Part shown: positions 1 through 50,703 of the stretch, one piece after another | How the letters are laid out: the number at the start of each line of letters is the position of its first letter | Numbering within the stretch: position 1 is the stretch's first letter | Assembly: GCA_009777815.1 (NCBI GenBank) | Contig: WRLB01000002.1 | Span: 1 to 50,703, forward strand | Length of the DNA: 50,703 bases | Direction of reading: 5' to 3' | From: Bacteroidota bacterium | GTDB taxonomy: Bacteria > Bacteroidota > Ignavibacteria > Kapaibacteriales > UBA2268 | Program-made: the position numbers and the translations under genes | The notes under the pieces: model-generated | Told to the model about the DNA's origin: nothing | The model's input: only the letters and a program-made list of their open reading frames with translations | Databases searched by the model: none

Positions 1-78
1 TTGATAATGTTTTGATTTAAACATTGCTTTAATCCTTAATATTTATTTTAAAAAGTTAGTATCAATTTTATTAGAATA

Positions 79-86
79 CAAAAATA
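79..86 (-). promoter_or_regulatory. Bacteroidota-type promoter (-7 box TAnnTTTG) firing leftward out of the window
   Basis: Reverse complement of 78-120 reads TTTG, 19 nt spacer, TATTTTTG. The block is nearly identical to the one at 46507-46550. Confidence 0.45.
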
Positions 87-121
87 AACTTTTTTTTCTA
101 ATTTCCAAATTTTTTATTTTT

Positions 122-736
122 TTAATATATTCTTATTCCTTCTGTAAAATATTCAACATTTTCGGTGGTAACTTTGATTACAGCGATGCCCTTCTCTTTT
201 GCTTCTTTCTCTGCATCGGCATCAAAAAAAATGCCACCGACTCCCAAAATTATATTATAATTCTCATATTCTTTGAAAAGTTTTCTAAAGTTTTCTAATT
301 GTGTTGTTATAAGTTTTAATATATCTTTTTTCCGAACTTGGTATTTTGTTTCTATTATTCCAATGGTATCGCCATTCGTTAGAACTATATCATATTCGCC
401 TTCTAAATTAAGTAATTTTATTTTTCTTTTTTTATTCCTCTCTATATAGTAAAAATCTATTCCTGCGAATTTCATATCTCTTTCTAATGAGTTATATATC
501 ATTTGCTCTGCCATTTTGCCATTACCTTCGGCTATTCCACCGATATTGCGAGTAAGTTCTTTTATTTTTTTATTAGTTTCTGCAGAATTTTCTTTTATCA
601 TTCTGTCGGTTTCGGCGGATCTTTTATCTGCTGCTGCAGACATCTCTTTAATTTGCTCGCGAAGTTCATTTGCTTCTTTTTTTGATTCTGCGAACATTTG
701 CAATATGATTTCAGGTGTGTATTTTTCTTCTGCCAT
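122..736 (-). CDS. Coiled-coil plus PD-(D/E)xK nuclease-fold protein of unknown function (DUF3782-like)
   Basis: 204 aa ORF. The charged N-terminal helix carries 11-residue repeats (SAETDRMIKEN/SAETNKKIKEL). The C-terminal core has a D...ExK signature (EGEYDIVL...IGIIETK). A paralog lies at 27474-28169. Confidence 0.7.
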   Translation of the reverse strand: MAEEKYTPEIILQMFAESKKEANELREQIKEMSAAADKRSAETDRMIKENSAETNKKIKELTRNIGGIAEGNGKMAEQMIYNSLERDMKFAGIDFYYIERNKKRKIKLLNLEGEYDIVLTNGDTIGIIETKYQVRKKDILKLITTQLENFRKLFKEYENYNIILGVGGIFFDADAEKEAKEKGIAVIKVTTENVEYFTEGIRIY

Positions 737-758
737 AATACTTATTTTATATTTTTTA

Positions 759-766
759 CAAAAATA
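759..766 (-). promoter_or_regulatory. -7 box TATTTTTG (plus strand CAAAAATA) for the 122-736 gene
   Basis: An A-tract followed by TTATTTTTGTAAAAA on the minus strand, 23 nt upstream of the ATG at 736. Confidence 0.5.
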
Positions 767-919
767 ACTTTTTTTTTAACTGAAATAAAAACAATTTTTT
801 ATGCAAAAATATTTTTTATCTGTCACACTGAATTTATTTTAGCATTGCCTTATTGTATAATAATTTTTAAAATAAAATACTATTTTTGTATTATTATTAA
901 AATATATCGGAGATTTTTA

Positions 920-1939
920 ATGAAAAGAGTAAATTACACTCTATTATTATCATTATTTATTTGTTTAATGATAAGTGCCTGTAAAAGTGGTCCGGACCCT
1001 GTTGAAATCGCAGGACTGAAAACTTATACTGACGTTCCATTAAAGTTTTCTATTCAATACCCAGAAAACTGGCAGGCAACTACTACGCAAGGACAAAGAG
1101 TTATTGTGTTCTCATCGAACGATGCAAGACCTCGTTTCCTTGACTACGCATCAGATGGCTTCCCTGGTGCTATGATAGATCTTTTTGTTGCTAAAATAGA
1201 TTCTACTAAAACAGAAGAAGATGTTATCAGCAAAAGATTTGATGCAAGTATTTATAAGCAATCTGCTATCACCATTGATGGTGTTCAGGGCAAAAGATTT
1301 GATTATAGTTTTCCTTTAAATGATGGAGAATTTAAAGGTGTCCTAATCGTTGCTTCCAAAGATGCAATAACATATACCACGCTAAAAATAGAAACATTTG
1401 GTGGTTCTTGGGAAAAATATGCACCTGATTTTGATAAAATTATAGCAAGCGTATCGCTTGCAATAACGCAAAGTAACGCACCTGATACGCTTACAGTGAC
1501 AGAAGAATTGCCACCTCCTTCGGCTAATTTAGTTCAAAAAAGTGGGACGGGCTTTACTATTTCTATTCCTGATAATTTTTATTTAGGAAAAGTTAATGCC
1601 CCTAATACGCTTGCTGCATATAATTATATCGGCGACAGAAGAGGTGATTGTAATATCCAAGTTGATGTTATTGATGCTTCTCAATCAGGTGACTTCAAAA
1701 AATCTGCTACAGAATTAGCATCAAAATATCCTGGTTCTCCATCAATTTCAGACACAAAAGTCGGTGGTATTGACGCTTTTGTAATGAACTGGACTCCAGG
1801 CAAAAACATAAAAGGAAGAGTGTTCTTCGCTAAAAAAGGCGACAATCTTTTCAGAATATCTATGAATTGGTTTGTTCCTGAAGAAGCAGATTATCTTCCT
1901 ATTTTTGAAAAATGTATTGCTTCAATTAAATTTGAGTAG
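920..1939 (+). CDS. Lipoprotein with two internally duplicated domains, function unknown
   Basis: The internal Met at 920 gives MKRVNYTLLLSLFICLMISAC, a signal peptide with a lipobox Cys. The 698 start would add an implausible Phe/Ile-rich extension. Two similar halves begin FSIQYPENW and FTISIPDNF. Confidence 0.8.
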   Translation: MKRVNYTLLLSLFICLMISACKSGPDPVEIAGLKTYTDVPLKFSIQYPENWQATTTQGQRVIVFSSNDARPRFLDYASDGFPGAMIDLFVAKIDSTKTEEDVISKRFDASIYKQSAITIDGVQGKRFDYSFPLNDGEFKGVLIVASKDAITYTTLKIETFGGSWEKYAPDFDKIIASVSLAITQSNAPDTLTVTEELPPPSANLVQKSGTGFTISIPDNFYLGKVNAPNTLAAYNYIGDRRGDCNIQVDVIDASQSGDFKKSATELASKYPGSPSISDTKVGGIDAFVMNWTPGKNIKGRVFFAKKGDNLFRISMNWFVPEEADYLPIFEKCIASIKFE

Positions 1940-1968
1940 TTTTTAATTTGAATTAGTAATACTTCATT

Positions 1969-1999
1969 AACAGCGGGCTACGTTCCGCTGTTTTTTTTT
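1969..1999 (+). terminator. Rho-independent terminator
   Basis: Stem AACAGCGG/CCGCTGTT followed by a run of T. Confidence 0.8.
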
Positions 2000-2022
2000 A
2001 TTCTGTTTTTTTTACTATTTTA

Positions 2023-2745
2023 ATGAAAAATATAGTAAATATGCTACACTTCAATCAATATTTTAATTTGAAATATATAGATTTTATTTTAATTGTATTT
2101 AGTTTAATTTCATTGATTATATTTATACAACTAATTATAAATGCAATTAAAAATAGAAATAATAGCAAAAATGATGATGATAACAATATAAAAAAAACAA
2201 CTATTATTAATGTAATCAAAAACAAAGTTATTCCAATTATTTTTGCTATTATATTTTTTATACAAAGTATTAATATATTGCTTCCTGAATTTATGCAATC
2301 TATTTTTCCACCTGATAGCACGCAAAATGTTATTATTACTAATAATGAAGATACTATGCAAAAAGTATTTTTTATTGGTCGTTTAAGTTATTCTAACGAA
2401 TGGATACCGATTACTCCTATTATTAACTTCCGTCCTTGCTTGTATATAAAACTTAATCCAAATGAAAAAAAAAAATTGAGTTTCAGAACGGGAACAAAAG
2501 ATATTGACCATATTATGATTGCAAAAACTAATAATACTAATTTTAATATAAGTAAAGGGACTGATGCTTTAGTATTTTCTGTTCCATCAAATGATATTGC
2601 TATTTATACTTTATCTATGAACAAATTAAATGCGTCTCCGAATATAAGTATTATTGGAGTTATTAATTATTTTTTGTTATATATTGTCGGTCTGGCGGGC
2701 ATTGTTATGTTATTTTTAATTATATTTTATAGGATTAAAAATTGA
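2023..2745 (+). CDS. Hypothetical membrane protein (3 predicted TM segments), very Asn/Ile/Lys-rich
   Basis: 240 aa ORF with hydrophobic segments at the N-terminus, around residue 70 and at the C-terminus. No recognisable motif. Confidence 0.5.
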   Translation: MKNIVNMLHFNQYFNLKYIDFILIVFSLISLIIFIQLIINAIKNRNNSKNDDDNNIKKTTIINVIKNKVIPIIFAIIFFIQSINILLPEFMQSIFPPDSTQNVIITNNEDTMQKVFFIGRLSYSNEWIPITPIINFRPCLYIKLNPNEKKKLSFRTGTKDIDHIMIAKTNNTNFNISKGTDALVFSVPSNDIAIYTLSMNKLNASPNISIIGVINYFLLYIVGLAGIVMLFLIIFYRIKN

Positions 2746-2758
2746 TATAATTATAAAT

Positions 2759-2807
2759 GTCATACCGAACTTATTTTAGCATCTCCTCGCATAAAACAAG
2801 GAAATGT
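2759..2807. repeat. Intergenic nested-palindrome element (partial copy)
   Basis: GTCATACCGAACTTATTTTAGCATCTCCTCGCATAAAACAAGGAAATG matches the left arm and spacer of the family seen at 14631-14699, 29139-29212 and 35330-35394. Confidence 0.7.
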
Positions 2808-2887
2808 TATTTTTATAGATTGCCGATTAGTAAAAGATATAGACGTTTTTAAAATTATATTATAACTTTTTTTTCTAAAAAAAACCT

Positions 2888-2895
2888 TATTTTTG
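2888..2895 (+). promoter_or_regulatory. -7 box TATTTTTG upstream of rpsG
   Basis: AAAAAAAACCTTATTTTTGTAAAAAT lies 43 nt before the ATG. Confidence 0.55.
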
Positions 2896-2937
2896 TAAAA
2901 ATAATTTTGTAAGATAATAAATCAATAATATAAAATA

Positions 2938-3405
2938 ATGAGAAAAAGACGCGCTGAAAAAAGAAGAATTACGCCCGACCCAAAATTTAAAGATACGGTT
3001 GTAACAAAGTTCGTTAATTGCCTTATGCTCGATGGCAAAAAAAATACTGCTCGCAGAATAATGTATAATGCTATGGAACAAGTAGCAAATAAAACACAAC
3101 AGGACCCTTTAGAAGTGTTTAAACAAGCAATCGCAAATGTCGCACCACAAACGGAAGTCCGTTCAAGAAGAGTCGGCGGTGCCACCTACCAAGTACCTGT
3201 TGAAGTAAGAGCAGCAAGAAGACAAACACTTGCTATAAGATGGCTGAAAAATTATGCCACAGCAAGAAGAGATCATACAATGTCACAACGTCTTGCAGCT
3301 GAACTTATAGCCGCTTCCAAAGGTGAAGGAAATGCCGTTAAAAAACGCGATGACGTTCATAGAATGGCAGAAGCAAATAAAGCATTTGCACATTTTAGAT
3401 GGTAA
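2938..3405 (+). CDS. rpsG: 30S ribosomal protein S7
   Basis: The 155 aa product has full-length S7 hallmarks ([16 protein letters not shown]-like, [26 protein letters not shown]). Confidence 0.97.
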
Positions 3406-3440
3406 ACAACATAAATCAGTGACCTCTAAAAATAAAACTT

Positions 3441-3500
3441 TTGCATCCCAACATACCGTGCTTGTTTCGGCATCTCCTTATTAGTGATGCCGAAACGAGT
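3441..3500. repeat. Intergenic palindromic element
   Basis: An 11 bp stem, GTTTCGGCATC/GATGCCGAAAC, with family-type flanks. Confidence 0.7.
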
Positions 3501-3550
3501 TATATAGGCGGTTCTTATTTAAATATAACTTGCAATTAAAAAAAAATACT

Positions 3551-3558
3551 TATTTTTG
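3551..3558 (+). promoter_or_regulatory. -7 box TATTTTTG upstream of the mutase gene
   Basis: AAAAAAATACTTATTTTTGTAC lies 45 nt before the ATG at 3603. Confidence 0.55.
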
Positions 3559-3602
3559 TACTTAAAGATAAATGATTTTAGAAATAAATTAAATTATATA
3601 TT

Positions 3603-5723
3603 ATGTCTAATCAAAAAGAATTGTTGTCCGAATTTTCAATTCCGACCTACCAAGAATGGCGACAAGCCGCAGAAGATACTCTAAAAGGCGTGCCTTTCGA
3701 AAAAAAATTAATCACCAAAACATATGAAGGTATTGATTTGCAGCCAATCTATAACGAAGCAGATAGAGATAAAGTAAAATATCTCGCCGAATCGTTGCCA
3801 GGCAGTTTTCCTTATAATCGTGGAATATGTTCTACTGGATATAAAACTACAAGTTGGAAAATTAGCCAAGCATATAGTTATCCAATACCTAAAATGCTGA
3901 ACGATGCATTGAAAAAAGATTTAGAATCAGGACAAGATGCTATAGCAATCAGCGTTTGTAATTGCCGTTCTATGTTCCCGAGTTTTTACGAAGGAGATAG
4001 TGAATGGAAGGATTATGTTTGTGCGGGTGTGCAAATAAATGATATTAAGGATTTAGAAGATTTGTTTGATGGAATAGATATTACAAAATATCTAATAACT
4101 TTTCTTCCGTCCTGCACTCCTGTGCCTTGTAATGTTGAACTGGCAGCATTGTTTTTTGCATATTGCGATAAGCATAAAATTGATAAGTCAAAACTAAATG
4201 TTAATTTTGGTTTTGATTTAACAAATGCAATAGTTAGAAGTGGTGAATTACCTACGCCTGTTGATGTTCTATTTGATGATATGACAGCATTAGTAAAAGA
4301 ATGTAATACAACGAATGGCAATATATCTGCTATTTCTATTGATGCTTGCACTTATCATAATTCAGGTGCTACTGCAACACAAGGGTTAGCATATTCTATA
4401 TCTACTGCTGTTATGTATATTAAAGAACTTCTTAAAAGAGGTATTAATATAGATGAGATTGCAAAAAACATTCATTTTAATATTTCAGTAGGAATAAAAT
4501 TCTTTATAGAACTTTCTAAAATCCGTGCTGCAAGAGTGATATGGGCTAAAATTATTAAAGAGTTTGGCGGAAATGAAGAATCACAAAAAATGCAAATACA
4601 TACTTTTACATCAAAGGTTTATACAACTAAATTTGACCCTTTTGTAAATATTCTTCGCGGAACTACCGAAGGATTAGCCGCTGTTTTAGCAGGTGTAAAT
4701 AGTTTACATATTGGAACTTTTGATGAAGAACTTGGTATGCCATCAGATTTTTCAAGGCGTGTTGCTCGCAATATTCAAAATATCCTAAAAGATGAAGCAC
4801 ATATTATTGATACTATTGATCCTGCGGGTGGTTCATATTATATTGAAACACTAACAGATAAAATTATTACTGAAGTATGGAATATTTTCCGCGAAATTGA
4901 AAAAATTGGTGGTATATCTGATGCACTATTCTCAAGCAAAATTCAAGATGATATTACTGATGTTGTTAATAAAAGAAAAGAAAATGTTGCTTTCAGACGC
5001 GATACAATTCTCGGAACAAATAAGTATCCAAACCTACTTGAAGCACCTGTTGATTCTGTTATTAAAGTTAAATCCGAAGAAGTAATTAAGCATTTAGATG
5101 AAGTTAAAGCAAGAAAAAAAGATGTAAATACACAACCAATTTGGACTGCTAAATGGGAAGATAGAATTGCAAAAATGATTGAAGCATATAATAATGATGC
5201 TACTATTGCTGATATTTTTGCAACAAAACCAAAAACTGATGCTATAAAATGCAAACCACTTCCTACTTACAGAACTGCTGAACTATTCGAAGAATTACGT
5301 TTTGCTGCAAATAATTATAAAACTAAAACAGGAAAAGCACCGCAAATGTATTTCGAATGCTTTGGAACACTTAAGCAATACAAACCGAGAGCAGATTTTT
5401 CTAATGATTTCTTTGCAGTTGGCGGCTTTGAAATTACAATGGGACAAGGATATTTAACTGACAAAGATGCTATTGCAAATATAGAAAAAATAAATGCACC
5501 GATAGTTGTTATTTGCTCTACTGATGATATTTATCCTGAAGTTGTTCCTAATTATGTAGCAGAATTAAAAAAGCAAAAACCAAATATTAAAGTAATTCTT
5601 GCAGGACTTCCGAAGGATTATATTGATGCGTTTAAAGAAGCAGGAGTAGATGATTTTATTCACATAAAATCTAATGTTTATGAGACACTTAAAGGATTGC
5701 TAAAAAGTATTAATGTGATATAG
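3603..5723 (+). CDS. mutA: Methylmalonyl-CoA mutase family protein, small (beta, MutA-like) subunit
   Basis: The mutase TIM-barrel region matches (PYNRG, RAARVIWAKI, FVNILRGTTEGLAAVLAGVNSLHIGTFDE, FSRRVARNIQ). The C-terminal Rossmann-like domain lacks the DxHxxG cobalamin His motif, as in beta subunits. Confidence 0.8.
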   Translation: MSNQKELLSEFSIPTYQEWRQAAEDTLKGVPFEKKLITKTYEGIDLQPIYNEADRDKVKYLAESLPGSFPYNRGICSTGYKTTSWKISQAYSYPIPKMLNDALKKDLESGQDAIAISVCNCRSMFPSFYEGDSEWKDYVCAGVQINDIKDLEDLFDGIDITKYLITFLPSCTPVPCNVELAALFFAYCDKHKIDKSKLNVNFGFDLTNAIVRSGELPTPVDVLFDDMTALVKECNTTNGNISAISIDACTYHNSGATATQGLAYSISTAVMYIKELLKRGINIDEIAKNIHFNISVGIKFFIELSKIRAARVIWAKIIKEFGGNEESQKMQIHTFTSKVYTTKFDPFVNILRGTTEGLAAVLAGVNSLHIGTFDEELGMPSDFSRRVARNIQNILKDEAHIIDTIDPAGGSYYIETLTDKIITEVWNIFREIEKIGGISDALFSSKIQDDITDVVNKRKENVAFRRDTILGTNKYPNLLEAPVDSVIKVKSEEVIKHLDEVKARKKDVNTQPIWTAKWEDRIAKMIEAYNNDATIADIFATKPKTDAIKCKPLPTYRTAELFEELRFAANNYKTKTGKAPQMYFECFGTLKQYKPRADFSNDFFAVGGFEITMGQGYLTDKDAIANIEKINAPIVVICSTDDIYPEVVPNYVAELKKQKPNIKVILAGLPKDYIDAFKEAGVDDFIHIKSNVYETLKGLLKSINVI

Positions 5724-5765
5724 TTTTTTAACCATACATAAAAAATAGTAACTTCTAAAAATATT

Positions 5766-5792
5766 ATGCCGTGCTTGACACGGCATCTTTTT
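5766..5792 (+). terminator. Hairpin plus T-run after the mutase gene (also a member of the palindrome family)
   Basis: ATGCCGTG-CTTGA-CACGGCAT followed by CTTTTT. Confidence 0.6.
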
Positions 5793-5803
5793 ATAAAAAA
5801 CCT

Positions 5804-5884
5804 TGTCATTCCGAATTTACTTCGGGATGATAAGTATTTTAACAATATTTTGCATCTATTTCAACACGGGGGCTTGCCCCCGTG
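5804..5884. repeat. Intergenic palindromic elements (two hairpins)
   Basis: TGTCATTCCGAATTTACTTCGGGATGA and CACGGGGGCTTGCCCCCGTG. The second hairpin recurs at 17695, 33263 and, degenerate, at 10571. Confidence 0.75.
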
Positions 5885-5903
5885 CTAAAAGTATTTTTTA
5901 TAC

Positions 5904-8780
5904 TTAACCGAACATTTCGCGGAGTTGCTGGCGGATGTCCATTGGGAGAATGACCTTAAATGTGGTTCCTACATTTACTACGCTATCTACATAGATTTTG
6001 CCGAGTAGGTTGTCTACACTTTGCTTTACTATGTGCAAGCCGAGACCTGTCCCCGATATTTTTCCTACATTGCTTGCCCTAAAGAAATTAGAAAATAGTA
6101 GTTTTAAATCCTGTTCAGGGATACCAATACCTTGATCGGCAACGGTAAATATTAGTTCGTTGTCGTTGTTTTTTTCTATAGTAATGGTTACATCTTTGCC
6201 GTTAGTGGTGTATTTGAGTGCGTTTGTGATGAGGTTATGGACAATGTGTTTTATAGTTGGTTCATCTGAATAAAATGGTTTGCATTCGTCTTTAATATTC
6301 ATAACTACGCCGCTTTCATAATGGTATGCTTCACGTATATCTTTTATTGAATTTTCAACAAATAGCACAAAATCCATATCGTTTACAATTTTAACTTTAT
6401 GAGTTTGTCCTTTACCGATTAAAAGCACATCTTCCATCAGTTGATTCATTGTCAGAACGCTCTTATTAATTTTATCTAAATACTGCATTCCGATATCTGC
6501 TCTGTTGCTTTCGAATGCTTGTTCAATTACTCCTGCGGAGTTTAGGATAACTGTTAGTGGCGTTCTAAATTCGTGGCTGACCATAGAAATAAATCTTGTT
6601 TTTAGTTCGTTTAATTCTTTTTCATTTTCTAATGTTTTTTCTAATTTTTCGCCCATTTCTACGAGTGTTTTTTGTGTTTTCATTTGTTCGGTTATTTCGG
6701 CACCTGCCACGATTAAAGTATTTAATTGCCCTAAACTGTTGCTTAATCGGAAGTATTTAGTGAACTCGTTCTTATAATCAATTTCTAATATATAACTTAC
6801 TCCCAATGTATTAGTATCACTGAACCAGTTTTCTATTGTTTGGATGTTTAATTCTTCGCTTCCGTTAATCTTTCCTTTAAGTTTTTCCCAGTGTTTGTCG
6901 CCGATTAACTCGTCTTTTGCAAAACCGACAAGATTTTCTGTATATGGGGTAAGATAGTCAATTCCTCCTTTTTTATTAAATACGACACAAAAACTTGTAG
7001 TTCTTTCTAATATCTCGCTTTTTACTTGTAATTCTTTGGTTAATCTTGCTCTTTGTGCCATTTCGTTTCTTAGGTCTACTAATGTTTTGTTAAGTTTAGA
7101 TGTCCTATCAATTACTCTTTCTTCGAGTTCTTCGTTTAGTCGGACCATTTCGTTTTCAGCAATTTTTCTATCGGTGACATCAACGAAAGTAATTTGTATC
7201 ATTACATCAGTATCAAGGTATAAAACGTTAGAAGCCATATGGACATATTTTTCGGTCCCGTCGAAGCACATAATTTTAATTTCTTGCTCGTTACTATCTT
7301 TGTTATTTTGCTTATTTTGGTCATCTGTTTGGAAGTTTTGTATTTCAAGAACATAATTCCTAAAACTACTTTCTACGAGTTCCGTAAATGGAACAGTTAT
7401 GAACTCTCCTAATGTTTTGCATTTCCATATTTCAAGTAGTGCAGTGTTAGCAAACACGAAAAAATTATCTTTAATCAATCCAATACCTACTATGGAATCC
7501 TCAATCAAAGAACGGTATTTCGTTTCACTTTCTTTGAGTGCCTTTTCGGCAAGCAATGTTTCTGTAATATCATCAATAATAGCAATATAGCCGAACTTTT
7601 TATTATTGTCGTCAAATTCGGCTACAGCAGTTATATTTAAATCTATAGGAATACCATCTTTTCTTCTTCCCATTGCAATAATACGTTCTACTTTATTTGG
7701 TGCATTTAGCGAGATAAATGACTCTTTTACAATGTCTAAATCGGACTTAACAACAAAAGGTAAAACTCGGTCAATAACTTCATATTCTTCATATTTAAAT
7801 ATTTTAGTAAACGAAGGTGATGCTGTTTTTAGTTTAAATTCAGTAGAAAGAGTTAATATAGGTAGCGGTGAAGCATTGATTATGTAGTTAATCATTTTGT
7901 TCGTTGTTTTAAGTTTTTCTTCTGCCATAGTTCTAACTTCAATTTGGTTCCTTAATTGCTGTGTTCTTTGCTCAACTTTTAACTCCATATTTCTATTAGT
8001 ATCCGAAAGTTCAAAATACGAATCCTCCAAATTATTAACCATTTTGTTAAATGTTCTTGCTAATTGCCCGAACTCTTCATTAGTATTAATGGTTGCTCTA
8101 ATAGACAGGTCACCACCTGCAATTCTCCTAAAGGTAGCAAGCAGAACGTTTAACGGTTTAGAGATTAAATTGGAGATAAAAACAGTAGTAAGAATTCCAA
8201 ATAGCAGTATTAACATACATATCATCACTACCCAATATTGCGTATTAGTTATTGTTTTATCCAACTCTTCCATACTAAATACACAACTAATATAGCCACA
8301 TACAACATCTTTATAAACTACTTCAGTATTCACTATATACAATCTTAACGTAGAATCTATTTCATTATCGGTACTATATCCTGGTCTATATAATTGTATA
8401 TGGGGGGGGAAATCATATTTTACTTTTTTAAAGATACTATTTTTCTTATTATTATAGATGAATATATGCGTAGTTATAGGTATCTCCATAACATACTTAG
8501 TTGCAGATTCAAAAATTGTTTTATCTTCTACTAAATCGCTTTCCGATAAATGGAATGCAATTTTATCTGCTGTCATATTTACTATTTTATTATGTATATC
8601 TTTGAAGTCACCTATTAAAACATCTTCCACGACTTTCGGTATCCAGATAGATAGCGATATTGCTACCACTAATATCAGTGTGCTTGTTAAAAGTATTAGT
8701 TGATATTTTTTGCTAATATCGGCAAATTTGATATTTAGTCCAATAACATTAAATACATTTGATTTTTTGATTTTAAACAT
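5904..8780 (-). CDS. Membrane sensor histidine kinase (HAMP, PAS repeats, HisKA, HATPase)
   Basis: Two TM segments flank a periplasmic domain. The H-box is SHEFRTPL, and N, G1 and G2 boxes are present (HNLITNALKYT, DQGIGI, GTGLGL). Confidence 0.9.
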   Translation of the reverse strand: MFKIKKSNVFNVIGLNIKFADISKKYQLILLTSTLILVVAISLSIWIPKVVEDVLIGDFKDIHNKIVNMTADKIAFHLSESDLVEDKTIFESATKYVMEIPITTHIFIYNNKKNSIFKKVKYDFPPHIQLYRPGYSTDNEIDSTLRLYIVNTEVVYKDVVCGYISCVFSMEELDKTITNTQYWVVMICMLILLFGILTTVFISNLISKPLNVLLATFRRIAGGDLSIRATINTNEEFGQLARTFNKMVNNLEDSYFELSDTNRNMELKVEQRTQQLRNQIEVRTMAEEKLKTTNKMINYIINASPLPILTLSTEFKLKTASPSFTKIFKYEEYEVIDRVLPFVVKSDLDIVKESFISLNAPNKVERIIAMGRRKDGIPIDLNITAVAEFDDNNKKFGYIAIIDDITETLLAEKALKESETKYRSLIEDSIVGIGLIKDNFFVFANTALLEIWKCKTLGEFITVPFTELVESSFRNYVLEIQNFQTDDQNKQNNKDSNEQEIKIMCFDGTEKYVHMASNVLYLDTDVMIQITFVDVTDRKIAENEMVRLNEELEERVIDRTSKLNKTLVDLRNEMAQRARLTKELQVKSEILERTTSFCVVFNKKGGIDYLTPYTENLVGFAKDELIGDKHWEKLKGKINGSEELNIQTIENWFSDTNTLGVSYILEIDYKNEFTKYFRLSNSLGQLNTLIVAGAEITEQMKTQKTLVEMGEKLEKTLENEKELNELKTRFISMVSHEFRTPLTVILNSAGVIEQAFESNRADIGMQYLDKINKSVLTMNQLMEDVLLIGKGQTHKVKIVNDMDFVLFVENSIKDIREAYHYESGVVMNIKDECKPFYSDEPTIKHIVHNLITNALKYTTNGKDVTITIEKNNDNELIFTVADQGIGIPEQDLKLLFSNFFRASNVGKISGTGLGLHIVKQSVDNLLGKIYVDSVVNVGTTFKVILPMDIRQQLREMFG

Positions 8781-8809
8781 TATATAAGCAAATATTTTTA
8801 TTTAAAATT

Positions 8810-8817
8810 CAAAAATA
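8810..8817 (-). promoter_or_regulatory. -7 box for the histidine kinase gene
   Basis: The minus strand reads AAAAAAAACGTTATTTTTGAAT, 30 nt upstream of the start at 8780. Confidence 0.5.
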
Positions 8818-8946
8818 ACGTTTTTTTTGAAAATATGTATAACCATTTAGTGTATTTTATATATAGATTTCCGAGAATGTTAAATAATAGGTTGATATTT
8901 TGATGTTTTTTTAAAATCAATAAGCCGATAAATAAAAAAAAAAACG

Positions 8947-8954
8947 TATATTTG
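8947..8954 (+). promoter_or_regulatory. -7 box TATATTTG upstream of ilvE
   Basis: A long A-tract followed by CGTATATTTG, 33 nt before the ATG. Confidence 0.5.
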
Positions 8955-8986
8955 TTTTTATTTAAATAAAAAGATGAGTATTAAAG

Positions 8987-10075
8987 ATGCAATTTAATAT
9001 CACAAAAAATACTGATACACGATATAACGCAATAGATTGGAATAATTTGCGTTTCGGTGTATATTTTTCGGACCATTTTTTTATAGCAAAATATAAAGAT
9101 GGTAGATGGAATAATGGTGAAATTGTTCCTTATGGTCCGCTTTCATTTGAGCCGGCGCTTTGCACGTTTCATTATGCTCAATCTTGTTTTGAAGGATTAA
9201 AAGCATTTAATTGTATGGACGCAAGCGGCAATATAACTGGCAATGCAAATATATTTAGACCGAGAAAAAATGCAGAACGGTTAAATATGTCAGGCGAAAG
9301 ATTATGTATGCCTTCTATTGATGTGGATTTTCAGATAGAGGCGATGAAAGAATTGGTTAGGACAGACCAAAAATTCATTCCTAAACAAAGGGGACAATCT
9401 CTTTATTTACGTCCTTTTATAATCGGTTCGGGCAATTTTTTAGGAGTCCAAGCATCGTCTGAATACTTGTATATGATAATCACTTCGCCTGTTGCATCGT
9501 ATTATGCTAACGGCTTGGAGCCGATAAAAATACTGGTAGAAGATAAATATGTTCGTGCAGTTCGTGGCGGATTAGGATTTACCAAAGCGGCGGCAAATTA
9601 TGCAGCATCGTTATATGGCGGCACAAAAGCACGCGAACGAGGTTTTTCGCAAGTGTTATGGCTCGACGGCGTAGAGTTCAAATATGTAGACGAAGTTGGA
9701 GCAATGAATATAATGTTTTTGATTGATGGCGAATTGATAACTCCAACATTGGAACAAGGTTCAATTTTGCCTGGAATTACGCGGATGAGCATATTAGAAA
9801 TAGCAAAAGATATGGGCATAAAAGTAAGTGAAAGACGCATCGAAATACAAGAAATAATAGATGCACATAAAACAGGAAAACTGCAAGAATGCTTTGGCAC
9901 AGGCACAGCAGCAATAATATCGCCTGTCGGTCAATTAACTTACAAAACCGAAAATATGGTTATCAACGACAACAAAATTGGTCAACTTTCACAGAAATTA
10001 TACGATACAATTTTAGATATACAATACAGCGATACCGCCGATAAAAAGGGCTGGAATGAGCATTTTAAATTATAA
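8987..10075 (+). CDS. ilvE: Branched-chain amino acid aminotransferase (class IV)
   Basis: FSDHFF...GPLSFEPALCTFHYAQSCFEGLKAF...IFRPRKNAERL...YLRPF...AAANYAASL...GITR are typical of the long-form IlvE. Confidence 0.93.
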   Translation: MQFNITKNTDTRYNAIDWNNLRFGVYFSDHFFIAKYKDGRWNNGEIVPYGPLSFEPALCTFHYAQSCFEGLKAFNCMDASGNITGNANIFRPRKNAERLNMSGERLCMPSIDVDFQIEAMKELVRTDQKFIPKQRGQSLYLRPFIIGSGNFLGVQASSEYLYMIITSPVASYYANGLEPIKILVEDKYVRAVRGGLGFTKAAANYAASLYGGTKARERGFSQVLWLDGVEFKYVDEVGAMNIMFLIDGELITPTLEQGSILPGITRMSILEIAKDMGIKVSERRIEIQEIIDAHKTGKLQECFGTGTAAIISPVGQLTYKTENMVINDNKIGQLSQKLYDTILDIQYSDTADKKGWNEHFKL

Positions 10076-10090
10076 TATGGAGTTGAAAAA

Positions 10091-10435
10091 ATGAAGAAAA
10101 TACTTTTATTATTCGCTTTAATTTTTGTATTATTTGGCTGTAAAAAAGATGATACAACCGAGCCGACAAATACAGATTGTGCGACACAATTAGAGACATC
10201 TAAAAGATGTAAAGCAGTTTTGCCACCTTGCGATGGCGAACAATTGCCAAGTTCTATCAAGTGTTTGGCAAAAACAAATTCAGGTGTTCGTTGCCAAAAC
10301 AATACGTTAAATAAGTGTGGTTATTGTTCACAAGTGCCAACACATAAAGACCAATGGGACGGCATTTGCCCTAACGAAACTAAAAATGCTTGTGGTTATT
10401 GCGAAGACCATAAAGACCAATATCAAGGAAAATGA
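10091..10435 (+). CDS. Cys-rich small lipoprotein with a duplicated CGYC..HKDQ motif
   Basis: Signal peptide plus lipobox (LFGC). The 114 aa product has 12 Cys. A GGAG lies 9 nt upstream, and the gene starts 15 nt after the ilvE stop. Confidence 0.7.
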   Translation: MKKILLLFALIFVLFGCKKDDTTEPTNTDCATQLETSKRCKAVLPPCDGEQLPSSIKCLAKTNSGVRCQNNTLNKCGYCSQVPTHKDQWDGICPNETKNACGYCEDHKDQYQGK

Positions 10436-10484
10436 TGTGAGTTAAATAAGGAGATGCCGTGTCAATTGCGGCATAACAACAGAA

Positions 10485-10563
10485 CCACCCCGTCATTTGC
10501 TTCAGCAAATGACACCCCTCCTCTGAGGGGAACTGTTCCCCTCCTGTGGAGGGGTAGGGGTGG
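10485..10563 (+). repeat. Cloverleaf-like GC-rich element, copy 1
   Basis: The outer stem CCACCCC/GGGGTGG encloses three hairpins (GTCATTTGC/GCAAATGAC, CCCCTC/GAGGGG, CCCCTCC/GGAGGGG). A second copy lies in the same orientation at 17607-17686. Confidence 0.8.
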
Positions 10564-10614
10564 TAAATTAGTATGGGGGCTTGCCTCCGTGCTTTTTATA
10601 ATAAAAAAATAATG

Positions 10615-10622
10615 TATATTTG
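10615..10622 (+). promoter_or_regulatory. -7 box TATATTTG only 7 nt before the queE ATG (possible leaderless mRNA)
   Basis: AAAAAAATAATGTATATTTGTAAATAAATG. Confidence 0.45.
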
Positions 10623-10629
10623 TAAATAA

Positions 10630-11289
10630 ATGATTAAAGTTAGTGAAATTTTTTGTTCATTGCAAGGTGAAAGCACAAAAATAGGGAAGTTATGTGTCTT
10701 TGTTAGATTAGCAGGATGCAACCTAAATTGTAAATGGTGCGACACCGAATATGCTTCTAATAGCGTAAATGCTAATGAAATGCTCGCAACAGAAATTATT
10801 GATTGCGTAAAAAAATATGATTGTAATTTTGTGGAAATAACAGGCGGCGAACCACTAATACAGAGTGAAACCAAAGAATTAGCCAATAAATTAGTAAAAT
10901 TAGGGTATGAAGTTGCGATAGAAACTAATGGTAGTGTGCTATTAGCGGGGTTAGATAAGGAAATAATAAAGATAATGGATATAAAATGTCCTGCGTCAGG
11001 GATGGCTAAAAATAACCTTTATGAAAATATAAATTACTTAAATAAAAGAGATGAAATCAAGTTTGTAATAGCGAGTAAAGATGATTTTTATTGGAGTATT
11101 GACGTAATAAAAAGGTATAATTTGGATGAAAAAGTAGATAATATCTTGTTTTCAGCAGTAGCATCGGCGATAAGATATAGTGATTTAGCAGAACTAATTT
11201 TGTCGGTAAAAGATGCAAAAATAAGGGAAGTAATTAGAATGCAATTGCAATTACATAAAATAATTTGGGGCAATGAAAAAGGAAGATAA
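10630..11289 (+). CDS. queE: 7-carboxy-7-deazaguanine synthase (radical SAM)
   Basis: The N-terminus reads IKVSEIFCSLQGES, followed by the cluster motif CNLNCKWCDT. Confidence 0.9.
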   Translation: MIKVSEIFCSLQGESTKIGKLCVFVRLAGCNLNCKWCDTEYASNSVNANEMLATEIIDCVKKYDCNFVEITGGEPLIQSETKELANKLVKLGYEVAIETNGSVLLAGLDKEIIKIMDIKCPASGMAKNNLYENINYLNKRDEIKFVIASKDDFYWSIDVIKRYNLDEKVDNILFSAVASAIRYSDLAELILSVKDAKIREVIRMQLQLHKIIWGNEKGR

Positions 11290-11395
11290 GAGAATAAAAA
11301 AGTATAGAAAAATATTTTAAATCTGTTATTTGTATCAAAAAAAGTGTAATTATGTAAAAATTACTTAAAACGGATGCTAAATAAGTAGTAAAATT

Positions 11396-11477
11396 TACTG
11401 CTTTAGCAGTAAACGGATACTGCTTTAGCAGTAAACGGATACTGCTTTAGCAGTAAACGGATACTGCTTTAGCAGGA
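11396..11477. repeat. Tandem array of a 22 bp hairpin unit (3.7 copies)
   Basis: The unit is TACTGCTTTAGCAGTAAACGGA, and each unit contains the inverted repeat TACTGCT/AGCAGTA. There are three perfect copies, one truncated copy and degenerate copies on both sides. Confidence 0.9.
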
Positions 11478-11488
11478 CAAATGTACTG

Positions 11489-12607
11489 CTATTTTGAATC
11501 CGTTTCACTTTTTTTATGAAAGAATGAAGAGATTGTTCCTGCTATATTGTGTAAGGGCTGAACTTCGTGTGCAATTTTATTATCTATCACAGAGCCGGGC
11601 ATACCTGCTACAACGCAACTATCTTTTGATTGTGCTATCACATAACCGCCTGCTTTATTTAAGTTATTTAGTGCTATTTGTCCATCATTTCCCATACCCG
11701 TCATTATAATTCCAACTGCTTTATCTTTATATACATCAACTACAGAGTTCACCATAACATTTACAGACGGATTAAATAGTTCGCCTTTAATTTTATCTGT
11801 AACTTGTAATGTATCGTGTTTAGATACGAGCATCTGGTATCCGCCTTTTGCTATATATACTGTTCCTGGTTTTAGTTGGATGCCATCTTCGGCTTCTACA
11901 ACTTTTAAAGCGGAAGTTTGGTCTAACCTATTTGCTAAACTTGCAGTAAAATGTGGTGGCATATGTTGAACTATAAGTATCGGAACAGGATAATTAGCAG
12001 AAATGGCGGGTATTACTTCTTGCAAAGCAACAGGTCCGCCTGTTGAAATGCCTATACAAACAATTTTAATATCTTCGGCTTTTGGTCGGCGTTTATTACC
12101 TGTATAATTAGGCGAAACAAGTGATTGAGTTTTAGGAACTATTTTAGGTTCGGGTTGTATAGCAGTTTGTGTATGACCTGAACGACTAAATTTTGCTTTT
12201 AAGTTTGCTCTAACAAATTTATTAGAACCCCAGGCAACTATTTTTTTTATTAGTTCATCTTTGGCAGTAGATGATTCTTGCGGTGTAGATTCTTTAGATA
12301 CGAAGTCCAATGCTCCGTATTCTAATGCTTTCATTGTAACTTCTGAACCTTCTTTAGATAATGAAGAAAAAACGATAATTGGAGTAGGATTAGTTGCCAT
12401 TACTTGTTTAATTTCTTCTAATCCGTCCATTACGGGCATTTCTATATCTGTAAGAATTACATCGGGGTGGAGTGAGAGATTTTTTTCTACTGCTTCTTTG
12501 CCGTTATTTGCAGTTCCTATTATTTCTATTTCGGGGACTGCTAACATTTTTTTAATAGCGTTCCTCATAAAAATAGAATCATCAACGAGAAGTAATTTTA
12601 CTGCCAT
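11489..12607 (-). CDS. cheB: Chemotaxis response regulator protein-glutamate methylesterase
   Basis: An N-terminal receiver domain (LLLVDDS...DIEMPVMDG) and a C-terminal CheB methylesterase domain (IGISTGGPVAL, HMPP.FT, GMGNDG). Confidence 0.93.
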   Translation of the reverse strand: MAVKLLLVDDSIFMRNAIKKMLAVPEIEIIGTANNGKEAVEKNLSLHPDVILTDIEMPVMDGLEEIKQVMATNPTPIIVFSSLSKEGSEVTMKALEYGALDFVSKESTPQESSTAKDELIKKIVAWGSNKFVRANLKAKFSRSGHTQTAIQPEPKIVPKTQSLVSPNYTGNKRRPKAEDIKIVCIGISTGGPVALQEVIPAISANYPVPILIVQHMPPHFTASLANRLDQTSALKVVEAEDGIQLKPGTVYIAKGGYQMLVSKHDTLQVTDKIKGELFNPSVNVMVNSVVDVYKDKAVGIIMTGMGNDGQIALNNLNKAGGYVIAQSKDSCVVAGMPGSVIDNKIAHEVQPLHNIAGTISSFFHKKSETDSK

Positions 12608-12632
12608 ATTAGTTATCTTTAATTAATTTATA

Positions 12633-12640
12633 CAAAAATA
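12633..12640 (-). promoter_or_regulatory. -7 box for cheB
   Basis: The minus strand reads AAAAAAACATTATTTTTGTATAAA, 26 nt upstream of the start. Confidence 0.5.
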
Positions 12641-12725
12641 ATGTTTTTTTATGAAAAAACCTTTCTATAAAACTTCAGCATATTCTTATAATTTAGGTGG
12701 TGCAAAACTTATTATAGCACATTCT

Positions 12726-14498
12726 CTACGTTCTGTTTGCGTATAATGAGGCACCGTAGGCACCCATTAGTTCGGGAATATTAGAACAAATTACGTTTTG
12801 TTCTACTAATTTTTCTAATGCTTTTATTATGGATTTATTTCTAAATGTTCCGCCCTGAACTACGATATTGCATCCTAATTCAGCAAGATTTTTTATCTTC
12901 AATACTTTATACAAACAATTTTTAACTACTGAGTATGCCAGTCCTGCTGCTATATCTGATATTGTTGCACCTTCACGTAAAAATTGTTTTACTTTTGAGT
13001 TCATAAATACTGTGCAACGAGTCCCTAAATCACAAGGATGGGTAGCAAAACAAGCACAATTTGCAAAATCGGATACGCTGTATTTCAAACTATTAGCAAA
13101 ACCCTCTATAAAACTTCCGCAACCCGAACTACACGCTTCATTTACTTCTAAACGATTTATAGCACCATTATCTACAAATATTGCCTTCATATCCTGCCCA
13201 CCTATGTCCAAAATAAAACTAACATTGTCTTTAAACTTCCTTGCCGCAGTGTAATGTGCTATTGTTTCAACAATACCATAATCAATATTAAATGCAGTTT
13301 TAACAAGGTCTTCGCCATATCCTGTAACAGCACTTTTAGTTATTTTCATTGTTTTTCCTGTTTCGTCTAATTTATTTTGCAACTTTGAAAAGCCATTAAC
13401 TATTGCATCAAGTGGCTTGCCATTATTCTTATTATAATAAGAAAAAACTATATCTTCGTTGCTGTTTATAACGACTATTTTTGTCGTTGTAGAACCCGAA
13501 TCTATACCACAATAAAAGTTATCATTATCGTCTATTTCAGTGATGTCAAGTATCTTAATTTTAGTTTTTTCTTTTTCTTTGTTCCATAAAATAAATTCTT
13601 CTTCGTCATTAAAAAGTATATCTAAACGTTCTGTATAATTGTCCGTATTAACATCACCAAAGTTTTGTATTAAATGTAAAAAATCTGAAATTTTTGTTTC
13701 TAATCTTTGTTCATTTCCTGTTGGTTCATATATAGCACATCCCCAAGCGGGTATGTATTGCGAATGCTCCGACATCACACAATCTTCTTTTTTTAGATTT
13801 AATTTAGACATAAAAAACTTCGGCAACTCTGTCAAAAAAGTTAGCGGACCGCCACAAAAAAATACTTTCGGAACAATATCATATCCTCTTGCTAATGAAG
13901 TTATTGTTTGCAGTGCCACAGCATTAAAGATAGAAGCCGCTATGTCCTCGCGTGAAACATTTTTGGCTATAAGATTTTGCACATCAGTTTTAGTAAATAC
14001 TCCGCATCTTGATGCTATCGGATAGATATTTTTGTAATTGGCAGCAAGTTTATTTATTTCTAATACTTCTATTCCTAACAATGATGCAACTTGGTCTATA
14101 AATGCTCCTGTTCCTCCCGCACAACTTCCGTTCATTCGTATATCGGGGACTTTTCCTTCTTCGAAAAATATCATTTTTGCATCTTCGCCACCAATATCTA
14201 TCAATGTTTTTATGTCGCTATATTTTTGTTTTATTACTTCGGCTGCAGCAAGAACTTCTTGTTTAAAAGGAATATTAAACTTTTCTGCCACTCCCATACC
14301 TGCTGAACCCGTAATTAAAATACTGATATTAGCATCACCTACTTCTTTTTTTGCCTTCAAAAAAGAAGTAGAAAGTGAGTTCAATATATCGGCATTATGT
14401 CGCTGATAGTCCGAAAACACTATATTTCCATCAACAGTAAATACTATTTTTACGGTAGTAGATCCTATATCTATACCTACTCTGTAAAATTGGTTCAT
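12726..14498 (-). CDS. Double BadF/BadG/BcrA/BcrD-type ATPase (acyl-CoA dehydratase activase-like)
   Basis: Two ASKHA-fold modules each start with a GIDxGST(T) phosphate-1 motif (VGIDIGSTTVK, CGIDSGSTTTK). CSSGCGSF matches the cluster-helix Cys of activases. Confidence 0.85.
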   Translation of the reverse strand: MNQFYRVGIDIGSTTVKIVFTVDGNIVFSDYQRHNADILNSLSTSFLKAKKEVGDANISILITGSAGMGVAEKFNIPFKQEVLAAAEVIKQKYSDIKTLIDIGGEDAKMIFFEEGKVPDIRMNGSCAGGTGAFIDQVASLLGIEVLEINKLAANYKNIYPIASRCGVFTKTDVQNLIAKNVSREDIAASIFNAVALQTITSLARGYDIVPKVFFCGGPLTFLTELPKFFMSKLNLKKEDCVMSEHSQYIPAWGCAIYEPTGNEQRLETKISDFLHLIQNFGDVNTDNYTERLDILFNDEEEFILWNKEKEKTKIKILDITEIDDNDNFYCGIDSGSTTTKIVVINSNEDIVFSYYNKNNGKPLDAIVNGFSKLQNKLDETGKTMKITKSAVTGYGEDLVKTAFNIDYGIVETIAHYTAARKFKDNVSFILDIGGQDMKAIFVDNGAINRLEVNEACSSGCGSFIEGFANSLKYSVSDFANCACFATHPCDLGTRCTVFMNSKVKQFLREGATISDIAAGLAYSVVKNCLYKVLKIKNLAELGCNIVVQGGTFRNKSIIKALEKLVEQNVICSNIPELMGAYGASLYANRT

Positions 14499-14542
14499 AC
14501 TTTATATTACATATTTTTCACCAAAATAAGTATAATTTTATG

Positions 14543-14550
14543 CAAAAATA
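14543..14550 (-). promoter_or_regulatory. -7 box for the activase gene
   Basis: The minus strand reads AAAAAAAACCTTATTTTTGCATAAAA. Confidence 0.5.
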
Positions 14551-14591
14551 AGGTTTTTTTTGTGAAAATAGTTTTATTTTAGAAATAAGGA

Positions 14592-14699
14592 TATGCTGAA
14601 GCAAGTTCAGCATAACAGAATAAAATAACGTGTCATTCCGAACTTGTTTCGGAATCCCCTAATACTATGCAAGGAAATGCCGAAGCAAGTGCGGTATGA
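14592..14699. repeat. Intergenic nested-palindrome elements (full copy plus an extra hairpin)
   Basis: TATGCTGAAGCAAGTTCAGCATA, then TGTCATTCCGAACTTGTTTCGGAATCCCCT...AAGGAAATGCCGAAGCAAGTGCGGTATGA. Confidence 0.8.
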
Positions 14700-14753
14700 A
14701 TTTTTAGACATTATCTTATTTTTTAAATAATATATTTTATTCCAAATAATAAC

Positions 14754-14761
14754 TATTTTTG
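14754..14761 (+). promoter_or_regulatory. -7 box TATTTTTG 13 nt before the rsmG ATG
   Basis: AACTATTTTTGCATAAAAGTAATTATG. Confidence 0.45.
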
Positions 14762-14774
14762 CATAAAAGTAATT

Positions 14775-15437
14775 ATGTATATGGACTGGACTGAATTTTG
14801 GACAATACTTTCTGTTAATGGAATTATACTTGAGCCAAAGCAAATAGAAATATTTAAACGATACCACAAAGAACTTATATATTGGAATGAAAAAATAAAT
14901 CTTATATCCCGACAAGATGAAAGCAATATTTTAGAAAAACATTTTATACATTCCTTATCAATACTAAAATATGTTGATATTCCTATAAAAGCACAATGTT
15001 TAGACATAGGAACTGGTGGCGGTTTCCCGGGATTAGTATTAAAAATTGCCCGTCCAGATGTAAATATGATATTATTAGATTCTATTAAAAAAAAAATAAA
15101 TACAACAAAAATGCTTGCACAACATACGGAATTACGTGGTATAAATTGCGTCCTTGATAGAGCAGAAAATTTATGCAATGAAAAAAAATATAACAAATAC
15201 TTCGACATAATTTTATCTCGGGCAGTAGCAAAAACAGATAAATTAATTGGTTGGACTATTCCGTTAATTAAAGATAATGGAAAGTTTATATTTTTGAAAG
15301 GTGGTGATTTGGGCGAAGAAATTAATCAAGCAAAAAATAAGTATCGCAATCTAAATTTTGAAGTAAAAGATATAAATATATTAGGATGCAAATCAATAAG
15401 TTCGGCAGAAAAAAAGATAATCATTGTCCATAAATAA
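14775..15437 (+). CDS. rsmG: 16S rRNA (guanine527-N7)-methyltransferase
   Basis: NLISRQDESNILEKHFIHSL and LDIGTGGGFPGLVLKIARPD are the GidB/RsmG signature. Confidence 0.9.
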   Translation: MYMDWTEFWTILSVNGIILEPKQIEIFKRYHKELIYWNEKINLISRQDESNILEKHFIHSLSILKYVDIPIKAQCLDIGTGGGFPGLVLKIARPDVNMILLDSIKKKINTTKMLAQHTELRGINCVLDRAENLCNEKKYNKYFDIILSRAVAKTDKLIGWTIPLIKDNGKFIFLKGGDLGEEINQAKNKYRNLNFEVKDINILGCKSISSAEKKIIIVHK

Positions 15438-15540
15438 TTTGTTATGGTGGCATCTAAAAATATATTTTTACATATTCATTATACTGAAACAAATTTGCCA
15501 TAACATTTTTAGAGACACTTTATTGCTATAAACAAAAAAA

Positions 15541-15577
15541 ACACAGCGGACTTTCTTATAGCCGCTGTGTTTTTTTG
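15541..15577 (+). terminator. Rho-independent terminator
   Basis: Stem ACACAGCGG/CCGCTGTGT followed by TTTTTTT. Confidence 0.8.
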
Positions 15578-15637
15578 ATTGCCGTTACGATACGGTAGGA
15601 ATGAAAAATAATTATTTACTTTTTTTTCAAAAAAACT

Positions 15638-15645
15638 TATTTTTG
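15638..15645 (+). promoter_or_regulatory. -7 box TATTTTTG
   Basis: TTTTTTTCAAAAAAACTTATTTTTGTAAAAAT, 25 nt before the ATG at 15670. Confidence 0.55.
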
Positions 15646-15669
15646 TAAAAATTAAATTGTTATAAAGTT

Positions 15670-16275
15670 ATGAATTTAAATTTAAAATTTAGTTGGCAAT
15701 ATGCCATAATTTTAACAGCGTTGGCTGTTTGTTTAATATTTTTCTGTAGTTGTGAGAATGATGAGCCAGAATATAAAATATCATCAGGACTCACCAATGG
15801 TAAATCCTATCAGTTAACAAAGGTTGCAAATGTTACTCCTACTATGGTAAATCTTTGGTTTATTAATGAGAAAGGTGACCCTGATTCGCTTTCTAACTAC
15901 ATCAAAGAAAAGTATGCAATGCTGTATATTTGGAAAACAGGTTGTGGTATTTGCAATGCTACTATACCAAATGTAATAAAAGTAGCAAGTGAACGTAAAG
16001 ACCTTGTAGTTCTTGGCATTTCATTGCGTGGTAATGTATCGGATTACAAATCTTATATATCTGAAAAAGGATATAACTTTCCAAATTTATTAAGTGATGG
16101 TGCTACGGGTGCATACTATATTTATTCCACATTTGGAACAGTTAGTGGAGATGGTGCAACTATTAATACGCCAACTATTGTGCTTATAAATAAGGACTTT
16201 ACTGTATATAAAAAGACATCAGGTTTGCATACTAAGGCGACATTAGATAACTACCTCAATGATATGATGAAATAA
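15670..16275 (+). CDS. Thioredoxin-fold (TlpA/redoxin-like) lipoprotein
   Basis: Signal peptide with Cys (IFFCSC). The CxxC active site sits in WKTGCGICN. Confidence 0.7.
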   Translation: MNLNLKFSWQYAIILTALAVCLIFFCSCENDEPEYKISSGLTNGKSYQLTKVANVTPTMVNLWFINEKGDPDSLSNYIKEKYAMLYIWKTGCGICNATIPNVIKVASERKDLVVLGISLRGNVSDYKSYISEKGYNFPNLLSDGATGAYYIYSTFGTVSGDGATINTPTIVLINKDFTVYKKTSGLHTKATLDNYLNDMMK

Positions 16276-16401
16276 AAATAATTAATTTCTGTTTTATATA
16301 TATGAAACCTTATAGCGTCCTATTAGCGAAGGTTAAGGAATAATTGTTTGAATTGTTATGATAATTTCACAAAGTTTAGAAATTGTCTTATAAGTTCTAT
16401 A

Positions 16402-17202
16402 TTATAAACCTGCTATACAATAGACAGCAGTTGTATAAAAATTTCTTATAAATGGAACTGCTGCTAAAATATTAGGTAATTTTCTAGGTCTTAATTTAAA
16501 TTTAATTTCATAATTTGGATTAATAAAATATAAAATTTCTTCATAAACTTTGTAGTTTGATTGTTTTAAAATTTTCCTAAATCTTTCAATAGAAATTCTT
16601 GTTTCTCTAATATCCATCAGTTCTTTAACTACCGTATTATTAGTTTCTACAATTAAATTTTCTCCTTCAAAACATTTTAATACAAATCTATAAATTTTTT
16701 TTGGCAAAAGATGAATAAACGGAACTAATGATATTTTTGAATAACAGATTTGTTGATGTCCGCCAAAAGGATTATGCCAGGGCGGAAAAGCGAAAAATAT
16801 TTTACCATTATGTCTAAGAAATTTTTTTACATATTCCATAAACTTTTCTTGATATGGAATATGCTCTATAACATCCCTTATTATTATTAAATCAAATTGA
16901 AAATTATTTTGATTAACTTTATAAATATCTTCAACAAAAAGTTTTAAATTAGTATTATTAGGGTGGTTTTTAAAATTTTGCTTTCCTAATTCAATTTTTT
17001 TTTGACTTAAATCTAATCCAACACATTTGCAGCCCAAATCTAAAAATGGTTTTAAGTTCCCGCCTTCTCCACAACCAATTTCTAATACATTAACATCAGA
17101 ATTAATTGACAAAAAATTATTTATAAATGGAATAACATATTTTTTTGTTGTATATTCTTGTTCGCTGAAATATATATTTCTATCTCTATGTCTTTCTTGC
17201 AT
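16402..17202 (-). CDS. Class I SAM-dependent methyltransferase
   Basis: Motif I is VLEIGCGEGGN and the acidic post-I loop is VGLDLS. Confidence 0.85.
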   Translation of the reverse strand: MQERHRDRNIYFSEQEYTTKKYVIPFINNFLSINSDVNVLEIGCGEGGNLKPFLDLGCKCVGLDLSQKKIELGKQNFKNHPNNTNLKLFVEDIYKVNQNNFQFDLIIIRDVIEHIPYQEKFMEYVKKFLRHNGKIFFAFPPWHNPFGGHQQICYSKISLVPFIHLLPKKIYRFVLKCFEGENLIVETNNTVVKELMDIRETRISIERFRKILKQSNYKVYEEILYFINPNYEIKFKLRPRKLPNILAAVPFIRNFYTTAVYCIAGL

Positions 17203-17357
17203 ATTATATATATTTTATATATTATAACGCACCGCTGTGCATTTATCAAAAAAATAAATTATTTTTTACTGCTGTTCCATATACTATTACTTCTGATGCA
17301 GTTTGCATAATGGAACCCGATTTATTTTCTTTATAAAAATACGATTTTAGTATTTTG

Positions 17358-17431
17358 CACACCCGAAGGGAGTCGAACCCCTAACCTCTTGATCCGTAGT
17401 CAAGCACTCTATCCAATTGAGCCACGGGTGC
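17358..17431 (-). tRNA. tRNA-Arg (anticodon ACG)
   Basis: The reverse complement folds as a 74 nt cloverleaf: GCACCCG-TG-GCTC..GAGT-G-CTTGA-CTACGGA-TCAAG-AGGTT-AGGGG-TTCGACT-CCCTT-CGGGTGT-G. It has a G1-U72 wobble pair, and CCA is not encoded. Confidence 0.9.
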
Positions 17432-17531
17432 AGCATTATCTTATTTTTTTTATTAAACTGAAATAACTAATTACAAAAATAATAAAAATATTTGAAAAAA
17501 ACAAATTTTATTTTTTTTAATATTTTTCTAA

Positions 17532-17599
17532 TATGCTGAATTTATTTCAGCATCTACTAATTTTATGCGAGCAGATTCCGAAACAAGTTCGGAATGACA
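17532..17599. repeat. Intergenic palindromic elements
   Basis: ATGCTGAATTTATTTCAGCAT and GATTCCGAAACAAGTTCGGAATGACA. Confidence 0.8.
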
Positions 17600-17606
17600 G
17601 GGATAA

Positions 17607-17686
17607 CCACCCCGTCATTTGTTGAAGCAAATGCCACCCCTCCACGGGAGTGGAACTGTTCCCCTCCCGTGGAGGGGCAGGGGTGG
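17607..17686 (+). repeat. Cloverleaf-like GC-rich element, copy 2
   Basis: Same orientation and architecture as 10485-10563, with the outer stem CCACCCC/GGGGTGG conserved. Confidence 0.8.
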
Positions 17687-17694
17687 TAAATTAA

Positions 17695-17795
17695 CACGGG
17701 GGCAAGCCCCCGTGCTGAATAAGTAGATTCCGAAACAAGTTCGGAATGACAAGTCATTTATCTGTCATTCCGAACTTATTTCAGCATCTACTAAT
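17695..17795. repeat. Intergenic palindromic elements
   Basis: CACGGGGGCAAGCCCCCGTG, GATTCCGAAACAAGTTCGGAATGACA and TGTCATTCCGAACTTATTTCAGCATC. Confidence 0.8.
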
Positions 17796-17810
17796 TATAT
17801 AATTCCTATG

Positions 17811-19466
17811 CTATTCTGTTATTAACTTATCTGAAGTAAGCAATTTATCAATTAGTTCGGTTTTTAAGATACTTAGTTGTTCTTTTATTTCGTTATTGCT
17901 TTTGGAAGTAGCAACCATAACATTTTTGGATTTATCGGCGAGTTTTTTAATTTCGGTTGCGACTACGTTAAAGCCCTTTCCGTATTGTCCTGCACTTGCT
18001 GCTTCTATAGAAGCATTTATAGAGATAAGATTTATATTTCTCGCAATATCGTGCAATGTAGATTGATTTTCGTCTATAGCATGTATTTTTGATTCTACTT
18101 TTGTTAAATTTACATTTAATTGCTGCTTTATTTCGTTAAATGACCGGTGTATTGTTGCATTAGAGTGGAAGAAACATGCTTCTACTTCTGCTTTCTTTGA
18201 AACAACTGCATTAACAAAATTATTACAGGTATGGAAGCCACAGGCATCACAATTATGGTTTCTTTTGCTTTCAGTATCTTTATCTAAAACTTCATAAATG
18301 CGTTCTACTTCACTTGCTCTTGCGACAGGATCAATGTGTTTTTTTGTAGATACATCTTTAATAGATTGTTGTTTGTTACTATAATGTCTTCTAAAATCTT
18401 CAGGGTTAAGTTCATTATCAAACACTGCAAATAAAGATTTAGCATTCTCATCTGCTTTTCTTTGTTCATCGTCTGTTAAGAATTGCTTTTTCATTTGATT
18501 TGTTGCATAATCAATATCATCAAATTCAATATCTTCATTAGTTCCTGTGCCGTGATTACAGCCATGAGGACAATTTAACATATCTACAAGTTGGGGCGTT
18601 GCTTGTCTATTACTTATTCGCTTTTTGAATTCTTTTAAATATTTCAAGTCGTGATGTATCCCTTCAACTTGTTTAATCCATAAAGCAGAATTAGTATAAA
18701 AATCTACATTTTCTTTTAATCCGCCTGGTCTACTAAAAGTAAATCCTAAATTAGAATTTACATTATCAAATTCTTGTTCTTCATAATTTGATAAGTTAAT
18801 TCTATGTTTTTCTAAATATTCTTTTATTTTAGTTGCTGTGACATTGTAATGCACGAAATTATTAGTATTAGGGTCAACAAACTCTATTTCTTTAGCAATA
18901 CAGGGAGAAAACATTGCTATTCTGCCACTGAAATTTTTATACTTTTTCAAATAAATAGCAGCACATAAAGTAGGACTATGAACAGGCGCTAAGTATTGAA
19001 TTAAAGATGGTTCATAATGTTCTATGTAATTAACAATTACAGGACAAGGTTGAGCAATCACTGACCGATTAATATTATGCTCATATAATTTTAGATATGC
19101 CCAAGTTGTAATATCCGCACCAAATGAAATATCATAAACAAGATTAACTCCAATGCTTTTTAAATAACCAATAAGGTTCTTATAATCTTTAAAGTTATGG
19201 AGTAGCGAAGGAGCAATAATTACTGCCATATCATATTTCTTAACATCATTAAAAAATTGTTCTGTATCATCTACAAAATGCCGTGCATTATGTTTGCATA
19301 CTTTTATACATTCTGCACATTGGATACATCTTTCATTAATAATATCAACTTTAATATGATTGTTCTTATCTTTTATCATTTTATTAGCGTAAATAGGGCA
19401 AGCAGAAATGCACCTATTACAGGATTCGCAATTTTCGACTCTAGTTCTAATAGTATTATTAGCCAT
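17811..19466 (-). CDS. 2x[4Fe-4S] ferredoxin plus [FeFe]-hydrogenase-like H-cluster domain plus CxxCGxxxC Fe-S motif plus short methyl-accepting chemotaxis signalling tip
   Basis: Ferredoxin motifs are CESCNRCISACP and CIQCAECIKVC. H-cluster-like motifs are QPCP, SPCIAKEIE (PCxxKxxE) and DMLNCPHGCNHGTG (CxxGCxxG). CDACGFHTC follows. The C-terminus NINLISINASIEAASAGQYGKGFNVVATEIKKLADKS matches the conserved MCP hairpin tip. Confidence 0.85.
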   Translation of the reverse strand: MANNTIRTRVENCESCNRCISACPIYANKMIKDKNNHIKVDIINERCIQCAECIKVCKHNARHFVDDTEQFFNDVKKYDMAVIIAPSLLHNFKDYKNLIGYLKSIGVNLVYDISFGADITTWAYLKLYEHNINRSVIAQPCPVIVNYIEHYEPSLIQYLAPVHSPTLCAAIYLKKYKNFSGRIAMFSPCIAKEIEFVDPNTNNFVHYNVTATKIKEYLEKHRINLSNYEEQEFDNVNSNLGFTFSRPGGLKENVDFYTNSALWIKQVEGIHHDLKYLKEFKKRISNRQATPQLVDMLNCPHGCNHGTGTNEDIEFDDIDYATNQMKKQFLTDDEQRKADENAKSLFAVFDNELNPEDFRRHYSNKQQSIKDVSTKKHIDPVARASEVERIYEVLDKDTESKRNHNCDACGFHTCNNFVNAVVSKKAEVEACFFHSNATIHRSFNEIKQQLNVNLTKVESKIHAIDENQSTLHDIARNINLISINASIEAASAGQYGKGFNVVATEIKKLADKSKNVMVATSKSNNEIKEQLSILKTELIDKLLTSDKLITE

Positions 19467-19537
19467 ATATTTATTTTAATTTACAATAACTTATTAATAA
19501 TTATCGGAATAAAACAGAAAATCTTTAAAAAACATTA

Positions 19538-19545
19538 CAAAAATA
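19538..19545 (-). promoter_or_regulatory. -7 box upstream of the hydrogenase-like gene
   Basis: The minus strand reads GGAAAAACGTATTTTTGTAATG, 72 nt upstream of the start. Confidence 0.4.
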
Positions 19546-19572
19546 CGTTTTTCCTAAAAAATGGGACTGATT

Positions 19573-20274
19573 CTATCCAGTTATAAGAAAGTAAAAACCT
19601 AATATAATTAAAGTAATGCCACCTACATATTTTACAATTAACGAAAATTTGTTGAGCATTTTAGATATTTTACCTAGTCCCAAGCCAACTCCAAGCATAG
19701 CAGATGCAAGCAATCCACCATACCCAAAAGCATAAAAAAGCATCATCAAAAAGCCACCAAATATGTCACCCTTGACAAATATAGTAGCAATGATAAAAGG
19801 ATAAATCGGATTACAGCACATATTGTGAAGTGCCGTTGCGCCACCAACAGTTATGCCAAGCAAAATAGCACTCGCAATACCTACATTTTTATTTTCAAAT
19901 TTGAATAACATTGTAGGAAGTTTGAAAGGCAAAATATCCAGCATATATACTCCTAAAAAAATTATAACAATTCCTGCCACAATGTTCCAATAATTGCCAA
20001 GAGATTCAACAAATAATCCGCCCGCATAACCAATCAAACAGCCAATTATAGACATAGAAACAACAACCCCCATAAGAAAAAATACACTGCTTAATAGAAG
20101 TGTTTTTGTTTTAGTTGTTGCACTCATAGAACTCGTATATCCTGCAACTGAACCAAGCATAGCCAAATTGCACGCACAAGTGAAAACACTAATTATTCCT
20201 AAAAGGAATACTGCGGGAAATACTACTATTCCTGCTTGGTCTACACCTAATATAGAATTAATCCATTCTTGCAT
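19573..20274 (-). CDS. CcdA/DsbD-family (cytochrome c biogenesis-type) thiol-disulfide membrane protein
   Basis: 233 aa, about 6 TM segments, with membrane-embedded Cys pairs FTCACN and NMCCNP. Confidence 0.6.
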   Translation of the reverse strand: MQEWINSILGVDQAGIVVFPAVFLLGIISVFTCACNLAMLGSVAGYTSSMSATTKTKTLLLSSVFFLMGVVVSMSIIGCLIGYAGGLFVESLGNYWNIVAGIVIIFLGVYMLDILPFKLPTMLFKFENKNVGIASAILLGITVGGATALHNMCCNPIYPFIIATIFVKGDIFGGFLMMLFYAFGYGGLLASAMLGVGLGLGKISKMLNKFSLIVKYVGGITLIILGFYFLITG

Positions 20275-20282
20275 AATATCTC

Positions 20283-20498
20283 CTATTTATGTTGGTGAGT
20301 ACAAGTTGAATGTTCTTTATTACAGCATTCGTCAGTGCATTTGTCGGTGTTATAAAAAACTTTATAACATATTAGCGTTACAACTGCTACCATAATTGCA
20401 ATAAACAACCATTTTTTCCATTTAGGTGTTTTTTTGTGTGTTGAGCAACAATTTTCATTACTACAACAATTTTCATTTTGATTATTTTGAATTTCCAT
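20283..20498 (-). CDS. Cys/His-rich single-pass membrane micro-protein
   Basis: The product MEIQNNQNENCCSNENCCSTHKK-TM-NTDKCTDECCNKEHSTCTHQHK starts at Met11 of the listed ORF, because the -7 box at 20526-20533 overlaps the longer start. The gene ends 8 nt before the CcdA-like gene. Confidence 0.6.
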   Translation of the reverse strand: MEIQNNQNENCCSNENCCSTHKKTPKWKKWLFIAIMVAVVTLICYKVFYNTDKCTDECCNKEHSTCTHQHK

Positions 20499-20525
20499 AA
20501 TTATACTTAATAATTGATAAACTCC

Positions 20526-20533
20526 CAAAAATA
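20526..20533 (-). promoter_or_regulatory. -7 box for the Cys-rich peptide/CcdA pair
   Basis: The minus strand reads CGAAAAACGTATTTTTGGGAG, 28 nt upstream of the ATG at 20498. Confidence 0.5.
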
Positions 20534-20603
20534 CGTTTTTCGGGAAAAAATAATATTCATATCTTGCTTACATCTGTAAAGATTTCGCAATCACCGCACA
20601 ATT

Positions 20604-21644
20604 CTACATAAAATATATTACTATTGCTGTAACAACTAAATTTAATATCGCTAATGGCAATAATATATGCCAACCCAAACGCATTAGTTGGTCGTATCTA
20701 AAACGAGGTATAGACCAACGAATCCAAACAATAATAAATACTAATATTGCTACTTTTGATAGTGTAACTATTACTTGCAATAATGCTGTGAGAATTGAAC
20801 CATCGTTCCAATCAACAAAAGGAAGTTGCCAACCACCAAAAAACAATACTACCATTATTATAGATGATGTAGCAACATTTGCATATTCTGCTAAAAAGAA
20901 CATACCGAATCGCATTGAAGAATATTCTGTGTTGTATCCTGCAACGAGTTCTTGTTCGGCTTCAGGGAAATCAAATGGCGTTCTATTTATTTCAGCCAGT
21001 GCGGCAATAAAATAAATTAGAAAAGCAACGGGTTGCAATAATACATTCCACTTCCAACCCGATTGATGTAATATAATATCGTTAGTTCCTAACGAGCCGC
21101 ATACCATAACTACGCTGACAATAGCCATTCCCATAGCAATTTCATATGAAATCATTTGTGCCGAAGAACGAAGTGCACCAAGCATAGAATATTTATTGCT
21201 TGAAGCCCAACCAGCAAGCGTAAAACTATATACGCCAACAGATGTCATCGCCAAAATAAATAGTATGCCGACATTAACATTTGGTGCAATGCCGAGATAA
21301 ATTACTCTGCCGCCAATTTCTATATAATGTGCTAAAGGAACAACAGTATATAATAGTATTGCAACAACAACAGATATAATTGGTGCTATCGCATGAACAA
21401 ATTTATCTGCATCGCGGGGGACAATATCTTCTTTAAAAAACAATTTAAAAACATCGGCGAAGGGCTGTAGCAAACCGAATGGTCCTGTTCTATTAGGACC
21501 CAATCTATCTTGTGCTACGGCGGCTACTCTACGTTCGAGCCACACCGTTAATGCCGCAGTAGTTAATAAATAAATTATAAATACAACACCTTTAATAAGG
21601 GCTTCAATAATGATAAAAAGAGAATCAGGCATATTCTTTAACAA
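20604..21644 (-). CDS. nuoH: NADH-quinone oxidoreductase subunit H
   Basis: LERRVAAVAQDRLGPNRTGPFGLLQPFADVFKLFFKEDIVP plus 8 TM segments. Confidence 0.92.
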   Translation of the reverse strand: MLKNMPDSLFIIIEALIKGVVFIIYLLTTAALTVWLERRVAAVAQDRLGPNRTGPFGLLQPFADVFKLFFKEDIVPRDADKFVHAIAPIISVVVAILLYTVVPLAHYIEIGGRVIYLGIAPNVNVGILFILAMTSVGVYSFTLAGWASSNKYSMLGALRSSAQMISYEIAMGMAIVSVVMVCGSLGTNDIILHQSGWKWNVLLQPVAFLIYFIAALAEINRTPFDFPEAEQELVAGYNTEYSSMRFGMFFLAEYANVATSSIIMVVLFFGGWQLPFVDWNDGSILTALLQVIVTLSKVAILVFIIVWIRWSIPRFRYDQLMRLGWHILLPLAILNLVVTAIVIYFM

Positions 21645-21663
21645 ATATCTATTTCATAAAATA

Positions 21664-21671
21664 CAAAAATA
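21664..21671 (-). promoter_or_regulatory. -7 box for nuoH
   Basis: The minus strand reads GAAAAAATACTATTTTTGTATTTT, 20 nt upstream of the start. Confidence 0.5.
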
Positions 21672-21817
21672 GTATTTTTTCAATAAAAAACATTTTTGGT
21701 AAGCATTATGCCGAATTTGATGCAGTATCTAAATAAAATTAGTTGATGCTAAAACAAATTAAGAATGACTGTTTTTTTAATATTATGCCGTAATTAATGT
21801 TTTTGCAAAATAAAAGT

Positions 21818-21825
21818 TATCTTTG
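21818..21825 (+). promoter_or_regulatory. -7 box TATCTTTG for psd
   Basis: AAAGTTATCTTTGCAAC lies 47 nt before the ATG at 21872 and inside the longer listed ORF. Confidence 0.5.
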
Positions 21826-21871
21826 CAACACATTAGTTAATTTTCATTCAAAAATAGTAAAAATAGATATT

Positions 21872-22537
21872 ATGCTCTCAAAATACGGACTCTCAAATAT
21901 AATTGTAATGGTTTTAATAGCAACAATTATGCTTATCTTGGCTATTCTACTTGCAAAAAAATTATACATAAGTATTCCACTTTTTACTTGTGCTTTTCTG
22001 CTTTATGTATTTACTTTTTGGTTTTTTAGGGACCCCGATAGAACTTTGCCAAGCGAAGCAGTAAATGATAATTCTATAATAATTTCTCCTGCCGATGGCG
22101 TTATTACTGAAATTGTAAAAGAGATAGAACAACATTATTTGCAAGATAGTTCTATTAGAATTAGTATTTTTTTGTCGCCTTTAGATGTTCATGTTAATCG
22201 TATTCCTATAAGTGGTTCGGTGGAGTTTTATAACTATAATCCAGGTAAATACATTATTGCAAATCATCCAAAAGCAAGCGAACTAAATGAGCAATCGCAA
22301 ATAGGCGTTAAAACAGAATATGGAAAAGTGTTTTTTAAACAAATCGTGGGAATGGTTGCTCGGCGATTGGTTTGCGAGTTAAAAGTCGGCGATAGCGTTA
22401 ATGTTGGTGATAGATTCGGTATGATGAAGTTTGGTTCTCGGATGGACATTGCTGTTTCACCTAACACTAAACTCTATGTAAATATCGGCGATAGAGTCAC
22501 CGCCGGCGAAACAATTATCGCAAAATTAGAAAAGTAA
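21872..22537 (+). CDS. psd: Phosphatidylserine decarboxylase (short form)
   Basis: FFRDPDR, SPADG, LSPLDVHVNRIP, ARRLV and the FGSRMD self-cleavage region. The start is set at the internal Met (MLSKYGL...). Confidence 0.88.
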   Translation: MLSKYGLSNIIVMVLIATIMLILAILLAKKLYISIPLFTCAFLLYVFTFWFFRDPDRTLPSEAVNDNSIIISPADGVITEIVKEIEQHYLQDSSIRISIFLSPLDVHVNRIPISGSVEFYNYNPGKYIIANHPKASELNEQSQIGVKTEYGKVFFKQIVGMVARRLVCELKVGDSVNVGDRFGMMKFGSRMDIAVSPNTKLYVNIGDRVTAGETIIAKLEK

Positions 22538-22549
22538 TAAACTTACTTA

Positions 22550-23758
22550 TCACTCGTTATACAATCTTATATTAGTTATTTGTTTTGTTGCTACTTTGGC
22601 GGGGAAATATGCCGCTAATACAGAAAGAAATAATGAAAATATACATATTAATACTACTTCTATAATTTGTAATTTCATTGGAAAAGTAGATGTTATATAA
22701 ACACTGGAATCTATTTCAAATAAATTAAAATTAATCTGCATCAATACAAGTCCAACGCCGACTAATAAACCAATTATTGTTCCTATAAAACCAATTATTG
22801 TGCCTTCTATGATGTAAATATGTGTTATCATTTTGTTTTCGGCACCTAACACTTTTAGTAATGAAATTTCTTGTTTTTTCTCCATTACTGTAAGTGCTAA
22901 TGATGCAAAAACATTAAATATCGCTATTAGCAAAATTAAACTAATTACGCAGAAAACAGCCACTCTTTCCATCTGCATTATACTATAAAGGTCTTTATTT
23001 AAATCAATCCAAGTTAGAGTTGCATATTGTGTTTCAATCAATATTTTGTTAATTAAATCAGTTATTTTTTTAGAATCATTATTAGTTAAAAATATATCTA
23101 AATGGCTAATCATTCCATCGCTAACATTTAGAATCTGGCGAACTATTTTGTAATCGGCATAGCAATTTGTTAAATCATAATCTTTTATACTTGTTTGTAT
23201 AATTGCATTAGAAAACACTTCAATTCCGCTTGGGAGTTGCAAAGTATTAAATGAATTTCTTAGCGAACGCATACTAATTAACTGCATAGTATCATAAATC
23301 GTTCCCTTCAGCAATCTATCTGCTAATGCTATTCCTACCACTATTTCATTACTATCTGTCTTATTACTACCATAAATAAATAATTTTTCATCAAGCAATC
23401 CATCACTATTAGAAATTAAATCTACCACTTCTATATTACTATTATTAACTATTACTGCTTTAGTTTGCAAAATCGGGTGAACACTTTTAATATCGGGCAA
23501 ACTTTTTATTTTTTCTAAAAGATTGCTATCAGTCATAAAATACGCACTTTCATTACTAACTATACGAATAGCAGGGTCTATATCTAAAATTACCTCTTCC
23601 ATAGTCGTTCTAAAGCCATTAAAAATAGACATTACAATAATTAGTGCCGCAACGCCGATAATAATTCCAACAATAGAAATAATTGTTATAATAGAAATAA
23701 AATCAAACTTCCCTTTCGGAAAAATATATCTTAAAGCAATTTTTAATCTAATATCCAT
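22550..23758 (-). CDS. FtsX-like ABC transporter permease (LolC/LolE family)
   Basis: 402 aa with a TM1, large periplasmic loop and 3 TM layout. N-terminus LKIALRYIFPKGKFDFISIITIISIVGI. Confidence 0.85.
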   Translation of the reverse strand: MDIRLKIALRYIFPKGKFDFISIITIISIVGIIIGVAALIIVMSIFNGFRTTMEEVILDIDPAIRIVSNESAYFMTDSNLLEKIKSLPDIKSVHPILQTKAVIVNNSNIEVVDLISNSDGLLDEKLFIYGSNKTDSNEIVVGIALADRLLKGTIYDTMQLISMRSLRNSFNTLQLPSGIEVFSNAIIQTSIKDYDLTNCYADYKIVRQILNVSDGMISHLDIFLTNNDSKKITDLINKILIETQYATLTWIDLNKDLYSIMQMERVAVFCVISLILLIAIFNVFASLALTVMEKKQEISLLKVLGAENKMITHIYIIEGTIIGFIGTIIGLLVGVGLVLMQINFNLFEIDSSVYITSTFPMKLQIIEVVLICIFSLFLSVLAAYFPAKVATKQITNIRLYNE

Positions 23759-23868
23759 AGTATTTTCTACAATATAGAGATAATTTTTGAAATTAAGATA
23801 TTGCTACTTCTAACGCTGTCATGCCGAATTTATTTTTGCATCCCCTTATTTTATGCAGTCAATACAAA

Positions 23869-23935
23869 TTATTTCCACCAATCTAACTCTAATTCTTCGA
23901 ATACGCTGTTTCTTTGCTCGGTGGCAAAAATAATT
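23869..23935 (-). pseudogene. Relic copy of the 3' end of the GH57 gene
   Basis: The reverse complement encodes ...ATEQRNSVFEELELDWWK-stop. Positions 23861-23922 are 62/62 identical to 24862-24923. Confidence 0.8.
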
Positions 23936-24631
23936 TTAAATTCTATACTTATAACCTGCTCTAAAAATACCTAACCTTCCAATACCAAGTTCCATATTGA
24001 ATATATGTTTTTCTCCTATGTCTATTCCAAAAGCGTTTAAATGTATTGCCACATCAAAGAAATATTCGTCATTCCTTGTTGTACTTAAAAAACTATGTAT
24101 TGTTTGTTTTGGCAGTATTTCTTTATCTCTTACGCATAAAGACGCTCCAAAATGAATTCCCCAATACAAAGAAACTTTATTTTTTCTGTAATAAGTGCGT
24201 CTATAATTTCCCATCAAAGCAAAATAATGATTCCAACCGCTACCATCAACTGTATCAACAGGGCGACTACCACCGCCAAATAAAGACCAACCTCCATAAT
24301 AGATGTGGTATCTATCAATATGCATACCCATCCATGACAATGATGCACCTATACTTTTTTTTGAATTAAAATGATAATTGTAATTCAACGCATAAGAACC
24401 CAAATGCCACATTTTTTCATCACCTATGTCTTCGTAGTTATTATAAGATATAAAGCCTGGTGCATAATCTGCAAATAAGAATCTATCTTTGGGATGATCA
24501 AGTGCAATTAAAGGAAACGTACCTACAGCAAAACCAATTTCGTGTTTTGGAATTAAAACCAGTGTATCTGTTTGTGCTTGCAATAAATAAGAAAAAGAAA
24601 CAAAAATTATTGCAAATAATACTTTCTTCAT
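23936..24631 (-). CDS. Secreted protein, probable outer-membrane beta-barrel, function unknown
   Basis: Signal peptide MKKVLFAIIFVSFSYLLQAQ. The sequence has alternating aromatic/Gly-rich strands and ends ...FRAGYKYRI. Confidence 0.6.
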   Translation of the reverse strand: MKKVLFAIIFVSFSYLLQAQTDTLVLIPKHEIGFAVGTFPLIALDHPKDRFLFADYAPGFISYNNYEDIGDEKMWHLGSYALNYNYHFNSKKSIGASLSWMGMHIDRYHIYYGGWSLFGGGSRPVDTVDGSGWNHYFALMGNYRRTYYRKNKVSLYWGIHFGASLCVRDKEILPKQTIHSFLSTTRNDEYFFDVAIHLNAFGIDIGEKHIFNMELGIGRLGIFRAGYKYRI

Positions 24632-24671
24632 AATATCTTTATTTAATTAAATGTTAATATACCTCTTTATT

Positions 24672-24695
24672 AACACGGGGATTAATCCCCGTGTT
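24672..24695. repeat. Hairpin element AACACGGGGATTAATCCCCGTGTT
   Basis: An identical copy lies at 46125-46148 and a degenerate copy at 27388-27411. Confidence 0.8.
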
Positions 24696-24740
24696 AAAAT
24701 TGCCACTTTATTAGCATAATCTTTTAAAAATATATATTTT

Positions 24741-24840
24741 TTTCTAAAATAATTTAGAAATTTCTAAAAATAAACAGAAATTTCTAATTGATAAATAGGT
24801 TTTTCTAAATTTAACTTGCTTATTCAAGTAAAATTTAGAA
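24741..24840. promoter_or_regulatory. Cluster of TTCTAAA/TTTAGAA palindromes (candidate operator array and terminator hairpin)
   Basis: TTCTAAAATAATTTAGAA; the 16 bp perfect palindrome TTTAGAAATTTCTAAA; AGAAATTTCT; and a 16 bp stem TTCTAAATTTAACTTG/CAAGTAAAATTTAGAA with one mismatch. Confidence 0.5.
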
Positions 24841-24869
24841 CTTTATAAATATATGCAAGTTAATACAAA

Positions 24870-26711
24870 TTATTTCCACCAATCTAACTCTAATTCTTCG
24901 AATACGCTGTTTCTTTGCTCGGTTGCGGAGATATAATTTGCATCATTTGGCGATAAATTGCTCTTTCCTTTATATTTTTCGAACAAGTCACATAATTTAT
25001 TAAAATCGGCGTGATGATAAGAAAAACGCTGTTCTGCATAGTCTTTCGCGGAATTAGTGTAAATTAAAAACTGCCAATCAGAAGATTGTAGAAGCAACAA
25101 TTCTTTTAATGCTTGTTTTAGAATTCGCTGTTCGAGTGGATTTAATTTTGCAATTATTTTGTTATGACAATCTTTTATTTTGTCATTCTGAACTTGTTTC
25201 AGAATCCCCTCGTTAGAATTAGGGGATGCCGAAATAAATTCGGCATGACAAGTGTTTTCTTTATCATTTTGCTCTTGATTTAATATCCCTTCAAAAATAT
25301 TATTTAGTCGCAATTCATCGTCATAAATATACTGCCAAGTCCAATTATTACCCGCATTAGACCAAACATCATGATTATTGTTTTCGCCCCAAGAACCCTC
25401 AGGCAAACTTATAACTTGTCGCGGCTTTTGCAAAAATATTTCTTCTGATGCTGTCATCATATTTATATAAGGCGAATTATGCAAGCCCTGACAAACTTTT
25501 CTAATAAATTCCGGACCTTCAAACCACCAATGCCCAAATAATTCCGTATCAAAAGGCAAACAAATAGTTGCTTCTTTGCCCGTTAAGTTCTTATAATAAT
25601 TTGCGGTATTTTCAATGTGATGAATAAAATGATTTGCCTGCTTATCCAATTTATCCCAAATCCAATCAGGATGATATAGCGTTTTATACATCATATCTGC
25701 CTTCGCATCGGTAACACGCCAATAGCGAATGCGAGACGGATAATGCGTTTTATGAAAGTCCAAATAATCAGGTTCAGCAGGATAGCCGATGCTTCCACTC
25801 CACACCTGCATTGATAATTTATGATGGCGAGTAAAACATATAGCCGTTCCATATTCAACCTTTTCGCTCGAACTAACTTCATAAATATTCAATGGCGATT
25901 TATCAAAATTCCAAGGTTCAGGTTTAAATTGCGGCGAATTAATATGAACAAACTTTTCTCTATTATTATCTAAAAACTTTCCAATCGGTTGGCTTCTTTT
26001 TAGCAAATCCTCATCAGTTACAAAATAAAATATCTCATTATCGGCTAATATTTGCTCAACACCTCTCCTTAAATGCTTATGATTAAAGGGATGCACAGGT
26101 ATCAAAGATTTCCACTCGTAAGAAGGACGATAAGCACATTCAGGCAACCAAGTTCCACGTGGATTTCTACCGAAGTGTTTTTTATAATTATTTACTGCTA
26201 ATTTCATTTGCAGATTAACGCTTTTATCGTATCCGAGCAAAGGGAAATATCCATGAGTCGCACCGCAAGTCATTATTTCTATTGCCCCTTTATTTTGTAG
26301 TTCGCGGAGTCCTTTTATTATTGATTTATCATATTTATATATGAAATCATTTTTTCTATTTTGATACCACTCCGCCCACCATTTAGCAAGATAAATGTGA
26401 TGAGCATCATAATTCCAATTCATAAAATTATGATGGTCTTCGAGTGCTGCTGCTGCTTTCTTTTCGCAATACGCAATGAAGATATTTTTAGTATCGGGAT
26501 GTTCCAACTGCTCACATAAAACAGGCGATATATCAAGCGTAATCTTTGGAATTATGCCATCGCCAATAAGTTCATTACACATATTAAGCAGCGGAATATA
26601 ACATTCGGCTATTGCTTCGGTCAGCCAATCTTCTCCGTGAGGCCAAGTTCCATGATGCAGAACAAATGGTAGATGAGTATGAAGTATAAGTATTAGATTT
26701 CCTGCGTGCAT
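24870..26711 (-). CDS. Glycoside hydrolase family 57 (alpha-glucan branching enzyme type)
   Basis: LILHTHLPFV..HG.WPHGEDWL, CGATHGYFPLL, WLPECAY, PFDTELFGHWW and C-terminal LLLQSSDWQFLI. Carries an in-frame repeat-element insertion (see 25181-25250). Confidence 0.9.
   Translation of the reverse strand: MHAGNLILILHTHLPFVLHHGTWPHGEDWLTEAIAECYIPLLNMCNELIGDGIIPKITLDISPVLCEQLEHPDTKNIFIAYCEKKAAAALEDHHNFMNWNYDAHHIYLAKWWAEWYQNRKNDFIYKYDKSIIKGLRELQNKGAIEIMTCGATHGYFPLLGYDKSVNLQMKLAVNNYKKHFGRNPRGTWLPECAYRPSYEWKSLIPVHPFNHKHLRRGVEQILADNEIFYFVTDEDLLKRSQPIGKFLDNNREKFVHINSPQFKPEPWNFDKSPLNIYEVSSSEKVEYGTAICFTRHHKLSMQVWSGSIGYPAEPDYLDFHKTHYPSRIRYWRVTDAKADMMYKTLYHPDWIWDKLDKQANHFIHHIENTANYYKNLTGKEATICLPFDTELFGHWWFEGPEFIRKVCQGLHNSPYINMMTASEEIFLQKPRQVISLPEGSWGENNNHDVWSNAGNNWTWQYIYDDELRLNNIFEGILNQEQNDKENTCHAEFISASPNSNEGILKQVQNDKIKDCHNKIIAKLNPLEQRILKQALKELLLLQSSDWQFLIYTNSAKDYAEQRFSYHHADFNKLCDLFEKYKGKSNLSPNDANYISATEQRNSVFEELELDWWK
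25181..25250. repeat. Nested-palindrome element located inside the GH57 reading frame
   Basis: TGTCATTCTGAACTTGTTTCAGAATCCCCTCGTTAGAATTAGGGGATGCCGAAATAAATTCGGCATGACA has the same architecture as the intergenic copies. It is translated as TCHAEFISASPNSNEGILKQVQND (about aa 487-510). Confidence 0.85.
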
Positions 26712-26778
26712 ATATTTTATTTTAATATAATTTATAGCAATATAGTATTTTTTTAGTATATAATTTTTATTTTTTTAG

Positions 26779-26786
26779 TATATTTG
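26779..26786 (+). promoter_or_regulatory. -7 box TATATTTG for the Bor-like gene
   Basis: TTTTTTTAGTATATTTGTAAAT, 36 nt before the ATG. Confidence 0.5.
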
Positions 26787-26821
26787 TAAATTATTTTTTT
26801 TAATATTGGATATTTAACTAT

Positions 26822-27115
26822 ATGAAAAAACTTATTGTAAGTTTAGTTTGCATCTTTGTTATGATGCTTTTAGTAACTTCCTGTTTTACTCACACTTATA
26901 GTGTTGGTAAAGGAGCACAAACAGGTTTAGAAGTTACAAAGAAAAATTATTACTTGATTTATGGACTTGTTCCAGTAACAACATCAGACCCTACGCAAAT
27001 GTCTGGTGGTGCTTCAGATTATACTGTTACTCACGAATGGACATTCGTTGATGGCTTTATATCTGCAATAACATGCGGTATTTTAAATCCAACAACTACA
27101 ACTGTTAAAAAGTAA
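26822..27115 (+). CDS. Bor/Iss-family-like small lipoprotein
   Basis: Lipobox VTSC. The spacing pattern YLIYGLVP...D...GGA...V......F.DGFISAITCGI..P resembles lambda Bor. Confidence 0.7.
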   Translation: MKKLIVSLVCIFVMMLLVTSCFTHTYSVGKGAQTGLEVTKKNYYLIYGLVPVTTSDPTQMSGGASDYTVTHEWTFVDGFISAITCGILNPTTTTVKK

Positions 27116-27123
27116 CATTAACA

Positions 27124-27157
27124 TAGTGCTACACTGAAAAAGTGTAGCACTATTTTT
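27124..27157 (+). terminator. Rho-independent terminator
   Basis: An 11 bp stem TAGTGCTACAC/GTGTAGCACTA followed by TTTTT. Confidence 0.8.
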
Positions 27158-27173
27158 AAAATTATAATATTTT

Positions 27174-27365
27174 ATGAAAATTATTTTAATTGTAATAGGT
27201 TGCATATTAGTTTTGTATTATTCAATTAGTGTGGTTCAATACATTTGGGATTATTCTATATTGACGGAATATGGCAAGGGTTATGTTTGGGGCAAACTAA
27301 TACTTTTATTTCTTGGGATAGTAATAACTATCGTTGGAGTTAAAAAAAAGAAAAAAAGAATGTAA
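27174..27365 (+). CDS. Small two-TM membrane protein, hypothetical
   Basis: 63 aa with two hydrophobic helices and a Lys-rich tail. No other support. Confidence 0.4.
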   Translation: MKIILIVIGCILVLYYSISVVQYIWDYSILTEYGKGYVWGKLILLFLGIVITIVGVKKKKKRM

Positions 27366-27387
27366 AAACAAATTCTTTAAAGATATT

Positions 27388-27472
27388 AACACGTGGATTC
27401 GTCCCCGTGCTAATGTGTATCATACGTGTTAAAATAATTGTCATACCGTGTCAAGCACGACATAACAGAATA
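27388..27472. repeat. Intergenic palindromic elements
   Basis: AACACGTGGATTCGTCCCCGTGCT and TGTCATACCGTGTCAAGCACGACATAACAGAATA. The latter is a direct repeat of 28231-28264. Confidence 0.75.
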
Positions 27473-27473
27473 T

Positions 27474-28169
27474 TTAATAAATCATTATTCCGCCCGTCCA
27501 ACATTCTACTTTATCATTGATAATTTGAATGACTCCGATGCCATATTCTTTTGCTTCTTTTATTGCATCTTTATCAAAACTTGCCCCACCAATACCTAAA
27601 ATTATCTTATATTTTGCATATTCGGAAAAAAGTTTTCTAAAATTATTTACTTGTTCTGTTGCAAGTTTAATAACATCTTGTATTCGGACTCTGTGCTTTG
27701 TTTCAATGAGGGAAATAGTATCACAATTAGTTAAAACAATATCAAATTCACCTTCTAAATTAAGTGATTTTATTTTTTTATGTTTATTTGTTTCTATGTA
27801 ATGGAATTCAATTCCTGCGAATTTCATATCTTTTTCTAATGAATTATATATCATTTGCTCTGCTGCAAGTCCATTAGAATCGGATATTCCACCGATATTA
27901 CGAGCAAGTTCTTTAATTTTTTTATCAGTTTCAGCAAACTTTTCTGAAAGAAATCTATCGGTTTCAGCAAACTTTTCTGAAAGAAATCTATCGGTTTCGG
28001 CAAACTTTTCTGAAAGAAATCTATCGGTTTCGGCGGATCTTTTATCAGCCGCAATAGACATTTCTTTTATTTGCTCGCGAAGTTCATTTGCTTCTTTTTT
28101 TGATTCTGCAAACATTTGCCATACTTTTTCAAAAGTATAAGTTATAATTTTATTTTCTTCTGACAGCAT
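27474..28169 (-). CDS. Coiled-coil plus PD-(D/E)xK nuclease-fold protein, paralog of 122-736, with an expanded 11-residue repeat
   Basis: 231 aa. It has the same C-terminal core (EGEFDIVL...ISLIETK). The N-terminal helix contains AETDRFLSEKF three times. Confidence 0.7.
   Translation of the reverse strand: MLSEENKIITYTFEKVWQMFAESKKEANELREQIKEMSIAADKRSAETDRFLSEKFAETDRFLSEKFAETDRFLSEKFAETDKKIKELARNIGGISDSNGLAAEQMIYNSLEKDMKFAGIEFHYIETNKHKKIKSLNLEGEFDIVLTNCDTISLIETKHRVRIQDVIKLATEQVNNFRKLFSEYAKYKIILGIGGASFDKDAIKEAKEYGIGVIQIINDKVECWTGGIMIY
27928..28026. repeat. In-frame 33 bp tandem repeat, 3 copies
   Basis: GTTTCAGCAAACTTTTCTGAAAGAAATCTATCG occurs three times with a single A/G difference in copy 3. 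Confidence 0.95.
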
Positions 28170-28193
28170 AATAGTAATAAGTTTTTATAAATA

Positions 28194-28201
28194 CAAAAAT
28201 A
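28194..28201 (-). promoter_or_regulatory. -7 box for the 27474-28169 gene
   Basis: The minus strand reads AAAAATTATTTTTGTATTTAT, 25 nt upstream of the start. Confidence 0.5.
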
Positions 28202-28230
28202 ATTTTTATTTTAAATTTTTACTAATATTC

Positions 28231-28264
28231 TGTCATACCGTGTCAAGCACGGTATAACAGAATA
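28231..28264. repeat. Palindromic element, direct repeat of 27439-27472
   Basis: TGTCATACCGTGTCAAGCACGGTATAACAGAATA is 32/34 identical to the downstream copy. Confidence 0.8.
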
Positions 28265-28305
28265 TAAAGTTTTGTTTTTAGTGATTCCGTGTGCATACTA
28301 TAATC

Positions 28306-29061
28306 TTAATTAGATTCTATTAAATCTTGTTTAAATAACAATATTAAAGTAGAATCCGTTGGCGATAAAGCAAATTGTTGAAAACGAATCAATCCTTTCC
28401 CTTGTTTAAAATAAAATCTGTTAATTCTAATCGGGTCGTCAGGAGTGTTGCGTTTATTCCTACATTCAAATAGTTTGCATTCCGTGTATTTCTTAAAATC
28501 AGGGAATCCTACTTCTACATCAATTGTGTAGTAGCCCTGTTTTTCATGCAAATAATCTTCGTCTATGTTTGGCACAGCAACATTTCTGTTTAATACGAAT
28601 GACCTTGCAGATGATTCCGAAGAATAAATAGGTAATTCATATTCCCACACAACTGATTCGAATCCATTATTATCTGCCTGCAAATATCTGCCGACATATA
28701 TTTTGTCTGCTTCGTTCATATAGAAAAATGCTTTTTGATTAGTGGTAATATAGCAAAGTGCCATATACTCATACCTTCCCCATCCTTCGTTATTATCGTA
28801 TTGTCGGACAGGTAAAATTCGGACATAATCTATAACATCATTATCTAATAAATGACGAATACTACTGTTGGGTTTTTCATCGGTTCCTGTATCTATCCTG
28901 TATGTCCACTTGTAACCACTAATTAATGGTATCAGTGTATTTGCTGCATCATCACGCAAATAAAAATCTTCAGATGGAGTATATACCTTAACTGGATTGG
29001 GGTCAGAACTACAGCCCAACGCTAAATAAAATAAGAAAACTATTGCTAATAACTTTTTCAT
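28306..29061 (-). CDS. Lipoprotein, function unknown
   Basis: The internal Met gives MKKLLAIVFLFYLALGCSS (lipobox). The -7 box at 29081-29088 lies inside the longer listed ORF. Confidence 0.7.
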   Translation of the reverse strand: MKKLLAIVFLFYLALGCSSDPNPVKVYTPSEDFYLRDDAANTLIPLISGYKWTYRIDTGTDEKPNSSIRHLLDNDVIDYVRILPVRQYDNNEGWGRYEYMALCYITTNQKAFFYMNEADKIYVGRYLQADNNGFESVVWEYELPIYSSESSARSFVLNRNVAVPNIDEDYLHEKQGYYTIDVEVGFPDFKKYTECKLFECRNKRNTPDDPIRINRFYFKQGKGLIRFQQFALSPTDSTLILLFKQDLIESN

Positions 29062-29080
29062 AACACAATAATAATTTTTA

Positions 29081-29088
29081 CAAAAATA
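29081..29088 (-). promoter_or_regulatory. -7 box for the lipoprotein gene
   Basis: The minus strand reads TTTTCGTATTTTTGTAAAAATT, 20 nt upstream of the ATG at 29061. Confidence 0.5.
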
Positions 29089-29138
29089 CGAAAATAATAA
29101 CAAATTATAGCAACTTTAAAAACAAGAATATCTGTATT

Positions 29139-29212
29139 CTGTCATACTGAATTTGTTTCAGCATCTCTTAATTTTATGCAAGGGGATACTGAAACAAATT
29201 TGGCATAGCAAG
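29139..29212. repeat. Full nested-palindrome element
   Basis: CTGTCATACTGAATTTGTTTCAGCATCTCTTAATTTTATGCAAGGGGATACTGAAACAAATTTGGCATAGCAAG. Confidence 0.8.
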
Positions 29213-29225
29213 ATTATTTTATTGT

Positions 29226-32200
29226 TTATCCCTCGGCGGTGACCATTCTGGCTTTTGCTTTTTTTACTAATTTGGTGCGACTATAAGTTTGATAACGCAA
29301 CAAAATTGTGTGGAATATGTAATATACAACAGGAACTACTATTAGCGTCAATACCATAGAACTCGTAAGACCACCAATAATTACCCATGCCATACCATTT
29401 TTTATTTCTGCGGCATTGCCCGATGCTAAAGCAATAGGTAGCATACCAAATATCATTGCAAATGTTGTCATCAAAATAGGACGCAAACGTTCTCTACCTG
29501 CTTCAATTAAAGCATCGGATATGTTCATATTTTTGTCTCTTCGCATATGATTAGCAAAATCTACAAGCAATATAGCATTCTTTGCGACTAAACCAATAAG
29601 AACTATCAAACCGATTATAGTGAACAATGTAAGATTGTTCATAGTTAGTGCTAATGCTAAAAATGCGCCAACAAGTGCTAATGGTATTGAAAATAATACA
29701 ATTATAGGGTCAAGCAAGGAATTATATAAAATAACCATAATAAAATAGATAAGCACTATTGCTGCAATAAATGCAATTGCTAAATTTCCAAAAGTATCGC
29801 CTTGCATTTCTAACATTCCGCTTTCTTTTATTTCTACTCCTTCAGGGACTTTTCCTTTTATAGCCGCCATAATTTCTGCACCGACTGTTCCAGTAGGTCT
29901 TCCAACAACACTGGATTGGACGGTTATAGAAGATATTCGGTCATTTCTTTGTAATGCTGAAGGTCCTAATCCATATATTATATCTGCAATTTGATTTAGT
30001 TCAATTAACTGTCCACTTCTGTTCATAAAAGTTAATCTTGCAACATCTTCTATCTTTGTTCTATCAAAATTATCTACACCGATTCTAATATCATATTCAT
30101 AATTACCTTCTCTATATTTAGAATCGTCATTTCCGTTTAATGCGGTTCTTAATGTTGCTCCTACATCATATACAGATAAACCTAATGTTGCCATTTTTTC
30201 TCTGTCAAGATTTACCATAACTTCTTGTTTTGGATCGTCAGTAGAATATTTAGCGTCTATTGTTCCAGGTGTTTTTAATACTATATTAAGTAGTGTAGCG
30301 GCTGTTTCTTCTACTTTACTAAAATCAGAACCTTGCACTATTAATTGTATTGATGCTCCCGGCGGTCCAGCCATAGTAGATGCTGCTGCTCTCGCTCTTA
30401 TGCCCGGTATATCACGCATTATTTCGTATTTTACTTCTTCAGCACATTCAGAAGAACTCTTATTTCTTTTATTTTTATCTACCATTTTTGCGGTAATCGT
30501 TGTTGCACTACTTTTAGTAGAAGTTCCCATACCCGTTCCCGATGAACCTACATTTGTATATACTCGTTCTACTTCGGGCTTTGAACTAATTATTTTTTCT
30601 GCTAACAATGTAATTTGATTGTTTTGGTAAAGTGAAATCTGTGGGTTCATATCTAAACTAACAACAAATTCGCCTTGGTCACTTTCAGGCATAAACTCAA
30701 AACCAATGAACCCAACAGGAATAAGAGCAAATGAACTGACAACCAAAGTAAGCGTTACTATAAAAACAACAACTTTTCTTCTTAAACTCACTGCTAATAC
30801 TTTAGCATATAAGTTTTGCAATGAGTCAAAAATATGTTCTATCGTGCGTGAAATACTTGCAAAGAACGTTGGACGTGTATTATCAGAAAGTTTAGCAATA
30901 CGAGACATTAAAAGAGGCGAAATTGTAAAAGAAACTAATAAACTACAGCACGTAGCAATCATTATAGGAAATGCAAATTCTTTTAGAACGTTGCCAATCA
31001 TTCCGCCAGTAACGGCTAACGGCATAAATACAACAACTATAACAATAGTTATTGCCATAACAGTAAACATAATTTGTTTGCAACCGTCAATAGCCGCCCT
31101 TCGTTTGTTTTTGCCCATTTCTAAATGACGAAACATATTTTCTATGACTACAATAGAGTCATCTACCAATATTCCAACTACTAAAGAAAGTGCCATCAAA
31201 GACATTAAATTAAGCGAATAACCAAGTAAATACATAGCAATAAATGAAGGAATTATTGACAACGGAACAGCAAGCATCACTATCATCGCACTACGCAAAT
31301 TATGTAAAAATACAAGACAAACTAACGTCACAATTAATATCGCTAAAAGTAAATCAATTATCACAGCATTTGCTGATGCTCTGGTATAAATAGAATCGTC
31401 TTTTGCTATTTCGAACTTGACATTATCTTTAGCATATTCTTGTTCAATGGCTGCTAATTCTGCCTTTGCTAAATCAGTTATTTTAACGGTATTAGCATCA
31501 CTTTGCTTTTGGATTGAGAGACCTATTGCATCTTTGCCATCAATTCTGCTAATTAGTTTTTGTTCTGCAATGCCATCTACAACTTCGGCAACATCTAAAA
31601 CTTTAATCTTTCCTCCATTCGGCAGCGTAGTAATTACTGTATTTGAAATTTCTTTTAAACTACTAAATTTAGCAGATAGTCGGACAGAATAAGTTGCTTC
31701 TGTATTTTCTATATTACCTGCGGGGATTTCCATATTTGCTGTTTGGATTGCTTGTAGGACTTGTAATATAGACAAGTTATATGCTTTAAGTTTTTCAGCA
31801 TTTACATTAACTTGTATTTCTCTTGAAGTTCCACCTGATATATCTACTGCTCCAACGCCAGGTAGTTTTGCTAATCGGGGTTGGATTCTATCTTCAACGA
31901 GTTTGTAAAACTCTGTCGGCGGAAGCGATGAAGAAGCCGCTAAATTCATTACAGGCATCGCTTCTAAATCAATTTTATTTATTGATGGTTCAAGAATATC
32001 GGTGGGCAATTTAAGTTTTACTGCTGATATCTTGCGTTGTGCTTCTTGCACACCTAAATTAGCATCAGCATCTTCATTTAAGGTTACAATTACTACTGAT
32101 GCTCCTTCTACTGATGTTGAAGATATTTTTTTCAAATTTTCTAATGTTGAAAGTGCATCTTCTATAATTTTGGTTACGGATGTTTCTACTTCTGATGCTC

Positions 32201-32366
32201 CTGCACCAGGGTAGATTGTTTGAATAGTTACCATTGGCAACTCAAATTTAGGCATTAGATTAAGATTTAGTGCATTATAACTAAGAAATCCGCCAAGTGT
32301 AATAGCAGCAAAAACTACTATAATTAGTAAAGGTCTATTTATAGACGTATCAACTATTGAAGCCAT
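29226..32366 (-). CDS. RND efflux transporter permease (AcrB/HAE1-like)
   Basis: 1046 aa with 12 TM segments and two large periplasmic loops. N-terminus SINRPLLIIVVF...MPKFELPMVTIQTIYPGAGASEVE. Confidence 0.95.
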   Translation of the reverse strand: MASIVDTSINRPLLIIVVFAAITLGGFLSYNALNLNLMPKFELPMVTIQTIYPGAGASEVETSVTKIIEDALSTLENLKKISSTSVEGASVVIVTLNEDADANLGVQEAQRKISAVKLKLPTDILEPSINKIDLEAMPVMNLAASSSLPPTEFYKLVEDRIQPRLAKLPGVGAVDISGGTSREIQVNVNAEKLKAYNLSILQVLQAIQTANMEIPAGNIENTEATYSVRLSAKFSSLKEISNTVITTLPNGGKIKVLDVAEVVDGIAEQKLISRIDGKDAIGLSIQKQSDANTVKITDLAKAELAAIEQEYAKDNVKFEIAKDDSIYTRASANAVIIDLLLAILIVTLVCLVFLHNLRSAMIVMLAVPLSIIPSFIAMYLLGYSLNLMSLMALSLVVGILVDDSIVVIENMFRHLEMGKNKRRAAIDGCKQIMFTVMAITIVIVVVFMPLAVTGGMIGNVLKEFAFPIMIATCCSLLVSFTISPLLMSRIAKLSDNTRPTFFASISRTIEHIFDSLQNLYAKVLAVSLRRKVVVFIVTLTLVVSSFALIPVGFIGFEFMPESDQGEFVVSLDMNPQISLYQNNQITLLAEKIISSKPEVERVYTNVGSSGTGMGTSTKSSATTITAKMVDKNKRNKSSSECAEEVKYEIMRDIPGIRARAAASTMAGPPGASIQLIVQGSDFSKVEETAATLLNIVLKTPGTIDAKYSTDDPKQEVMVNLDREKMATLGLSVYDVGATLRTALNGNDDSKYREGNYEYDIRIGVDNFDRTKIEDVARLTFMNRSGQLIELNQIADIIYGLGPSALQRNDRISSITVQSSVVGRPTGTVGAEIMAAIKGKVPEGVEIKESGMLEMQGDTFGNLAIAFIAAIVLIYFIMVILYNSLLDPIIVLFSIPLALVGAFLALALTMNNLTLFTIIGLIVLIGLVAKNAILLVDFANHMRRDKNMNISDALIEAGRERLRPILMTTFAMIFGMLPIALASGNAAEIKNGMAWVIIGGLTSSMVLTLIVVPVVYYIFHTILLRYQTYSRTKLVKKAKARMVTAEG

Positions 32367-32396
32367 ATTTTTATATTATTACTTATTTACAAAATA

Positions 32397-32404
32397 CAAA
32401 TATA
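32397..32404 (-). promoter_or_regulatory. -7 box TATATTTG for the RND gene
   Basis: The plus strand reads CAAATATA, 30 nt upstream of the start at 32366. Confidence 0.4.
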
Positions 32405-32460
32405 ACAAAAAAACCTTATTTTTATAAATATAATAATTATAAAGTTTAAAATACTTTTAA

Positions 32461-32489
32461 CAGCAATCCTTCGGTATTGCTATTTTTTT
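32461..32489. terminator. Hairpin flanked by A- and T-runs, probable (bidirectional) terminator of the 32624-33139 gene
   Basis: Stem AGCAATCC/GGTATTGCT (one bulge) with a T-run on the plus strand. The flanking sequence on the minus strand is only moderately T-rich. Confidence 0.45.
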
Positions 32490-32493
32490 ATAC

Positions 32494-32550
32494 CGTTATA
32501 CTGAACTTGTTTCAGCATCCCATATAAACCACAATAAATTCGGTATAACA
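32494..32550. repeat. Nested-palindrome element
   Basis: CGTTATACTGAACTTGTTTCAGCATCCCATATAAACCACAATAAATTCGGTATAACA. Confidence 0.75.
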
Positions 32551-32623
32551 TTTTAGATACACCTTAAATATCTAATATTTATTTTGCTACATTCTTTAAA
32601 TAATTGCCAATAGTTTTTTGCTA

Positions 32624-33139
32624 TTATGCTTCTGCTCTTCTTAAAGATAATTTATTTGCCAAATAGAAACCTCCAAACAACAAGCCAGAATATAGAACTG
32701 AACTTATTAATGTGTTATGGAAAAATGGTATTGCCATCAAATAGCAAGTTCCCAAACTTTCTAAACTATATCCATACCAACCTGCACACCATACAGCAAA
32801 ATTGGTGACGATAAAGAAAATTACAGCACCTAAAATTGAATTACCCATAACTCCTATTACAGAGGGTTTTTTCATATTAATTCCAAGCATTACCACGAGT
32901 CCGAAACTCAAATAAACTGCAAACATAGTAGAGTGTAATCCTAACGCTATGTCGCTAATAAGCATTGCTGATATTGGAATTAATAGTGCTATTTTCTTAT
33001 TAGCAAATATCATTCCAGAAAACAACGCAACTGCCATTATAGGAGAAAAATTAGCTGGTAATGATAAAAATCTTGATAATACAGAAAGTATAATTAATAC
33101 TATTGCAATGATAAATTTAATATCAAATTTGTTTTTCAT
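32624..33139 (-). CDS. Small polytopic membrane protein (DUF6580-like putative transporter component)
   Basis: 171 aa with about 5 TM segments. The N-terminal SRFLSLPANFSPIMAVALFSG motif resembles that family. Confidence 0.6.
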   Translation of the reverse strand: MKNKFDIKFIIAIVLIILSVLSRFLSLPANFSPIMAVALFSGMIFANKKIALLIPISAMLISDIALGLHSTMFAVYLSFGLVVMLGINMKKPSVIGVMGNSILGAVIFFIVTNFAVWCAGWYGYSLESLGTCYLMAIPFFHNTLISSVLYSGLLFGGFYLANKLSLRRAEA

Positions 33140-33173
33140 AATATTATTTTATTATTAATTATTTTCTAAAATA

Positions 33174-33181
33174 CAAAAATA
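33174..33181 (-). promoter_or_regulatory. -7 box for the 32624-33139 gene
   Basis: The minus strand reads CAAAAAAAACGTATTTTTGTATTTTA, 35 nt upstream of the start. Confidence 0.5.
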
Positions 33182-33221
33182 CGTTTTTTTTGTAATATGT
33201 GATATTTTAAGTAAAATTAGA

Positions 33222-33316
33222 ATATGCCGAAACAAGTTTAGTATAACAGGCAGGAAAATTAGCACGGGGGCTTGCCCCCGTGTTAAAATAGATGCTGAAA
33301 TAAATTCAGCAGGACA
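33222..33316. repeat. Intergenic palindromic elements (three hairpins)
   Basis: ATATGCCGAAACAAGTTTAGTATAACA, CACGGGGGCTTGCCCCCGTG and GATGCTGAAATAAATTCAGCAGGACA. Confidence 0.8.
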
Positions 33317-33332
33317 GCATTTGAACTTTTAA

Positions 33333-34322
33333 TTATAATTTAATTAGAACTCTGCCTACCTGATTACCTGCTAACATTAAATCAATTTCGCTATTTAAAT
33401 CTTCTAATTTTATTTCTTTTGTTAAGAAATCAAAATTAAAAAAACCAACCCTTGAAGCAATTTTATCCCATATAATTAAGCGTTTTTGCATATATGTTTC
33501 TGCCGATGCAAGTCCAATTAAGCGAACTCCACGTAATATAAAAGGAAATATAGAAGTTTGTAATTCAGTTGAAACAATGTTACCACAAGTGCAAACTATT
33601 CCATATTTATTTACGGACTTTAATATATTAGTTAGCACGTTTCCGCCAACGGTATCTATTCCTGCTATCCATTTTTGCGGCAAGATAGGTTTTTTTGAAT
33701 CTTCATTTAATAGTTCTCTGCCAAATATCTCATTTGCTCCTGCTTTTTCTAAAAGTGGATATTGTTCTTTTTTACCGCTTGAAACAACAACTTCATATCC
33801 TAATTTAGAAAGGAAATTTGTTGCCATTATACCTACTCCGCCTGTGGCACCTGATACAACAATTTTGCCATCTTCGGGCTTGATTCCGTAATTTATTATT
33901 TCTAATACGCCACTCATTGCAGTAAATCCTGCTGTTCCGACAATCATTGCTGTTCTTAATGATATTCCATCAGGTTTAGGAACAACCCAATCAGAAGGAA
34001 CGTTAATGTATTCGCCGAAGCCACCACTGGTATTCATACCTAAATCATATCCTGTAACTATAACTTCGTCACCTTCTTTAAATTTTGCTGTTTTTGATTT
34101 AGTAACGATGCCTGCAGCATCAATACCCGGAGTATGCGGATAATTACGTGTTATGCCTTTATTACCTGTCGCTGACAGAACATCTTTATAATTTAGTGAT
34201 GAGTAATGAACTTTTATAAGAATATCATTATCGGGCAAATCTGCGATATTTCTATTTTTTATATTTCTTTGGAAAGTAGAATTTATTTCATCTACTACAA
34301 GTGCTTTGAAAAATTGTTTCAT
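33333..34322 (-). CDS. YhdH/AcuI-family NADPH:quinone/acrylyl-CoA reductase (MDR superfamily)
   Basis: VHYSSLNYKDVLSATGNKGITRNYPHTPGIDAAGIV and the GATGGVG nucleotide-binding motif. Confidence 0.85.
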   Translation of the reverse strand: MKQFFKALVVDEINSTFQRNIKNRNIADLPDNDILIKVHYSSLNYKDVLSATGNKGITRNYPHTPGIDAAGIVTKSKTAKFKEGDEVIVTGYDLGMNTSGGFGEYINVPSDWVVPKPDGISLRTAMIVGTAGFTAMSGVLEIINYGIKPEDGKIVVSGATGGVGIMATNFLSKLGYEVVVSSGKKEQYPLLEKAGANEIFGRELLNEDSKKPILPQKWIAGIDTVGGNVLTNILKSVNKYGIVCTCGNIVSTELQTSIFPFILRGVRLIGLASAETYMQKRLIIWDKIASRVGFFNFDFLTKEIKLEDLNSEIDLMLAGNQVGRVLIKL

Positions 34323-34362
34323 AAATTATTTTTAAATTTTCTGCAAATATAACTAAAATAAT

Positions 34363-35289
34363 TTATATCTTTAACAGCATTTTCTTTAATAAGTATTCAT
34401 CATTTTCCCCAAGTTCTATGTCAATAGGATAGACAATTACATTAACTCCCCACTGCATAAAAAACTTTTTATATAAAATTAGTTTCATTGCATCTTTTTC
34501 TGTTGTAGCAATAGTATAGCACTCTTTTCTTTTGCATTTATTTATAATTTTTAGGATATCTTTTTCTGTATAATAATGATGGTCACTATATTTTAATACG
34601 CTAATAACATTATGTTTTATGCTTTCAATAAATCGGTTTGGTTTTGCTATTCCTACTAATGCTATTGTATTTTTATGCGAAAAATTAGCATCATTGTTGC
34701 TAAATAAATTGTATGGTTGATTGTATTTTTTATTTGCAGTTATTACATTTTTTATTTTATATTTACAATTTTTTATTAATTCTTCTTTTTTTAAGCCGTT
34801 GGAACACACTATTAAATTTGCTCTTTCTATAGATTTTAAACTTTCACGTTTGAAAAAACTTGTAATTGATTTTTTATCTAACAACACAATATCTAAATTT
34901 CTATGCAAGTGTTTATGCTGAAAACCATCATCAATTATTATACAATCAAAATTATAATTATAGTTTATTATTTCGTTGTTATTGTTCATTTTAGATACTA
35001 ATTCTGATTTAGATTTACCTACAAATACGGGAACATTGCATCGCTTTGCAATTAGTAACATTTCATCTCCTCCCGTAGTTGCATCGGCAAAAATGTATTT
35101 GCCATCAGATAAAACGATGTCGTTTTTACATTTTCTTTTATAACCACGTCCAATAACAGCAGGTTTATGTCCAAGTTTTTTTAGAAAATTGCAAATATAT
35201 ATAACAAAAGGCGTTTTTCCCGTTCCGCCGAAAGATATGTTTCCGACAGATATAACAGGAACTTGTGATTTTATTAATTTATGATGCAT
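34363..35289 (-). CDS. lpxK: Tetraacyldisaccharide 4'-kinase; start uncertain (ATG at 35289 or TTG at 35382)
   Basis: PVISVGNISFGGTGKTPFV P-loop, then GRGYKR and DDGFQH motifs. The frame upstream of Met32 runs into a repeat element. Confidence 0.85.
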   Translation of the reverse strand: MHHKLIKSQVPVISVGNISFGGTGKTPFVIYICNFLKKLGHKPAVIGRGYKRKCKNDIVLSDGKYIFADATTGGDEMLLIAKRCNVPVFVGKSKSELVSKMNNNNEIINYNYNFDCIIIDDGFQHKHLHRNLDIVLLDKKSITSFFKRESLKSIERANLIVCSNGLKKEELIKNCKYKIKNVITANKKYNQPYNLFSNNDANFSHKNTIALVGIAKPNRFIESIKHNVISVLKYSDHHYYTEKDILKIINKCKRKECYTIATTEKDAMKLILYKKFFMQWGVNVIVYPIDIELGENDEYLLKKMLLKI

Positions 35290-35329
35290 AGGATTAATAA
35301 TTTGATGACCTTTATTTCCATATTCTATT

Positions 35330-35394
35330 ATACCGAATTTATTTCGGCATCTCCTCGCATAATACAAGGGATGCCGAAACAAGTTCGGTATGAC
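35330..35394. repeat. Full nested-palindrome element overlapping the 5' end of the lpxK frame
   Basis: ATACCGAATTTATTTCGGCATCTCCTCGCATAATACAAGGGATGCCGAAACAAGTTCGGTATGAC. Confidence 0.85.
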
Positions 35395-35414
35395 GTTTTT
35401 AGAAGTTAAAACTC

Positions 35415-36161
35415 TTATTTTGCTTCTTTTGATATAAATGGTAAAGAACCATTTCCGCTATAATAATAAGGCATTTTGCCATCCCATTTTAGGATTGCCA
35501 TTTCTTGCAATACTAATGGAGTTAATGCTGCTTGTTTTAATTTTTGTGCTTCTGCTTCGAGACGTTTTTCTTCTAACTCATAAGCAGCACGTTGTGCATT
35601 TTGCTCGGCTATTTTCTTTCTTTCGATTGATTTATCGAACTCTTCACTGAAATCGTGATTAACAAGTAAAAACTCATGGATTATTATTCCGCTATTTTGG
35701 ACTTGTTCTCTAACAGCACTTGCTATTTCTGAGGCAATTGCAGGACGCTTCTCTACAAATTGCTCTATCGGATACATTGCTACACTACTTTGTATTTTTT
35801 CTTGTAGTGTTGGTAGCAACAAGATATTTTGTATATCCGTCTTGTAAGTAGAATATACCTTCTGCACGTTTGTAGCAGGTATGGAATAAACTAATTGAGA
35901 TTGAACTCTAATAGTTTGCATATCGCTTGTAGATACTTCAATATCAACGAATATTTTGTTATTTCTAATTGATATTTTATCTACGCTGGATATAAATGGC
36001 ACTTTAAATCGCAAGCCCTCGTCAGTAATATTTTTAATACTTCCGAAATATTTTACCACTCCAACTTCACCTGTTTCTATTGTATAGAATGATAAATAGA
36101 GTGTTAATAATACTATAGCACCTGCAATTACGCCTACTGTTAACTTAGCATCTTTTGTCAT
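35415..36161 (-). CDS. SPFH/band-7 (prohibitin-like) membrane protein
   Basis: An N-terminal TM segment, then GEVGVVKYFGS...GLRFKVPFISSVDKISIR and a C-terminal coiled coil (AEQNAQRAAYELEEKRLEAEAQK). Confidence 0.88.
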   Translation of the reverse strand: MTKDAKLTVGVIAGAIVLLTLYLSFYTIETGEVGVVKYFGSIKNITDEGLRFKVPFISSVDKISIRNNKIFVDIEVSTSDMQTIRVQSQLVYSIPATNVQKVYSTYKTDIQNILLLPTLQEKIQSSVAMYPIEQFVEKRPAIASEIASAVREQVQNSGIIIHEFLLVNHDFSEEFDKSIERKKIAEQNAQRAAYELEEKRLEAEAQKLKQAALTPLVLQEMAILKWDGKMPYYYSGNGSLPFISKEAK

Positions 36162-36274
36162 TTTTTATATGTATTTAATTATAAAAGTCGTGTTAAAAAT
36201 AACTTTTTTATTTCTAATTTCATAATACTGAAACAAATTAAGAATGAAAATAATGTTTTTTTTATAAAAAAGCG

Positions 36275-36282
36275 TATATTTG
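36275..36282 (+). promoter_or_regulatory. -7 box TATATTTG for the TPR gene
   Basis: AAAAAAGCGTATATTTGCAAT overlaps the TTG start of the listed ORF and supports the ATG at 36304. Confidence 0.5.
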
Positions 36283-36303
36283 CAATATAATAATTTTAAG
36301 AAT

Positions 36304-37863
36304 ATGAAAAAAAATCTTGTTATAGCATTATGTCTTTTTATGATACCTTTTATATCTGTGTCGCAGATAGTAAAATATGGACACTCAACGTTTATAGATG
36401 CAGATTATTATTATGGCGGAATTAACACACATCATATAAATCTTTTGCTTGATATGTCATTAGTTAAAAGTGCTGAAATAGAAGTGTTAGATGCAATAAA
36501 AAAGTATTATGATGTCCCTACTATTGACTTAAATACTTTTCTTAAAGCCGATATTGACTTGCGAAATGGTAATTATCATATAGCATTGAAAGAATTAGAG
36601 ATATTTATTAAAGAAAGAAATAACTCTCCTTTTGTGCCGTCTGCGTGGTTATTTAGCGGCTATATAGAATTAGAAACAGGAAATTATAGCAGTGCCGAAA
36701 GATATTTTTTATTAGCAAAAAGTTCTGCCAACTACGATAAATCAGTTAGAACAGATAAGCAACATTATGATAACATAGAACATAGTGCTACTTATTGGTT
36801 AGCAATTTCGTTGTGTCAGCAGGGTAAATATTTAGATGCTATTCCATATTTTACGGAATCGCAAAAAAATTTTCCGAACTATATATATGCTGCTCAATCT
36901 TTGTATGCATTGGGTTCTATTGCGGAAATGGATAAGGATTATGAAAAAGCAATTAGTTATTATAACAGAATTGAATCCGAATATCCGTATTCTAATGTTA
37001 TTTTAGCATCACTAATAAGAAATGCAAATGATAGATTACTCTTAAGAAATCCACAATCTGCACTAATATATATACAAAGAGCAGAAAATATTTATAGAAA
37101 AATTATTATGAAAGATTCTGTAGGCATGCTATATGCTAAACAGGATTTTAATGAAAATTATTTAGAAAATATTGAATATTTGCAAGGCGAAGCATACAAT
37201 CAAGTAGCACAATATGACCAAGCAATAAAACACTTTAATGAAGTAGTTAATTCGTATCCGAAGTCCAATTTAATGGACTTTGTTAATATGGGTATCGGTT
37301 GGGCATATCTGAATAAAATGGAATATGAAAATGCTATTGATTATTTTCAAAAAGTAATAGATAGCCGTCTTGATTACTCGCCGACAGGTAATATATCTAA
37401 CGTTAAAGCAATCGCTTATCTTAATAAAATTTCTGCACTCAAAAAGTTAAAACGAATAGATGAAGCACAAGCAGAGTTATCTTTATTAGCAGTTAGACCT
37501 AATTTCCCACAATTAGCGTTTGTTCAGTTAGAATTAAGCCAAATATATTATGAAAATGCTGATTATGATTTAGCACGTAAAACATTAGAACGAGCAGAAC
37601 GAGAAGCAGATAATCCAAAAGTTTTAATACGAATAACATCTTTACTTGCTGCATCATATTTAGAATTGAAGCAGTATAGCAAAGCAGCAGAAACATACAA
37701 AAAAGTAATAGATATTGGTGAAAAAGCAGATGTATTACTTATTCCGAATAAAGATTGGTATATTGTTGATGCTTGCTTGAAACAAGGTATCGCACTTGTA
37801 TCTGCACAACGCAGTAACGAAGCAATAACACCACTACTAAAATATATATCACTTGTTAAATGA
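36304..37863 (+). CDS. Secreted tetratricopeptide-repeat protein
   Basis: Signal peptide MKKNLVIALCLFMIPFISVSQ. Multiple TPR-like units (Y..A...F......P.S......A...LG). Confidence 0.8.
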   Translation: MKKNLVIALCLFMIPFISVSQIVKYGHSTFIDADYYYGGINTHHINLLLDMSLVKSAEIEVLDAIKKYYDVPTIDLNTFLKADIDLRNGNYHIALKELEIFIKERNNSPFVPSAWLFSGYIELETGNYSSAERYFLLAKSSANYDKSVRTDKQHYDNIEHSATYWLAISLCQQGKYLDAIPYFTESQKNFPNYIYAAQSLYALGSIAEMDKDYEKAISYYNRIESEYPYSNVILASLIRNANDRLLLRNPQSALIYIQRAENIYRKIIMKDSVGMLYAKQDFNENYLENIEYLQGEAYNQVAQYDQAIKHFNEVVNSYPKSNLMDFVNMGIGWAYLNKMEYENAIDYFQKVIDSRLDYSPTGNISNVKAIAYLNKISALKKLKRIDEAQAELSLLAVRPNFPQLAFVQLELSQIYYENADYDLARKTLERAEREADNPKVLIRITSLLAASYLELKQYSKAAETYKKVIDIGEKADVLLIPNKDWYIVDACLKQGIALVSAQRSNEAITPLLKYISLVK

Positions 37864-37885
37864 TTGGAGAATTTTATTTTTATAT

Positions 37886-39922
37886 ATGAAAATACTGCAA
37901 AAACTTCCCACTAATGTTAATATAATACTGAAACAATATATACTATCGCTAATTATTTATTTTATATTTAGGGTTATCCTCTTTGCAACGGAAATAGATA
38001 GAATTGATAACGATGTTAGAATTATTGACATCTTACATAGTTTTTTATTGGGATTTAGGTTTGATTTAGTGGTATCAAGTTATATTTTAATACTTCCTTT
38101 CCTTCTGATGTCTATTAATGCTATAGCAGGAAAAGATTTCAAACCGATAAGAAAATTCGTATTTCTGTGGTGTTCTATTATTTCTGTGGCTACATTTTTG
38201 GTATCTGCGATTGATATTCCGTTTTTCAATCATTTTCTCGTTCGACTGACACATTCTTCTTTTGATGCACTCAAAGATGGAAACGCTGGATGGATATTGA
38301 GTATGATTAGCGAAGAAACAAGATATTGGATTTTCTTTGCGATTTTTCTTTTAATATCTGCCTTATATGTTCTTATTTCCAATAAAATAATCATTAAATC
38401 GCCTAATAAAGATGATAATAAGATAATAAAAACAAGAAACTATTTTGCTAATGTTTTACTAAATATTGCTGTCTTTTTACTTGGTTTTACGTTAATTTTC
38501 TTCGGAATTAGGGGAAGATTCACCGAAAAATCGCCAATTAGGATAGGAACAGCATATTTTTGCAATAATAATTTTTTGAACCAACTCGGTCTCAATCCTT
38601 CATTTACACTCCTCGCAAGTGCCTTAGAAAATAGTAAAAACAAGAATAAAAACAATAATTTTATGAACGATGATGAAGCAATAAAAAATATACAGCACAT
38701 CCTAAATTTAGACACAAATACCAATAATATTACTCGGAATAACGACCCAATAACTGATATTTACTCTAATCGTAATGTTATTCTAATTATTATGGAAGGA
38801 ATGAGTGCAGGCAAAATGAAAAGATACGGCAATAACAAAAATCTCACTCCATTCCTTGATAGTATAGCAAATATAGGGCTGAAGCCCGATAATAACGCTA
38901 CGATTACTTATACTTTTGATAATACTTTTTCTACCTCTGTTAAGACATTCGGAGGTGTATTTTGCACTTTATTTTCTTATCCTATTGCTCGTGGCAATAA
39001 TATTATGAAAATTGTGCCGATTTTGCAATTTGATGGCTTATCTACCATTTTGAAAAGCCAAAATTACTCTACTATTTACTTTACTACCCATGATGGACAA
39101 TTTGATGGAATTGCGGGCTTTTTATATAATAATAATTTTGAAAAAGTGGTCGAACTATCCGATTATCCGCTAAATGAAGCAAAAACTACTATGGGCGTTC
39201 CTGATGATTTTATGTTTAGATTTTCTCATCTTTATCTAAATGAATTACATCGGAAGGAGCGTCCTTTTTTTGCTACTTTTCTAACTGGGAGCGACCATCT
39301 TCCTTATTATATTCCTAAATATTTTAAGCCGAATAATAACGAAATTAAGTATCAAGCAACCGAATATGCTGACTGGTCACTCCGTCTATTTATGCAGGAA
39401 GCACAGAAGCAACAATGGTATAACAATACGCTTTTTATTTTTGCGGCAGACCACGGCACAGCCATTGATGCGACTTATCCGATGTCAATTACGCATTATC
39501 ATATTCCTTTTATTATATTTATTCCGAATGCAAAGGAGCAACAGAATGAGCAATTATCTGATTCTATCTTCACTAATATAGCATCTCAAGTGGATATAGC
39601 ACCAACTATTCTATCGCTGTTAGGAATAAATTATCAAAATAGTTCTTTAGGGCTTAATTTATTCAAAGAACACAGGAAATACGCAGTCATGGACGCTACT
39701 GACGATTATGCAGTTATTAGCAAAAATTATCTGATGATTGCAAAAAATAACGAAGAAAAGCAACTCTTTTACTACTTAAATAAAGATAAAAACAACTACG
39801 CAACCGCCAAGCAAAATGTGGTAGCAGAAATGGATTTATATGCTCGTTCTTACTTTCAGGTTCTTGATTATACATTAAGAAAAAAGAAAAATCAATTATA
39901 TAATCGGAAAACCGATTTATAA
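37886..39922 (+). CDS. LTA synthase/sulfatase-family membrane phosphotransferase
   Basis: Five N-terminal TM segments, then an alkaline-phosphatase-superfamily domain (NVILIIMEGMS, GSDHLPY, FAADHG). The start is set at MKILQKL. Confidence 0.85.
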   Translation: MKILQKLPTNVNIILKQYILSLIIYFIFRVILFATEIDRIDNDVRIIDILHSFLLGFRFDLVVSSYILILPFLLMSINAIAGKDFKPIRKFVFLWCSIISVATFLVSAIDIPFFNHFLVRLTHSSFDALKDGNAGWILSMISEETRYWIFFAIFLLISALYVLISNKIIIKSPNKDDNKIIKTRNYFANVLLNIAVFLLGFTLIFFGIRGRFTEKSPIRIGTAYFCNNNFLNQLGLNPSFTLLASALENSKNKNKNNNFMNDDEAIKNIQHILNLDTNTNNITRNNDPITDIYSNRNVILIIMEGMSAGKMKRYGNNKNLTPFLDSIANIGLKPDNNATITYTFDNTFSTSVKTFGGVFCTLFSYPIARGNNIMKIVPILQFDGLSTILKSQNYSTIYFTTHDGQFDGIAGFLYNNNFEKVVELSDYPLNEAKTTMGVPDDFMFRFSHLYLNELHRKERPFFATFLTGSDHLPYYIPKYFKPNNNEIKYQATEYADWSLRLFMQEAQKQQWYNNTLFIFAADHGTAIDATYPMSITHYHIPFIIFIPNAKEQQNEQLSDSIFTNIASQVDIAPTILSLLGINYQNSSLGLNLFKEHRKYAVMDATDDYAVISKNYLMIAKNNEEKQLFYYLNKDKNNYATAKQNVVAEMDLYARSYFQVLDYTLRKKKNQLYNRKTDL

Positions 39923-40109
39923 ATCGGAAAAGCAATTATATAATCGAAAAAGCAATTATATAATTGAAAAAGCAATTATATAATTGAAAAAGCAATTATA
40001 TAATTGGAAATTGCGTATTATTATTCAAAAATCAATTATATAAATCGGAAATTGCGTATTATAATGCAATTTTCAATTATATAATTGGTTTACCGATTAT
40101 ATAATTGGT
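39889..40109. repeat. Array of about 11 units phased every 20 bp, built on the perfect palindrome CAATTATATAATTG
   Basis: AAAAGCAATTATATAAT(T/C)G(A/G) occurs as four consecutive units at 39929-40008, with variant or degenerate units on both sides, including the 16 bp palindrome CCGATTTATAAATCGG that spans the stop codon of the preceding gene. Confidence 0.9.
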
Positions 40110-40249
40110 TTTTTGGTATTAAAATCGCTTAAACAACAGATAAATAGGGGAATTGGTAAAAAAATAGCAAAAACGTTACTAATTTTGTAATTTTTTCTTA
40201 TTTTTGTAATTACTTTTACTATATTCAGTATATTTATTGAACTAATTCT

Positions 40250-40280
40250 AACAGCACTTTCATTAGTGCTGTTTTTTTTA
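40250..40280 (+). terminator. Rho-independent terminator
   Basis: Stem AACAGCACT/AGTGCTGTT followed by TTTTTT. Confidence 0.75.
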
Positions 40281-40385
40281 TTAAATATAAAAACCTATAT
40301 TGCAAATAAATAACGGCGAACCGCCGTGGTAAATTGCATTTGCTTTTTGCAAATGCTTTAAATAGTAAAATTTATTTAAAATATT

Positions 40386-42419
40386 ATGAAAAAAGCAATT
40401 ATATTTATCTTATCGTTTTATTTAGTGGGAAATGCTTTCGCATATTCAAGAAATTATGATGTATTAAAGTATAACTTATATGTGGATTGGTCAGACATTT
40501 TGCAATCTAATAAAGGAGAAATAGAAAAAAGAAAATGGAATGGCAATATGAAAATAACTTTCGTTCCCAAAGTAGATAATCTAACAGAGATAGAATTAGA
40601 TGCAGTTGGATTAAAAATAGATGATATAAGTTTTAAGGTTGTTAATGAAGAGATGCTCGATGGTTCTCAAAATATCACTCTTTTTGATGATAAAATAAGG
40701 ATAGAAATGTCATTTTTAGATTACATTATAACCACAAAAGATACAATTGAGTTATCAATAGATTATGCGTATATTAATCCTTATAATAAGGGTTTTTCAT
40801 ATCGCAATTCGGCAGACACATTTCCGTCTGATTTTGTGCCTGATATAAATGCTCCAAGTGCAGGGACATTGAATGAGCCACAAGATGCAAGATATTGGAT
40901 GCCGTGTAATGATGTTCCAAGCGATAAAGCATTGTGGGACATTGTAGTGAGTGTTCCCGTTGGGATAAAGGCAGTGTCTAATGGTAGTTTGGATAGTTCT
41001 GTTATATATAATGATGTTGAGACGTTTTATTGGTCTTCTAAATGTCCGATGCCAACTTACCTTATGACTATTGCTGCTGCCGATTATGAATTGCGGATAG
41101 AAAGGATGCAGATTAATTCTACCGATATTGATTCTGTTGACGTATATTACTATACTTTTCCTGGCGATTGGGAAGGTGAAAATGGTTGTTCTGCTGAAAA
41201 AAACCTATCTACTACGCAAAAAGCAATGCAAATATTTAGTGATTTATTTGGCAACTATCCTTTTGAAAAATATGGTTATGCAACAGTGGATTACACACAT
41301 TTAGGTTTTAGAACATTAGGAATGGAGCATCAAACAATTACAACGAGTAATCGTTATTGGGTGAGGAATTTTATTCCTGTTCCAACTTGGACAGCATTTG
41401 CTCACGAGTTAGGACATCACTGGTTCGGCAATATGGTTACATGTAAGGAATGGACTGACCTTTGGTTCAACGAGGGCGGTGCAACTTGGACAGAAGCAAT
41501 ATATTCAGAACGAATAAATGGCTATATAGACACTGCTGCATATTTTAATTTTATGCAAAGCAGAAGGGTATCTTATATTGATTATTCAAAAAAAGATTCT
41601 AATTTTTACGTTCCTGTGGGCAAAATATATAATCCTGATTCGGCTCTGTTCCAATACTCTACTTTAACATATTCTAAATCATCTTGGATATTTCATAGTT
41701 TAAGAGTGTTATTAGGAGATGATATTTTTCCTTTGTGTAGAAAACTATTGGATGAATATAAGTTTGGCAACATTTCTATTTATGAATTTGCTGATTTTTT
41801 TGTAGAAAATGTTACCAATCCGCCGCATAATATAGATATGAAAAAGTTTATAGAGCAGTTTGTTATTTATGGCGGACATCCGAAATATATTATAAATACT
41901 AATGTTGCCAGTAATACTGCACCTTTTATCATCAATATGAATCTAATCCAAACGCAAGAAAAAACAGATAACGTTATAGATGATTTTTTGATGTATATTA
42001 AAGTAGATTTTTTTGATTCTGACGATAATTTTATTAAAAGCGAATATATTGTAAATGATAAACAAGAGCAAGATTATACTTTTATTTTAGATAAAGAACC
42101 GACTAAAATTATCTTTGATACAACACGCTCATTGTTAGAAATTATTGAAAATAATTTAACAAGCATAGAAAATTATACAGACAATGTTATAAAAATATTC
42201 CCTAATCCATCTAATAACAACGAAATAAATATCGCATCCGATTTAGGTATTAGCACCATTATTATTACTGATTTGCGTGGAAATACCATATTAAGTGATT
42301 TACAACCTCTAAATTATTTCAGCAATAATTATACATTCTTACTTCCAAATATTGAAACAGGCACCTATTTCATTATAATAAACAGCAAAAATATTTATAA
42401 GTTGATAGTTGCAGAATAG
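40386..42419 (+). CDS. M1-family zinc aminopeptidase with a T9SS C-terminal sorting domain
   Basis: HELGHHWFGN...WFNEGGATW (HExxH-x18-E). The C-terminus IKIFPNPSNNNEINI...GTYFIIINSKNIYKLIV is typical of a T9SS CTD. Confidence 0.9.
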   Translation: MKKAIIFILSFYLVGNAFAYSRNYDVLKYNLYVDWSDILQSNKGEIEKRKWNGNMKITFVPKVDNLTEIELDAVGLKIDDISFKVVNEEMLDGSQNITLFDDKIRIEMSFLDYIITTKDTIELSIDYAYINPYNKGFSYRNSADTFPSDFVPDINAPSAGTLNEPQDARYWMPCNDVPSDKALWDIVVSVPVGIKAVSNGSLDSSVIYNDVETFYWSSKCPMPTYLMTIAAADYELRIERMQINSTDIDSVDVYYYTFPGDWEGENGCSAEKNLSTTQKAMQIFSDLFGNYPFEKYGYATVDYTHLGFRTLGMEHQTITTSNRYWVRNFIPVPTWTAFAHELGHHWFGNMVTCKEWTDLWFNEGGATWTEAIYSERINGYIDTAAYFNFMQSRRVSYIDYSKKDSNFYVPVGKIYNPDSALFQYSTLTYSKSSWIFHSLRVLLGDDIFPLCRKLLDEYKFGNISIYEFADFFVENVTNPPHNIDMKKFIEQFVIYGGHPKYIINTNVASNTAPFIINMNLIQTQEKTDNVIDDFLMYIKVDFFDSDDNFIKSEYIVNDKQEQDYTFILDKEPTKIIFDTTRSLLEIIENNLTSIENYTDNVIKIFPNPSNNNEINIASDLGISTIIITDLRGNTILSDLQPLNYFSNNYTFLLPNIETGTYFIIINSKNIYKLIVAE

Positions 42420-42442
42420 AAAGTTCATATATCTTCCATACT

Positions 42443-45400
42443 CTACTTTGTAACTATAAACATTAAACTGACTATAGGATTAAACGGATTGTTAAATATA
42501 ATTAGATAAGAACCCGCTGAAATATCACCTAAATTAATTTCTTTTATTGTGTTGCCTTGTGCTAATTTAATTATATCTGTTATAATTATTTTGCCGTCAA
42601 TATCAAATATCTCTACATCTACAACAACGTCACCTGTTGCATTAAAATTAAGTTTTAGTGTGTTATTATGTATAGGATTTTGCTCTATTTCTACATCAAA
42701 CTCGCCTACAAATATAATACCACCACGCCAATCACTGCCGCAAAAATTAGACACATCCAAATATCCTTCCAACAACGTTAAATAATTACATTGTAACGTG
42801 TTTATTATGTCAAATTTATTGAAAAATACAGGCGTAGCAGTCGGAAGCGACATCAATGTCATTCCTTCCAAACGCAAAAATCTTTCACCTGTTTTGAAAT
42901 CATAATGACCAATTTTAGCATCAATTCCTGTAGCAAAACTAAAATTAAAATCAAGCGGATATTCTATATCATCACTTACTAAAAAGAGTTTTTTCGGAAC
43001 AAATAATTTATAATCCATTCCTATGTTAAAATGAACACTATCAAAAATCAATTCACGACTAATGCTTTCAATTGTAGCAGTTAAAGAAATTGTATCATCG
43101 GGAGTTTTATTCATAACACTATCCCAACGAATAGTAATAAAAACTTCTGTATTTTCAAACGTTGCAATCAAAATGGAATCGCTAACCATCATCACTTCCA
43201 GCGGATTAGAATTAGAAATAAAATTGTTATTTATGTCTACCCATTCTTTAAATATGTAGCAACTATTCGGCTCGGCAGTAATTATTACTACTTCATCGCA
43301 ATTTCTTATGCTAACTCCATCGGGCTGAACGCTACCATTACCATCGGTGCGAACATCCAAAATATATTTTATTTCCTCAAAATTTGCTATTAAAGTCCAG
43401 TTTCCGTCCATCAATATAGTATCAGTTAATTTGGTAGAAATAACGTCACCTGTTATGCTATCTGTCCAATTTATAAATCTATAACATTCGTTCGGAATTG
43501 CTATATATTCGGCATATTCGCCGCACTCAAATATGCCTGAACCTATTGTTGTGCCGCCCTCTTCGGGATTAGGTTTCGTTATTAAAGTAAGAGATTCTAT
43601 AACAAAATTAGCGATTAGTGTCCTGTTTCTGTTCATCAATATAGTGTCAGTTAGTTTTGTAGAAATAACGTTCCCTGTTATGCTATCTGTCCAATTTGTA
43701 AATATGTAACAGGCATTCGGAATTGCTTGGTAGATAGCATATTCATTACAATTAAATACGCCTGAACCTATTGCTGTTCCGCCTTCTTCGGGATTTGCTT
43801 TTGTTATTAATTCAAAACTATTTATTATGAAATTTGCAATTAAAGTGTAATCCCTATCCATAAATATAGTATCAATTAGTTTAGTAGAAATTTCTTGTCC
43901 CGTTGTGCCATCTGTCCAATTTATAAATGTATAGCAGTCGTTAGGAATCGCTTCGTATATTGCGTATTCGTTGCACTCAAATATGCCTGAACCTATTGCT
44001 GTTCCGCCTTCTTCGGGGTTTGCTTTTGTTATTAACTCAAAATTATTTTTTATAAAGTTTGCTATCAAAGTATAGTCCATATCCATCAATATAGTGTCAA
44101 TTAAATTTGCTGAAACCTCTTCACCTGTTATGCTGTCTGTCCAATTTATAAATGTATAGCAGTCGTTAGGTATTGCTTCGTATATTGCATATTCTCCTTC
44201 TTCGTATTCACCTTCACCGATTAATGTTGCTGAACCTTCGGGATTATCTTTTAATACTAAATTAAATATACGAGGAAACAAATCACAAGGTTTACTAATA
44301 TCTGCAATAGTAATCGGAATAGTTTTCTTTACATATCGCCAATCTGTAAATATTCCTGAATACATTACATCTTCGCCTAATTTTTCTAAAAAAACTATAT
44401 CATAAATGCTATCTTTTGGAACTATACTTACATTATCATAAGTTTTAGTCCAGACAACATTATTTTCTATATTTACAGAAAAACATTTGCGAATATTACA
44501 ATGCACATCGTATCCGTGTGACCTGTAATTAAAAGGATGTTGCGTTGTATCTTCATCGTCTAAATACGCAGGAGAACGGGCTATTTTTGCTATTGTATGA
44601 TTTTCTAAAAATTTTAATGTAGGATATAAATTATCGGCATATACCCAATCCTCATCTCCTAATTTATCTTGCAACTCCCAACCTATCATTTCTTTTGTTA
44701 GGTGTCCTTCTGCCATTCCTAATATATCTTCATTTCTAATTCCGCCATATATACACATTTGCTTGTCGTAGTGATTGTTCTGTAAACTAAGCATTGCACC
44801 ATCACCAAAACTACTTACAACAGCACCGATTCTATTATTACTAGGCGAATAAATAATTACTCCCGTATTTATACAATTTCTTATTTCACCATCAATTTCG
44901 GGATGTCCTAAAATACCTCCTATATATTCAGGAGATATATCTCTAGATATGTATGCATGAACCCCTACAATCAATCCACTATTAACACAATTAAATATAT
45001 CGGTATTACCTCTAAAAATGTCGTAAATTAGTTTTGATCTAAGATCTCTTGCTCCTCCACCTGCAATTCCACCACCATAATTAGTTGAAGTTATTGTTCC
45101 GATATTAATGGAATTATTAATTTCTACATTTTGATGAAAATGCCCAGTAATACCGCCAACACAATAAACACCTACAATATTACCACTATTGGCACAATTA
45201 GAAATAACTGCTTTAGGTCTTGTTCCTTCCAGATTTGCACAACCAATAATTCCGCCTATCGTCTCACTACCCTTAACATCACCATAATTAGTGTTATTTG
45301 TTATAAAAACAGAATGATAAGTACGAAAGTTTGATAAAGCACTTCCGCCAATAATTCCGCCAAGGAAAGATATAGTTCTTTCATTATTGCCTGAAATATA

Positions 45401-46048
45401 TCCATAATTAGTGCAGTTAGAAACTTCGGAGTTAGTTGTTTGTTTTTCATAACTATAAATCTCTATGCCACCAACAATTCCGCCAACTAAATATGCTCCC
45501 CTAATATTTGCATAATTAGTGCAATTAGAAATTCTACTTTCAAAAGCAGAACCAACAACTCCACCTACACGACCAGAACCATAAACATAACCATCTACAG
45601 TTAAATTACGAATATTTGCACCTGCAACAGAACCAAATAAACCAATATAGTCATCTCTAATCTTATTAATAGCCAAGTTAATTTTATTATAATTTCCGTT
45701 AAAATTTCCTTGAAAAGAAAGATAACTATGATACTCATAAAATGGGTATCCAGGTACATTATAATATACACCACGAGCAAACATAGCTTCCCCGATAATA
45801 GTGCTAATAGGTTCGTCAATATCATTCATAAGAATAAAATACTTGTCTCTGCTCCAGTTATAATCAGTAATAGAATCATTTAAGGGCGAATAAGCAACCA
45901 ACTCTGCTAAAATTTCTAAATGTTCTTTTTGTGTAATTTGGTATGGGTCGTATATTGTTCCTGCTCCGCCGCCGAATTGTGCATTTGCAATTTGCGGCAT
46001 AGCAAAAATCAAAGACATAACTAAAATTATTTTTATTTTCATTTTCAT
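42443..46048 (-). CDS. Large secreted T9SS cargo protein with GLUG-type repeats and five InlB-B-repeat-like domains
   Basis: Signal peptide, about 10 repeats around (V/I)GG(I/V)(V/I)G, 75 aa repeats (NPEEGGT..GSG.F...EYA.Y.AIPN.CY.F.NWTD...LIANF) and a C-terminal T9SS-like beta-sandwich. Confidence 0.85.
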   Translation of the reverse strand: MKMKIKIILVMSLIFAMPQIANAQFGGGAGTIYDPYQITQKEHLEILAELVAYSPLNDSITDYNWSRDKYFILMNDIDEPISTIIGEAMFARGVYYNVPGYPFYEYHSYLSFQGNFNGNYNKINLAINKIRDDYIGLFGSVAGANIRNLTVDGYVYGSGRVGGVVGSAFESRISNCTNYANIRGAYLVGGIVGGIEIYSYEKQTTNSEVSNCTNYGYISGNNERTISFLGGIIGGSALSNFRTYHSVFITNNTNYGDVKGSETIGGIIGCANLEGTRPKAVISNCANSGNIVGVYCVGGITGHFHQNVEINNSINIGTITSTNYGGGIAGGGARDLRSKLIYDIFRGNTDIFNCVNSGLIVGVHAYISRDISPEYIGGILGHPEIDGEIRNCINTGVIIYSPSNNRIGAVVSSFGDGAMLSLQNNHYDKQMCIYGGIRNEDILGMAEGHLTKEMIGWELQDKLGDEDWVYADNLYPTLKFLENHTIAKIARSPAYLDDEDTTQHPFNYRSHGYDVHCNIRKCFSVNIENNVVWTKTYDNVSIVPKDSIYDIVFLEKLGEDVMYSGIFTDWRYVKKTIPITIADISKPCDLFPRIFNLVLKDNPEGSATLIGEGEYEEGEYAIYEAIPNDCYTFINWTDSITGEEVSANLIDTILMDMDYTLIANFIKNNFELITKANPEEGGTAIGSGIFECNEYAIYEAIPNDCYTFINWTDGTTGQEISTKLIDTIFMDRDYTLIANFIINSFELITKANPEEGGTAIGSGVFNCNEYAIYQAIPNACYIFTNWTDSITGNVISTKLTDTILMNRNRTLIANFVIESLTLITKPNPEEGGTTIGSGIFECGEYAEYIAIPNECYRFINWTDSITGDVISTKLTDTILMDGNWTLIANFEEIKYILDVRTDGNGSVQPDGVSIRNCDEVVIITAEPNSCYIFKEWVDINNNFISNSNPLEVMMVSDSILIATFENTEVFITIRWDSVMNKTPDDTISLTATIESISRELIFDSVHFNIGMDYKLFVPKKLFLVSDDIEYPLDFNFSFATGIDAKIGHYDFKTGERFLRLEGMTLMSLPTATPVFFNKFDIINTLQCNYLTLLEGYLDVSNFCGSDWRGGIIFVGEFDVEIEQNPIHNNTLKLNFNATGDVVVDVEIFDIDGKIIITDIIKLAQGNTIKEINLGDISAGSYLIIFNNPFNPIVSLMFIVTK
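43151..44266. repeat. Intragenic tandem repeats of about 225 bp (5 copies, middle ones highly similar)
   Basis: LITKANPEEGGTAIGSG recurs at aa 672 and 747, with the variant LITKPNPEEGGTTIGSG at aa 822. Long stretches are identical at the DNA level. Confidence 0.85.
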
Positions 46049-46124
46049 AACGATTAAAATATATTTTTATACAAAATAACAATAAAAAATGAAATATACT
46101 TATGTATCTTATACAGCAAGTATT

Positions 46125-46148
46125 AACACGGGGATTAATCCCCGTGTT
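46125..46148. repeat. Hairpin element AACACGGGGATTAATCCCCGTGTT
   Basis: Identical to 24672-24695. Confidence 0.8.
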
Positions 46149-46330
46149 TTTTACTCGTATTTACCAATAATTTACTCGTATTTGCTAATTTTATGACCAT
46201 TTTTTGCTATATTGTCACTTTGGCATCAGGGACATAATAACTCTATTTTTATTTTCATAATTATAAAGATACAACATTTCTTTGTAACATCTGTATATTT
46301 ATAACGCTTACAGCATCATACTTTGCCATA

Positions 46331-46372
46331 CCACAAAAAATAAAACGGCTATAAATTGCTTCATAGCCGTTT
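46331..46372 (-). terminator. Rho-independent terminator after tRNA-Leu
   Basis: A 10 bp stem AAACGGCTAT/ATAGCCGTTT followed on the minus strand by TTTTATTTTTT. Confidence 0.75.
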
Positions 46373-46373
46373 G

Positions 46374-46457
46374 TACTCCAGATGGGACTTGAACCCACAC
46401 GTTGTTGCCAACACAGGATTTTAAGTCCTGAGCGTCTACCAATTCCGCCACCGGAGT
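46374..46457 (-). tRNA. tRNA-Leu (anticodon TAA)
   Basis: The reverse complement folds as ACTCCGG-TG-GCGG-AATTGGTAGA-CGCT-CAGGA-CTTAAAA-TCCTG, then a long variable arm, then GTGGG-TTCAAGT-CCCAT-CTGGAGT-A. It has an A1-U72 pair and discriminator A, and CCA is not encoded. Confidence 0.9.
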
Positions 46458-46506
46458 ATGTTAAGTGTAAAAAACAAAAAACAATAAGTTTAACGTTTCA
46501 CAAATT

Positions 46507-46514
46507 CAAAAATA
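46507..46514 (-). promoter_or_regulatory. Full TTTG-N20-TATTTTTG promoter for tRNA-Leu
   Basis: The reverse complement of 46505-46550 reads TTTGGAAATTAGAAATAAAAAAGTTATTTTTG. The box lies 50 nt upstream of the tRNA 5' end. Confidence 0.55.
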
Positions 46515-46639
46515 ACTTTTTTATTTCTAATTTCCAAATTTTTTATTTTTTTCACAGAAATAATGTTTGTTTAATAAAATAACGTATTTTAAACAAGTAA
46601 ATATTAGAAAATCTTTTTTAAAATTATATAATTTCAATA

Positions 46640-48781
46640 ATGAAAAAATATCTGACAATCGCATTAGCATCAGGAATGATTTTCGCAAGTTCCTGCTCAA
46701 AAAATGATGCAACCAGTGATGCAGACGCATCTGAAAATCCGTTCTTTACTGAATGGACTACTCCGTTTGGTGTTCCCCCTTTCGATAAAATTAAAGTAGA
46801 ACACTATCGTCCTGCAATGGATTCGGGCTTCAAAGCACACGTAGAAGAAATTGAAGCAATAACCAATAATCCCGATGAGCCGACATTCGAAAACACAATA
46901 TTGGCTTTAGAACATTCAGGCGAATTGCTTAATAACGTGGCTACCATCTTTTATACTGTTAATCTTGCTGATGGCAACGAAGCAATGAAAGAAATAGAAG
47001 CCGATTATGCCCAAAGGTTCACATCTCACGCCGATGAGATAAATATGAACGAAAAACTATTTGAAAGAGTTAAAGCAGTGTATGATAAAAGAGAACAATT
47101 AGGTCTTGACTCTGATGATACTCGCTTAATAGAACACTATTACAAAAACTTCGTTCGCGGTGGAACTAATTTATCTGTTGATAAAAAAGCAGAACTAAAA
47201 GAAGTCAACAATAAGATTTCCGAACTTACTACTAAATTCGGACAAAAGATGTTAGCAGAAAATAATGCTTTCAAAGTTATTGTTGATAAAGAAGAAGACC
47301 TTGCAGGTTTGCCTGAATCAAGTATCACGGCTGCTGCTGAACTTGCAAAGAAAAATGACCAAGAAGGAAAATGGATGTTTAATACATCTAAACCAAGTTG
47401 GATCCCTTTTATGCAGTTCGCCGAAAGTAGAGAATTGCGTGAAAAAATGTATATGGGGTATGTTAATCGTGGTAATAATAACGATGAAAACGACACCAAA
47501 GACATTATAGAGCAAATTGCAGTATTGCGAGTAAAAAAAGCAAATTTGCTTGGCTATAAGTCCTGGGCTGACTATATTATTAGCGACAATATGGCTAAAA
47601 CATCTAAAGCAGCAAATGATTTAATTCAAAAAGTTGCTAAAACAACTATCCCGTATGCTAAAGCAGAAGCATTAGAATTGCAAAAAATGGCTGAAAAAAT
47701 GGGACATAATATTAAAATTGAGCCATGGGATTGGTGGTATTACACCGAAAAACTTCGGGCTGAAAGATACTCGCTCGACGAAGAAATGATTCGTCCATAC
47801 TTCTCACTTGAAAATCTTAAACAAGGTGTATTTGATTTATCAACTAAACTTTTTGGTTTAAAGTTCAGAAAACTTGATAATATGCCTGTCTACAATAGTG
47901 AATGCGAAGTATATGAAATACTAAATCCTGATGATACGCATCTATCAGTAATTTATTTTGATTGGCATCCTCGTTCAACTAAAAAATCAGGTGCTTGGAT
48001 GAGTTGTTATAGAGAGTCATATTACAAAGATGGTGAACGAGTTGCACCAATTATAACTAATGTTTGCAACTTTACACGTCCTTCAGGTGATGTTCCTGCA
48101 CTTATAAGCATTGACGAAGCAGAAACATTATTTCACGAATTCGGTCACGCTTTACACGGAATGTTTGCGAATACTAAATATCGCTCCACATCTGGCACGA
48201 ACACTCCTCGCGACTATGTTGAACTTCCATCGCAAATAATGGAAAACTGGACTTGCCATCCTGAATTCATTAAAACATGGGCTAAACATTATGAAACAGG
48301 AGAACCAATTCCTGATAGTTTAATAGCAAAAATAGATGCAAGTTCTAAATTTAATCAAGGTTTTGTTACTCTTGAACTAATTGCTGCTGCTATACTTGAT
48401 ATGGATTGGCACACAATTACAGATACTATAAAACGCAATTCTATTACGTTTGAAGCCGAATCAATGAAAAAAATGGGACTAATACCTGAAATACTTCCTC
48501 GTTATAGTAGTTGGTATTTTGGTCATATATGGAGCAGTGACTTTGGTTATTCTGCGGGTTATTATGGCTATACTTGGTCGGCTGTATTAGATGCCGATGC
48601 ATTCCAGGCATTCGTAGAAACGGGTGATATTTACAACAAAGAAGTTGCTACTAAATTTAGAGATAATATCTTAATGCTTGGCTCGTCTCGCCCAGCAGAT
48701 CAATTATATCGTCAATTTAGAGGCAATGATCCTTCATCTGATGCATATTTCGTTAGAAAGGGTTTTGTAAGCAAGAAATAA
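46640..48781 (+). CDS. dcp: M3-family peptidyl-dipeptidase (Dcp-like), lipoprotein
   Basis: Lipobox FASSC. The zinc site is LFHEFGHALHGMF, and the full-length architecture matches M3A. Confidence 0.92.
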   Translation: MKKYLTIALASGMIFASSCSKNDATSDADASENPFFTEWTTPFGVPPFDKIKVEHYRPAMDSGFKAHVEEIEAITNNPDEPTFENTILALEHSGELLNNVATIFYTVNLADGNEAMKEIEADYAQRFTSHADEINMNEKLFERVKAVYDKREQLGLDSDDTRLIEHYYKNFVRGGTNLSVDKKAELKEVNNKISELTTKFGQKMLAENNAFKVIVDKEEDLAGLPESSITAAAELAKKNDQEGKWMFNTSKPSWIPFMQFAESRELREKMYMGYVNRGNNNDENDTKDIIEQIAVLRVKKANLLGYKSWADYIISDNMAKTSKAANDLIQKVAKTTIPYAKAEALELQKMAEKMGHNIKIEPWDWWYYTEKLRAERYSLDEEMIRPYFSLENLKQGVFDLSTKLFGLKFRKLDNMPVYNSECEVYEILNPDDTHLSVIYFDWHPRSTKKSGAWMSCYRESYYKDGERVAPIITNVCNFTRPSGDVPALISIDEAETLFHEFGHALHGMFANTKYRSTSGTNTPRDYVELPSQIMENWTCHPEFIKTWAKHYETGEPIPDSLIAKIDASSKFNQGFVTLELIAAAILDMDWHTITDTIKRNSITFEAESMKKMGLIPEILPRYSSWYFGHIWSSDFGYSAGYYGYTWSAVLDADAFQAFVETGDIYNKEVATKFRDNILMLGSSRPADQLYRQFRGNDPSSDAYFVRKGFVSKK

Positions 48782-48789
48782 TTTTTTTC

Positions 48790-48866
48790 TCGTCATTTTT
48801 TATAAATGACGAATGTTTTTTGTTTTTTTTCATAACTTTACACACTGCTTCGGCAGTGTGTTTTTT
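48790..48866 (+). terminator. Two consecutive rho-independent terminators
   Basis: TCGTCATT/AATGACGA followed by T-runs, then ACACACTGC-TTCG-GCAGTGTGT followed by TTTTTT. Confidence 0.8.
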
Positions 48867-48946
48867 ATGTAATTTTTTTATTAATAAAAATGTTATATTG
48901 CATATTTAAAATTGCAATAAATTAAATATCATCATAAATAATTGTT

Positions 48947-50703
48947 ATGGATAAAAATAAATCTGTATTCGAAACAATAGACGGAAATGAAGCAGCCGCT
49001 TATATTATGTATCGCACAAATGAAGTATGCTGTATATATCCAATAACTCCGTCCTCTTCTATGGGAGAGTGGGCTGACGAATGGTCAGCAAATAAAGTAA
49101 AAAATATTTGGGGCGATGTTCCTACAGTTATAGAAATGCAAAGTGAAGGCGGTGCTGCAGGTGCTGTTCATGGTTCTTTGCAAGCAGGAACTCTAACCAC
49201 AACTTTTACTGCATCACAAGGATTGTTGCTTAAAATTCCTAATATGTATAAAATAGCAGCAGAATTTACTCCTACTGTGTTTAATGTATCCGCAAGAACA
49301 TTAGCAGCACATGCCCTTTCTATCTTTGGTGACCAAAGCGATATAATGGCAGCAAGGCAAACGGGATTTGCTTTTCTTGGTTCTAATTCGGTGCAAGAAG
49401 TTATGGACTTAGCACTGATTGCACAGGCATCAACATTAGAATCGCGTGTTCCGTTTCTTCATTGGTTTGATGGTTTTAGGACTTCACACGAGGTTCAAAA
49501 AATAGAAATCATTAGCGATGAAATTATTAGAGAAATGATAGACGAGGACTTGGTTAAGGCACATCGTTTGCGTTCTATGACTCCTGATAGACCTGTGCTT
49601 CGTGGCACTTCTCAGAATCCTGATGTGTTTTTTCAACATAGAGAAACGATAAATAATTTCTATACAGCGTGTCCTGATATAATACAAAAGCAGATGGATA
49701 AGTTTGCAAAATTAACAGGCAGGCAGTATAATTTATTTGATTATGAAGGAGTAGAGGATGCTGAACATATTATTGTAGTTATGGGTTCGGGTGCAGAAAC
49801 TGTTGCTGATACTGTTCATTATCTTAACACTCAAGGAGAAAAATATGGAGTTGTAAAAGTTCGTGTTTATCGTCCTTTTGATGTAGAAAGATTTGTAAAA
49901 GCACTACCGAAGTCCGTAAAAACAATTAGTGTTCTTGATAGAACAAAAGAAGCAGGTGCAATCGGCGAGCCACTTTATCTTGATGTTATTTCTGCGTTGC
50001 ATAATACATCTTGCTACGGTGGTTATAGGTTAGATAATTTTGAAGAAAGTTCTTATAAAAAGTTTTCTAATCTAAAATTTATACTTGGTGGTCGTTATGG
50101 TTTATCATCAAAAGATTTTACACCTGCAATGGTTAAAGCAGTATTTGAAAATGCAAAATTAGAGTCACCTAAAAATAGTTTTACTATTGGTATTGATGAT
50201 GATGTGACTAATACAAGTTTAGAGTTTGATGAGAACTTTTCTATTGTATCGGATAAAGTATTTAGGGCAATGTTTTATGGATTAGGTGCTGACGGAACGG
50301 TAGGAGCAAATAAGAACTCTATTAAGATAATTGGTAGTTCAACAGATTTTTATGCACAAGGTTATTTTGTATATGATTCTAAAAAATCAGGTGCAATAAC
50401 AACATCGCATTTAAGATTTGGTCCAGAACCGATTCGCGCTCCTTATTTAGTTTCACAAAGTAATTTTATTGCTTGTCATCAGACATCGTTTCTTGAAAGA
50501 TATGTTATGGTTTCTAACTTAAAAGAAGGTGGTATTTTCTTGTTAAACTCGCCGAAAAGTAAAGATGAAGTTTGGAATTCATTACCAAAAACAACACAAG
50601 AAATAATTATCAAAAAGAATGCAAAACTATTTGTTATTGATGCACAAAGTGTAGCAGAAAATAGCGGAATGGGAAGAATGATAAATACAATAATGCAGGC
50701 ATG
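48947..50703 (+). CDS. nifJ: Pyruvate:ferredoxin (flavodoxin) oxidoreductase, N-terminal part (runs off the window)
   Basis: The frame is open from the ATG at 48947 to the window end. IDGNEAAAYIMYRTNEVCCIYPITPSS.MGEWADEW...EMQSEGGAAGAVHG is the PFOR domain I signature. It is absent from the ORF track because it has no stop. Confidence 0.93.
   Translation, partial: MDKNKSVFETIDGNEAAAYIMYRTNEVCCIYPITPSSSMGEWADEWSANKVKNIWGDVPTVIEMQSEGGAAGAVHGSLQAGTLTTTFTASQGLLLKIPNMYKIAAEFTPTVFNVSARTLAAHALSIFGDQSDIMAARQTGFAFLGSNSVQEVMDLALIAQASTLESRVPFLHWFDGFRTSHEVQKIEIISDEIIREMIDEDLVKAHRLRSMTPDRPVLRGTSQNPDVFFQHRETINNFYTACPDIIQKQMDKFAKLTGRQYNLFDYEGVEDAEHIIVVMGSGAETVADTVHYLNTQGEKYGVVKVRVYRPFDVERFVKALPKSVKTISVLDRTKEAGAIGEPLYLDVISALHNTSCYGGYRLDNFEESSYKKFSNLKFILGGRYGLSSKDFTPAMVKAVFENAKLESPKNSFTIGIDDDVTNTSLEFDENFSIVSDKVFRAMFYGLGADGTVGANKNSIKIIGSSTDFYAQGYFVYDSKKSGAITTSHLRFGPEPIRAPYLVSQSNFIACHQTSFLERYVMVSNLKEGGIFLLNSPKSKDEVWNSLPKTTQEIIIKKNAKLFVIDAQSVAENSGMGRMINTIMQA

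Follow-up and report, generated by a model that had tools for sequence, protein, structure and literature searches.

Introduction

The closest described parallel to the element studied here is the repeat of Escherichia coli known as BoxC, PIT or the triplex motif (TMECO), for example CCCTCTCCC-tgt-GGGAGAGGG-ccg-GGGTGAGGG (PMC4666352). TMECO repeats are multi-copy and intergenic, show no strand bias, often occur as inverted pairs and lie at strain-variable loci; they were not found to form a stable triplex in vivo in E. coli, and no association of the motif with mobile elements was found (Holder et al. 2015, PMC4666352). The same paper cites the earlier 1990s BoxC reports and the PIT papers of the Maher laboratory, and, as far as its account of that laboratory's follow-up work goes, E. 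coli PIT/BoxC has neither promoter nor terminator activity (PMC4666352). Repeats of the BoxC/PIT/triplex-motif kind are present in hundreds of bacterial genomes and have stayed unexplained for around 30 years, with no accepted origin or function.

Palindromic repeats that lie within genes provide a second point of reference. Rickettsia palindromic elements (RPE) were reportedly described by Ogata et al. in 2000, and both RPE and Wolbachia palindromic elements are said to add a peptide segment to proteins.

We analysed a stretch of 50,703 nt (hereafter, the window), in which a sequence-only reading had pointed out a two-copy, GC-rich element of around 80 nt with a cloverleaf fold, and had proposed three natures for it: a structured RNA, a site of recombination or transposition, or a composite MITE. 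The evidence favours the DNA-level options of that proposal, lends no support to the structured RNA, and does not fit a classical MITE. We favour the reading that the element is an interspersed, modular and mosaic DNA repeat that is also a hot spot of recombination and insertion, because it is present in around 62 copies, as inverted doublets with swappable cassettes, in any context and with no orientation bias, and because one locus is apparently rearranged between strains that are 99.9% identical and 13 of 19 insertion sequence (IS) ends abut its hairpin.

Two inverted doublets in the window

On re-reading the sequence, we located both copies on the same strand at the positions originally given, and found the layout CCACCCC-(hp1)-CCCCTCC..GAGGGG-AACtGTT-CCCCTCC..GGAGGGG-GGGGTGG borne out in each. 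The features of the two loci are as follows.

10485 to 10563, plus strand: copy 1, complete inverted doublet, 79 nt
10485 to 10491, plus strand: left third block of copy 1, CCACCCC, pairing with 10557-10563
10492 to 10513, plus strand: variable hairpin slot (hp1) of copy 1, GTCATTTGC-ttca-GCAAATGAC
10515 to 10530, plus strand: left unit hairpin of copy 1, CCCCTCC-tct-GAGGGG
10527 to 10541, plus strand: symmetry centre of copy 1, GGGGAAC-t-GTTCCCC, tip of the long arm in the minimum free energy (MFE) fold
10538 to 10563, plus strand: right unit of copy 1 in BoxC/TM order, CCCCTCC-tgt-GGAGGGG-ta-GGGGTGG
10570 to 10593, plus strand: degenerate CACGGGGG..CCCCCGTG hairpin followed by a T-run, terminator-like
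17574 to 17599, plus strand: GATTCCGAAACAAGTTCGGAATGACA unit of a third palindromic repeat family, directly upstream of copy 2
17607 to 17686, plus strand: copy 2, complete inverted doublet, 80 nt
17614 to 17635, plus strand: variable hairpin slot (hp1) of copy 2, GTCATTTG-ttgaag-CAAATGCC, with one T.C mismatch
17661 to 17686, plus strand: right unit of copy 2, CCCCTCC-cgt-GGAGGGG-ca-GGGGTGG
17695 to 17714, plus strand: CACGGGGGCAAGCCCCCGTG hairpin, member of the separate CACGGGGG hairpin family
About 17533-17553, 17726-17751 and 17764-17789: further third-family (GATTCCGAAACAAGTTCGGAATGACA) units

Copy 1 lies between a 114-aa lipoprotein-like ORF (end 10435) and a radical-SAM, QueE-like gene (start 10630). 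Its left third block, CCACCCC, reads as CCCCTCC reversed with A in place of T, the block rule that we compare with TMECO below; a single a separates hp1 from the left unit hairpin, and the 26-nt right unit reads CCCCTCCtgtGGAGGGGtaGGGGTGG. Copy 2 is bounded on one side by tRNA-Arg (minus strand, 17357-17431) and on the other by the stop of a hydrogenase-like chemoreceptor gene (17811), and its arms, loops included, are near-perfect inverted copies of one another (CCCCTCCACGGGAG / CTCCCGTGGAGGGG).

A hairpin of the CACGGGGG...CCCCCGTG type does follow each copy after 8-10 nt, as the sequence-only reading had observed, but it belongs to a separate repeat family, and only 18 of the 48 complete copies have such a hairpin within 40 nt, before or after the copy. 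The hairpin at 10570-10593 is a mosaic neighbour, outside the doublet of copy 1. Likewise, the GATTCCGAAACAAGTTCGGAATGACA units around copy 2 together form a BIME-like mosaic cluster. The mosaic at 17532-17795, around 260 nt long, is composed of copy 2, four GATTCCGAAACAAGTTCGGAATGACA / ATGCTGAA..TTCAGCAT units and one CACGGGGG hairpin, and fills the gap between the chemoreceptor-like gene and tRNA-Arg.

Modular architecture of the repeat unit

We tabulated all of the complete copies, each of which is an inverted pair of units. The unit follows the plan (CCACCCC)(slot)(CCCCTCC-loop-GGAGGGG)AAC, in which the slot is occupied by just 2 nt, TA or TG, or else by a perfect hairpin whose stem has 6-9 bp and whose loop has 3-4 nt. 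At least six sequence-unrelated slot stems were identified (GTCATTTGC, GCTTGC, GCAGTGC, TCAGTGC, ACTTCGC and CAGTTTTC); the right arm carries the same hairpin cassettes as reverse complements, and cassette types are freely combined between arms (a with c, a with d, c with e). The cassettes were tabulated directly; MAFFT mis-registers the length-variable slot, and the remaining stems are nearly invariant.

The pairing of the first hairpin had been described as conserved despite substitutions, and the cassette tabulation extends this to unrelated stems and to double-sided changes. Compensatory variants occur within a cassette type, such as GTCA...TGAC and GACA...TGTC, or GTCAGTGC and GTCAATGC, in which the other arm has changed to match. 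Recurrent stem mismatches are T.C or C.T, and not G.U wobbles. The CCCCTC/GAGGGG arms of the second and third hairpins are interchangeable, as the same reading had it, with CCCCTCC-N3/4-GGAGGGG present in both arms of all complete copies. The preceding base is A in 48/48 complete copies and the following base T in 46/48, often as TA/TA, likewise extending the palindrome.

GGGGTGG is GGAGGGG mirrored, with A changed to T. Because it thereby obeys the BoxC/PIT/TMECO block rule, the outer stem of the supposed cloverleaf can be recognised as the third blocks of two inverted units. The element combines three features of BoxC/PIT/TM repeats, namely a pyrimidine-loop-purine hairpin, a mirrored third block, as G*G:C and T*A:T triads would require, and multi-copy, mostly intergenic inverted pairs without strand bias.

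Predicted folding and the structured-RNA reading

Folding was predicted with ViennaRNA, which covers Watson-Crick and wobble pairs only. Folding energies correspond to z-scores of -7.1 to -8.8, with 0/200 shuffled sequences as stable. The cloverleaf itself is not the predicted minimum: both the MFE and the centroid structure, with RNA or DNA parameters, combine hairpin 1 and the outer stem with a single long arm, which is built by pairing of the first CCCCTCC to the last GGAGGGG and of GGGGAAC to GTTCCCC. The fold of the reverse strand is no less stable. What looks like a cloverleaf arises as a by-product of nested palindromes.

A small structured RNA family, tRNA-like or cloverleaf-shaped, transcribed from each copy and acting as RNA, would accord with the very stable predicted structures (z about -7 to -8) and with the preservation of hairpin 1 pairing through sequence-unrelated stems. 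We nonetheless consider this reading very improbable. Rfam searches in gathering and E-value modes returned no credible match for the element, with nothing near any gathering score, and ARAGORN called no tRNA at it; the reverse strand is as stable as the forward one, the MFE structure differs from the cloverleaf, and the mismatches are of the T.C or C.T rather than the G.U type. In addition, the copies show no orientation bias relative to genes and occur within ORFs in both orientations, and many are truncated or have an IS within them. Both the element's symmetry and the type of mismatch that it shows argue for a DNA palindrome, rather than a strand-specific RNA.

Copy number and distribution

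The genome to which the window belongs (G000) is a draft of 1.94 Mb in 121 contigs, with 31% GC and an estimated completeness of 73%. Judged by its CheB sequence, whose best relative is from 'Candidatus Kapaibacterium' (59% identity), the source is an uncultured Kapabacteria/Ignavibacteria-like bacterium. The description of the element as two-copy holds for the window only: by BLAST and iterated nhmmer, we identified around 62 loci in this genome, of which 48 are complete and the others truncated.

A search of 40 relatives, the single same-genus genome among them, found no copies of the element, and the exact core pattern had no match in a set comprising one genome from each of 185,579 species. 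A metagenome scan identified the element in 14 contigs, with relatives present in the metagenomes Ga0099364 and JGI24701J34945. Thirteen of these contigs are from one metagenome and carry the same repeat family with further hairpin variants; they have nothing but repeats in common with G000, and are therefore from a related organism. The doublet family of around 80 nt was thus found only in the source species, in a close relative in one metagenome and in one other genus, where it surrounds a DUF559 gene (see below). Two further genera within the family (G021 and G023) have repeated single half-units (CCACCCC, hairpin, CCCCTC-loop-GAGGGG).

Genomic context and mosaic neighbours

Gene context was assigned with a crude ORF caller, by which 48 of the 62 copies are intergenic. 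Thirty-one intergenic copies are fully flanked, 19 by tandem, 5 by convergent and 7 by divergent genes; in the tandem contexts, the element has the orientation of the genes in 12 cases and the opposite one in 7. We compared the ends of paralogous arrays and joined flanks, and identified no target-site duplication or empty site among the copies. The same-genus genome, G001, was too divergent to provide an empty-site reference (QueE 55% identical, different gene order).

The copies form mosaics with the CACGGGGG hairpin (roughly 160 copies in G000 by pattern count), with the GATTCCGAAACAAGTTCGGAATGACA / GATGCTGAA... family (roughly 280 units, likewise by pattern count) and with 20-nt-period arrays. 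Within the commonest subfamily (A), 16 of 18 copies cap an array repeat of around 300-400 bp that lies in their left flank and consists of 20-nt-period ATTATATAATTG... units and a conserved leader (…TTTATCTGTTGTTTAAGCGATTT…). One array-repeat copy that has no doublet lies in the window, at 39880-40190.

We identified one locus in two versions. A metagenomic contig (L134, JGI24701J34945_10046761) is 99.9% identical over 1068 nt to C7:2428-3495 of G000, yet the end of the gene that both share carries another combination of repeat modules (compared over C7:2428-3900). This difference reflects either rearrangement of the repeat locus between strains or a join made across the repeat during assembly. 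That the modules differ at a flank identity of 99.9% suggests that the turnover of the locus outpaces point changes in the flanking gene. The far side of the contig matches another G000 locus (C55).

A distribution of this kind might also be expected of a REP/BIME-like cis element that serves the host as a terminator, an mRNA 3'-end stabiliser or a site for gyrase or a nucleoid protein, with the DUF559 link described below being incidental. The predominance of intergenic copies (48/62), the mosaic clusters with two other hairpin families, which are like those of E. coli BIMEs, and the terminator-like hairpin after copy 1 are all in keeping with such a role. We consider it improbable, however, since divergent genes enclose 7 of the 31 intergenic copies that are fully flanked, a setting in which no terminator would be expected; other copies lie within coding sequences; the flanking of DUF559 genes is reproducible in 60 loci; and E. 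coli PIT/BoxC, on the account of the Maher-laboratory work given in PMC4666352, lacks promoter and terminator activity. The family is, moreover, species-specific and missing from the same genus, and thus is not a conserved host function.

An IS1-like element at the hairpin tip

We additionally identified an IS1-like element that inserts into the repeat, and whose ends (GGCATTGGTTACTAAATACTTG) are unrelated to it. The element is present as longer copies and as a 326-bp miniature (C63:4613-4938), and its N-terminal peptide has an InsA-like CxxC...CxxC pattern; the 52-aa N-terminal piece had no Pfam match. Of the 19 IS1-like ends in the assembly, 13 directly adjoin CCCCTCCnnnGGA at the tip of the unit hairpin, which makes such tips the preferred target of the IS1-like element. 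The tip fits an IS1-like target with a 9-bp duplication of TCCnnnGGA, although none of the ends in the assembly belongs to an insertion with both junctions intact. Many of the IS1-like ends are at contig ends.

A classical MITE was set aside, since we found neither duplicated target sites nor an empty site, and no transposon that shares the ends of the repeat: the only IS at these sites is the one with unrelated ends.

Copies within coding sequences

The two window copies are intergenic. Fourteen copies elsewhere overlap long ORFs, and at least two of these are in-frame insertions in conserved genes, with the frame open on both sides of the repeat in both genes. In MutS2 (C12:27007-30000), around 200 aa consisting of repeat modules alone lie between the STFS motif and the Walker B strand LVLIDE, and split the Pfam MutS_V match into two stretches. 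In a gene of the penicillin-amidase family (C13:17984-21031), which encodes 950 aa across a 670-position profile, a repeat cluster lies between the N-terminal part and the SNSWAV motif. We take this motif to be the start of the beta subunit in the family, and the cluster would thus sit in the spacer peptide.

In these ORFs, the doublet is predicted to translate as HPVSAIALPPLHRGELFPSCGGVGV, the CACGGGGG hairpin as TRGLAPV and the third family as (M/I)PKQVRND or, reversed, CHAELVSAS, with HPVSAIALPPLHR as a predicted peptide within the MutS2 or amidase inserts. Large surface-protein ORFs (C49, C75) carry repeat clusters too.

In their in-frame placement, the clusters resemble RPE in behaviour. 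In both cases GC-richer palindromes in an AT-rich genome occur between genes and in frame within them. In contrast to RPE, with which the present element has no sequence relation, the inserts here are clusters of several module types, amounting to around 200 aa in MutS2, and the lineage is of a free-living type, and not obligately intracellular. The MutS2 and amidase clusters add a non-rickettsial case of selfish DNA, predicted to be translated, within housekeeping genes. For annotation, the lesson is that elements of this kind break assemblies, draw IS insertions and generate false long ORFs.

Association with DUF559 endonuclease genes

The only PF04480 match in G000 (C23:25550-25861) is a DUF559 domain lying in frame behind an N6-adenine methyltransferase ORF. 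At this locus (C23:25340-25995), the gene is bracketed by a complete four-hairpin copy (C23:25366-25472) and by a copy that is cut by an IS end (C23:25948-25991), and a direct repeat of 24 nt, TATTTGCTAAAGCAAATAATAGAA, stands ahead of each copy. The protein has a match in PDB 3HRL, an 'endonuclease-like protein', and proteins of the YcjD type are Vsr-like PD-(D/E)XK nucleases (PMC1189080).

Using a strict unit detector (C-block, C-block, loop, G-block), we identified similar units beside DUF559 genes in other taxa. In a same-family sample (30 DUF559 loci, 81 genomes), units were detected beside the gene in 23/30 loci and on both sides in 16/30, at a density of 4.7 units per kb within 300 nt of the gene and 0.37 per kb farther off; by eye, nearly all of these loci have units. 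A phylum-wide sample of 30 loci gave 25/30 and 17/30, with densities of 4.1 and 0.35 units per kb, and several of its loci (such as L154 and L160) have a hairpin in the second loop, as in the window's genome. Across the 60 loci, units are around 12 times denser beside the gene. Long DUF559 open frames (>1000 aa) in the phylum sample were not taken as evidence for in-frame cassettes, since natural fusions of helicase and DUF559 may account for many of them.

The association was also visible at the level of whole genomes. In the family sample, the motif CCCC-N1-12-CCCC-N3-10-GGGG has a median count of 45 across the 41 genomes that carry a small DUF559 gene, against 4 across the 40 that lack it (Mann-Whitney p = 3e-6, Fisher odds ratio 7.2), and gene number correlates with motif count (Spearman 0.53), in statistics that ignore phylogeny. 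There are exceptions in both directions: 11 of the 40 genomes without the small gene are motif-rich, and 7 of the 41 with it are motif-poor.

The closest relative of the G000 protein (69% identity) is from another genus (G084), and its gene is flanked by doublets with the same three blocks. All 10 of the matching units in that genome lie within 3.4 kb around the gene, with none dispersed, and eight other genomes have essentially no matching units. Five doublets in G084 (L115, C12:1864-5222) surround the DUF559 domain, which is part of a 952-aa open frame.

In E. coli MG1655 (L123, NC_000913.3:1348500-1354500), TMECO no. 9 is situated in the gap between ycjD and fabI, 167 nt past the ycjD end, and the stop of ycjD is itself overlapped by a BoxC-like half-unit. 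With 18 BoxC loci spread over 4.64 Mb, we estimate the probability of such proximity by chance at about 0.002. Farther downstream there is a second copy of 23 nt from the 3' end of ycjD (GAATATTCTCCAGCACCGTCTCC). Other E. coli phylogroups have eefRABCD at the site of ycjD (PMC12817139). Our full-text literature search returned no paper linking DUF559 or ycjD to these repeats.

Thus, the physical and genome-level association with DUF559 is reproducible, and the block sequences match the nuclease lineage in the one close pair available. The link is correlative.

Origins and spread of the repeat

By analogy with REP/REPIN repeats and RAYT, we think it probable that the element is a BoxC/PIT-type DNA repeat that is non-autonomous, and that is spread or maintained in trans by the single DUF559 endonuclease of G000. 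The gene of this nuclease lies between two copies, as in REP/REPIN with RAYT. The doublet copies would themselves be non-autonomous and presumably mobile. The nuclease may recognise the folded hairpin or the triplex-capable unit and nick or cut there, and repair or copying after the cut would then spread the unit.

The order of units bears on how such an arrangement could arise. Around the gene the order is G-form unit, gene, C-form unit; the common doublet has its C-form unit first and its G-form unit second. Such a doublet is not what would remain if an element carrying the gene simply lost its interior, and we therefore keep as an alternative the homing of a gene cassette into prior units. 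The repeats would then be the target: a homing-type DUF559 cassette would insert into, or stay beside, units that were already present and that multiply by template switching, recombination or an unseen transposase. The DUF559 gene does indeed lie between complete units, rather than replacing the centre of one, and the 24-nt direct repeat bounds the C23 cassette; the 11 motif-rich genomes without a small DUF559 gene and the targeting of the same hairpins by the unrelated IS1-like element point the same way. Even so, this alternative appears unlikely to us, as the number of DUF559 genes correlates with motif count, and the matching units of G084 are situated solely around the gene, which fits units that travel with it.

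Returning to the trans-acting nuclease, we tentatively extend the proposal beyond this genome. BoxC/PIT/triplex-motif repeats in general could be the cognate DNA of DUF559 (YcjD/Vsr-like) endonucleases, and would then form a second widespread repeat-enzyme partnership beside REP-RAYT. Under such a scheme the nuclease lineage would match the three-block sequence, the variable hairpin in the second loop might add specificity, and the repeats would be able to live in frame within genes. Such a partnership, if true, would account for the spread of the repeats and the instability of their loci, and would provide a role for DUF559, a very common domain of unknown function; E. coli ycjD and the BoxC adjacent to it would be a laboratory-tractable example.

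Comparison with known repeat systems

The mosaics of several short modules in intergenic regions recall E. coli BIMEs and the BOX elements of Streptococcus pneumoniae. The modules are, however, unrelated to these in sequence, and we found no evidence here of IHF or gyrase sites, or of a boxA-B-C order.

The element is ordinary as a REP-like repeat, rather than an RNA gene. As in REP/REPIN-RAYT systems, the repeats are short palindromes, often in inverted doublets, and number in the tens to hundreds; they flank the gene of an enzyme that is encoded once, their lineages match those of the enzyme, and IS elements target the repeats. The candidate enzyme here differs in its chemistry, being a Vsr-like PD-(D/E)XK nuclease. 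No match to RAYT (Y1 transposase, PF01797) was identified in the 73%-complete G000, while control genomes matched; at that completeness, RAYT or another transposase could have been missed. The GTAG or CGTC tag is likewise absent beside the hairpin, which is flanked by A...T in TTA/TAA contexts.

The likeness is closest to TMECO. Both have the same three-block order, CCCCTCC-N3-GGAGGGG-N2-GGGGTGG here and CCCTCTCCC-N3-GGGAGAGGG-N3-GGGTGAGGG in E. coli, with a third block that mirrors the purine block with an A-to-T switch (GGGAGAGGG and GGGTGAGGG), and both have tens of mostly intergenic copies per genome, with no strand bias, inverted pairs and variable loci. In contrast to TMECO, the blocks here are 7 nt rather than 9 nt in length, the second loop can hold a variable hairpin of 17-25 nt, by which many units are expanded, nearly all copies are inverted doublets, and some lie in frame within genes. 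Where the TMECO survey found no link to mobile elements, units here and across 60 other loci flank a DUF559 nuclease gene. Within this group of repeats, the element is an expanded variant that forms doublets, carries a hairpin cassette in its second loop and has a candidate enzyme partner.

What the first reader, a model, noticed from the sequence alone, without database searches (positions are those of the whole stretch)
17811..19466. [FeFe]-hydrogenase-like sensory module fused to a minimal chemoreceptor tip
One 551 aa soluble protein combines four parts. (i) Two CxxCxxCxxxC(P) ferredoxin motifs. (ii) A hydrogenase large-subunit-like domain that keeps the Cys of the three H-cluster signatures (QPCP in place of TSCCP, SPCIAKEIE = PCxxKxxE, DMLNCPHGCNHG = CxxGCxxG). 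The first Cys of the CC pair, the proton-relay Cys of catalytic enzymes, is replaced by Pro, as expected for a sensor rather than an enzyme. (iii) A CxxCGxxxC accessory Fe-S motif. (iv) A C-terminal stretch of only about 115 residues (my count) containing the near-invariant MCP hairpin tip (SINASIEAASAGQYGKGFNVVATEIKKLADKS). That is far shorter than a normal MCP cytoplasmic domain and has no obvious methylation helices. Chemoreceptor-linked hydrogenase-like proteins are a predicted class without biochemical characterisation. Seeing one in a T9SS-bearing FCB-group genome, about 5 kb from an orphan cheB, suggests H2 or redox taxis input.
Basis: partly seen in the sequence, partly recalled or inferred. 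Interest (0 to 1): 0.8.

Follow-up and report, generated by a model that had tools for sequence, protein, structure and literature searches.

The report
Hydrogenase-like sensor with minimal chemoreceptor hairpin
This gene encodes a soluble iron-sulfur protein built like a hydrogen-sensing [FeFe] hydrogenase and fused to an unusually short chemoreceptor signalling hairpin; it belongs to a class predicted in 2016 (Group C2) that nobody has tested biochemically, so it is real and interesting but not a new kind of thing.

Summary
ORF 17811-19466 (-) encodes a 551 aa soluble protein. It has a 2x[4Fe-4S] ferredoxin domain, an [FeFe]-hydrogenase H-domain (Pfam E 1e-32; Foldseek top 50 all [FeFe] hydrogenases), a Cx2Cx4Cx16C cluster and an MCP tip (E 1e-15).

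All H-cluster Cys and the Lys/Glu/Pro of the 2Fe pocket are invariant in 117 homologs. The positions of CpI C299/M353/M497 are Pro/Ser/Leu, the published signature of sensory hydrogenases.

The architecture is HydDB's "[FeFe] Group C2, chemotactic (putative)", defined in 2016. It occurs in at least 524 species genomes, mostly Bacillota.

What is unusual:
- The hairpin has only 60+58 helical residues (about 17 heptads). That is shorter than 24H, the shortest recognised MCP class.
- It has no methylation consensus: 0/54 short forms against 43/65 long forms.
- The query's clade has no relative above 49% identity among 185,579 species genomes.
- The host is an Ignavibacteria/Kapabacteria-like FCB bacterium.

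The cheB 5 kb away is not linked. It is stand-alone in relatives too, and this hairpin offers it no substrate site.

A relative with a longer hairpin in a Calditrichales genome heads a cheA-cheW-cheB-cheR operon. This supports Che-type output for the family.

Verdict: new member of a known but uncharacterised class, with a poorly described short-hairpin subtype.

The parts
17811..19466 (-). Whole gene: 551 aa soluble [FeFe]-hydrogenase-like chemoreceptor (stop codon 17811-17813)
   Evidence: AF2 model: mean pLDDT 88.9, pTM 0.82.
19284..19439 (-). N-terminal 2x[4Fe-4S] ferredoxin-like domain (residues 10-61; Cys 13, 16, 19, 23 and 47, 50, 53, 57)
   Evidence: Fer4_7 E 4e-7. All eight Cys are invariant or nearly so in 117 homologs.
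18540..19229 (-). H-domain (residues 80-309), the [FeFe]-hydrogenase large-subunit fold
   Evidence: Fe_hyd_lg_C E 1.2e-32. PDB phmmer best hit 7p5h_A, 2.4e-17. Foldseek top 50 hits are all [FeFe] hydrogenases, probability 1.00.
19041..19052 (-). L1 motif Q139-P140-C141-P142. C141 is a [4Fe-4S]H ligand (CpI C300 position). P140 replaces the proton-relay Cys (CpI C299).
   Evidence: Aligned to TSCCP of TmHydA. QPCP is invariant in 117/117 homologs and in every genome locus examined.
18882..18908 (-). L2 motif S187-P-C189-x2-K192-x2-E195. C189 is a ligand. S187 replaces CpI M353. The Lys and Glu of the 2Fe pocket are kept.
   Evidence: S, P, C, K and E invariant. PMC10055695 reports Gly, Ser or Thr at this position in sensory enzymes.
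18546..18584 (-). L3 motif D295-x-L297-N-C299-x2-G-C303-N-x-G-T307. C299 is a ligand and C303 the bridging ligand. L297 replaces CpI M497.
   Evidence: TamHydS also has Leu and Ser at these two Met positions (PMC8163306).
18252..18539 (-). [quoted passage not shown]
   Evidence: AF2 helices H315-337, 345-352, 366-374 and 380-393, with pLDDT dips to about 70.
18174..18251 (-). C-terminal accessory cluster motif C406-x2-C409-x4-C414-x16-C431
   Evidence: PF04060 E 7e-7. All four Cys are invariant. The spacing is identical to the Cx2Cx4Cx16C motif of group C/D sensory hydrogenases (PMC8163306).
17814..18173 (-). MCP signalling hairpin (residues 432-551): N-arm helix 432-491, turn at 492, C-arm helix 493-550; about 17 heptads; no methylation consensus
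   Evidence: AF2 secondary structure. Continuous a/d periodicity. MCPsignal profile positions 23-94/172 only. Methylation motif present in 0/54 short forms and 43/65 long forms.
17928..18032 (-). Conserved hairpin tip (residues 479-513), the expected CheA/CheW contact region
   Evidence: PDB hits to MCP tips 2ch7, 3ja6, 3ur1_C and 4jpb_B covering query 460-528. N484, A485, G496, F499 and L509 are invariant. S491 and Q494 replace the canonical Arg and Glu.
19467..19572 (-). 106 bp AT-rich upstream intergenic region; may hold the gene's own promoter (weak evidence)
   Evidence: One search shows TATTTTTG about 75 nt upstream of the ATG (it resembles the Bacteroidota -7 box TAnnTTTG; own knowledge). 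The sigma-70-like site count is no higher than in shuffles.

Best explanation
The gene encodes a cytoplasmic chemoreceptor of the putative sensory [FeFe]-hydrogenase Group C2, in a short-hairpin subtype. Inferred working model: (1) The H-domain binds a complete H-cluster. This needs HydE/F/G encoded elsewhere in the genome. (2) Its second coordination sphere is of the sensory type: Pro for the proton-relay Cys, Ser and Leu for the two Met. It therefore reacts with H2 slowly, acting as a sensor and not as a metabolic enzyme. (3) The two N-terminal [4Fe-4S] clusters connect the H-cluster to the cellular ferredoxin pool. The occupancy and redox state of the site therefore report H2 partial pressure relative to cellular redox state. 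(4) The H2-dependent change is passed through the helical linker and the C-terminal Cx2Cx4Cx16C cluster domain. Its last ligand, C431, sits immediately before residue 432, the first residue of the signalling helix. This alters the packing of the four-helix bundle formed by a homodimer. (5) The conserved tip modulates a CheA-type kinase through CheW. (6) The hairpin has only about 17 heptads and no methylation sites, so adaptation cannot use CheR/CheB. The signal would reset through re-oxidation. Shown here: domain identity, ligand conservation, the sensory-type substitutions, hairpin length, absence of methylation sites, and operon linkage of a family member to cheA-cheW-cheB-cheR. Inferred: cofactor content, H2 as the signal, the coupling route, and the partner kinase.
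For: Domain and fold identity. All H-cluster Cys plus P86, K192 and E195 are invariant, and P140/S187/L297 are fixed, in 117 homologs and across genome loci. This matches the substitutions described for sensory enzymes (PMC10055695; PMC8163306). TmHydS and TamHydS, which carry comparable substitutions, do bind an H-cluster and turn over H2 slowly. C431 abuts helix 432-491 in a confident model. In Calditrichales MX18-03 and two Bacillota MAGs, a family member is followed co-directionally by CheA-REC, CheW, CheB and CheR. Long forms carry a positionally conserved methylation consensus (43/65 against 2.9 expected by shuffling), so the family contains genuine methyl-accepting receptors. The window's CheB has a receiver domain, which implies a CheA in the genome (established Che biochemistry). 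The cultured relative Ignavibacterium album has a full che/flagellar set, hydEFG and [FeFe] hydrogenases (PMC3362086). Receptor-tip fragments of 85-90 residues (3ur1_C, 4jpb_B) were crystallised with CheA-P4P5/CheW (own knowledge). A hairpin this short can therefore in principle bind the kinase complex.
Against: No hydE/F/G, cheA, cheW, cheR or flagellar gene is in the 50.7 kb window. No Group C2 protein has been characterised biochemically. The hairpin is shorter than every recognised MCP heptad class. It carries Ser and Gln where canonical tips have Arg and Glu, so incorporation into arrays is uncertain. No short-form gene examined lies near che genes. In TamHydS (group D), H2 does not reduce the C-terminal [4Fe-4S] cluster, and the H2-induced structural change does not depend on it (PMC13104023). 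A simple redox switch at that cluster is therefore unlikely; it may act only as a structural joint.
Confidence: 0.6

Rival explanations
1. It is an energy or redox sensor, not an H2 sensor. The protein reports the reduction state of the ferredoxin pool through its N-terminal clusters, and the H-cluster site acts only as an electron sink or buffer. The output is energy taxis, as with Aer-type receptors.
For: The intact, invariant 2x[4Fe-4S] relay is the ferredoxin-facing module of catalytic enzymes. In TamHydS, H2 reduces an N-terminal cluster and not the C-terminal one. The state of the N-terminal clusters could therefore be the sensed variable.
Against: Invariant conservation of the whole 2Fe pocket and the bridging Cys across all family members would not be needed for a pure ferredoxin sensor. 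The two readings overlap, because H2 and ferredoxin equilibrate through the site.
Confidence: 0.18
2. It is an Fe-S-only sensor with no [2Fe] subcluster. In a host without HydEFG, the H-domain would hold only the [4Fe-4S] cubane (like eukaryotic Nar1/NARF-type proteins; own knowledge) and would sense O2, NO or oxidative stress through cluster damage.
For: No maturase gene is in the window. The only radical-SAM protein (10630-11289, 219 aa) is too small and lacks the HydE/HydG architecture (own knowledge of their sizes).
Against: K192, E195, P86 and the bridging C303 are invariant. Characterised sensory relatives bind the full H-cluster. The cultured lineage relative has hydEFG.
Confidence: 0.08
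3. The short hairpin does not work as an array receptor. It may be a relic that no longer couples to a kinase, or a soluble modulator that binds or titrates CheW/CheA outside arrays, or it signals to a different partner.
For: The hairpin has about 17 heptads against a 24H minimum. The canonical Arg and Glu of the tip are replaced. Short forms show no che synteny. Six roughly 430 aa sensor modules would sit only about 9 nm above the baseplate of a trimer of dimers (inference from helix length).
Against: The tip and the a/d core are strongly conserved within the query clade over 47-79% identity and across 54 short forms. This indicates purifying selection on a protein-interaction surface. The gene's GC content matches its host (0.303 vs 0.315).
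Confidence: 0.12
4. It is a catalytically relevant hydrogenase that uses the MCP tip only to localise to chemoreceptor arrays or the cell pole.
For: The full set of cluster ligands is present.
Against: The proton-relay Cys is replaced by Pro, and the glutamates of the group A proton pathway are not aligned. Relatives with comparable changes have very low turnover.
Confidence: 0.02

Closest known systems
[FeFe]-hydrogenase Group C2, 'chemotactic (putative)' (HydDB; Sondergaard et al. 2016, PMC5037454)
   Same: The architecture is identical: 2x[4Fe-4S] domain, H-domain, C-terminal Fe-S motif and MCP signalling domain. Full-length homology to Sporomusa, Clostridia and Lachnospiraceae members reaches 33-49% identity with E down to 1e-155.
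   Different: The hairpin has about 17 heptads instead of the roughly 24H-like hairpin of most members, and it has no methylation consensus. The query's clade is not represented among species genomes. The host is an Ignavibacteria/Kapabacteria-like FCB bacterium, whereas most members are from Bacillota.
TmHydS, Thermotoga maritima sensory [FeFe] hydrogenase (Group C, M2f; Chongdar et al. 2018; PMC10055695)
   Same: N-terminal 2x[4Fe-4S] domain, an H-domain with the proton-relay Cys and both Met replaced, a C-terminal Cx2Cx4Cx16C cluster, and a signalling domain after it.
   Different: The output domain is PAS in TmHydS and an MCP hairpin here. TmHydS has Ala/Gly/Ser at the three positions where this protein has Pro/Ser/Leu.
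TamHydS, Thermoanaerobacter mathranii (Group D, M2e; PMC8163306, PMC13104023)
   Same: The same Ser and Leu at the M353 and M497 positions, and the same C-terminal cluster motif.
   Different: TamHydS has no fused output domain, and it has Ala where this protein has Pro at the C299 position.
Soluble cytoplasmic chemoreceptors and the 24H MCP class (MiST classes, PMC6943060; 24H PAS-containing receptors of Vibrio cholerae, PMC7534058)
   Same: A cytoplasmic cofactor-binding sensor is joined directly to a signalling hairpin without transmembrane segments or HAMP. The long forms of this family have 24H-like arm lengths.
   Different: This hairpin is about 7 heptads shorter than 24H. It covers only 42% of the Pfam MCPsignal profile and lacks adaptation sites.
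Regulatory [NiFe] hydrogenases (Group 2b, HoxBC/HupUV with HoxJ kinase)
   Same: The same functional logic: a crippled hydrogenase serves as an H2 sensor that controls a kinase.
   Different: The metal site and fold are unrelated. That system is a two-component transcriptional output, not a Che-type one.

Membership tests
[FeFe] hydrogenase (H-domain, PF02906) | Significant match to the H-domain profile and fold | tested here: met
   113.9 bits against a cutoff of 22.1. Foldseek top 50 hits are all [FeFe] hydrogenases.
[FeFe] hydrogenase (H-domain, PF02906) | Four Cys ligating the H-cluster (CpI C300, C355, C499, C503) positionally conserved | tested here: met
   C141, C189, C299 and C303 align to the L1-L3 motifs of TmHydA and are invariant in 117 homologs.
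[FeFe] hydrogenase (H-domain, PF02906) | 2Fe-pocket residues that hold the CN/CO ligands (Lys and Glu of L2, Pro of the APA/S motif) | tested here: met
   K192, E195 and P86 are invariant.
[FeFe] hydrogenase (H-domain, PF02906) | HydE/HydF/HydG maturases in the same genome | not testable with these tools
   None is in the 50.7 kb window and the rest of the genome is not available. The relative I. album has them.
[FeFe] hydrogenase (H-domain, PF02906) | H2 binding or turnover | not testable with these tools
   Needs expression, maturation and FTIR/EPR/activity assays.
Sensory [FeFe] hydrogenases (Groups C/D) | Proton-relay Cys (CpI C299) not conserved; M353 replaced by Gly, Ser or Thr; M497 variable | tested here: met
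   P140, S187 and L297, compared with the frequencies in PMC10055695 and with TamHydS.
Sensory [FeFe] hydrogenases (Groups C/D) | C-terminal Cx2Cx4Cx16C cluster motif after the H-domain | tested here: met
   C406, C409, C414 and C431 have exactly this spacing and are invariant. The motif is as stated in PMC8163306.
[FeFe] Group C2 (chemotactic, putative) | MCP signalling domain fused C-terminally to the sensory hydrogenase module | tested here: met
   MCPsignal scores 58.1 bits against a cutoff of 34.6. The protein is a full-length homolog of proteins that sources name MCP or [Fe-Fe] hydrogenase domain protein.
[FeFe] Group C2 (chemotactic, putative) | Assignment by the HydDB k-NN classifier or placement in its reference tree | not testable with these tools
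   The HydDB classifier and reference set are not available here.
Methyl-accepting chemotaxis proteins (PF00015) | Conserved hairpin tip and antiparallel coiled-coil hairpin | tested here: met
   The tip core N484, A485, E488, G493, G496 and F499 is kept. S491 and Q494 deviate from the canonical Arg and Glu.
Methyl-accepting chemotaxis proteins (PF00015) | Membership in one of the 12 heptad classes (24H to 64H) | tested here: not met
   60+58 helical residues are about 17 heptads, and the shortest class is 24H. Class-specific HMMs were not available, so this rests on length only.
Methyl-accepting chemotaxis proteins (PF00015) | Methylation sites ([ASTG]2-x2-[EQ]2-x2-[ASTG]2) | tested here: not met
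   There are none in the query or in any of 54 short forms. They are present in 43/65 long forms.
Methyl-accepting chemotaxis proteins (PF00015) | Cognate CheA and CheW in the genome, and control of CheA | not testable with these tools
   Neither is in the window. Support is indirect: CheB with a receiver domain in the window, and a che operon next to a family member in Calditrichales.

The most novel reading that the evidence does not exclude
The ~17-heptad, methylation-free hairpin, joined directly to the last Cys ligand of an Fe-S cluster, is a distinct and so far unclassified minimal class of chemoreceptor signalling domain (below 24H). It would still control a CheA-type kinase and adapt through cofactor chemistry instead of methylation. 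In an Ignavibacteria-like host it would give H2-guided behaviour to a lineage not known for it.
Probability: 0.3. Interest if true: 0.65.

Novelty: new member of a known kind. Interest (0 to 1): 0.42.

Why it matters
How sensory [FeFe] hydrogenases pass on their signal is unresolved. No bacterial H2 chemoreceptor has been demonstrated biochemically. Group C2 proteins are abundant in gut and sediment anaerobes and are used as markers in H2-cycling surveys (for example the 2026 Crohn's disease preprint), yet their function rests only on domain architecture. This 551 aa soluble member is close to the smallest natural form of the idea: sensor, one joint cluster, and a bare signalling tip with no adaptation region. 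That could make it, or its Clostridia-type short cousins, a convenient construct for structural and reconstitution work. It also extends the class to an under-sampled FCB lineage.

Tried and rejected
1. Locating the source genome failed. The exact protein is not on record. Peptide-pattern scans of 185,579 species genomes gave no hydrogenase-MCP relative above 49% identity. The methylmalonyl-CoA mutase reached only 39% to a Kapabacteria MAG. hydEFG and cheA/cheW therefore could not be checked in this genome.
2. A functional link between cheB and the receptor was rejected. There is no synteny in relatives and the hairpin has no methylation site.
3. An operon with the upstream DsbD_TM, Cys-rich and NuoH-like genes is not supported. 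The neighbourhood is not conserved in the closest homologs.
4. The short C-terminus as a truncation or frameshift artefact was rejected. 54 homologs end at the same place. Downstream DNA holds palindromic repeats and a tRNA, not coding sequence.
5. Recent horizontal acquisition is not indicated by composition (gene GC 0.303 vs window 0.315). Ancient transfer from Bacillota remains possible.
6. A redox switch at the C-terminal cluster as the signalling step was downgraded after reading PMC13104023.
7. Cys-Cys and inter-cluster distances could not be measured because model coordinates were not exposed. A dimer could not be modelled with the tool.
8. Rfam found nothing structured around the gene apart from tRNA-Arg. 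The sigma-70 promoter scan was no better than shuffles.
Full report
OBSERVATION. The window has a 551 aa ATG-initiated ORF at 17811-19466 on the minus strand. Its N-terminus aligns with those of its closest homologs. Four Pfam families pass their curated thresholds: Fer4_7 (residues 12-61), Fe_hyd_lg_C (80-306, E 1.2e-32), the 'putative Fe-S cluster' family PF04060 (405-432) and MCPsignal (452-523, E 1.3e-15). MCPsignal covers only profile positions 23-94 of 172. NCBIfam gives sub-threshold partial matches to monomeric and group A [FeFe] hydrogenases and to several chemoreceptors. The protein has no hydrophobic segment that could span a membrane.

FOLD. The AlphaFold2 model was built on 89 homologs and is confident (mean pLDDT 88.9, pTM 0.82). 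Foldseek against the PDB returns only [FeFe] hydrogenases in the top 50: HydABC alpha subunits, CbA5H, DdH and CpI, with probability 1.00 over about 440 aligned columns. Sequence search of the PDB gives the same enzymes for residues 8-267 and chemoreceptor tips (2ch7, 3ja6, 3ur1, 4jpb, Tsr, Aer) for residues 452-529.

THE ACTIVE-SITE POCKET. In the alignment to T. maritima HydA, TSCCP pairs with AQPCP. The first Cys, the proton relay (CpI C299), is therefore Pro140, and the cluster ligand (C300) is C141. MPCxxKxxE pairs with SPCIAKEIE, and ExMxCxxGCxxG pairs with DMLNCPHGCNHG. In a MAFFT alignment of 117 full-length homologs, several residues are invariant: all eight ferredoxin Cys, P86, Q139-P-C-P142, S187-P-C189, K192, E195, D295, L297-N-C299, G302-C303-N304 and G306. 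[AS]QPCP also appears in every genome locus examined. The literature describes exactly this pattern for putative sensory enzymes. The ligating Cys and the residues that H-bond the [2Fe] site are kept. C299 is Cys in only 17% of sequences (Ala 43%, Pro about 10%). M353 becomes Gly, Ser or Thr, and M497 is variable (PMC10055695). TamHydS has Ser and Leu at the two Met positions (PMC8163306). Conservation of the whole 2Fe pocket argues that the family binds a real H-cluster. The Pro/Ser/Leu triad argues that it is not a fast enzyme.

THE JOINT AND THE HAIRPIN. This is the Cx2Cx4Cx16C motif of the C-terminal [4Fe-4S] cluster of group C/D enzymes. In the model, C431 is followed directly by a 60-residue helix (432-491), a turn at 492 and a 58-residue helix (493-550). 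The a/d periodicity is continuous. That is about 17 heptads. MCPs are classified into twelve heptad classes, and the shortest is 24H (PMC6943060).

Homologs fall into length classes. Relative to the short form, the common 'long' form (about 635-650 aa) has about 63 extra residues in the N-arm and about 29 in the C-arm. Measured from the last cluster Cys to the tip and from the tip to the C-terminus, the arms are:
- short forms: 63-66 / 48-65 residues;
- the majority: about 129 / 84-93 residues;
- three loci: 178 / 127 residues;
- two Spirochaetales loci: about 198 / 150-182 residues.

The strict methylation consensus occurs in 43 of 65 long forms, inside the C-arm extension. About 2.9 would be expected from shuffled sequences. 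It occurs in 0 of 54 short forms. The query thus keeps only the protein-interaction tip and part of the flexible bundle. The tip core (N484, A485, E488, G493, G496, F499, L509) is conserved. Ser491 and Gln494 stand where long forms and canonical receptors have Arg and Glu. Their equivalence to Tsr R388 and E391 is my own knowledge.

DISTRIBUTION AND HOST. All but one of the 120 best database hits carry both the hydrogenase and MCP domains. A pattern scan finds at least 524 loci in species-representative genomes. Most are Bacillota (Lachnospiraceae, Clostridia, Sporomusa, Desulfitobacterium, Desulfosporosinus). Others are Melainabacteria, Spirochaetales, one Calditrichales, and one Acidobacteriota and one Deltaproteobacteria MAG. 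None exceeds 49% identity to the query, and no Bacteroidota or Ignavibacteria appear among the best 80.

A neighbour-joining tree of the sensor part gives three clades: the query with nine metagenome-only short forms, the long forms, and a Clostridia-type short clade. The query clade lies outside the other two. The tree has no support values and is midpoint rooted. Shortness is therefore either ancestral or arose twice.

The host is an FCB bacterium. Two proteins carry T9SS sorting domains. CheB's best named relatives are Ignavibacteria (63%) and Kapabacteria MAGs. The mutase's best genome hit is a Kapabacteria MAG at only 39%. The cultured relative Ignavibacterium album has a complete flagellar and che gene set, two [FeFe] hydrogenases and hydEFG, but only one ordinary MCP (PMC3362086).

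CONTEXT. The neighbours in the window are unrelated. Upstream on the same strand lie a DsbD_TM protein, a Cys-rich 81 aa protein and a lone NuoH-like protein. Downstream lie palindromic repeats, tRNA-Arg and a methyltransferase. cheB lies 5.2 kb away beyond five unrelated genes. cheB homologs at 63-89% identity are likewise stand-alone. The closest hydrogenase-MCP homologs have different neighbours, as do Clostridia-type short forms and a Sporomusa long form.

The 89% CheB homolog and the 79% receptor homolog come from the same metagenome sample. This is consistent with a sister organism that has both genes.

In Calditrichales bacterium MX18-03, the family member with the 178/127 hairpin (MCPsignal profile 7-164/172) is followed co-directionally by a CheA-receiver hybrid, CheW, CheB and CheR. 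A GGDEF protein and CheX lie next to them. The same operon occurs in two Bacillota MAGs with the same hairpin length. The other roughly 86 loci have no cheA or cheW within 10 kb. This is the only direct genomic evidence found here that the family feeds Che-type kinases. It concerns a long-hairpin subtype at 38% identity. The CheA-REC plus GGDEF context resembles Wsp-type systems (own knowledge). The output may therefore not always be motility.

MECHANISM. The best-supported model is a cytoplasmic H2 (or H2-versus-ferredoxin) sensor whose state is transmitted to a CheA-type kinase through the hairpin tip, without methylation-based adaptation. The shown and inferred steps are listed under 'best explanation'. 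One caution applies. In TamHydS, H2 does not reduce the C-terminal cluster, and the H2-induced structural change is independent of it (PMC13104023). The C-terminal cluster here is therefore more likely a rigid joint between sensor and helix than a redox switch.

The rivals are a ferredoxin-pool or energy sensor, an Fe-S-only stress sensor in a host without maturases, a non-array or vestigial tip, and a localised enzyme. The available sequence excludes none of the first three.

COMPARISON AND NOVELTY. The architecture is HydDB's [FeFe] Group C2, 'chemotactic (putative)' (PMC5037454). It is cited as such in later surveys. No biochemical study of a C2 protein was found in the held literature. The characterised sensory enzymes are TmHydS (PAS output) and TamHydS (no output domain).

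This protein passes every sequence-level test for the [FeFe] hydrogenase family, for the sensory groups and for C2. As an MCP it passes the profile, tip and hairpin tests. It fails the heptad-class and methylation-site tests. I file it as a new member of a known, uncharacterised class. The short hairpin subtype, the unrepresented clade and the FCB host are real but incremental. Interest is moderate, about 0.4, not 0.8.

Noticed in passing
window 14632-14656, 17574-17598, 17726-17750, 17764-17788, 25182-25206, 35370-35394: A 25 nt palindromic repeat (GTCATTCCGAACTTGTTTCGGAATC) occurs six times with up to 3 mismatches, against 0 expected. Three copies lie just downstream of the receptor gene. 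There they score as terminator-like hairpins and create the spurious 64 aa ORF at 17563-17757.
   Followed up: partly
window 17357-17431 (-) and 46373-46457 (-): tRNA-Arg(ACG) lies about 380 nt downstream of the receptor gene, and tRNA-Leu(TAA) lies further on. These are the only Rfam or ARAGORN hits in the window.
   Followed up: yes
window 19573-21644 (-): Directly upstream on the same strand lie a lone NuoH-like protein (PF00146, E 1e-121) with no other nuo genes, an 81 aa Cys/His-rich protein with no family match (CCSNENCCS...CTDECCNKEHSTCTHQH), and a DsbD_TM/CcdA-like membrane protein. This is an odd trio of unknown relation to each other or to the receptor. It is not conserved next to the closest receptor homologs.
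   Followed up: partly
window 11489-14498 (-): cheB (receiver + methylesterase) is stand-alone and sits 118 nt downstream of a 590 aa double BcrAD/BadFG-type ATPase. cheB homologs at 63-89% identity in related metagenome contigs are also stand-alone among housekeeping genes. Scattered che genes therefore seem to be a trait of this lineage.
   Followed up: partly
L033 9944-19772 (Calditrichales bacterium MX18-03); same arrangement in L042 and L045: A family member with a longer hairpin heads a hyd-MCP, CheA-REC, CheW, CheB, CheR operon, with a GGDEF protein and CheX adjacent. The layout is Wsp-like and hints at H2-controlled c-di-GMP signalling instead of taxis in that subtype.
   Followed up: partly
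family-wide (loci L001-L097): The same QPCP sensor module is fused to hairpins of discrete lengths (C-arms of about 56, 84-93, 127 and 150-182 residues). This suggests the signalling hairpin has been exchanged to match different host chemosensory classes.
   Followed up: partly
window 18963-18965 (-), residue C168: A seventeenth Cys, in the motif HSPxLC, is not part of any cluster motif yet is invariant in all 89 aligned homologs. Its role near the H-domain core is unexplained.
   Followed up: no
window 26822-27115 (+): A 97 aa protein matches the phage lambda Bor lipoprotein family (E 1.5e-18), which is unexpected in an FCB-group genome.
   Followed up: no
window 40386-46048: Two T9SS cargo proteins carry C-terminal sorting domains: an M1 peptidase (677 aa) and a 1201 aa protein with five Flg_new_2 repeats and a GLUG motif.
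   Followed up: no
window 5904-8780 (-): A 958 aa HAMP-PAS histidine kinase is the only other signalling protein in the window besides CheB and the receptor.
   Followed up: no

Follow-up and report, generated by a model that had tools for sequence, protein, structure and literature searches.

A duplicated 62-bp GH57 gene tail brackets a predicted outer-membrane barrel gene: a possible Campbell-type insertion-duplication in a Bacteroidota bacterium

In the 50,703-nt stretch of DNA analysed here (the window), a 939-bp insert (23923–24861), made up of the gene for a predicted small outer-membrane protein (OMP) and its upstream spacer, has on each side one copy of the terminal 62 bp of a GH57 locus, the two copies being identical. 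We tentatively interpret this arrangement, with somewhat less than an even chance of being right, as a lineage-specific, non-autonomous Campbell-type insertion-duplication at the 3′ end of the GH57 gene. The locus resembles a scar left by one insertion, and none of the results obtained indicates that the segment is still mobile.

The two copies, at 23861–23922 and 24862–24923, are identical at 62 of 62 positions and offset by exactly 1001 bp, which confirms the preliminary description of this locus. A search for further copies, proposed there as a check, returned only these two in the 50.7-kb window at up to three mismatches (none expected from 100 shuffles) and no copy in viral contigs. The same description mentioned weaker similarity over about 15 bp on either side. 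This is present, as blastn joins 23852–23936 with 24852–24939 (88 nt, 92%), but is marginally above chance (p ≈ 0.03 upstream, ≈ 0.06 downstream), and the boundaries of the repeat are therefore fairly sharp. A REP-A unit end common to both repeat flanks, by which the direction of the event could have been fixed, was considered and set aside as a hint only (p ≈ 0.06). The repeat corresponds to this lineage's own GH57 tail at every synonymous site; relatives differ at many tail positions. This codon identity points to a local and recent origin of the repeat, or to its homogenisation, and argues that the tail was not carried in as an ‘attP’ by a widely roaming element.

The right copy (minus strand) comprises 17 codons, the stop codon at 24870–24872 and 8 nt downstream, and is in frame with the GH57 open reading frame (24870–26711, minus strand). 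The latter is intact and encodes a GH57-family glycoside hydrolase or branching-enzyme-like protein of 613 aa with the Pfam domains GH57 and BE_C (PF03065, E 4e-38, and PF09210, E 2e-20). By comparison with relatives the reading frame is of full length, and the protein is 85% identical to that of locus L012 aside from a 42-aa insertion. The relatives have tails homologous to its C-terminal ...ATEQRNSVFEELELDWWK, so that the right copy is the genuine GH57 3′ end, as originally proposed. Since the repeat spans the tail, the stop codon and 8 nt beyond, the GH57 target is restored. The left copy (minus strand) is an orphan, non-coding duplicate of this tail located 13 nt past the stop codon of the OMP-like gene. 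It is out of frame with the 231-aa reading frame of that gene and lies inside no minus-strand ORF of at least 40 aa, in agreement with its earlier description as an orphan fragment. The RNA fold of the orphan tail is no more stable than that of shuffled sequence (z = −0.04).

The sole gene between the repeats (23936–24631, minus strand) encodes a signal-peptide protein of 231 aa, predicted to form a small outer-membrane β-barrel and belonging to an uncharacterised family. Pfam gave no match above its threshold for the protein itself; weak matches to OMP_b-brl were obtained for 5 of 25 family members (best E 0.0012). An AlphaFold2 model (pLDDT 84) showed an N-terminal helix followed by β-strands throughout, and the best Foldseek matches in the PDB were Ail, the OmpA transmembrane domain and OmpX (E 5e-4 to 5e-3, probability 1.0, TM only 0.37–0.62). 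The model and these matches bear out the initial impression of a β-barrel-like cargo, which is predicted to be a surface-exposed small outer-membrane barrel with an OmpX/Ail/OmpA-TM-like fold. The family is small, with 26 word-indexed homologues and 257 representatives at E ≤ 1e-3, and its members, among them some in Bacteroidales MAGs, sit in unrelated gene neighbourhoods. The composition of the insert was compared with its surroundings, as had been suggested: GC (0.319), GC3 (0.211) and codon-usage distance (0.76) of the cargo gene lie inside the spread of values for the other 32 genes and are hence native to the window. The five homologue loci examined showed neither flanking direct repeats of this kind of at least 18 nt nor a GH57-tail peptide, and the idea of the cargo as a recurrent cassette was rejected.

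An AT-rich spacer of 230 nt (24632–24861, minus strand) separates the GH57 stop from the OMP start. It contains an AT hairpin (24803–24840), two perfect AGAAATTTCT palindromes (24756–24765 and 24776–24785) and a perfect 28-nt GC hairpin (24670–24697) from a dispersed family with 6 window copies. On the other side, the left copy abuts a REP-A half-unit (23817–23860, plus strand), a dispersed hairpin repeat with 25 half-copies in the window (families D4 and D6–D8). This is followed by a gene for a lolE/FtsX-like ABC permease (22550–23758, minus strand; Pfam FtsX and MacB_PCD), homologues of which are labelled lipoprotein-releasing system permease by their sources. The hairpin element and the palindrome-rich region that had been assigned to the island are present, but the hairpin and part of that region belong to genome-dispersed repeat families and are not island-specific. 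Known RNA families gave only sub-threshold chance matches between 23600 and 25100, and scans for promoter and terminator consensus sites found them no commoner than in shuffled sequence. An apparent second repeat-flanked gene (27439–27473 and 28231–28265) proved to be two dispersed REP hairpin copies without a gene tail.

Two further assemblies share the two-copy arrangement: a contig from JGI (L001, 99.6% identical; JGI 3300002469) and a megahit k141 contig from ENA (L002; ERZ27257348). By exact-protein look-ups the OMP was found only in two near-identical filled contigs, and the GH57 and lolE-like proteins were not on record. The three near-identical assemblies are all filled, i.e. contain the insert; the orphan copy is unchanged in all of them and the repeat is perfect in two. 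Statistically, the unchanged orphan counts for nothing, as about one change is expected among three such similar strains. A length of 62 equals k−1 at k=63, a common assembler setting, which would fit a de Bruijn mis-join over a k−1 overlap. However, the k141 contig runs uninterrupted across both copies and everything between them, and its two copies differ at 2 positions and are therefore distinct loci. An assembly artefact is thus refuted by L001 and L002 and retains a negligible probability.

In L002, positions 24702–24857 are replaced by 34 unrelated nucleotides; the spacer thus varies between strains. The resulting GH57-to-OMP spacer looks like an ordinary short REP-containing intergenic region, around which the differences in this contig are clustered. 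To judge by the sequence, this clustering resembles the trace of an import from a more distant relative in which the OMP gene likewise lies beside GH57. This suggests that the GH57–OMP adjacency may predate the perfect repeat.

The locus was compared in related genomes for an empty site, as had been suggested. No GH57 tail followed directly by the lolE-like gene was found, and synteny on either side was lost in all relatives at ≤85% amino acid identity. Because gene order around both genes is scrambled, this failed search is weak evidence either way. The DNA downstream of GH57 was unrelated in the relatives recovered by genome and metagenome scans and homologue search (L003–L006, L012–L017, L021, L022), and the genes upstream of lolE in relatives were dapB, rpoA or pgi. 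A second copy of the GH57 tail was absent from the four closest full-length relative loci. GH57 relatives at 76–85% identity lack both the cargo and a second tail, which indicates that the structure arose within this lineage.

The duplicated gene tail had been taken as an attL/attR signature of integration. Its geometry holds, with an intact target, a displaced tail and one gene between them, but the tests for mobility were negative or uninformative. The absence of an integrase beside a single OMP-like cargo was confirmed, the β-barrel gene being the only ORF between the repeats, and Pfam found no recombinase or transposase domain in ORFs of at least 120 aa across the 50.7-kb window. Nor did the window contain a reverse transcriptase domain. 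Seven relative loci were read downstream of GH57, only some of them with Pfam scans, and no gene there had a recombinase-like product. Plasmid, phage and viral collections contained no match to the island, to the cargo protein or to the GH57 tail, and an origin from a plasmid, phage or virus was rejected on these grounds. The insert has no inverted repeat linking its two ends, and neither a circular junction nor a second insertion locus was found in the assembled sequences compared.

The segment was compared with several known systems. Target sequence is directly duplicated at both ends of the insert, as in transposons and MITEs, whose target-site duplications are, however, ~2–15 bp long. Here the duplication is 62 bp, and terminal inverted repeats and a transposase are lacking, which speaks against a transposon, IS or MITE. 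A diversity-generating retroelement, in which a nearby reverse transcriptase and adenine-specific differences between the repeats would be expected, does not fit either, given identical repeats and no reverse transcriptase domain. In Campbell integration, familiar from suicide vectors, a single crossover leaves the shared segment in two perfect direct copies that enclose the inserted DNA, and recombination between these copies can reverse the event. The present locus shares with it the perfect direct repeats around an insert and an intact GH57 reading frame. It differs from vector integration in that there is no replicon or vector-like sequence. Elements that target gene 3′ ends without disrupting them have att repeats of 8–60 bp (PMC5704250). 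The order of gene body, repeat, cargo and repeat and a repeat length near this range are as in tyrosine-recombinase islands, IMEs or prophages at the 3′ ends of tRNA or housekeeping genes (PMC5704250). In contrast to those islands, the segment contains no integrase, excisionase or other element gene, its composition and codon usage are not foreign, and its size is ~1 kb, where such islands span several kb or more.

The Campbell-type insertion-duplication that we favour would have started from a circular DNA bearing the GH57 tail together with the cargo. On meeting the chromosome, one reciprocal crossover inside the 62-bp tail, between circle and chromosome, would give the structure in one step. 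The copy beside the gene body would keep GH57 intact, and the other would become the non-coding orphan, joined to the REP-A unit and then the lolE-like gene. As the segment encodes no recombinase, the crossover would have depended on homologous recombination by the host or on an enzyme acting in trans. The 62-bp direct repeats would now permit a clean RecA-type deletion of the OMP gene; 62 bp is close to the lower limit for efficient RecA recombination.

Several observations count for this explanation: the repeats are exact, unique in the window and 1001 bp apart, the arrangement occurs in three independent assemblies, the target is restored and the boundaries are fairly sharp. The repeat length fits the 8–60 bp of att repeats (PMC5704250), and the unrelated neighbourhoods of the family fit an accessory gene moving between genomes. 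Against it count the failure to find an empty site, a circular junction or a second locus, the lack of a recombinase in 50.7 kb, the native cargo composition and codon usage and the lineage's own synonymous codons in the repeat. The possibly older GH57–OMP adjacency suggested by the L002 sequence also counts against it, and it leaves the first origin of a tail-plus-cargo circle unexplained. An extension, which we consider improbable, is that tail plus cargo constitute a minimal recombinase-less cassette. A 1001-bp circle would loop out via the 62-bp repeats, be taken up by a related cell and re-insert in the GH57 tail by host recombination only, thereby spreading the surface-protein gene with the target always restored.

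Chief among the rival explanations is a scar of local rearrangement, for which we see a smaller though substantial chance. In this case GH57 followed by OMP would be the native order and the orphan a secondary copy, produced by a partial duplication, by a mostly deleted second GH57 or by a template switch at a breakpoint joining the lolE block, with no circle and no element. The native composition of the cargo is as expected from such a scar, as is an orphan that is 100% identical to the lineage's own synonymous codons. The ordinary short spacer of the L002 allele, with clustered differences that imply a divergent donor having the same adjacency, would also agree with it. Gene order in the clade is extremely fluid, so that breakpoints should be common, and REP elements are found at the edge of the orphan. 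The weak similarity past the core is what an older, longer duplication, homogenised centrally, would leave. On the other hand, a scar requires at least two events, or else an unusual copy-and-paste of 62–90 nt across 0.9 kb; beside the orphan there is no GH57 remnant other than the tail, and no relative shows the intermediate state.

A third explanation invokes a decayed ICE, IME or prophage at the GH57 3′ end, stripped of integrase and transfer genes but retaining attL and attR, and perhaps still mobilisable by the integrase of a related element. CIMEs are such remnants of ICEs and IMEs, with both att sites retained and no integration genes (PMC5704250). The segment is likewise flanked by direct repeats, one of which holds the 3′ end of an intact target, and without integration or transfer genes it conforms to how cis-mobilizable elements are defined; its repeats reach the upper end of the 8–60 bp range (PMC5704250). 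However, no cognate integrase-bearing element was seen at GH57 in any relative, the seven loci read downstream of GH57 included, and no counterpart was found in the phage, plasmid and viral collections. The tail copy bears the synonymous codons of the host lineage, an inverted-repeat core was not seen by eye in the 62-mer, and there was no evidence of excision. Very tidy deletions would be required to leave 939 bp (0.94 kb) with one gene of native composition, its stop codon 13 nt from one repeat. We therefore regard such a remnant as unlikely. More doubtful still is a functional on/off cassette, in which the repeats would be maintained because the gene for a surface protein can be lost through them, reversibly or in a programmed way, so that an outer-membrane antigen or receptor would vary at the level of the population. 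The predicted surface exposure of the barrel, the repeat perfect in two assemblies with its orphan unchanged in three, and an upstream spacer that differs between strains would suit this function. Yet a recombinase is lacking, a deletion between direct repeats could be undone only by re-integration of the circle, and a deleted variant was seen in none of the three strains, which are too similar for conservation of the orphan to carry weight.

As a caution, repeats resembling att sites are not in themselves proof of a mobile island. Should reads show both the circle and the empty site, spread of a gene through host recombination alone would be indicated, and only then would the locus gain a larger significance. 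If the structure is as it appears, it represents a very small and clean natural insertion-duplication at the 3′ end of a gene, with no recombinase encoded in it. It also singles out, in an uncultivated Ignavibacteria-like bacterium, a gene for a surface protein that could be cleanly deleted by recombination between its flanking repeats.

All genes involved lie on the minus strand. Read as transcribed, a GH57-family gene (24870-26711; 613 aa; Pfam Glyco_hydro_57 and a branching-enzyme C-terminal domain) is followed by an AT-rich spacer of 230 nt, an ORF of 231 aa (the cargo; 23936-24631), a gap of 13 nt, the orphaned second GH57 tail (23861-23922), the adjoining dispersed repeat unit REP-A (23817-23860) and, last, a gene for a lolE/FtsX-like permease (22550-23758).

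As the preliminary description had stated, 23861-23922 and 24862-24923 match perfectly across 62 nt, and these are the only two matches to the 62-mer in the window with up to 3 mismatches allowed; chance expectation is none. The right copy was correctly recognized as the true 3' end of the GH57 gene, comprising its final 17 codons, the TAA stop (24870-24872) and 8 nt beyond. The left copy is indeed an orphan fragment: its frame differs from that of the preceding ORF and it lies within no ORF of its own. The weaker similarity described around the repeats was recovered by blastn, which lengthened the aligned pair to 88 nt (92%), but it proved marginal in simulations against random window segments (p ~0.03 upstream, ~0.06 downstream). 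The repeat was therefore taken to be a core of 62 nt whose boundaries are fairly sharp.

Because 62 nt equals k-1 for k=63, other assemblies were examined. Both copies were found in the same arrangement in a JGI contig (L001; 99.6% identical over 4.7 kb) and in an ENA megahit k141 contig (L002), and an assembly artefact was thus rejected. That the copies are distinct loci follows from L002, where two synonymous differences (GAG to GAA, TTA to TTG) separate the GH57-side copy from the orphan; the orphan is unchanged in all three assemblies. L001 additionally has 15 N positions, which are probably polymorphic, and one extra G relative to window position 26094. The latter splits GH57 into products of 209 and 378 aa and reflects either a sequencing error or inactivation of the enzyme in that population.

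The differences between L002 and the window fall into two clusters, one in lolE (23020-23141) and one from 24637 to 24888. The second consists of 5 substitutions around a GC hairpin, the exchange of 156 nt at 24702-24857 for 34 unrelated nt, along with 3 differences located in and beside the GH57-side repeat; the cargo gene itself shows 1 difference in 696 nt. Differences clustered in this way resemble recombination tracts acquired from a more divergent relative. In that case, the donor would also have had the OMP gene downstream of GH57, and this adjacency would predate the perfect identity that the two copies share. The 62-nt core carries the synonymous codons of its own lineage, while relatives at 83-85% differ at many tail positions. 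Hence, either the second copy is recent and derived from the lineage's own gene, or the copies were homogenised by gene conversion. Judged from these codons, the source is unlikely to have been a widely roaming element bearing an old GH57-tail mimic.

The hairpin and palindrome-rich region noted inside the island are present, but the hairpin and part of the region belong to dispersed families and are not island-specific. The perfect 28-nt GC hairpin (24670-24697) is one of six copies in the window (TTAACACGGGG-N6-CCCCGTGTTAA; at 5859, 17689, 24668, 27384, 33257 and 46121). REP-A (TGTCATnCCGAAnTTnTTTCGGnATC…) is represented by 25 half-copies, often arranged as palindromic pairs of ~90 nt. Together, both families fill many intergenic regions of the window (e.g. 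at 2758, 14631, 17529-17800, 29140-29210 and 35326-35395). REP-A also occurs in two relatives at 84-85% (L012, L013) and is absent from more distant ones. A complete palindromic REP-A is inserted in frame within the GH57 coding sequence (25161-25289; pair at 25181-25250), adding 42 aa (…GILNQEQNDKENTCHAEFISASPNSNEGILKQVQNDKIKDCHNKII…) to the linker that separates the catalytic and C-terminal domains. It is missing from relatives at 83-85% identity and resembles the in-frame Rickettsia palindromic elements (PMC10969869). The spacer further contains two perfect AGAAATTTCT palindromes 20 nt apart, an unusual feature. This 10-mer has three occurrences in the whole window (0.25 expected), two of them here. 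They lie within the 156-nt block at 24702-24857 that is absent from L002. This strain-variable block upstream of the OMP gene, which also includes an AT hairpin with a 16-bp stem, may be an operator array that some strains lack.

Other repeats were seen elsewhere in the window. Two paralogous minus-strand genes (122-736 and 27474-28169; ~75% identical DNA) have no Pfam match; the second contains three 33-nt tandem repeats (FAETDRFLSEK ×3) and lies between two REP hairpin copies of the same orientation (27439-27473, 28231-28265). A 50-nt AT-rich sequence recurs at 75-123 and 46503-46552 (92% identical), adjoining paralogue 122-736 and tRNA-Leu. A dense array of a 20-nt unit (CAATTATATAATCGAAAAAG and variants; at least 7 direct copies and an inverted set) occupies 39873-40150 between a sulfatase-like and an M1 peptidase gene, and a 22-nt unit containing a palindrome (TACTGCTTTAGCAGTAAACGGA) is repeated in tandem ~3.5 times at 11396-11483, just downstream of a CheB-like gene.

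The cargo protein has no Pfam match. Its N-terminus is signal-peptide-like and its AlphaFold2 model is an all-beta barrel (pLDDT 84), for which the top solved-structure matches were Ail, the OmpA transmembrane domain and OmpX (probability 1.0, with modest TM-scores of 0.37-0.62). Five of 25 cargo relatives weakly match Pfam OMP_b-brl. A word-indexed search returned a family of 26 proteins, the nearest relative being just ~61% identical and two being named by NCBI as from Bacteroidales MAGs; among 1.84 billion, 257 cluster representatives matched at E<=1e-3 and 14 at <=1e-30. The family is small and its members lie in unrelated neighbourhoods, a pattern typical of an accessory gene. The preliminary description had proposed comparing the composition of the insert with its surroundings; GC (0.319), GC3 (0.211) and codon usage of the cargo are in line with the other 32 genes of the window, and nothing marks it as of recent foreign origin.

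The 50.7-kb window is made up of housekeeping genes and, in agreement with the reported absence of an integrase, no integrase, transposase or reverse transcriptase domain was detected in its ORFs of at least 120 aa. The insert has no terminal inverted repeats, the island DNA matched no plasmid and the cargo protein no phage. Viral contigs gave no match to a 38-mer taken from the core of the repeat, to the C-terminus of GH57 or to the cargo family. Five loci with cargo homologues showed neither comparable flanking repeats nor the GH57-tail peptide. In GH57 relatives of 57-85% aa identity (one Ignavibacteria MAG and several metagenome contigs) unrelated genes follow, encoding among others a cation-efflux protein, a polysaccharide flippase, a vWA-like protein, gcvH and an esterase, with no recombinase-like product among those read; the four closest full-length GH57 loci have no second tail copy. 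Upstream of lolE, relatives carry dapB, rpoA or pgi. Compared with window positions 21000-27500, gene order around GH57 and lolE is wholly different in every relative at 64-85% aa identity (L003, L012, L013, L018-L022). Synteny is unusually fluid for housekeeping genes and, given these unrelated neighbours, scrambled on both sides at the nearest available distance. The repeat-bracketed structure is restricted to one tight strain cluster.

Our preferred reading, held tentatively, is Campbell-type integration. If a circle bearing tail and insert underwent a reciprocal crossover with the chromosome inside the tail, the order body-tail-insert-tail would arise in one step; either the host's homologous recombination or a trans-supplied recombinase could carry this out. 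Elements that target gene 3' ends without disruption have att repeats of 8-60 bp (PMC5704250), so that a 62-nt repeat is at the top of this range. The main rival, which we consider rather less probable, holds that the native order is GH57-OMP and that a local rearrangement left the orphan tail as its scar. This is consistent with the cargo's native composition, with the L002 allele and with a gene order that is very fluid, but more than one event would be needed.

With its att-like flanks and absent integration genes, the island can also be likened to a cis-mobilizable element (CIME), an att-flanked segment without integration genes (PMC5704250). That it is a strict CIME is improbable and without support, since no cognate element was seen anywhere. 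It is possible, but unsupported and apparently very unlikely, that an on/off function is maintained for a surface protein.

What had been described as integration into the GH57 3' end is a real, lineage-specific structure at a gene 3' end, read here as an insertion-duplication; the observation is confirmed and its interpretation partly supported. The structure encodes no mobility functions, and no sign that it currently moves was seen. As a new instance of a kind of structure already known, it is of modest significance unless read-level data reveal a circle and an empty site. Whatever their origin, perfect 62-bp direct repeats 1 kb apart would allow the cargo to be deleted by recombination.

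Follow-up and report, generated by a model that had tools for sequence, protein, structure and literature searches.

A gene for a GH57-type branching enzyme in a Bacteroidota genome (order Kapaibacteriales; contig WRLB01000002.1 of assembly GCA_009777815.1) contains, within its reading frame, a palindromic repeat of a kind that elsewhere in the analyzed stretch lies between genes. This raises the question of how the repeat came to be there and whether the gene still specifies an enzyme. The window referred to below is the whole stretch of DNA that was analyzed, 50,703 nucleotides (50.7 kb) from the start of the contig. An earlier note, made from the letters of the window alone, described a nested palindrome at 25181-25250 inside the 613-aa open reading frame and estimated that it adds about 70 nt, or about 24 codons. 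The palindrome is present, but the inserted segment is 126 nt (42 codons) long according to both protein and DNA alignments with homologues.

The host gene is intact. Its 613-aa product matches Pfam GH57 (residues 7-437) and BE_C (residues 523-612) and is matched by GH57 branching enzymes in the PDB with E values of 1e-96 to 1e-88. The AF2 model is good overall (pTM 0.87) and resembles 3p0b, 5wu7 and 3n8t with TMt values of 0.86-0.91. The motifs WLPECAY (188) and PFDTELFGHWW (386) are preserved, as the earlier note had read them. By positions counted in the alignment, E191 and D388 correspond to E183 and D354 of TK1436 (3n8t), which we take to be the nucleophile Glu (in WLPECAY) and the acid/base Asp (in DTELFGHWW). 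With a GH57 catalytic domain, both catalytic residues and the BE_C helical domain, the protein has the features of a GH57 glycogen branching enzyme, and 1 of 183 near-invariant columns is altered, which equals the family median.

Comparison with homologues shows that the segment is an insertion. The best 120 homologues listed are 465-601 aa long, all shorter than the window protein; in 63 of 70 aligned homologues, 32 residues stand in place of its 74, and the insert is absent from the homologues examined in both protein alignments. In DNA alignments with the five closest relatives (L005, L006, L127, L128 and L001; approximately 76-89 % identical), the site is uninterrupted and the insert appears as one clean 126-nt gap. 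Unrelated inserts occur at this site in other homologues (P0080 and P0089, +10 aa each; P0101, +15 aa). The repeat itself is found near the gene in two of the relatives. In L127 a TT pair lies approximately 75 nt 3' of the uninterrupted GH57 gene, one of its units being identical to unit C of the insert (Table 1) at 30 of 31 positions, and in L006 a unit was seen by eye 5' of the gene; in six gene-centered loci of relatives no unit reached significance at E < 0.01. The 42-aa insert peptide, used as a database query, returned no candidate, and protein-pattern scans of genome and metagenome contigs, including one for the insert-specific KIKDCHNK, returned insertion-free relatives only.

An exact look-up of the 613-aa protein in public assemblies gave no other record, and the filled allele rests on a single assembly. 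Since the repeat is also abundant (approximately 27 units per 50 kb), a metagenome mis-join at a repeat might have placed the hairpins in the gene. This is highly unlikely because both junctions run exactly into sequence collinear with the five orthologues, because the extra sequence amounts to 42 codons exactly, in the one frame that is open, and because the insert contains a unique decayed unit and spacers that are copies of no other locus in the window.

The insert is composite (Table 1): besides an intact dimer it contains a third unit, now decayed, and a solitary (orphan) TGTCAT tag. On the plus strand, 25181-25250 reads TGTC-ATTCTGAA-CTTGT-TTCAGAAT-CCCCT-cgttagaatt-AGGGG-ATGCCGAA-ATAAA-TTCGGCAT-GACA, that is, two perfect hairpins (8-bp stem, 5-nt loop) in inverted orientation, with the TGTC tags outside and an inner CCCCT/AGGGG stem. 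RNA of the gene strand folds over this stretch as a three-way nested palindrome of -30.2 kcal/mol (z = -6.7), a value reached by 0 of 200 shuffles. On the gene strand unit B reads CHAEFISASP and unit C reads EGILKQVQND; their position weight matrix (PWM) scores are 46.5 bits, the highest in the window (rank 1), and 43.0 bits (rank 7).

Table 1. Features of the GH57 gene and of its insertion (window positions; strand as plus, minus or none, the last shown by a point).
Feature	Position	Strand	Description
GH57-type 1,4-alpha-glucan branching enzyme gene	24870..26711	-	Intact ORF, 613 aa
Entire insertion	25164..25289	-	126 nt = codons 475-516, 42 residues, GILNQEQNDKENTCHAEFISASPNSNEGILKQVQNDKIKDCH
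11-nt spacer and orphan TGTCAT tag	25164..25180	-	Promoter-distal end of insertion; reads KIKDCH
REP unit C	25181..25210	+	Tag TGTC 25181-25184; 8-bp stem ATTCTGAA/TTCAGAAT; loop CTTGT; tail CCCCT
HH dimer spacer	25211..25220	.	10 nt, CGTTAGAATT on plus strand
REP unit B	25221..25250	-	Gene-strand tag TGTC; stem ATGCCGAA/TTCGGCAT; loop TTTAT; tail CCCCT
Spacer, unit B tag to decayed unit	25251..25261	.	11 nt; tags-inside junction ATGATA-N11-TGTCAT, gene strand
Decayed third REP unit	25262..25293	+	TATCATTTTGCTCTTGATTTAATATCCCTTCA; hairpin lost; reads (E)GILNQEQND

The third unit has the spacing and orientation expected of a repeat copy and is absent from homologues; its last 4 nt (25290-25293) overlap a native GAA codon and the flank. 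Its PWM score of 9.4 bits ranks 29th of approximately 101,000 positions, which taken alone is moderate support, an apparently unrelated coding hit at 3190 scoring 10.5. Junctions of the form ATGACA-N11-TGTCAT, like the one that joins it to the dimer, also occur at 17746-17768 and 25164-25186. The earlier note had seen duplicated flanking codons around the palindrome, and the duplication is real: two 48-mers 81 nt apart (EGILNQEQNDKENTCH / EGILKQVQNDKIKDCH) are identical at 34 of 48 positions, whereas only 4 of 2 million random pairs of 48-mers from the window reach 33 identities. Neither host codons nor a target-site duplication account for it, however, as homologues lack both copies. The pair represents the decayed unit against the unit C module, the upstream copy being the decayed unit (EGILNQEQNDK...CH), and the downstream TGTCAT is the orphan tag. 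A possible fourth unit beyond this tag (AACAAAATAATTGCAAAA) was rejected: at -3.2 bits it ranks 142nd, and in homologues the native DNDIAK codons align with it. A target-site duplication was sought at the insertion borders against the DNA of relatives and none was found, nor was any other hallmark of transposition visible there.

The flanking direct repeats (GAR GGG AT..., 81 nt apart) of this hairpin-rich insert could be taken for take-off and landing sites, so that the segment would be skipped and not translated. Ribosomal bypassing has precedents in T4 gene 60 and in the mitochondrial 'byp' elements, and excision at the RNA level would have the same effect. Either is scarcely credible here, since a stop codon is missing after every putative take-off site, and the fully open frame makes a bypass unnecessary, while an intein or a group I/II intron would need a longer segment. 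Rfam, applied to the whole window at the gathering threshold and to 25100-25350 at E up to 10, identified no known RNA family; its output comprised tRNAs and, below threshold, noise from generic hairpins (miRNA precursors, a CRISPR repeat).

The source of the insert is evident from the rest of the window. Each arm of the GH57 dimer matches other window sites, with a shuffle expectation of 0, and approximately 27 units were counted in 50.7 kb with a profile and the PWM of the unit. As the earlier note had it, the element otherwise occupies intergenic gaps: every unit outside GH57 is intergenic, in 16 gaps that are by our count 11 unidirectional, 1 convergent and 4 divergent, and the GH57 cluster is the sole intragenic case. 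Units at 821 and 35326 were considered as intragenic and rejected, as the overlap arises from upstream TTG starts and disappears with the true ATGs, at 920 and 35289. HH dimers (n = 8) predominate and lie at 3449/3480, 14631/14670, 17529/17568, 21704/21739, 25181/25219, 29140/29179, 32494/32519 and 35326/35364; there are also 3 TT junctions and 1 HT-like pair.

An alignment of 24 units defines the repeat. The tag is TGTC in 11, including both GH57 units, and CGTC in 1, the remaining tags being mostly off at one position (e.g., TGTT, AGTC and CGTT). The 8-bp stem opens with an A-U pair in 23 of the 24 units and then a U-A pair, again in 23; 86.5 % of stem cells are paired, compared with 24-43 % when the partner is slid, and compensatory changes occur (CG/UA, 10/8; GC/UA, 7/4). 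The loop has 5 nt (YTTRT). The conserved tail, C(C/T)CCT, pairs in dimers with the AGGGG of the partner and is not the CCA consensus. The 35 ORFs scanned in the window, which covers little of the genome, yielded no transposase domain above threshold, RAYT/Y1 included.

The repeat matches the CGTC-tagged REP superfamily defined by Di Nocera, De Gregorio and Rocco (2013, BMC Genomics 14:522, PMC3733652). In the definition of that paper, an unpaired CGTC tag (variants TGTC and CCTC) stands at one end of a hairpin with a stem of 8-9 bp, its first pairs being A-T and then T-A, a loop of 4 nt in CGTC-1 or 5 nt in CGTC-2 to -4, and a short, unpaired tail that is mostly CCA. HH dimers (tags outside) predominate, TT dimers are rare and HT dimers negligible. 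The copies are many and mostly lie between unidirectional or convergent genes, with occasional in-frame intragenic singles, dimers and clusters, and CGTC-type REPs are not known to have a transposase of their own (PMC3733652). The window unit agrees in tag, stem, loop, HH predominance and its many, mostly intergenic copies. It matches the CGTC-2 type by the published stem and loop lengths and by one peptide, in that the Sulfurovum CGTC-2 intragenic peptide RHSELVSGS, as quoted there, back-translates to essentially the window hairpin (CHSELVSES / CHAEFISAS in the window). It differs from the REPs described there in its predominantly TGTC tag, its CCCCT / CTCCT tail and its Ignavibacteria-like host, a lineage outside the 2013 coverage. 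Occurrence in the FCB group, which the earlier note presented as new, is not: Bacteroidetes/Chlorobi are among the hosts reported in the paper, represented by Gramella forsetii, Chlorobaculum parvum and Chlorobium chlorochromatii, the last with an intragenic copy (PMC3733652). The branching-enzyme target and the 42-aa architecture of a dimer plus a decayed unit are new instances of an event type already described.

Three known systems invite comparison. The window element resembles REPIN-RAYT systems in its inverted doublets of short hairpins, which can form one long fold, its high copy number and its intergenic preference. Those systems have a GTAG tag and are mobilized by a RAYT/TnpA-REP tyrosine transposase whose gene the REPs flank, whereas the tag here is TGTC/CGTC and no Y1 transposase or cognate RAYT gene lies within the 50.7 kb; the element in the window is therefore not a REPIN-RAYT member. 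The dRS3 element of Neisseria has a GC-rich stem, forms large clustered arrays and is a site where phages or IS elements integrate. According to Di Nocera et al. (PMC3733652) it is a CGTC-1 element, and it shares with the window unit the (C/T)GTCAT tag followed by a hairpin starting AT, but its loop is 4 nt long instead of 5. Rickettsia palindromic elements (RPEs), described by Ogata et al. (2000/2002) and summarized in PMC10969869 and PMC3733652, are palindromic repeats found in frame in unrelated housekeeping genes at fold-compatible positions. The earlier note's likening of the insert to RPEs holds, since it too survives in frame in an intact, functional-type gene at a structurally tolerated site. 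Moreover, R. conorii RPE-6 and RPE-4 are placed among CGTC REPs, as CGTC-1 and CGTC-4, and their peptides CHSRESGNP and DSRFRGND use the same frames as CHAEFISASP and ILKQVQND (PMC3733652). Classical RPE-1 is longer (approximately 100-150 bp) and without shown sequence similarity, the host is neither Rickettsia nor another alphaproteobacterium, and in this window, with 1 intragenic cluster among approximately 27 units, the element shows no particular tendency to insert into genes. Its behavior is that of an RPE, yet it is better not classed among the RPEs: the only link is the published assignment of RPE-6 and RPE-4, to CGTC-1 and CGTC-4, whereas the window unit is of the CGTC-2 type.

Conceptual translation of the insert meets no stop (...TCHAEFISASPNSNEGILKQVQND...), confirming what had been claimed from the ORF. 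Only one of the three frames on the gene strand is open through it, the one in use, and the chance of 42 stop-free codons at 31.5 % GC is approximately 3 % as estimated from base composition. Intergenic dimers have an 11-nt spacer (type AATTTTATGCA / CGCATAATACA) instead of the 10 nt in GH57, and 11 nt here would shift unit C into a frame with a TGA in the tag. The site, between Pfam GH57 and BE_C, is a permissive linker between the catalytic barrel and the C-terminal helical domain, as previously proposed: homologues vary in length there, and the AF2 model places the insert as a low-confidence protrusion (pLDDT <50 for residues 486-500) with extended helices on both sides. The allele thus appears to persist because 126 nt is a multiple of three, the frame used is the only stop-free one and the site tolerates extra length. 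Most likely the gene is still translated into an active enzyme with a 42-residue surface protrusion.

The insertion might instead have inactivated the enzyme or begun the gene's conversion to a pseudogene, with the open frame indicating recency only. The dimer is undecayed, and the event may be too young for visible decay; a 70-nt mRNA structure of -30 kcal/mol might also hinder translation. This is improbable given that the frame in use is the sole open one, that conserved columns show no excess change and that other homologues tolerate inserts at the site; furthermore, the frame has stayed open through the decay of the third unit, implying a period under selection. Conversely, the segment might be retained for a function, either as an mRNA element (processing or pausing between domains) or as a functional surface peptide. 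Both hairpins are perfect within a coding region, the structure is strong and the position falls exactly at a domain boundary; one of the units in Treponema GltB is likewise interdomain. Such a role is quite unlikely, however, because the segment is shared by no relative found and so offers no conservation to argue function, its hairpins are of the same type as approximately 26 intergenic copies, and the region is modeled at low confidence. Di Nocera et al. likewise argue against functional constraint, given the many unrelated proteins that have received insertions (PMC3733652).

Taken as a whole, the locus is very probably explained by a REP cluster that inserted into the GH57 linker and persists as a translated in-frame insert. 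A CGTC/TGTC-tagged cluster would have entered the linker between the catalytic GH57 and C-terminal helical domains once the lineage of this genome had separated from the 84-89 % identical relatives. The cluster comprises an intact head-to-head dimer, tags outside (REPIN-like), a decayed unit that meets it tag to tag, and an orphan tag. That the dimer is pristine and its neighbor decayed suggests two in-frame events in succession, of 45 nt and then 81 nt beside or into the older copy, or else a single insertion of an already heterogeneous trimer. We infer this course from the arrangement of the units.

The same hairpin extends to other phyla. Among 120 loci from other phyla, units recognized by a 26-nt pattern lie in frame in TsaD, LigA, GltB, an AsnB-like protein, FemAB and Dus, and they use the same CH.E..S.S /.LKQVQ.D frames. 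It is possible, though rather doubtful, that the TGTC-tagged hairpin (8-bp stem, 5-nt loop) is one nearly sequence-invariant element in at least 12 phyla and a recurrent peptide insert in core enzymes. The phyla concerned include CPR/Patescibacteria, Melainabacteria, Spirochaetota, Bacteroidota, Ignavibacteriota, Nitrospirota and Pseudomonadota. If so, its range would extend far beyond the five phyla reported in 2013 (PMC3733652), and conservation of this order, with no transposase known, would imply either a broadly conserved machinery of recognition or mobilization or frequent transfer between phyla. In that event the GH57 allele could serve as a "fresh insertion" in the study of mechanism, with pristine units, clean empty sites, no target duplication and an older decayed unit adjacent, and a hairpin near-unchanged across phyla and in frame in several essential genes would bear on how CGTC-type REPs spread.

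The GH57 gene offers a clean and datable instance of a REP cluster becoming protein sequence, and illustrates how conserved enzymes outside Rickettsia gain loops from short hairpin repeats. In annotation terms, it accounts for an odd 42-residue segment and cautions against calling the gene disrupted.

A REP cluster from the genome's own abundant family has been added to the GH57 branching-enzyme gene at a length-tolerant domain boundary, and the gene has remained intact. The core of the cluster consists of two hairpins, each with a perfect 8-bp stem and a 5-nt loop, inverted to each other, with outer TGTC/GACA tags and a CCCCT/AGGGG stem connecting both. The sole long open reading frame spanning it is 24870-26711 (-) (613 aa), which has Pfam matches to Glyco_hydro_57 (residues 7-437) and BE_C (residues 523-612) and, among proteins of known structure, matches the branching enzymes of family GH57 from Thermococcus, Pyrococcus, and Thermus (E = 1e-96 to 1e-88). 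As gene-strand RNA, the 82 nt around the core give precisely this three-way fold, at -30.2 kcal/mol (z = -6.7; 0/200 shuffles as stable). Sequence, RNA fold, reading frame, and Pfam domains thus bear out the earlier note, which placed a ~70 bp nested palindrome inside this gene.

The best 120 database homologues of the protein are 465-601 aa long and, in a 71-sequence alignment, a stretch of 74 residues in the window protein is represented by 32 in 63 of the 70 homologues. DNA alignment with five loci of close relatives (L005, L006, L127, L128, and L001; ~76-89% identity) leaves a single clean 126-nt gap between ...AATATTTTTGAA and AACAAAATAATTGCAAAA..., corresponding to 25164-25289 and residues 475-516. 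Both alignments show that the segment is a real insertion relative to homologues, but its size is 126 nt rather than ~70. The decayed unit scores 9.4 bits (PWM rank 29 of ~101,000) and has the spacing and orientation expected of a tags-inside (tag-to-tag) partner. Two 48-nt modules (unit, N11, and TGTCAT) lie 81 nt apart and are identical at 34/48 bases; only 4 per 2 million random window 48-mer pairs reach 33 identities. The duplicated codons reported earlier are therefore real, but they are not flank, as both copies belong to the insert. The combination of a pristine dimer with a decayed unit admits two successive in-frame events (45 nt, unit and tag, followed by 81 nt), tandem duplication of 81 nt after which one copy decayed, or insertion of an already heterogeneous trimer like that at window 14586-14701. 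The PWM scan gave no support for a fourth unit past the last TGTCAT tag, and no target-site duplication is visible at the insert borders.

Features of the GH57 insert (parts in gene-strand order and sequence), in-frame units at genome loci matching the unit pattern (L-prefixed), and GC-rich hairpins of the window
Feature	Position	Strand	Description
Nested palindrome	25181-25250	+	TGTC-ATTCTGAA-CTTGT-TTCAGAAT-CCCCT-CGTTAGAATT-AGGGG-ATGCCGAA-ATAAA-TTCGGCAT-GACA
Insert part 1, decayed unit	25262-25293	+	GGGATATTAAATCAAGAGCAAAATGATA
Insert part 2, spacer			11 nt
Insert part 3, unit B	25221-25250	-	TGTCATGCCGAATTTATTTCGGCATCCCCT
Insert part 4, spacer			10 nt
Insert part 5, unit C	25181-25210	+	AGGGGATTCTGAAACAAGTTCAGAATGACA
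Insert part 6, spacer			11 nt
Insert part 7, lone tag			TGTCAT
TsaD	L114:1688-3061	-	Daviesbacteria; in-frame dimer CHPEFISGSTDKMLKQVQHDNKE
LigA, NAD-dependent DNA ligase	L025:1781-3856	-	Nomurabacteria; in-frame unit
Glutamate synthase large subunit	L045:4236-8000	-	Treponema; in-frame unit between two domains
Asn-synthase/F420-ligase-like protein	L054:4345-7146	-	in-frame unit
FemAB	L092:5205-6383	+	Moraniibacteriota; in-frame dimer
Dus	L120:936-2120	+	in-frame unit
GC-rich hairpin copies	5859-5886, 17689-17716, 24668-24695, 27384-27411, 33257-33284, 46121-46148		window

The catalytic motifs WLPECAY (E191) and PFDTELFGHWW (D388) are intact, as proposed earlier, and their residues correspond in alignment to the catalytic E183 and D354 of TK1436. 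Only 1 of 183 near-invariant columns is changed in the window protein, which equals the family median, and the reading of the gene as a pseudogene made by the insert carries low weight. Two of the three gene-strand frames across the insert are closed by stops; the third, which is in phase and in use, stays open, and the element is read through without a stop as the earlier note held. The chance of 42 stop-free codons at this AT-richness is ~3%, as estimated from base composition. The dimer spacer is 10 nt in GH57 whereas 11 nt is typical of intergenic dimers, and a hypothetical 11-nt spacer would shift unit C to a frame meeting TGA in its tag. Skipping of the insert through ribosomal bypass is likewise given low weight. 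The insertion site falls between the two Pfam domains, and three homologues carry unrelated inserts of 10-15 residues there. The AlphaFold model (pTM 0.87; TMt 0.86-0.91 to 3p0b, 5wu7, and 3n8t) lengthens both flanking helices into a predicted protrusion with a tip (486-500) of pLDDT <50. The surface linker suggested between barrel and helical domain holds as an interdomain, length-tolerant site, with the protrusion as AlphaFold predicts it. The protein is probably made and active with a predicted 42-residue appendage, and the allele would have persisted through selection on frame and position; functional exaptation of the insert has low weight.

No insertion-bearing relative was found in genome and metagenome collections with patterns including the insert-specific KIKDCHNK, and the exact protein is absent from other records. 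Since the close relatives lack the insertion, the event is younger than the split from L005, L006, L127, L128, and L001. The allele is known from one assembly, and mis-assembly is assigned low weight. In L127, with a GH57 gene 85% identical, a tags-inside unit pair lies ~75 nt 3' of the uninterrupted gene (L127:3254-3321), one unit matching unit C at 30/31. L006 has a unit just 5' of its uninterrupted gene (L006:678-706), where one hairpin is flanked by a tag at each end (TGTCATATCGAAATAAAATTCGGTATGACA).

Both arms of the GH57 dimer match further window copies, and shuffled sequence gave 0 matches. A repeat search of the window puts unit copies into groups, and a profile and PWM of the 32-nt unit find ~27 units in 50.7 kb of 31.5% GC. 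With the PWM trained without the two GH57 copies, these rank 1 and 7 among ~101,000 window positions. In 24 aligned units, 86.5% of stem cells pair versus 24-43% with the partner slid, and compensatory alternatives occur (CG/UA, 10/8; GC/UA, 7/4). Units pair as eight dimers with tags outside and at three tags-inside junctions, where 11-13 nt separate the tags. All units except the GH57 cluster are intergenic, in agreement with the earlier description of the element as otherwise confined to intergenic gaps. Two further units overlapping reading frames were rejected as intragenic copies, the real ATG starts being at 920 and 35289. On the tag strand, stem mismatches comprise 18 A.C/C.A versus 7 G.T, and pairing is higher on the complementary GACA strand (92% versus 86.5%); this bias may hint at the hairpin-forming strand or at mutation bias.

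The window contains other repeats. A second, GC-rich hairpin family, (A/T)ACACGGGG-N4-6-CCCCGTG(C/T)T, has copies that match at 28/28 (24668 and 46121) and often adjoin TGTC units (17689 beside 17720; 33257 between 33217 and 33285); they may represent terminators or another REP family. A dense array of the 20-nt motif CAATTATATAATCGGAAAAG (39873-40148; ~7 direct copies, then inverted ones, with arms reaching 89 nt and 74-79% complementarity) lies between a sulfatase gene (37853-39922) and a peptidase M1 gene (40386-42419), and looks like a protein-binding array. Four tandem 22-nt units TACTGCTTTAGCAGTAAACGGA (11396-11483), each a small palindrome, separate a radical-SAM gene from a cheB-like gene. 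A long GC-rich palindrome within the largest REP array (17600-17690; CCACCCCTCCACGGGAG ... CTCCCGTGGAGGGGCAGGGGTGG) adjoins a tRNA (17358-17431) and is strongly unlike its 31.5% GC surroundings. The paralogous genes 122-736(-) and 27474-28169(-), the latter with a 33-nt triplicated repeat (SEKFAETDRFL x3), are in part 72-83% identical at the nucleotide level and have no Pfam match. Four tandem 225-nt repeats (43379-44265) are Flg_new_2 (InlB B-repeat-like) domains of a 1201-aa protein (42443-46048).

Di Nocera, De Gregorio, and Rocco defined the CGTC-tagged REP superfamily in 2013 (PMC3733652). Its members have 4-5 nt loops and a short tail, occur mainly as HH dimers (tags outside) without an associated transposase, and are hosted by Proteobacteria, Chlorobi, Bacteroidetes, Spirochaetes, and Thermotogae. 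The paper describes intragenic copies that lie in frame as single units, as dimers of 20-30 aa, and as clusters of 43-82 aa, and assigns Rickettsia conorii RPE-6 and Neisseria dRS3 to CGTC-1 and R. conorii RPE-4 to CGTC-4. Tabulated intragenic peptides include CHSRESGNP, DSRFRGND, and, for Sulfurovum CGTC-2, RHSELVSGS, in frames identical to those of CHAEFISASP and ILKQVQND in the GH57 insert. The window unit agrees with the published description in tag, stem, loop, dimer, and distribution, the tail consensus alone differing, and its 8-bp stem and 5-nt loop would make it CGTC-2 type. No transposase lies within the window, in agreement with that account although by itself weak evidence, and Rfam has no family matching the element. 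The RPE-like survival in frame that had been proposed is supported and is sharpened to membership of this published superfamily, which in the same source includes RPE-4 and RPE-6. Occurrence in the FCB group is not the novelty it was taken for, as Gramella forsetii and two Chlorobi are already among the hosts listed there, and Chlorobium chlorochromatii has an intragenic copy.

The 26-nt unit pattern TGTCATNCNGAAYTTRTTTCNGNATC is matched exactly in at least 120 genome stretches (L007-L126), where only a handful of chance matches are estimated from its information content over the whole collection. The matches listed span at least 12 phyla, including many CPR/Patescibacteria, Melainabacteria, Treponema, Bacteroidota, Ignavibacteriota, Nitrospirota, Proteobacteria, and one Nanoarchaeota MAG, a range far exceeding the five phyla given for CGTC REPs in the 2013 paper (PMC3733652). 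Their units pair HH/TT as those of the window do. At least 6 of 163 units in the listed loci lie in frame within genes with Pfam domains on either side, using the GH57 frames CH.E..S.S,.LKQVQ.D, and VILNLFQ, and such behavior is general beyond GH57. The in-frame element is confirmed and its borders are extended; the novelty is modest and lies in the host lineage, the target gene, and the neat documentation of an empty site. Only the hairpin's wide cross-phylum conservation and its mobilisation are points for specialist follow-up.

Follow-up and report, generated by a model that had tools for sequence, protein, structure and literature searches.

The window, that is, the whole stretch of 50,703 nucleotides analyzed here, carries on its minus strand at positions 27474-28169 a nuclease gene, called C2a below, which belongs to subfamily A of a multicopy family and was identified from its open frame, an AF2 model, and its homologs. 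The frame is open along its entire length, encodes 231 amino acids, and reads as quoted in an earlier note on this DNA. Residues 13-114 of the product (27828-28133) are predicted to form one continuous helix, an N-terminal stalk, by DSSP on the AF2 model, while residues 91-231 (27477-27899) were assigned to a PD-(D/E)xK nuclease domain from an AF2 domain model, Foldseek matches, and alignments. The candidate catalytic codons lie on the same minus strand at 27858-27860 (E104), 27741-27743 (D143), 27702-27704 (E156), and 27696-27698 (K158). Within the stalk-coding part, Tandem Repeats Finder and direct reading of the DNA located an in-frame tandem repeat of 33 bp, present in 3.3 copies with one SNP (27923-28031, minus strand). 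A paralog of subfamily B, C2b (122-736, minus strand), encodes 204 amino acids and was found by paralog comparison to hold two 11-residue units fewer. About 25 nt upstream of the C2a ATG, comparison of the upstream sequences of paralogs revealed a promoter-like motif, TTATTTTTGTA (28192-28202, minus strand). Gene and promoter are bracketed by direct repeats, as the earlier note had observed. Upstream, a palindromic hairpin whose stem measures 18 bp (28226-28265, minus strand) includes the first repeat copy (35 bp, 28231-28265), and the second copy (27439-27473, minus strand) forms a weaker hairpin abutting the nuclease stop codon.

From the letters alone, the C2a product had been read as a nuclease-like core with a D...ExK site behind an N-terminal charged helix, and remote-homology search or structure prediction had been proposed as the check. 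This check was run. The C2a protein has 518 homologs at E<=1e-3, and a full-length AF2 model built on a 57-sequence alignment (pLDDT 89.5) shows residues 13-114 as a helix followed by an alpha/beta domain, so that the helical N terminus is borne out. Model confidence, expressed as pLDDT per 10-residue block, dips at a conserved NIGGISDSNG hinge around residues 91-100. In the same 57 sequences D143, N148, E156, K158, and G210 are invariant, and E104 and the junction residues G94, S98, N99, and G100 each reach a conservation of 90% or more. In alignment A2 (30 sequences, 19-35% identity), E104, D143, E156, and K158 are all invariant. A domain-only AF2 model built from these 30 sequences reached a pLDDT of 93.4 and a pTM of 0.87, with an alpha-beta-beta-beta-alpha-beta-alpha-beta topology. 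AF2 topology and Foldseek both place the domain within the core fold of the PD-(D/E)xK superfamily. The catalytic residues fall on elements H3-24, E48-57, and E61-71 of the domain model, giving the signature of a Glu in helix 1, an Asp in strand 2, and (D/E)xK in strand 3.

The leading Foldseek matches in the PDB were all PD-(D/E)xK nucleases, with probabilities of ~1.0. The best of them were NucS/EndoMS (2vld, 5gke) and Card1/Can2 (6wxw, 8bao), at a TMq of 0.50-0.59 (NucS 2vld, 0.56; Can2 8bao, 0.56-0.59), and the list also contained AF1548, the R2 endonuclease domain, McrC, MGME1, and Cas4. NucS/EndoMS and Card1/Can2 share the E...D...ExK arrangement with the C2a protein but only 13-19% sequence identity; moreover, NucS has an N-terminal beta-barrel domain for dimerization and DNA binding, and Card1 and Can2 have CARF sensor domains, whereas the C2a protein has only its helical stalk. 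A search for PDB relatives of the C2a protein at the sequence level returned coiled-coil noise only. The AF2 and Foldseek results agree with the conserved residues and support both a nuclease fold and a full catalytic signature, and the PD-(D/E)xK active site anticipated by the earlier note is present in the predicted structure. The C2a product is probably a metal-dependent DNA endonuclease, and its stalk most likely oligomerizes the protein in parallel.

Hartmann et al. (2016, eLife 5:e11861; PMC4786415) drew attention to coiled-coil PD-(D/E)XK endonucleases of the DUF3782 type. The C2a protein matches Pfam DUF3782 (PF12644), a model of the stalk and junction, at residues 65-113 with 14.3 bits (E = 0.047), below the gathering threshold of 24.4. 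With PF12644, a Sulfuricystis plasmid protein (L106:3968-4567) reaches 28 bits, above the threshold, and hhalign of the family profile A1 against this protein gave a probability of 98.1% (E = 1.1e-13) over 178 columns, in a match that spans both stalk and nuclease. Since the profile matches a threshold-passing protein, we regard the C2a protein as a remote DUF3782-type member. It shares with that type a short N-terminal head, a coiled-coil stalk of variable length, a C-terminal PD-(D/E)xK domain, and a conserved IGG..(S)NG..AE junction. It differs from it in scoring below the Pfam cut-off and in the composition of its stalk, which is built of 7/11-residue units, whereas crenarchaeal members have stalks of nonads/beta-layers (PMC4786415). 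The C2a product is therefore a further member of a catalogued family and not a new kind of thing; the statement that no function is established for the family stands, while the idea that the family itself was unknown does not.

Other assignments were less specific. Across curated libraries, nothing matched the C2a protein above threshold, and weak matches to DUF3782, NERD, and PDDEXK_1 were seen. Its relatives weakly match PDDEXK_10, Card1_endonuc, and Hjc. For PDDEXK_10 (PF07788, formerly DUF1626; gathering threshold 21.2 bits), the C2a protein gave no match, and 8 of 57 relatives matched below threshold, the best at 19.5 bits. Among the homologs listed at identities of 38-61%, about one-third bear a precomputed PF26618 label. 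A HMMER scan with the nuclease domain collected 777 clusters at 50% identity, 345 of them at E <= 1e-10, and in nearly all 777 the domain is C-terminal, behind an N-terminal extension.

The stalk repeat, described in the earlier note as a perfect in-frame 3 x 33 bp expansion, was confirmed. Tandem Repeats Finder reported a period of 33 with 97% matches, 0 indels, and a score of 204. The three full units encode AETDRFLSEKF three times and differ by a single A/G substitution. The shortness of the repeat region in the paralog at 122-736 was upheld as well: C2b is 63% identical to C2a and lacks 22 residues, exactly two units. The AETDRFLSEKF unit is present once in another paralog, C21, from which we conclude that C2a gained two units. 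The DNA of the array, including the SNP, is identical in two further assemblies (ENA ERZ27257348 and JGI 3300002469), in which the DNA around C2a is 99.8% and 99.1% identical to the window, respectively; the array DNA of contigs L104 and L105 is the same, and two counterparts of the protein (P0002 and P0003) are both 231 amino acids long with the same three units. No copy-number difference in the C2a array was found among the three assemblies holding the gene, and among the public sequencing runs searched for reads covering the C2a stretch, none held it. The identity of the array in all three assemblies indicates that stalk length varies over evolution and not as a rapid switch.

This pattern is not peculiar to C2a. 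Its paralogs carry independent tandem duplications of 33, 54, 87, 75, 42, and 21 bp, and near-perfect stalk repeats occur in 90 of 250 family proteins. The repeat periods in these 250 proteins are only 7, 11, 14, 18, 21, 22, 25, 28, and 29 residues, each of which is a sum of 7s and 11s, and N-terminal extensions of family proteins range from ~26 to 132 residues (5th-95th percentile). These periods fit the proposal of the earlier note that an 11-residue unit preserves helical register, and they also follow in part from unequal recombination between 7/11 units already present. The suggestion of a recent or recurrent expansion held in one respect: the independent duplications in paralogs speak for recurrence, while the constant repeat number in three assemblies, an outcome that the earlier note had listed as refuting, speaks against ongoing variation. 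In our proposed account, the 3 x 33 bp array would have arisen recently, when one 11-residue unit already present was duplicated in register by replication slippage or unequal recombination, and it would persist because the hydrophobic stripe of the helix stays in phase as long as length changes in steps of 7 or 11 residues. Because such steps keep the phase, stalk length appears to be loosely constrained and drifting, in C2a as in the family.

Near perfection of the 33-bp units at the DNA level, together with unit numbers that differ among paralogs and relatives, might also be expected of a contingency locus, an array providing phase or length variation whose copy number changes often within populations. 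We consider this explanation very improbable, as the 33-bp unit is in frame and its copy changes cannot switch expression, and as three assemblies obtained independently, 99.1-99.8% identical in the DNA around the array, agree in array and SNP. An array of only three 33-bp copies is, moreover, poorly suited to slippage next to the classic contingency tracts. The C2a array is not a fast on/off switch; it appears to drift instead.

The window's genome (an assembly of 1.94 Mb in 121 contigs, 73% complete, 31% G+C) gave 18 matches to the family, corresponding to 10 intact genes and 4 contig-end fragments. The nearest named relatives of the GH57 gene of this genome are MAGs of Ignavibacteria/Kapabacteria. 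Subfamily A comprises C2a, C50, and C16, and subfamily B the seven other intact paralogs; one copy, C21, is a mosaic of a subfamily A head and a subfamily B nuclease. With at least 11 family copies, this genome far exceeds the rest of the phylum, where the family was found in 8 of 300 sampled genomes with 1-2 copies each. Among close relatives, it is present in 6 of 40 and missing from 34 of 40. Elsewhere, a single-protein scan of genome contigs detected it in Bacteroidales, Chlorobiota, Spirochaetes, Magnetococcales, Methylococcales, WOR-3, cyanobacteria, and archaea, in many cases with more than one copy per MAG. The median dN/dS of the nuclease domain is 0.13 (0.04-0.13 within subfamilies and 0.25-0.36 between them), and these low values indicate that all copies are maintained under purifying selection. 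Nuclease-domain dS is 0.12-0.39 within subfamilies; since copies differ by a dS of 0.1-0.4, the paralog burst is not recent. That the copies are maintained is compatible with a useful host function no less than with a selfish one.

Homology between paralogs is confined to the open reading frame and ~60-80 bp upstream of it. The TTATTTTTGTA motif, which we take to resemble a Bacteroidota-type -7 element, is common to all ten paralogs and to many neighboring genes in this genome. In the neighborhood check proposed by the earlier note, in which 693 open reading frames from 80 loci were clustered, no recurrent neighbor gene was found in 75 loci of other organisms, and the homologs are thus not embedded in any pathway.

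These neighborhoods bear directly on the idea, also raised in the earlier note, that the protein is a defense factor. On that explanation, it would be an anti-phage or anti-plasmid nuclease, either type IV-like and modification-dependent or acting by abortive infection, whose paralogs and variable stalks result from an arms race; we consider this unlikely. A solitary nuclease with a patchy, HGT-like distribution across phyla would suit such a role, and in its fold the nuclease domain comes closest to the CRISPR-ancillary Can2 and Card1 and to McrC. Family members also weakly match the nuclease parts of CARF-PD-(D/E)xK and Csx1 proteins in PADLOC. Only the nuclease segment of the Csx1/CARF-PDDEXK models is covered by these matches, whose E values run from 1.6e-5 upwards, and against PADLOC-DB 2.0 the C2a protein has no significant match (best, Cas4_II; E = 0.008). 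No defense gene recurs beside the family in the 75 loci, and the protein lacks any sensor or regulatory domain. Defense genes do not usually exceed 10 copies in a genome. Nor does the pattern of change resemble an arms race, as the stalk sequences have the look of neutral repeat drift and selection on the nuclease domain is purifying, not diversifying. That stalk length tunes the reach to a target or the escape from inhibitors, as a defense role might imply, is doubtful to the same degree. PHROGs gave no significant match; on plasmids the family is nearly absent, with one weak match, and in phages no match was found. The proposed tie to defense islands was accordingly not recovered.

Alternatively, the protein could be a host recombination or repair nuclease, with Rpn-like behavior or Hjc/NucS-like chemistry, that rearranges dispersed repeats such as variable surface-protein loci. 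In the window's genome, a second multicopy gene encoding a TM helix and a variable coiled coil has four of its seven copies within 150 bp of subfamily B nuclease copies, and these four are in turn followed by BspA-type LRR genes. This surface-protein association concerns only subfamily B in this genome, however, and was not seen elsewhere. The structural neighbors include the mismatch and branched-DNA nuclease NucS/EndoMS, relatives weakly match Hjc, and every copy has been kept intact, all of which would be compatible with such a function; absence from most relatives argues against a core repair function. Recombination among paralogs is suggested by the mosaic structure of C21 and by contigs from other samples (L104 and L105) in which C2a is fused to the 3' end of either C50 or C16. 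In L104, the left flank of the window is joined to the right flank of C50, and the paralog 3' ends at the join are ~97% identical. We considered L104 as proof of a strain rearrangement and rejected it, because the same sample holds the window's own right junction (L107) and an assembly join is just as likely; for the same reason, the chimeric contigs may be assembly artifacts.

The Rpn (YhgA-like) proteins of E. coli, which Kingston, Ponkratz, and Raleigh reportedly described in 2017 as recombination-promoting nucleases, resemble the present family in being multicopy, solitary, genome-scattered PD-(D/E)xK genes of unclear role. However, their nuclease domain is N-terminal and they have no coiled-coil stalk, the opposite domain order to that of the C2a protein, and no sequence relationship was detected in Pfam or NCBIfam, the Rpn/YhgA-like models PF04754, PF12784, and TIGR01784 giving no match at E <= 1. 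Taken together, we regard a host recombination or repair role as rather improbable. From sequence data, defense, recombination, and selfish roles cannot be separated, and our best guess is that the protein acts as a selfish or defense-like DNA-cutting factor.

The direct repeats around C2a, of which the earlier note had noticed 34 bp, are real and extend over 35 bp with 33 of 35 positions identical; they are not arbitrary sequence, as both are hairpins of a genome-wide class. A 21-mer of the repeat has only two matches in the window, with 0 expected from 100 shuffles. The upstream hairpin folds with -25.5 kcal/mol (z = -10.4) and lies 41 nt past the stop codon of the lipoprotein gene that precedes C2a (28306-29103), a position that makes it the likely terminator of that gene. 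The downstream hairpin folds with -11.5 kcal/mol on the minus strand versus -6.3 kcal/mol on the plus strand, as the two substitutions in this copy keep G-U pairing only on the transcribed minus strand. In an ENA sample (L107), two changes in the left arm of the downstream copy restore the stem. Both repeats belong to a hairpin class, TGTCAT...ATGACAG(AAT), with ~30 copies in the genome. Being palindromic, positioned 3' of genes, and folding on the transcribed strand, both copies look like terminators.

The flanking repeats may thus be two ordinary terminator or REP-like hairpins, one of the lipoprotein gene and one of the nuclease gene, that are alike by chance or through gene conversion and do not mark an insertion scar. 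We give this explanation substantial weight, though we hold it to be somewhat less probable than its negation. Each copy sits directly 3' of a minus-strand gene and folds on that strand, the class is numerous, and both the strand-specific G-U pairing and the stem-restoring change indicate selection as structure. The site is also filled in all three samples. Chance similarity does not readily account for the fact that no other copy in the genome matches either of the two as closely as they match one another, or for the repeat ending exactly at the stop codon. The CCGTG-TCAAG-CACGG core that they share occurs otherwise only in the flanks of C50 and at one unrelated site on C97. A gene-specific dispersed element, which we had considered as a candidate identity for the repeat, accordingly applies only in part, as a subtype found at C2a, at C50, and at the unrelated C97 site. 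The window's genome has flanking direct repeats around C2a and likewise around C16, whose own 35-bp repeats extend beyond the hairpin, a further point against ordinary terminators.

To place these flanks in a wider context, direct repeats of >=20 bp within 300 bp of gene ends were scored at family loci of other phyla and at size-matched control genes. They were present at 5 of 60 family loci but almost never in controls (1 of 243; Fisher p = 0.0013). The repeat sequences in the five loci are unrelated, and the statistic is weakened because two of the five cases (L051 and L063) come from one MAG and have the same hairpin.

An arrangement of this kind is known for restriction-modification units, for which insertion with long target duplication has been described (Furuta, Abe & Kobayashi 2010, NAR 38:2428; PMC2853133); in that paper, flanking repeats were enriched for R-M genes, and the defining comparison was with an empty single-copy target. 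The C2a locus falls within the same bounds (repeats of >30 bp, an insert of <20 kb, and no mobility gene), with 35-bp repeats around a 757-bp insert. In both cases, a nuclease-encoding accessory unit without a recombinase lies between direct repeats of >30 bp; at C2a the repeats overlap the 3' region of a neighboring gene, and the flank enrichment of the C2a family parallels that of R-M genes (PMC2853133). The cases differ in that the C2a insert holds the nuclease gene and its promoter only, with no methyltransferase partner and hence not the pair of R and M homologs, and in that the duplicated sequence belongs to a dispersed hairpin class and is not unique. A search of metagenome contigs for an empty site, with the outer flanks joined by a gap of 25-45 nt, gave no match, and the C2a site is filled in both other samples holding it. 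The same-genus genome G001 is not syntenic, with the lipoprotein and GH57 orthologs on different contigs beside other neighbors, and it offers no usable empty site. As no empty site was found, insertion is only a putative origin of C2a, and as the hairpin class is genome-wide, the two similar hairpins could be independent terminators.

Overall, the explanation that we favor, and consider probable, is that C2a encodes a stalked, oligomeric PD-(D/E)xK DNA endonuclease with a drifting stalk, carried on a solitary, spreading accessory cassette. The catalytic domain (E104, D143, and E156-x-K158) would sit at the end of the coiled-coil stalk, whose parallel oligomerization may bring two or three nuclease heads together. 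The gene would constitute a solitary accessory cassette of ~760 bp, promoter plus open reading frame, that has presumably multiplied to its at least 11 copies, recombines with its paralogs, and adjoins terminator hairpins. Such a cassette is expected to spread and recombine within and between genomes, a mode of spread with which the near absence of the family from plasmids and phages is at odds.

Going beyond this favored explanation, the family might consist of autonomous single-gene nuclease cassettes that cut palindromic terminator hairpins, as cruciforms, and so create their own insertion sites, the stalk serving as an evolvable spacer, adjusted in 7/11-residue steps, between an N-terminal docking head (conserved W-x-MFAE) and the cutting heads. 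This proposal is speculative and in our judgment quite improbable, but it would explain why copies lie between duplicated hairpins in unrelated phyla without a recombinase.

The stalked PD-(D/E)xK family is large and spans bacteria and archaea, and the present finding adds to it a well-documented member together with family-wide statistics, not a new principle. Two parts seem to us worth keeping, the 7/11 rule that holds across the family and the enrichment of flanking repeats. The strict 7/11 arithmetic provides a clean example of coiled-coil geometry filtering repeat slippage. If the flank enrichment reflects the protein's own activity, it would account mechanistically for insertion with long target duplication, which has long lacked an explanation. 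The window's genome, in which more than 10 paralogs are intact and vary chiefly in the length and composition of their stalks, offers a convenient natural experiment.

The GH57 branching-enzyme gene (24870-26711) encodes a protein of 613 amino acids in the window, compared with about 572 to 575 in all homologs. The approximately 42 additional residues derive from an in-frame, three-hairpin palindromic element located inside the gene (25176-25250, minus strand), which reads TGTCATGCCGAATTTATTTCGGCAT-CCCCT...GAGGGG-ATTCTGAAACAAGTTCAGAATGACA and belongs to the TGTCAT...ATGACA hairpin class of this genome. The element is a MITE inserted in frame, and this arrangement is reminiscent of the Rickettsia palindromic elements. 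Approximately 30 copies of a dispersed hairpin class with the pattern ...(G)ATGCCGAAAYAARTTCGGTATGACAG(AAT) were found genome-wide, mostly directly 3' of genes. Their stems vary and are mutually complementary; examples lie at C59:1626, C77:5386, and C84:2715 on other contigs and at 28226-28265 in the window, upstream of the nuclease gene. Between the GH57 gene and the nuclease gene, adjoining a 63-aa membrane ORF, is a small lipoprotein gene (26822-27115, plus strand) with a match at E = 1.5e-18 to PF06291, the Bor family of phage lambda.

This genome also has a second multicopy family. Its seven copies encode proteins of 130 to 148 aa, in which an N-terminal transmembrane helix is followed by a variable coiled coil made of repeats and by a conserved tail, ENKTELKEQQNTFKEI.NKITDVFKSKDVLTEEPQVAL. 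Members include C21:4210-4578, C25:18544-18987, C16:31654-31992, C117:547-936, C8:28345-28728, and C4:43332-43697. Four of the seven have a nuclease paralog no more than 150 bp away and are followed by surface-protein genes of the BspA-type LRR_5 kind.

In a Magnetococcales MAG (JADFYM010000050.1, about 5986-9671; locus L036), three to four nuclease-family genes are arrayed head-to-tail and separated by direct repeats of 93 to 219 bp; this tandem array is a locally amplified nuclease cassette. P0124, a 487-aa relative from the representative library, has the stalk-plus-nuclease module twice within one chain, seen as two matched stretches.

Sequences from two other samples, L104 (ENA ERZ27257348) and L105 (JGI 3300002469), correspond to the window's nuclease gene with the last ~150 bp swapped for the 3' end of the C50 or C16 paralog type, and the L104 contig runs on into the genes downstream of C50. 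These are either true recombinants or assembly joins made via common 3' ends. Within the window's own genome, the nuclease paralog at C21:4690-5373 combines a 5' untranslated region and first ~12 codons (MLSEENK.ITYT) that match subfamily A, to which the window's gene belongs, with a nuclease domain of subfamily B. This mosaic structure is evidence that the paralogs have recombined within the genome.
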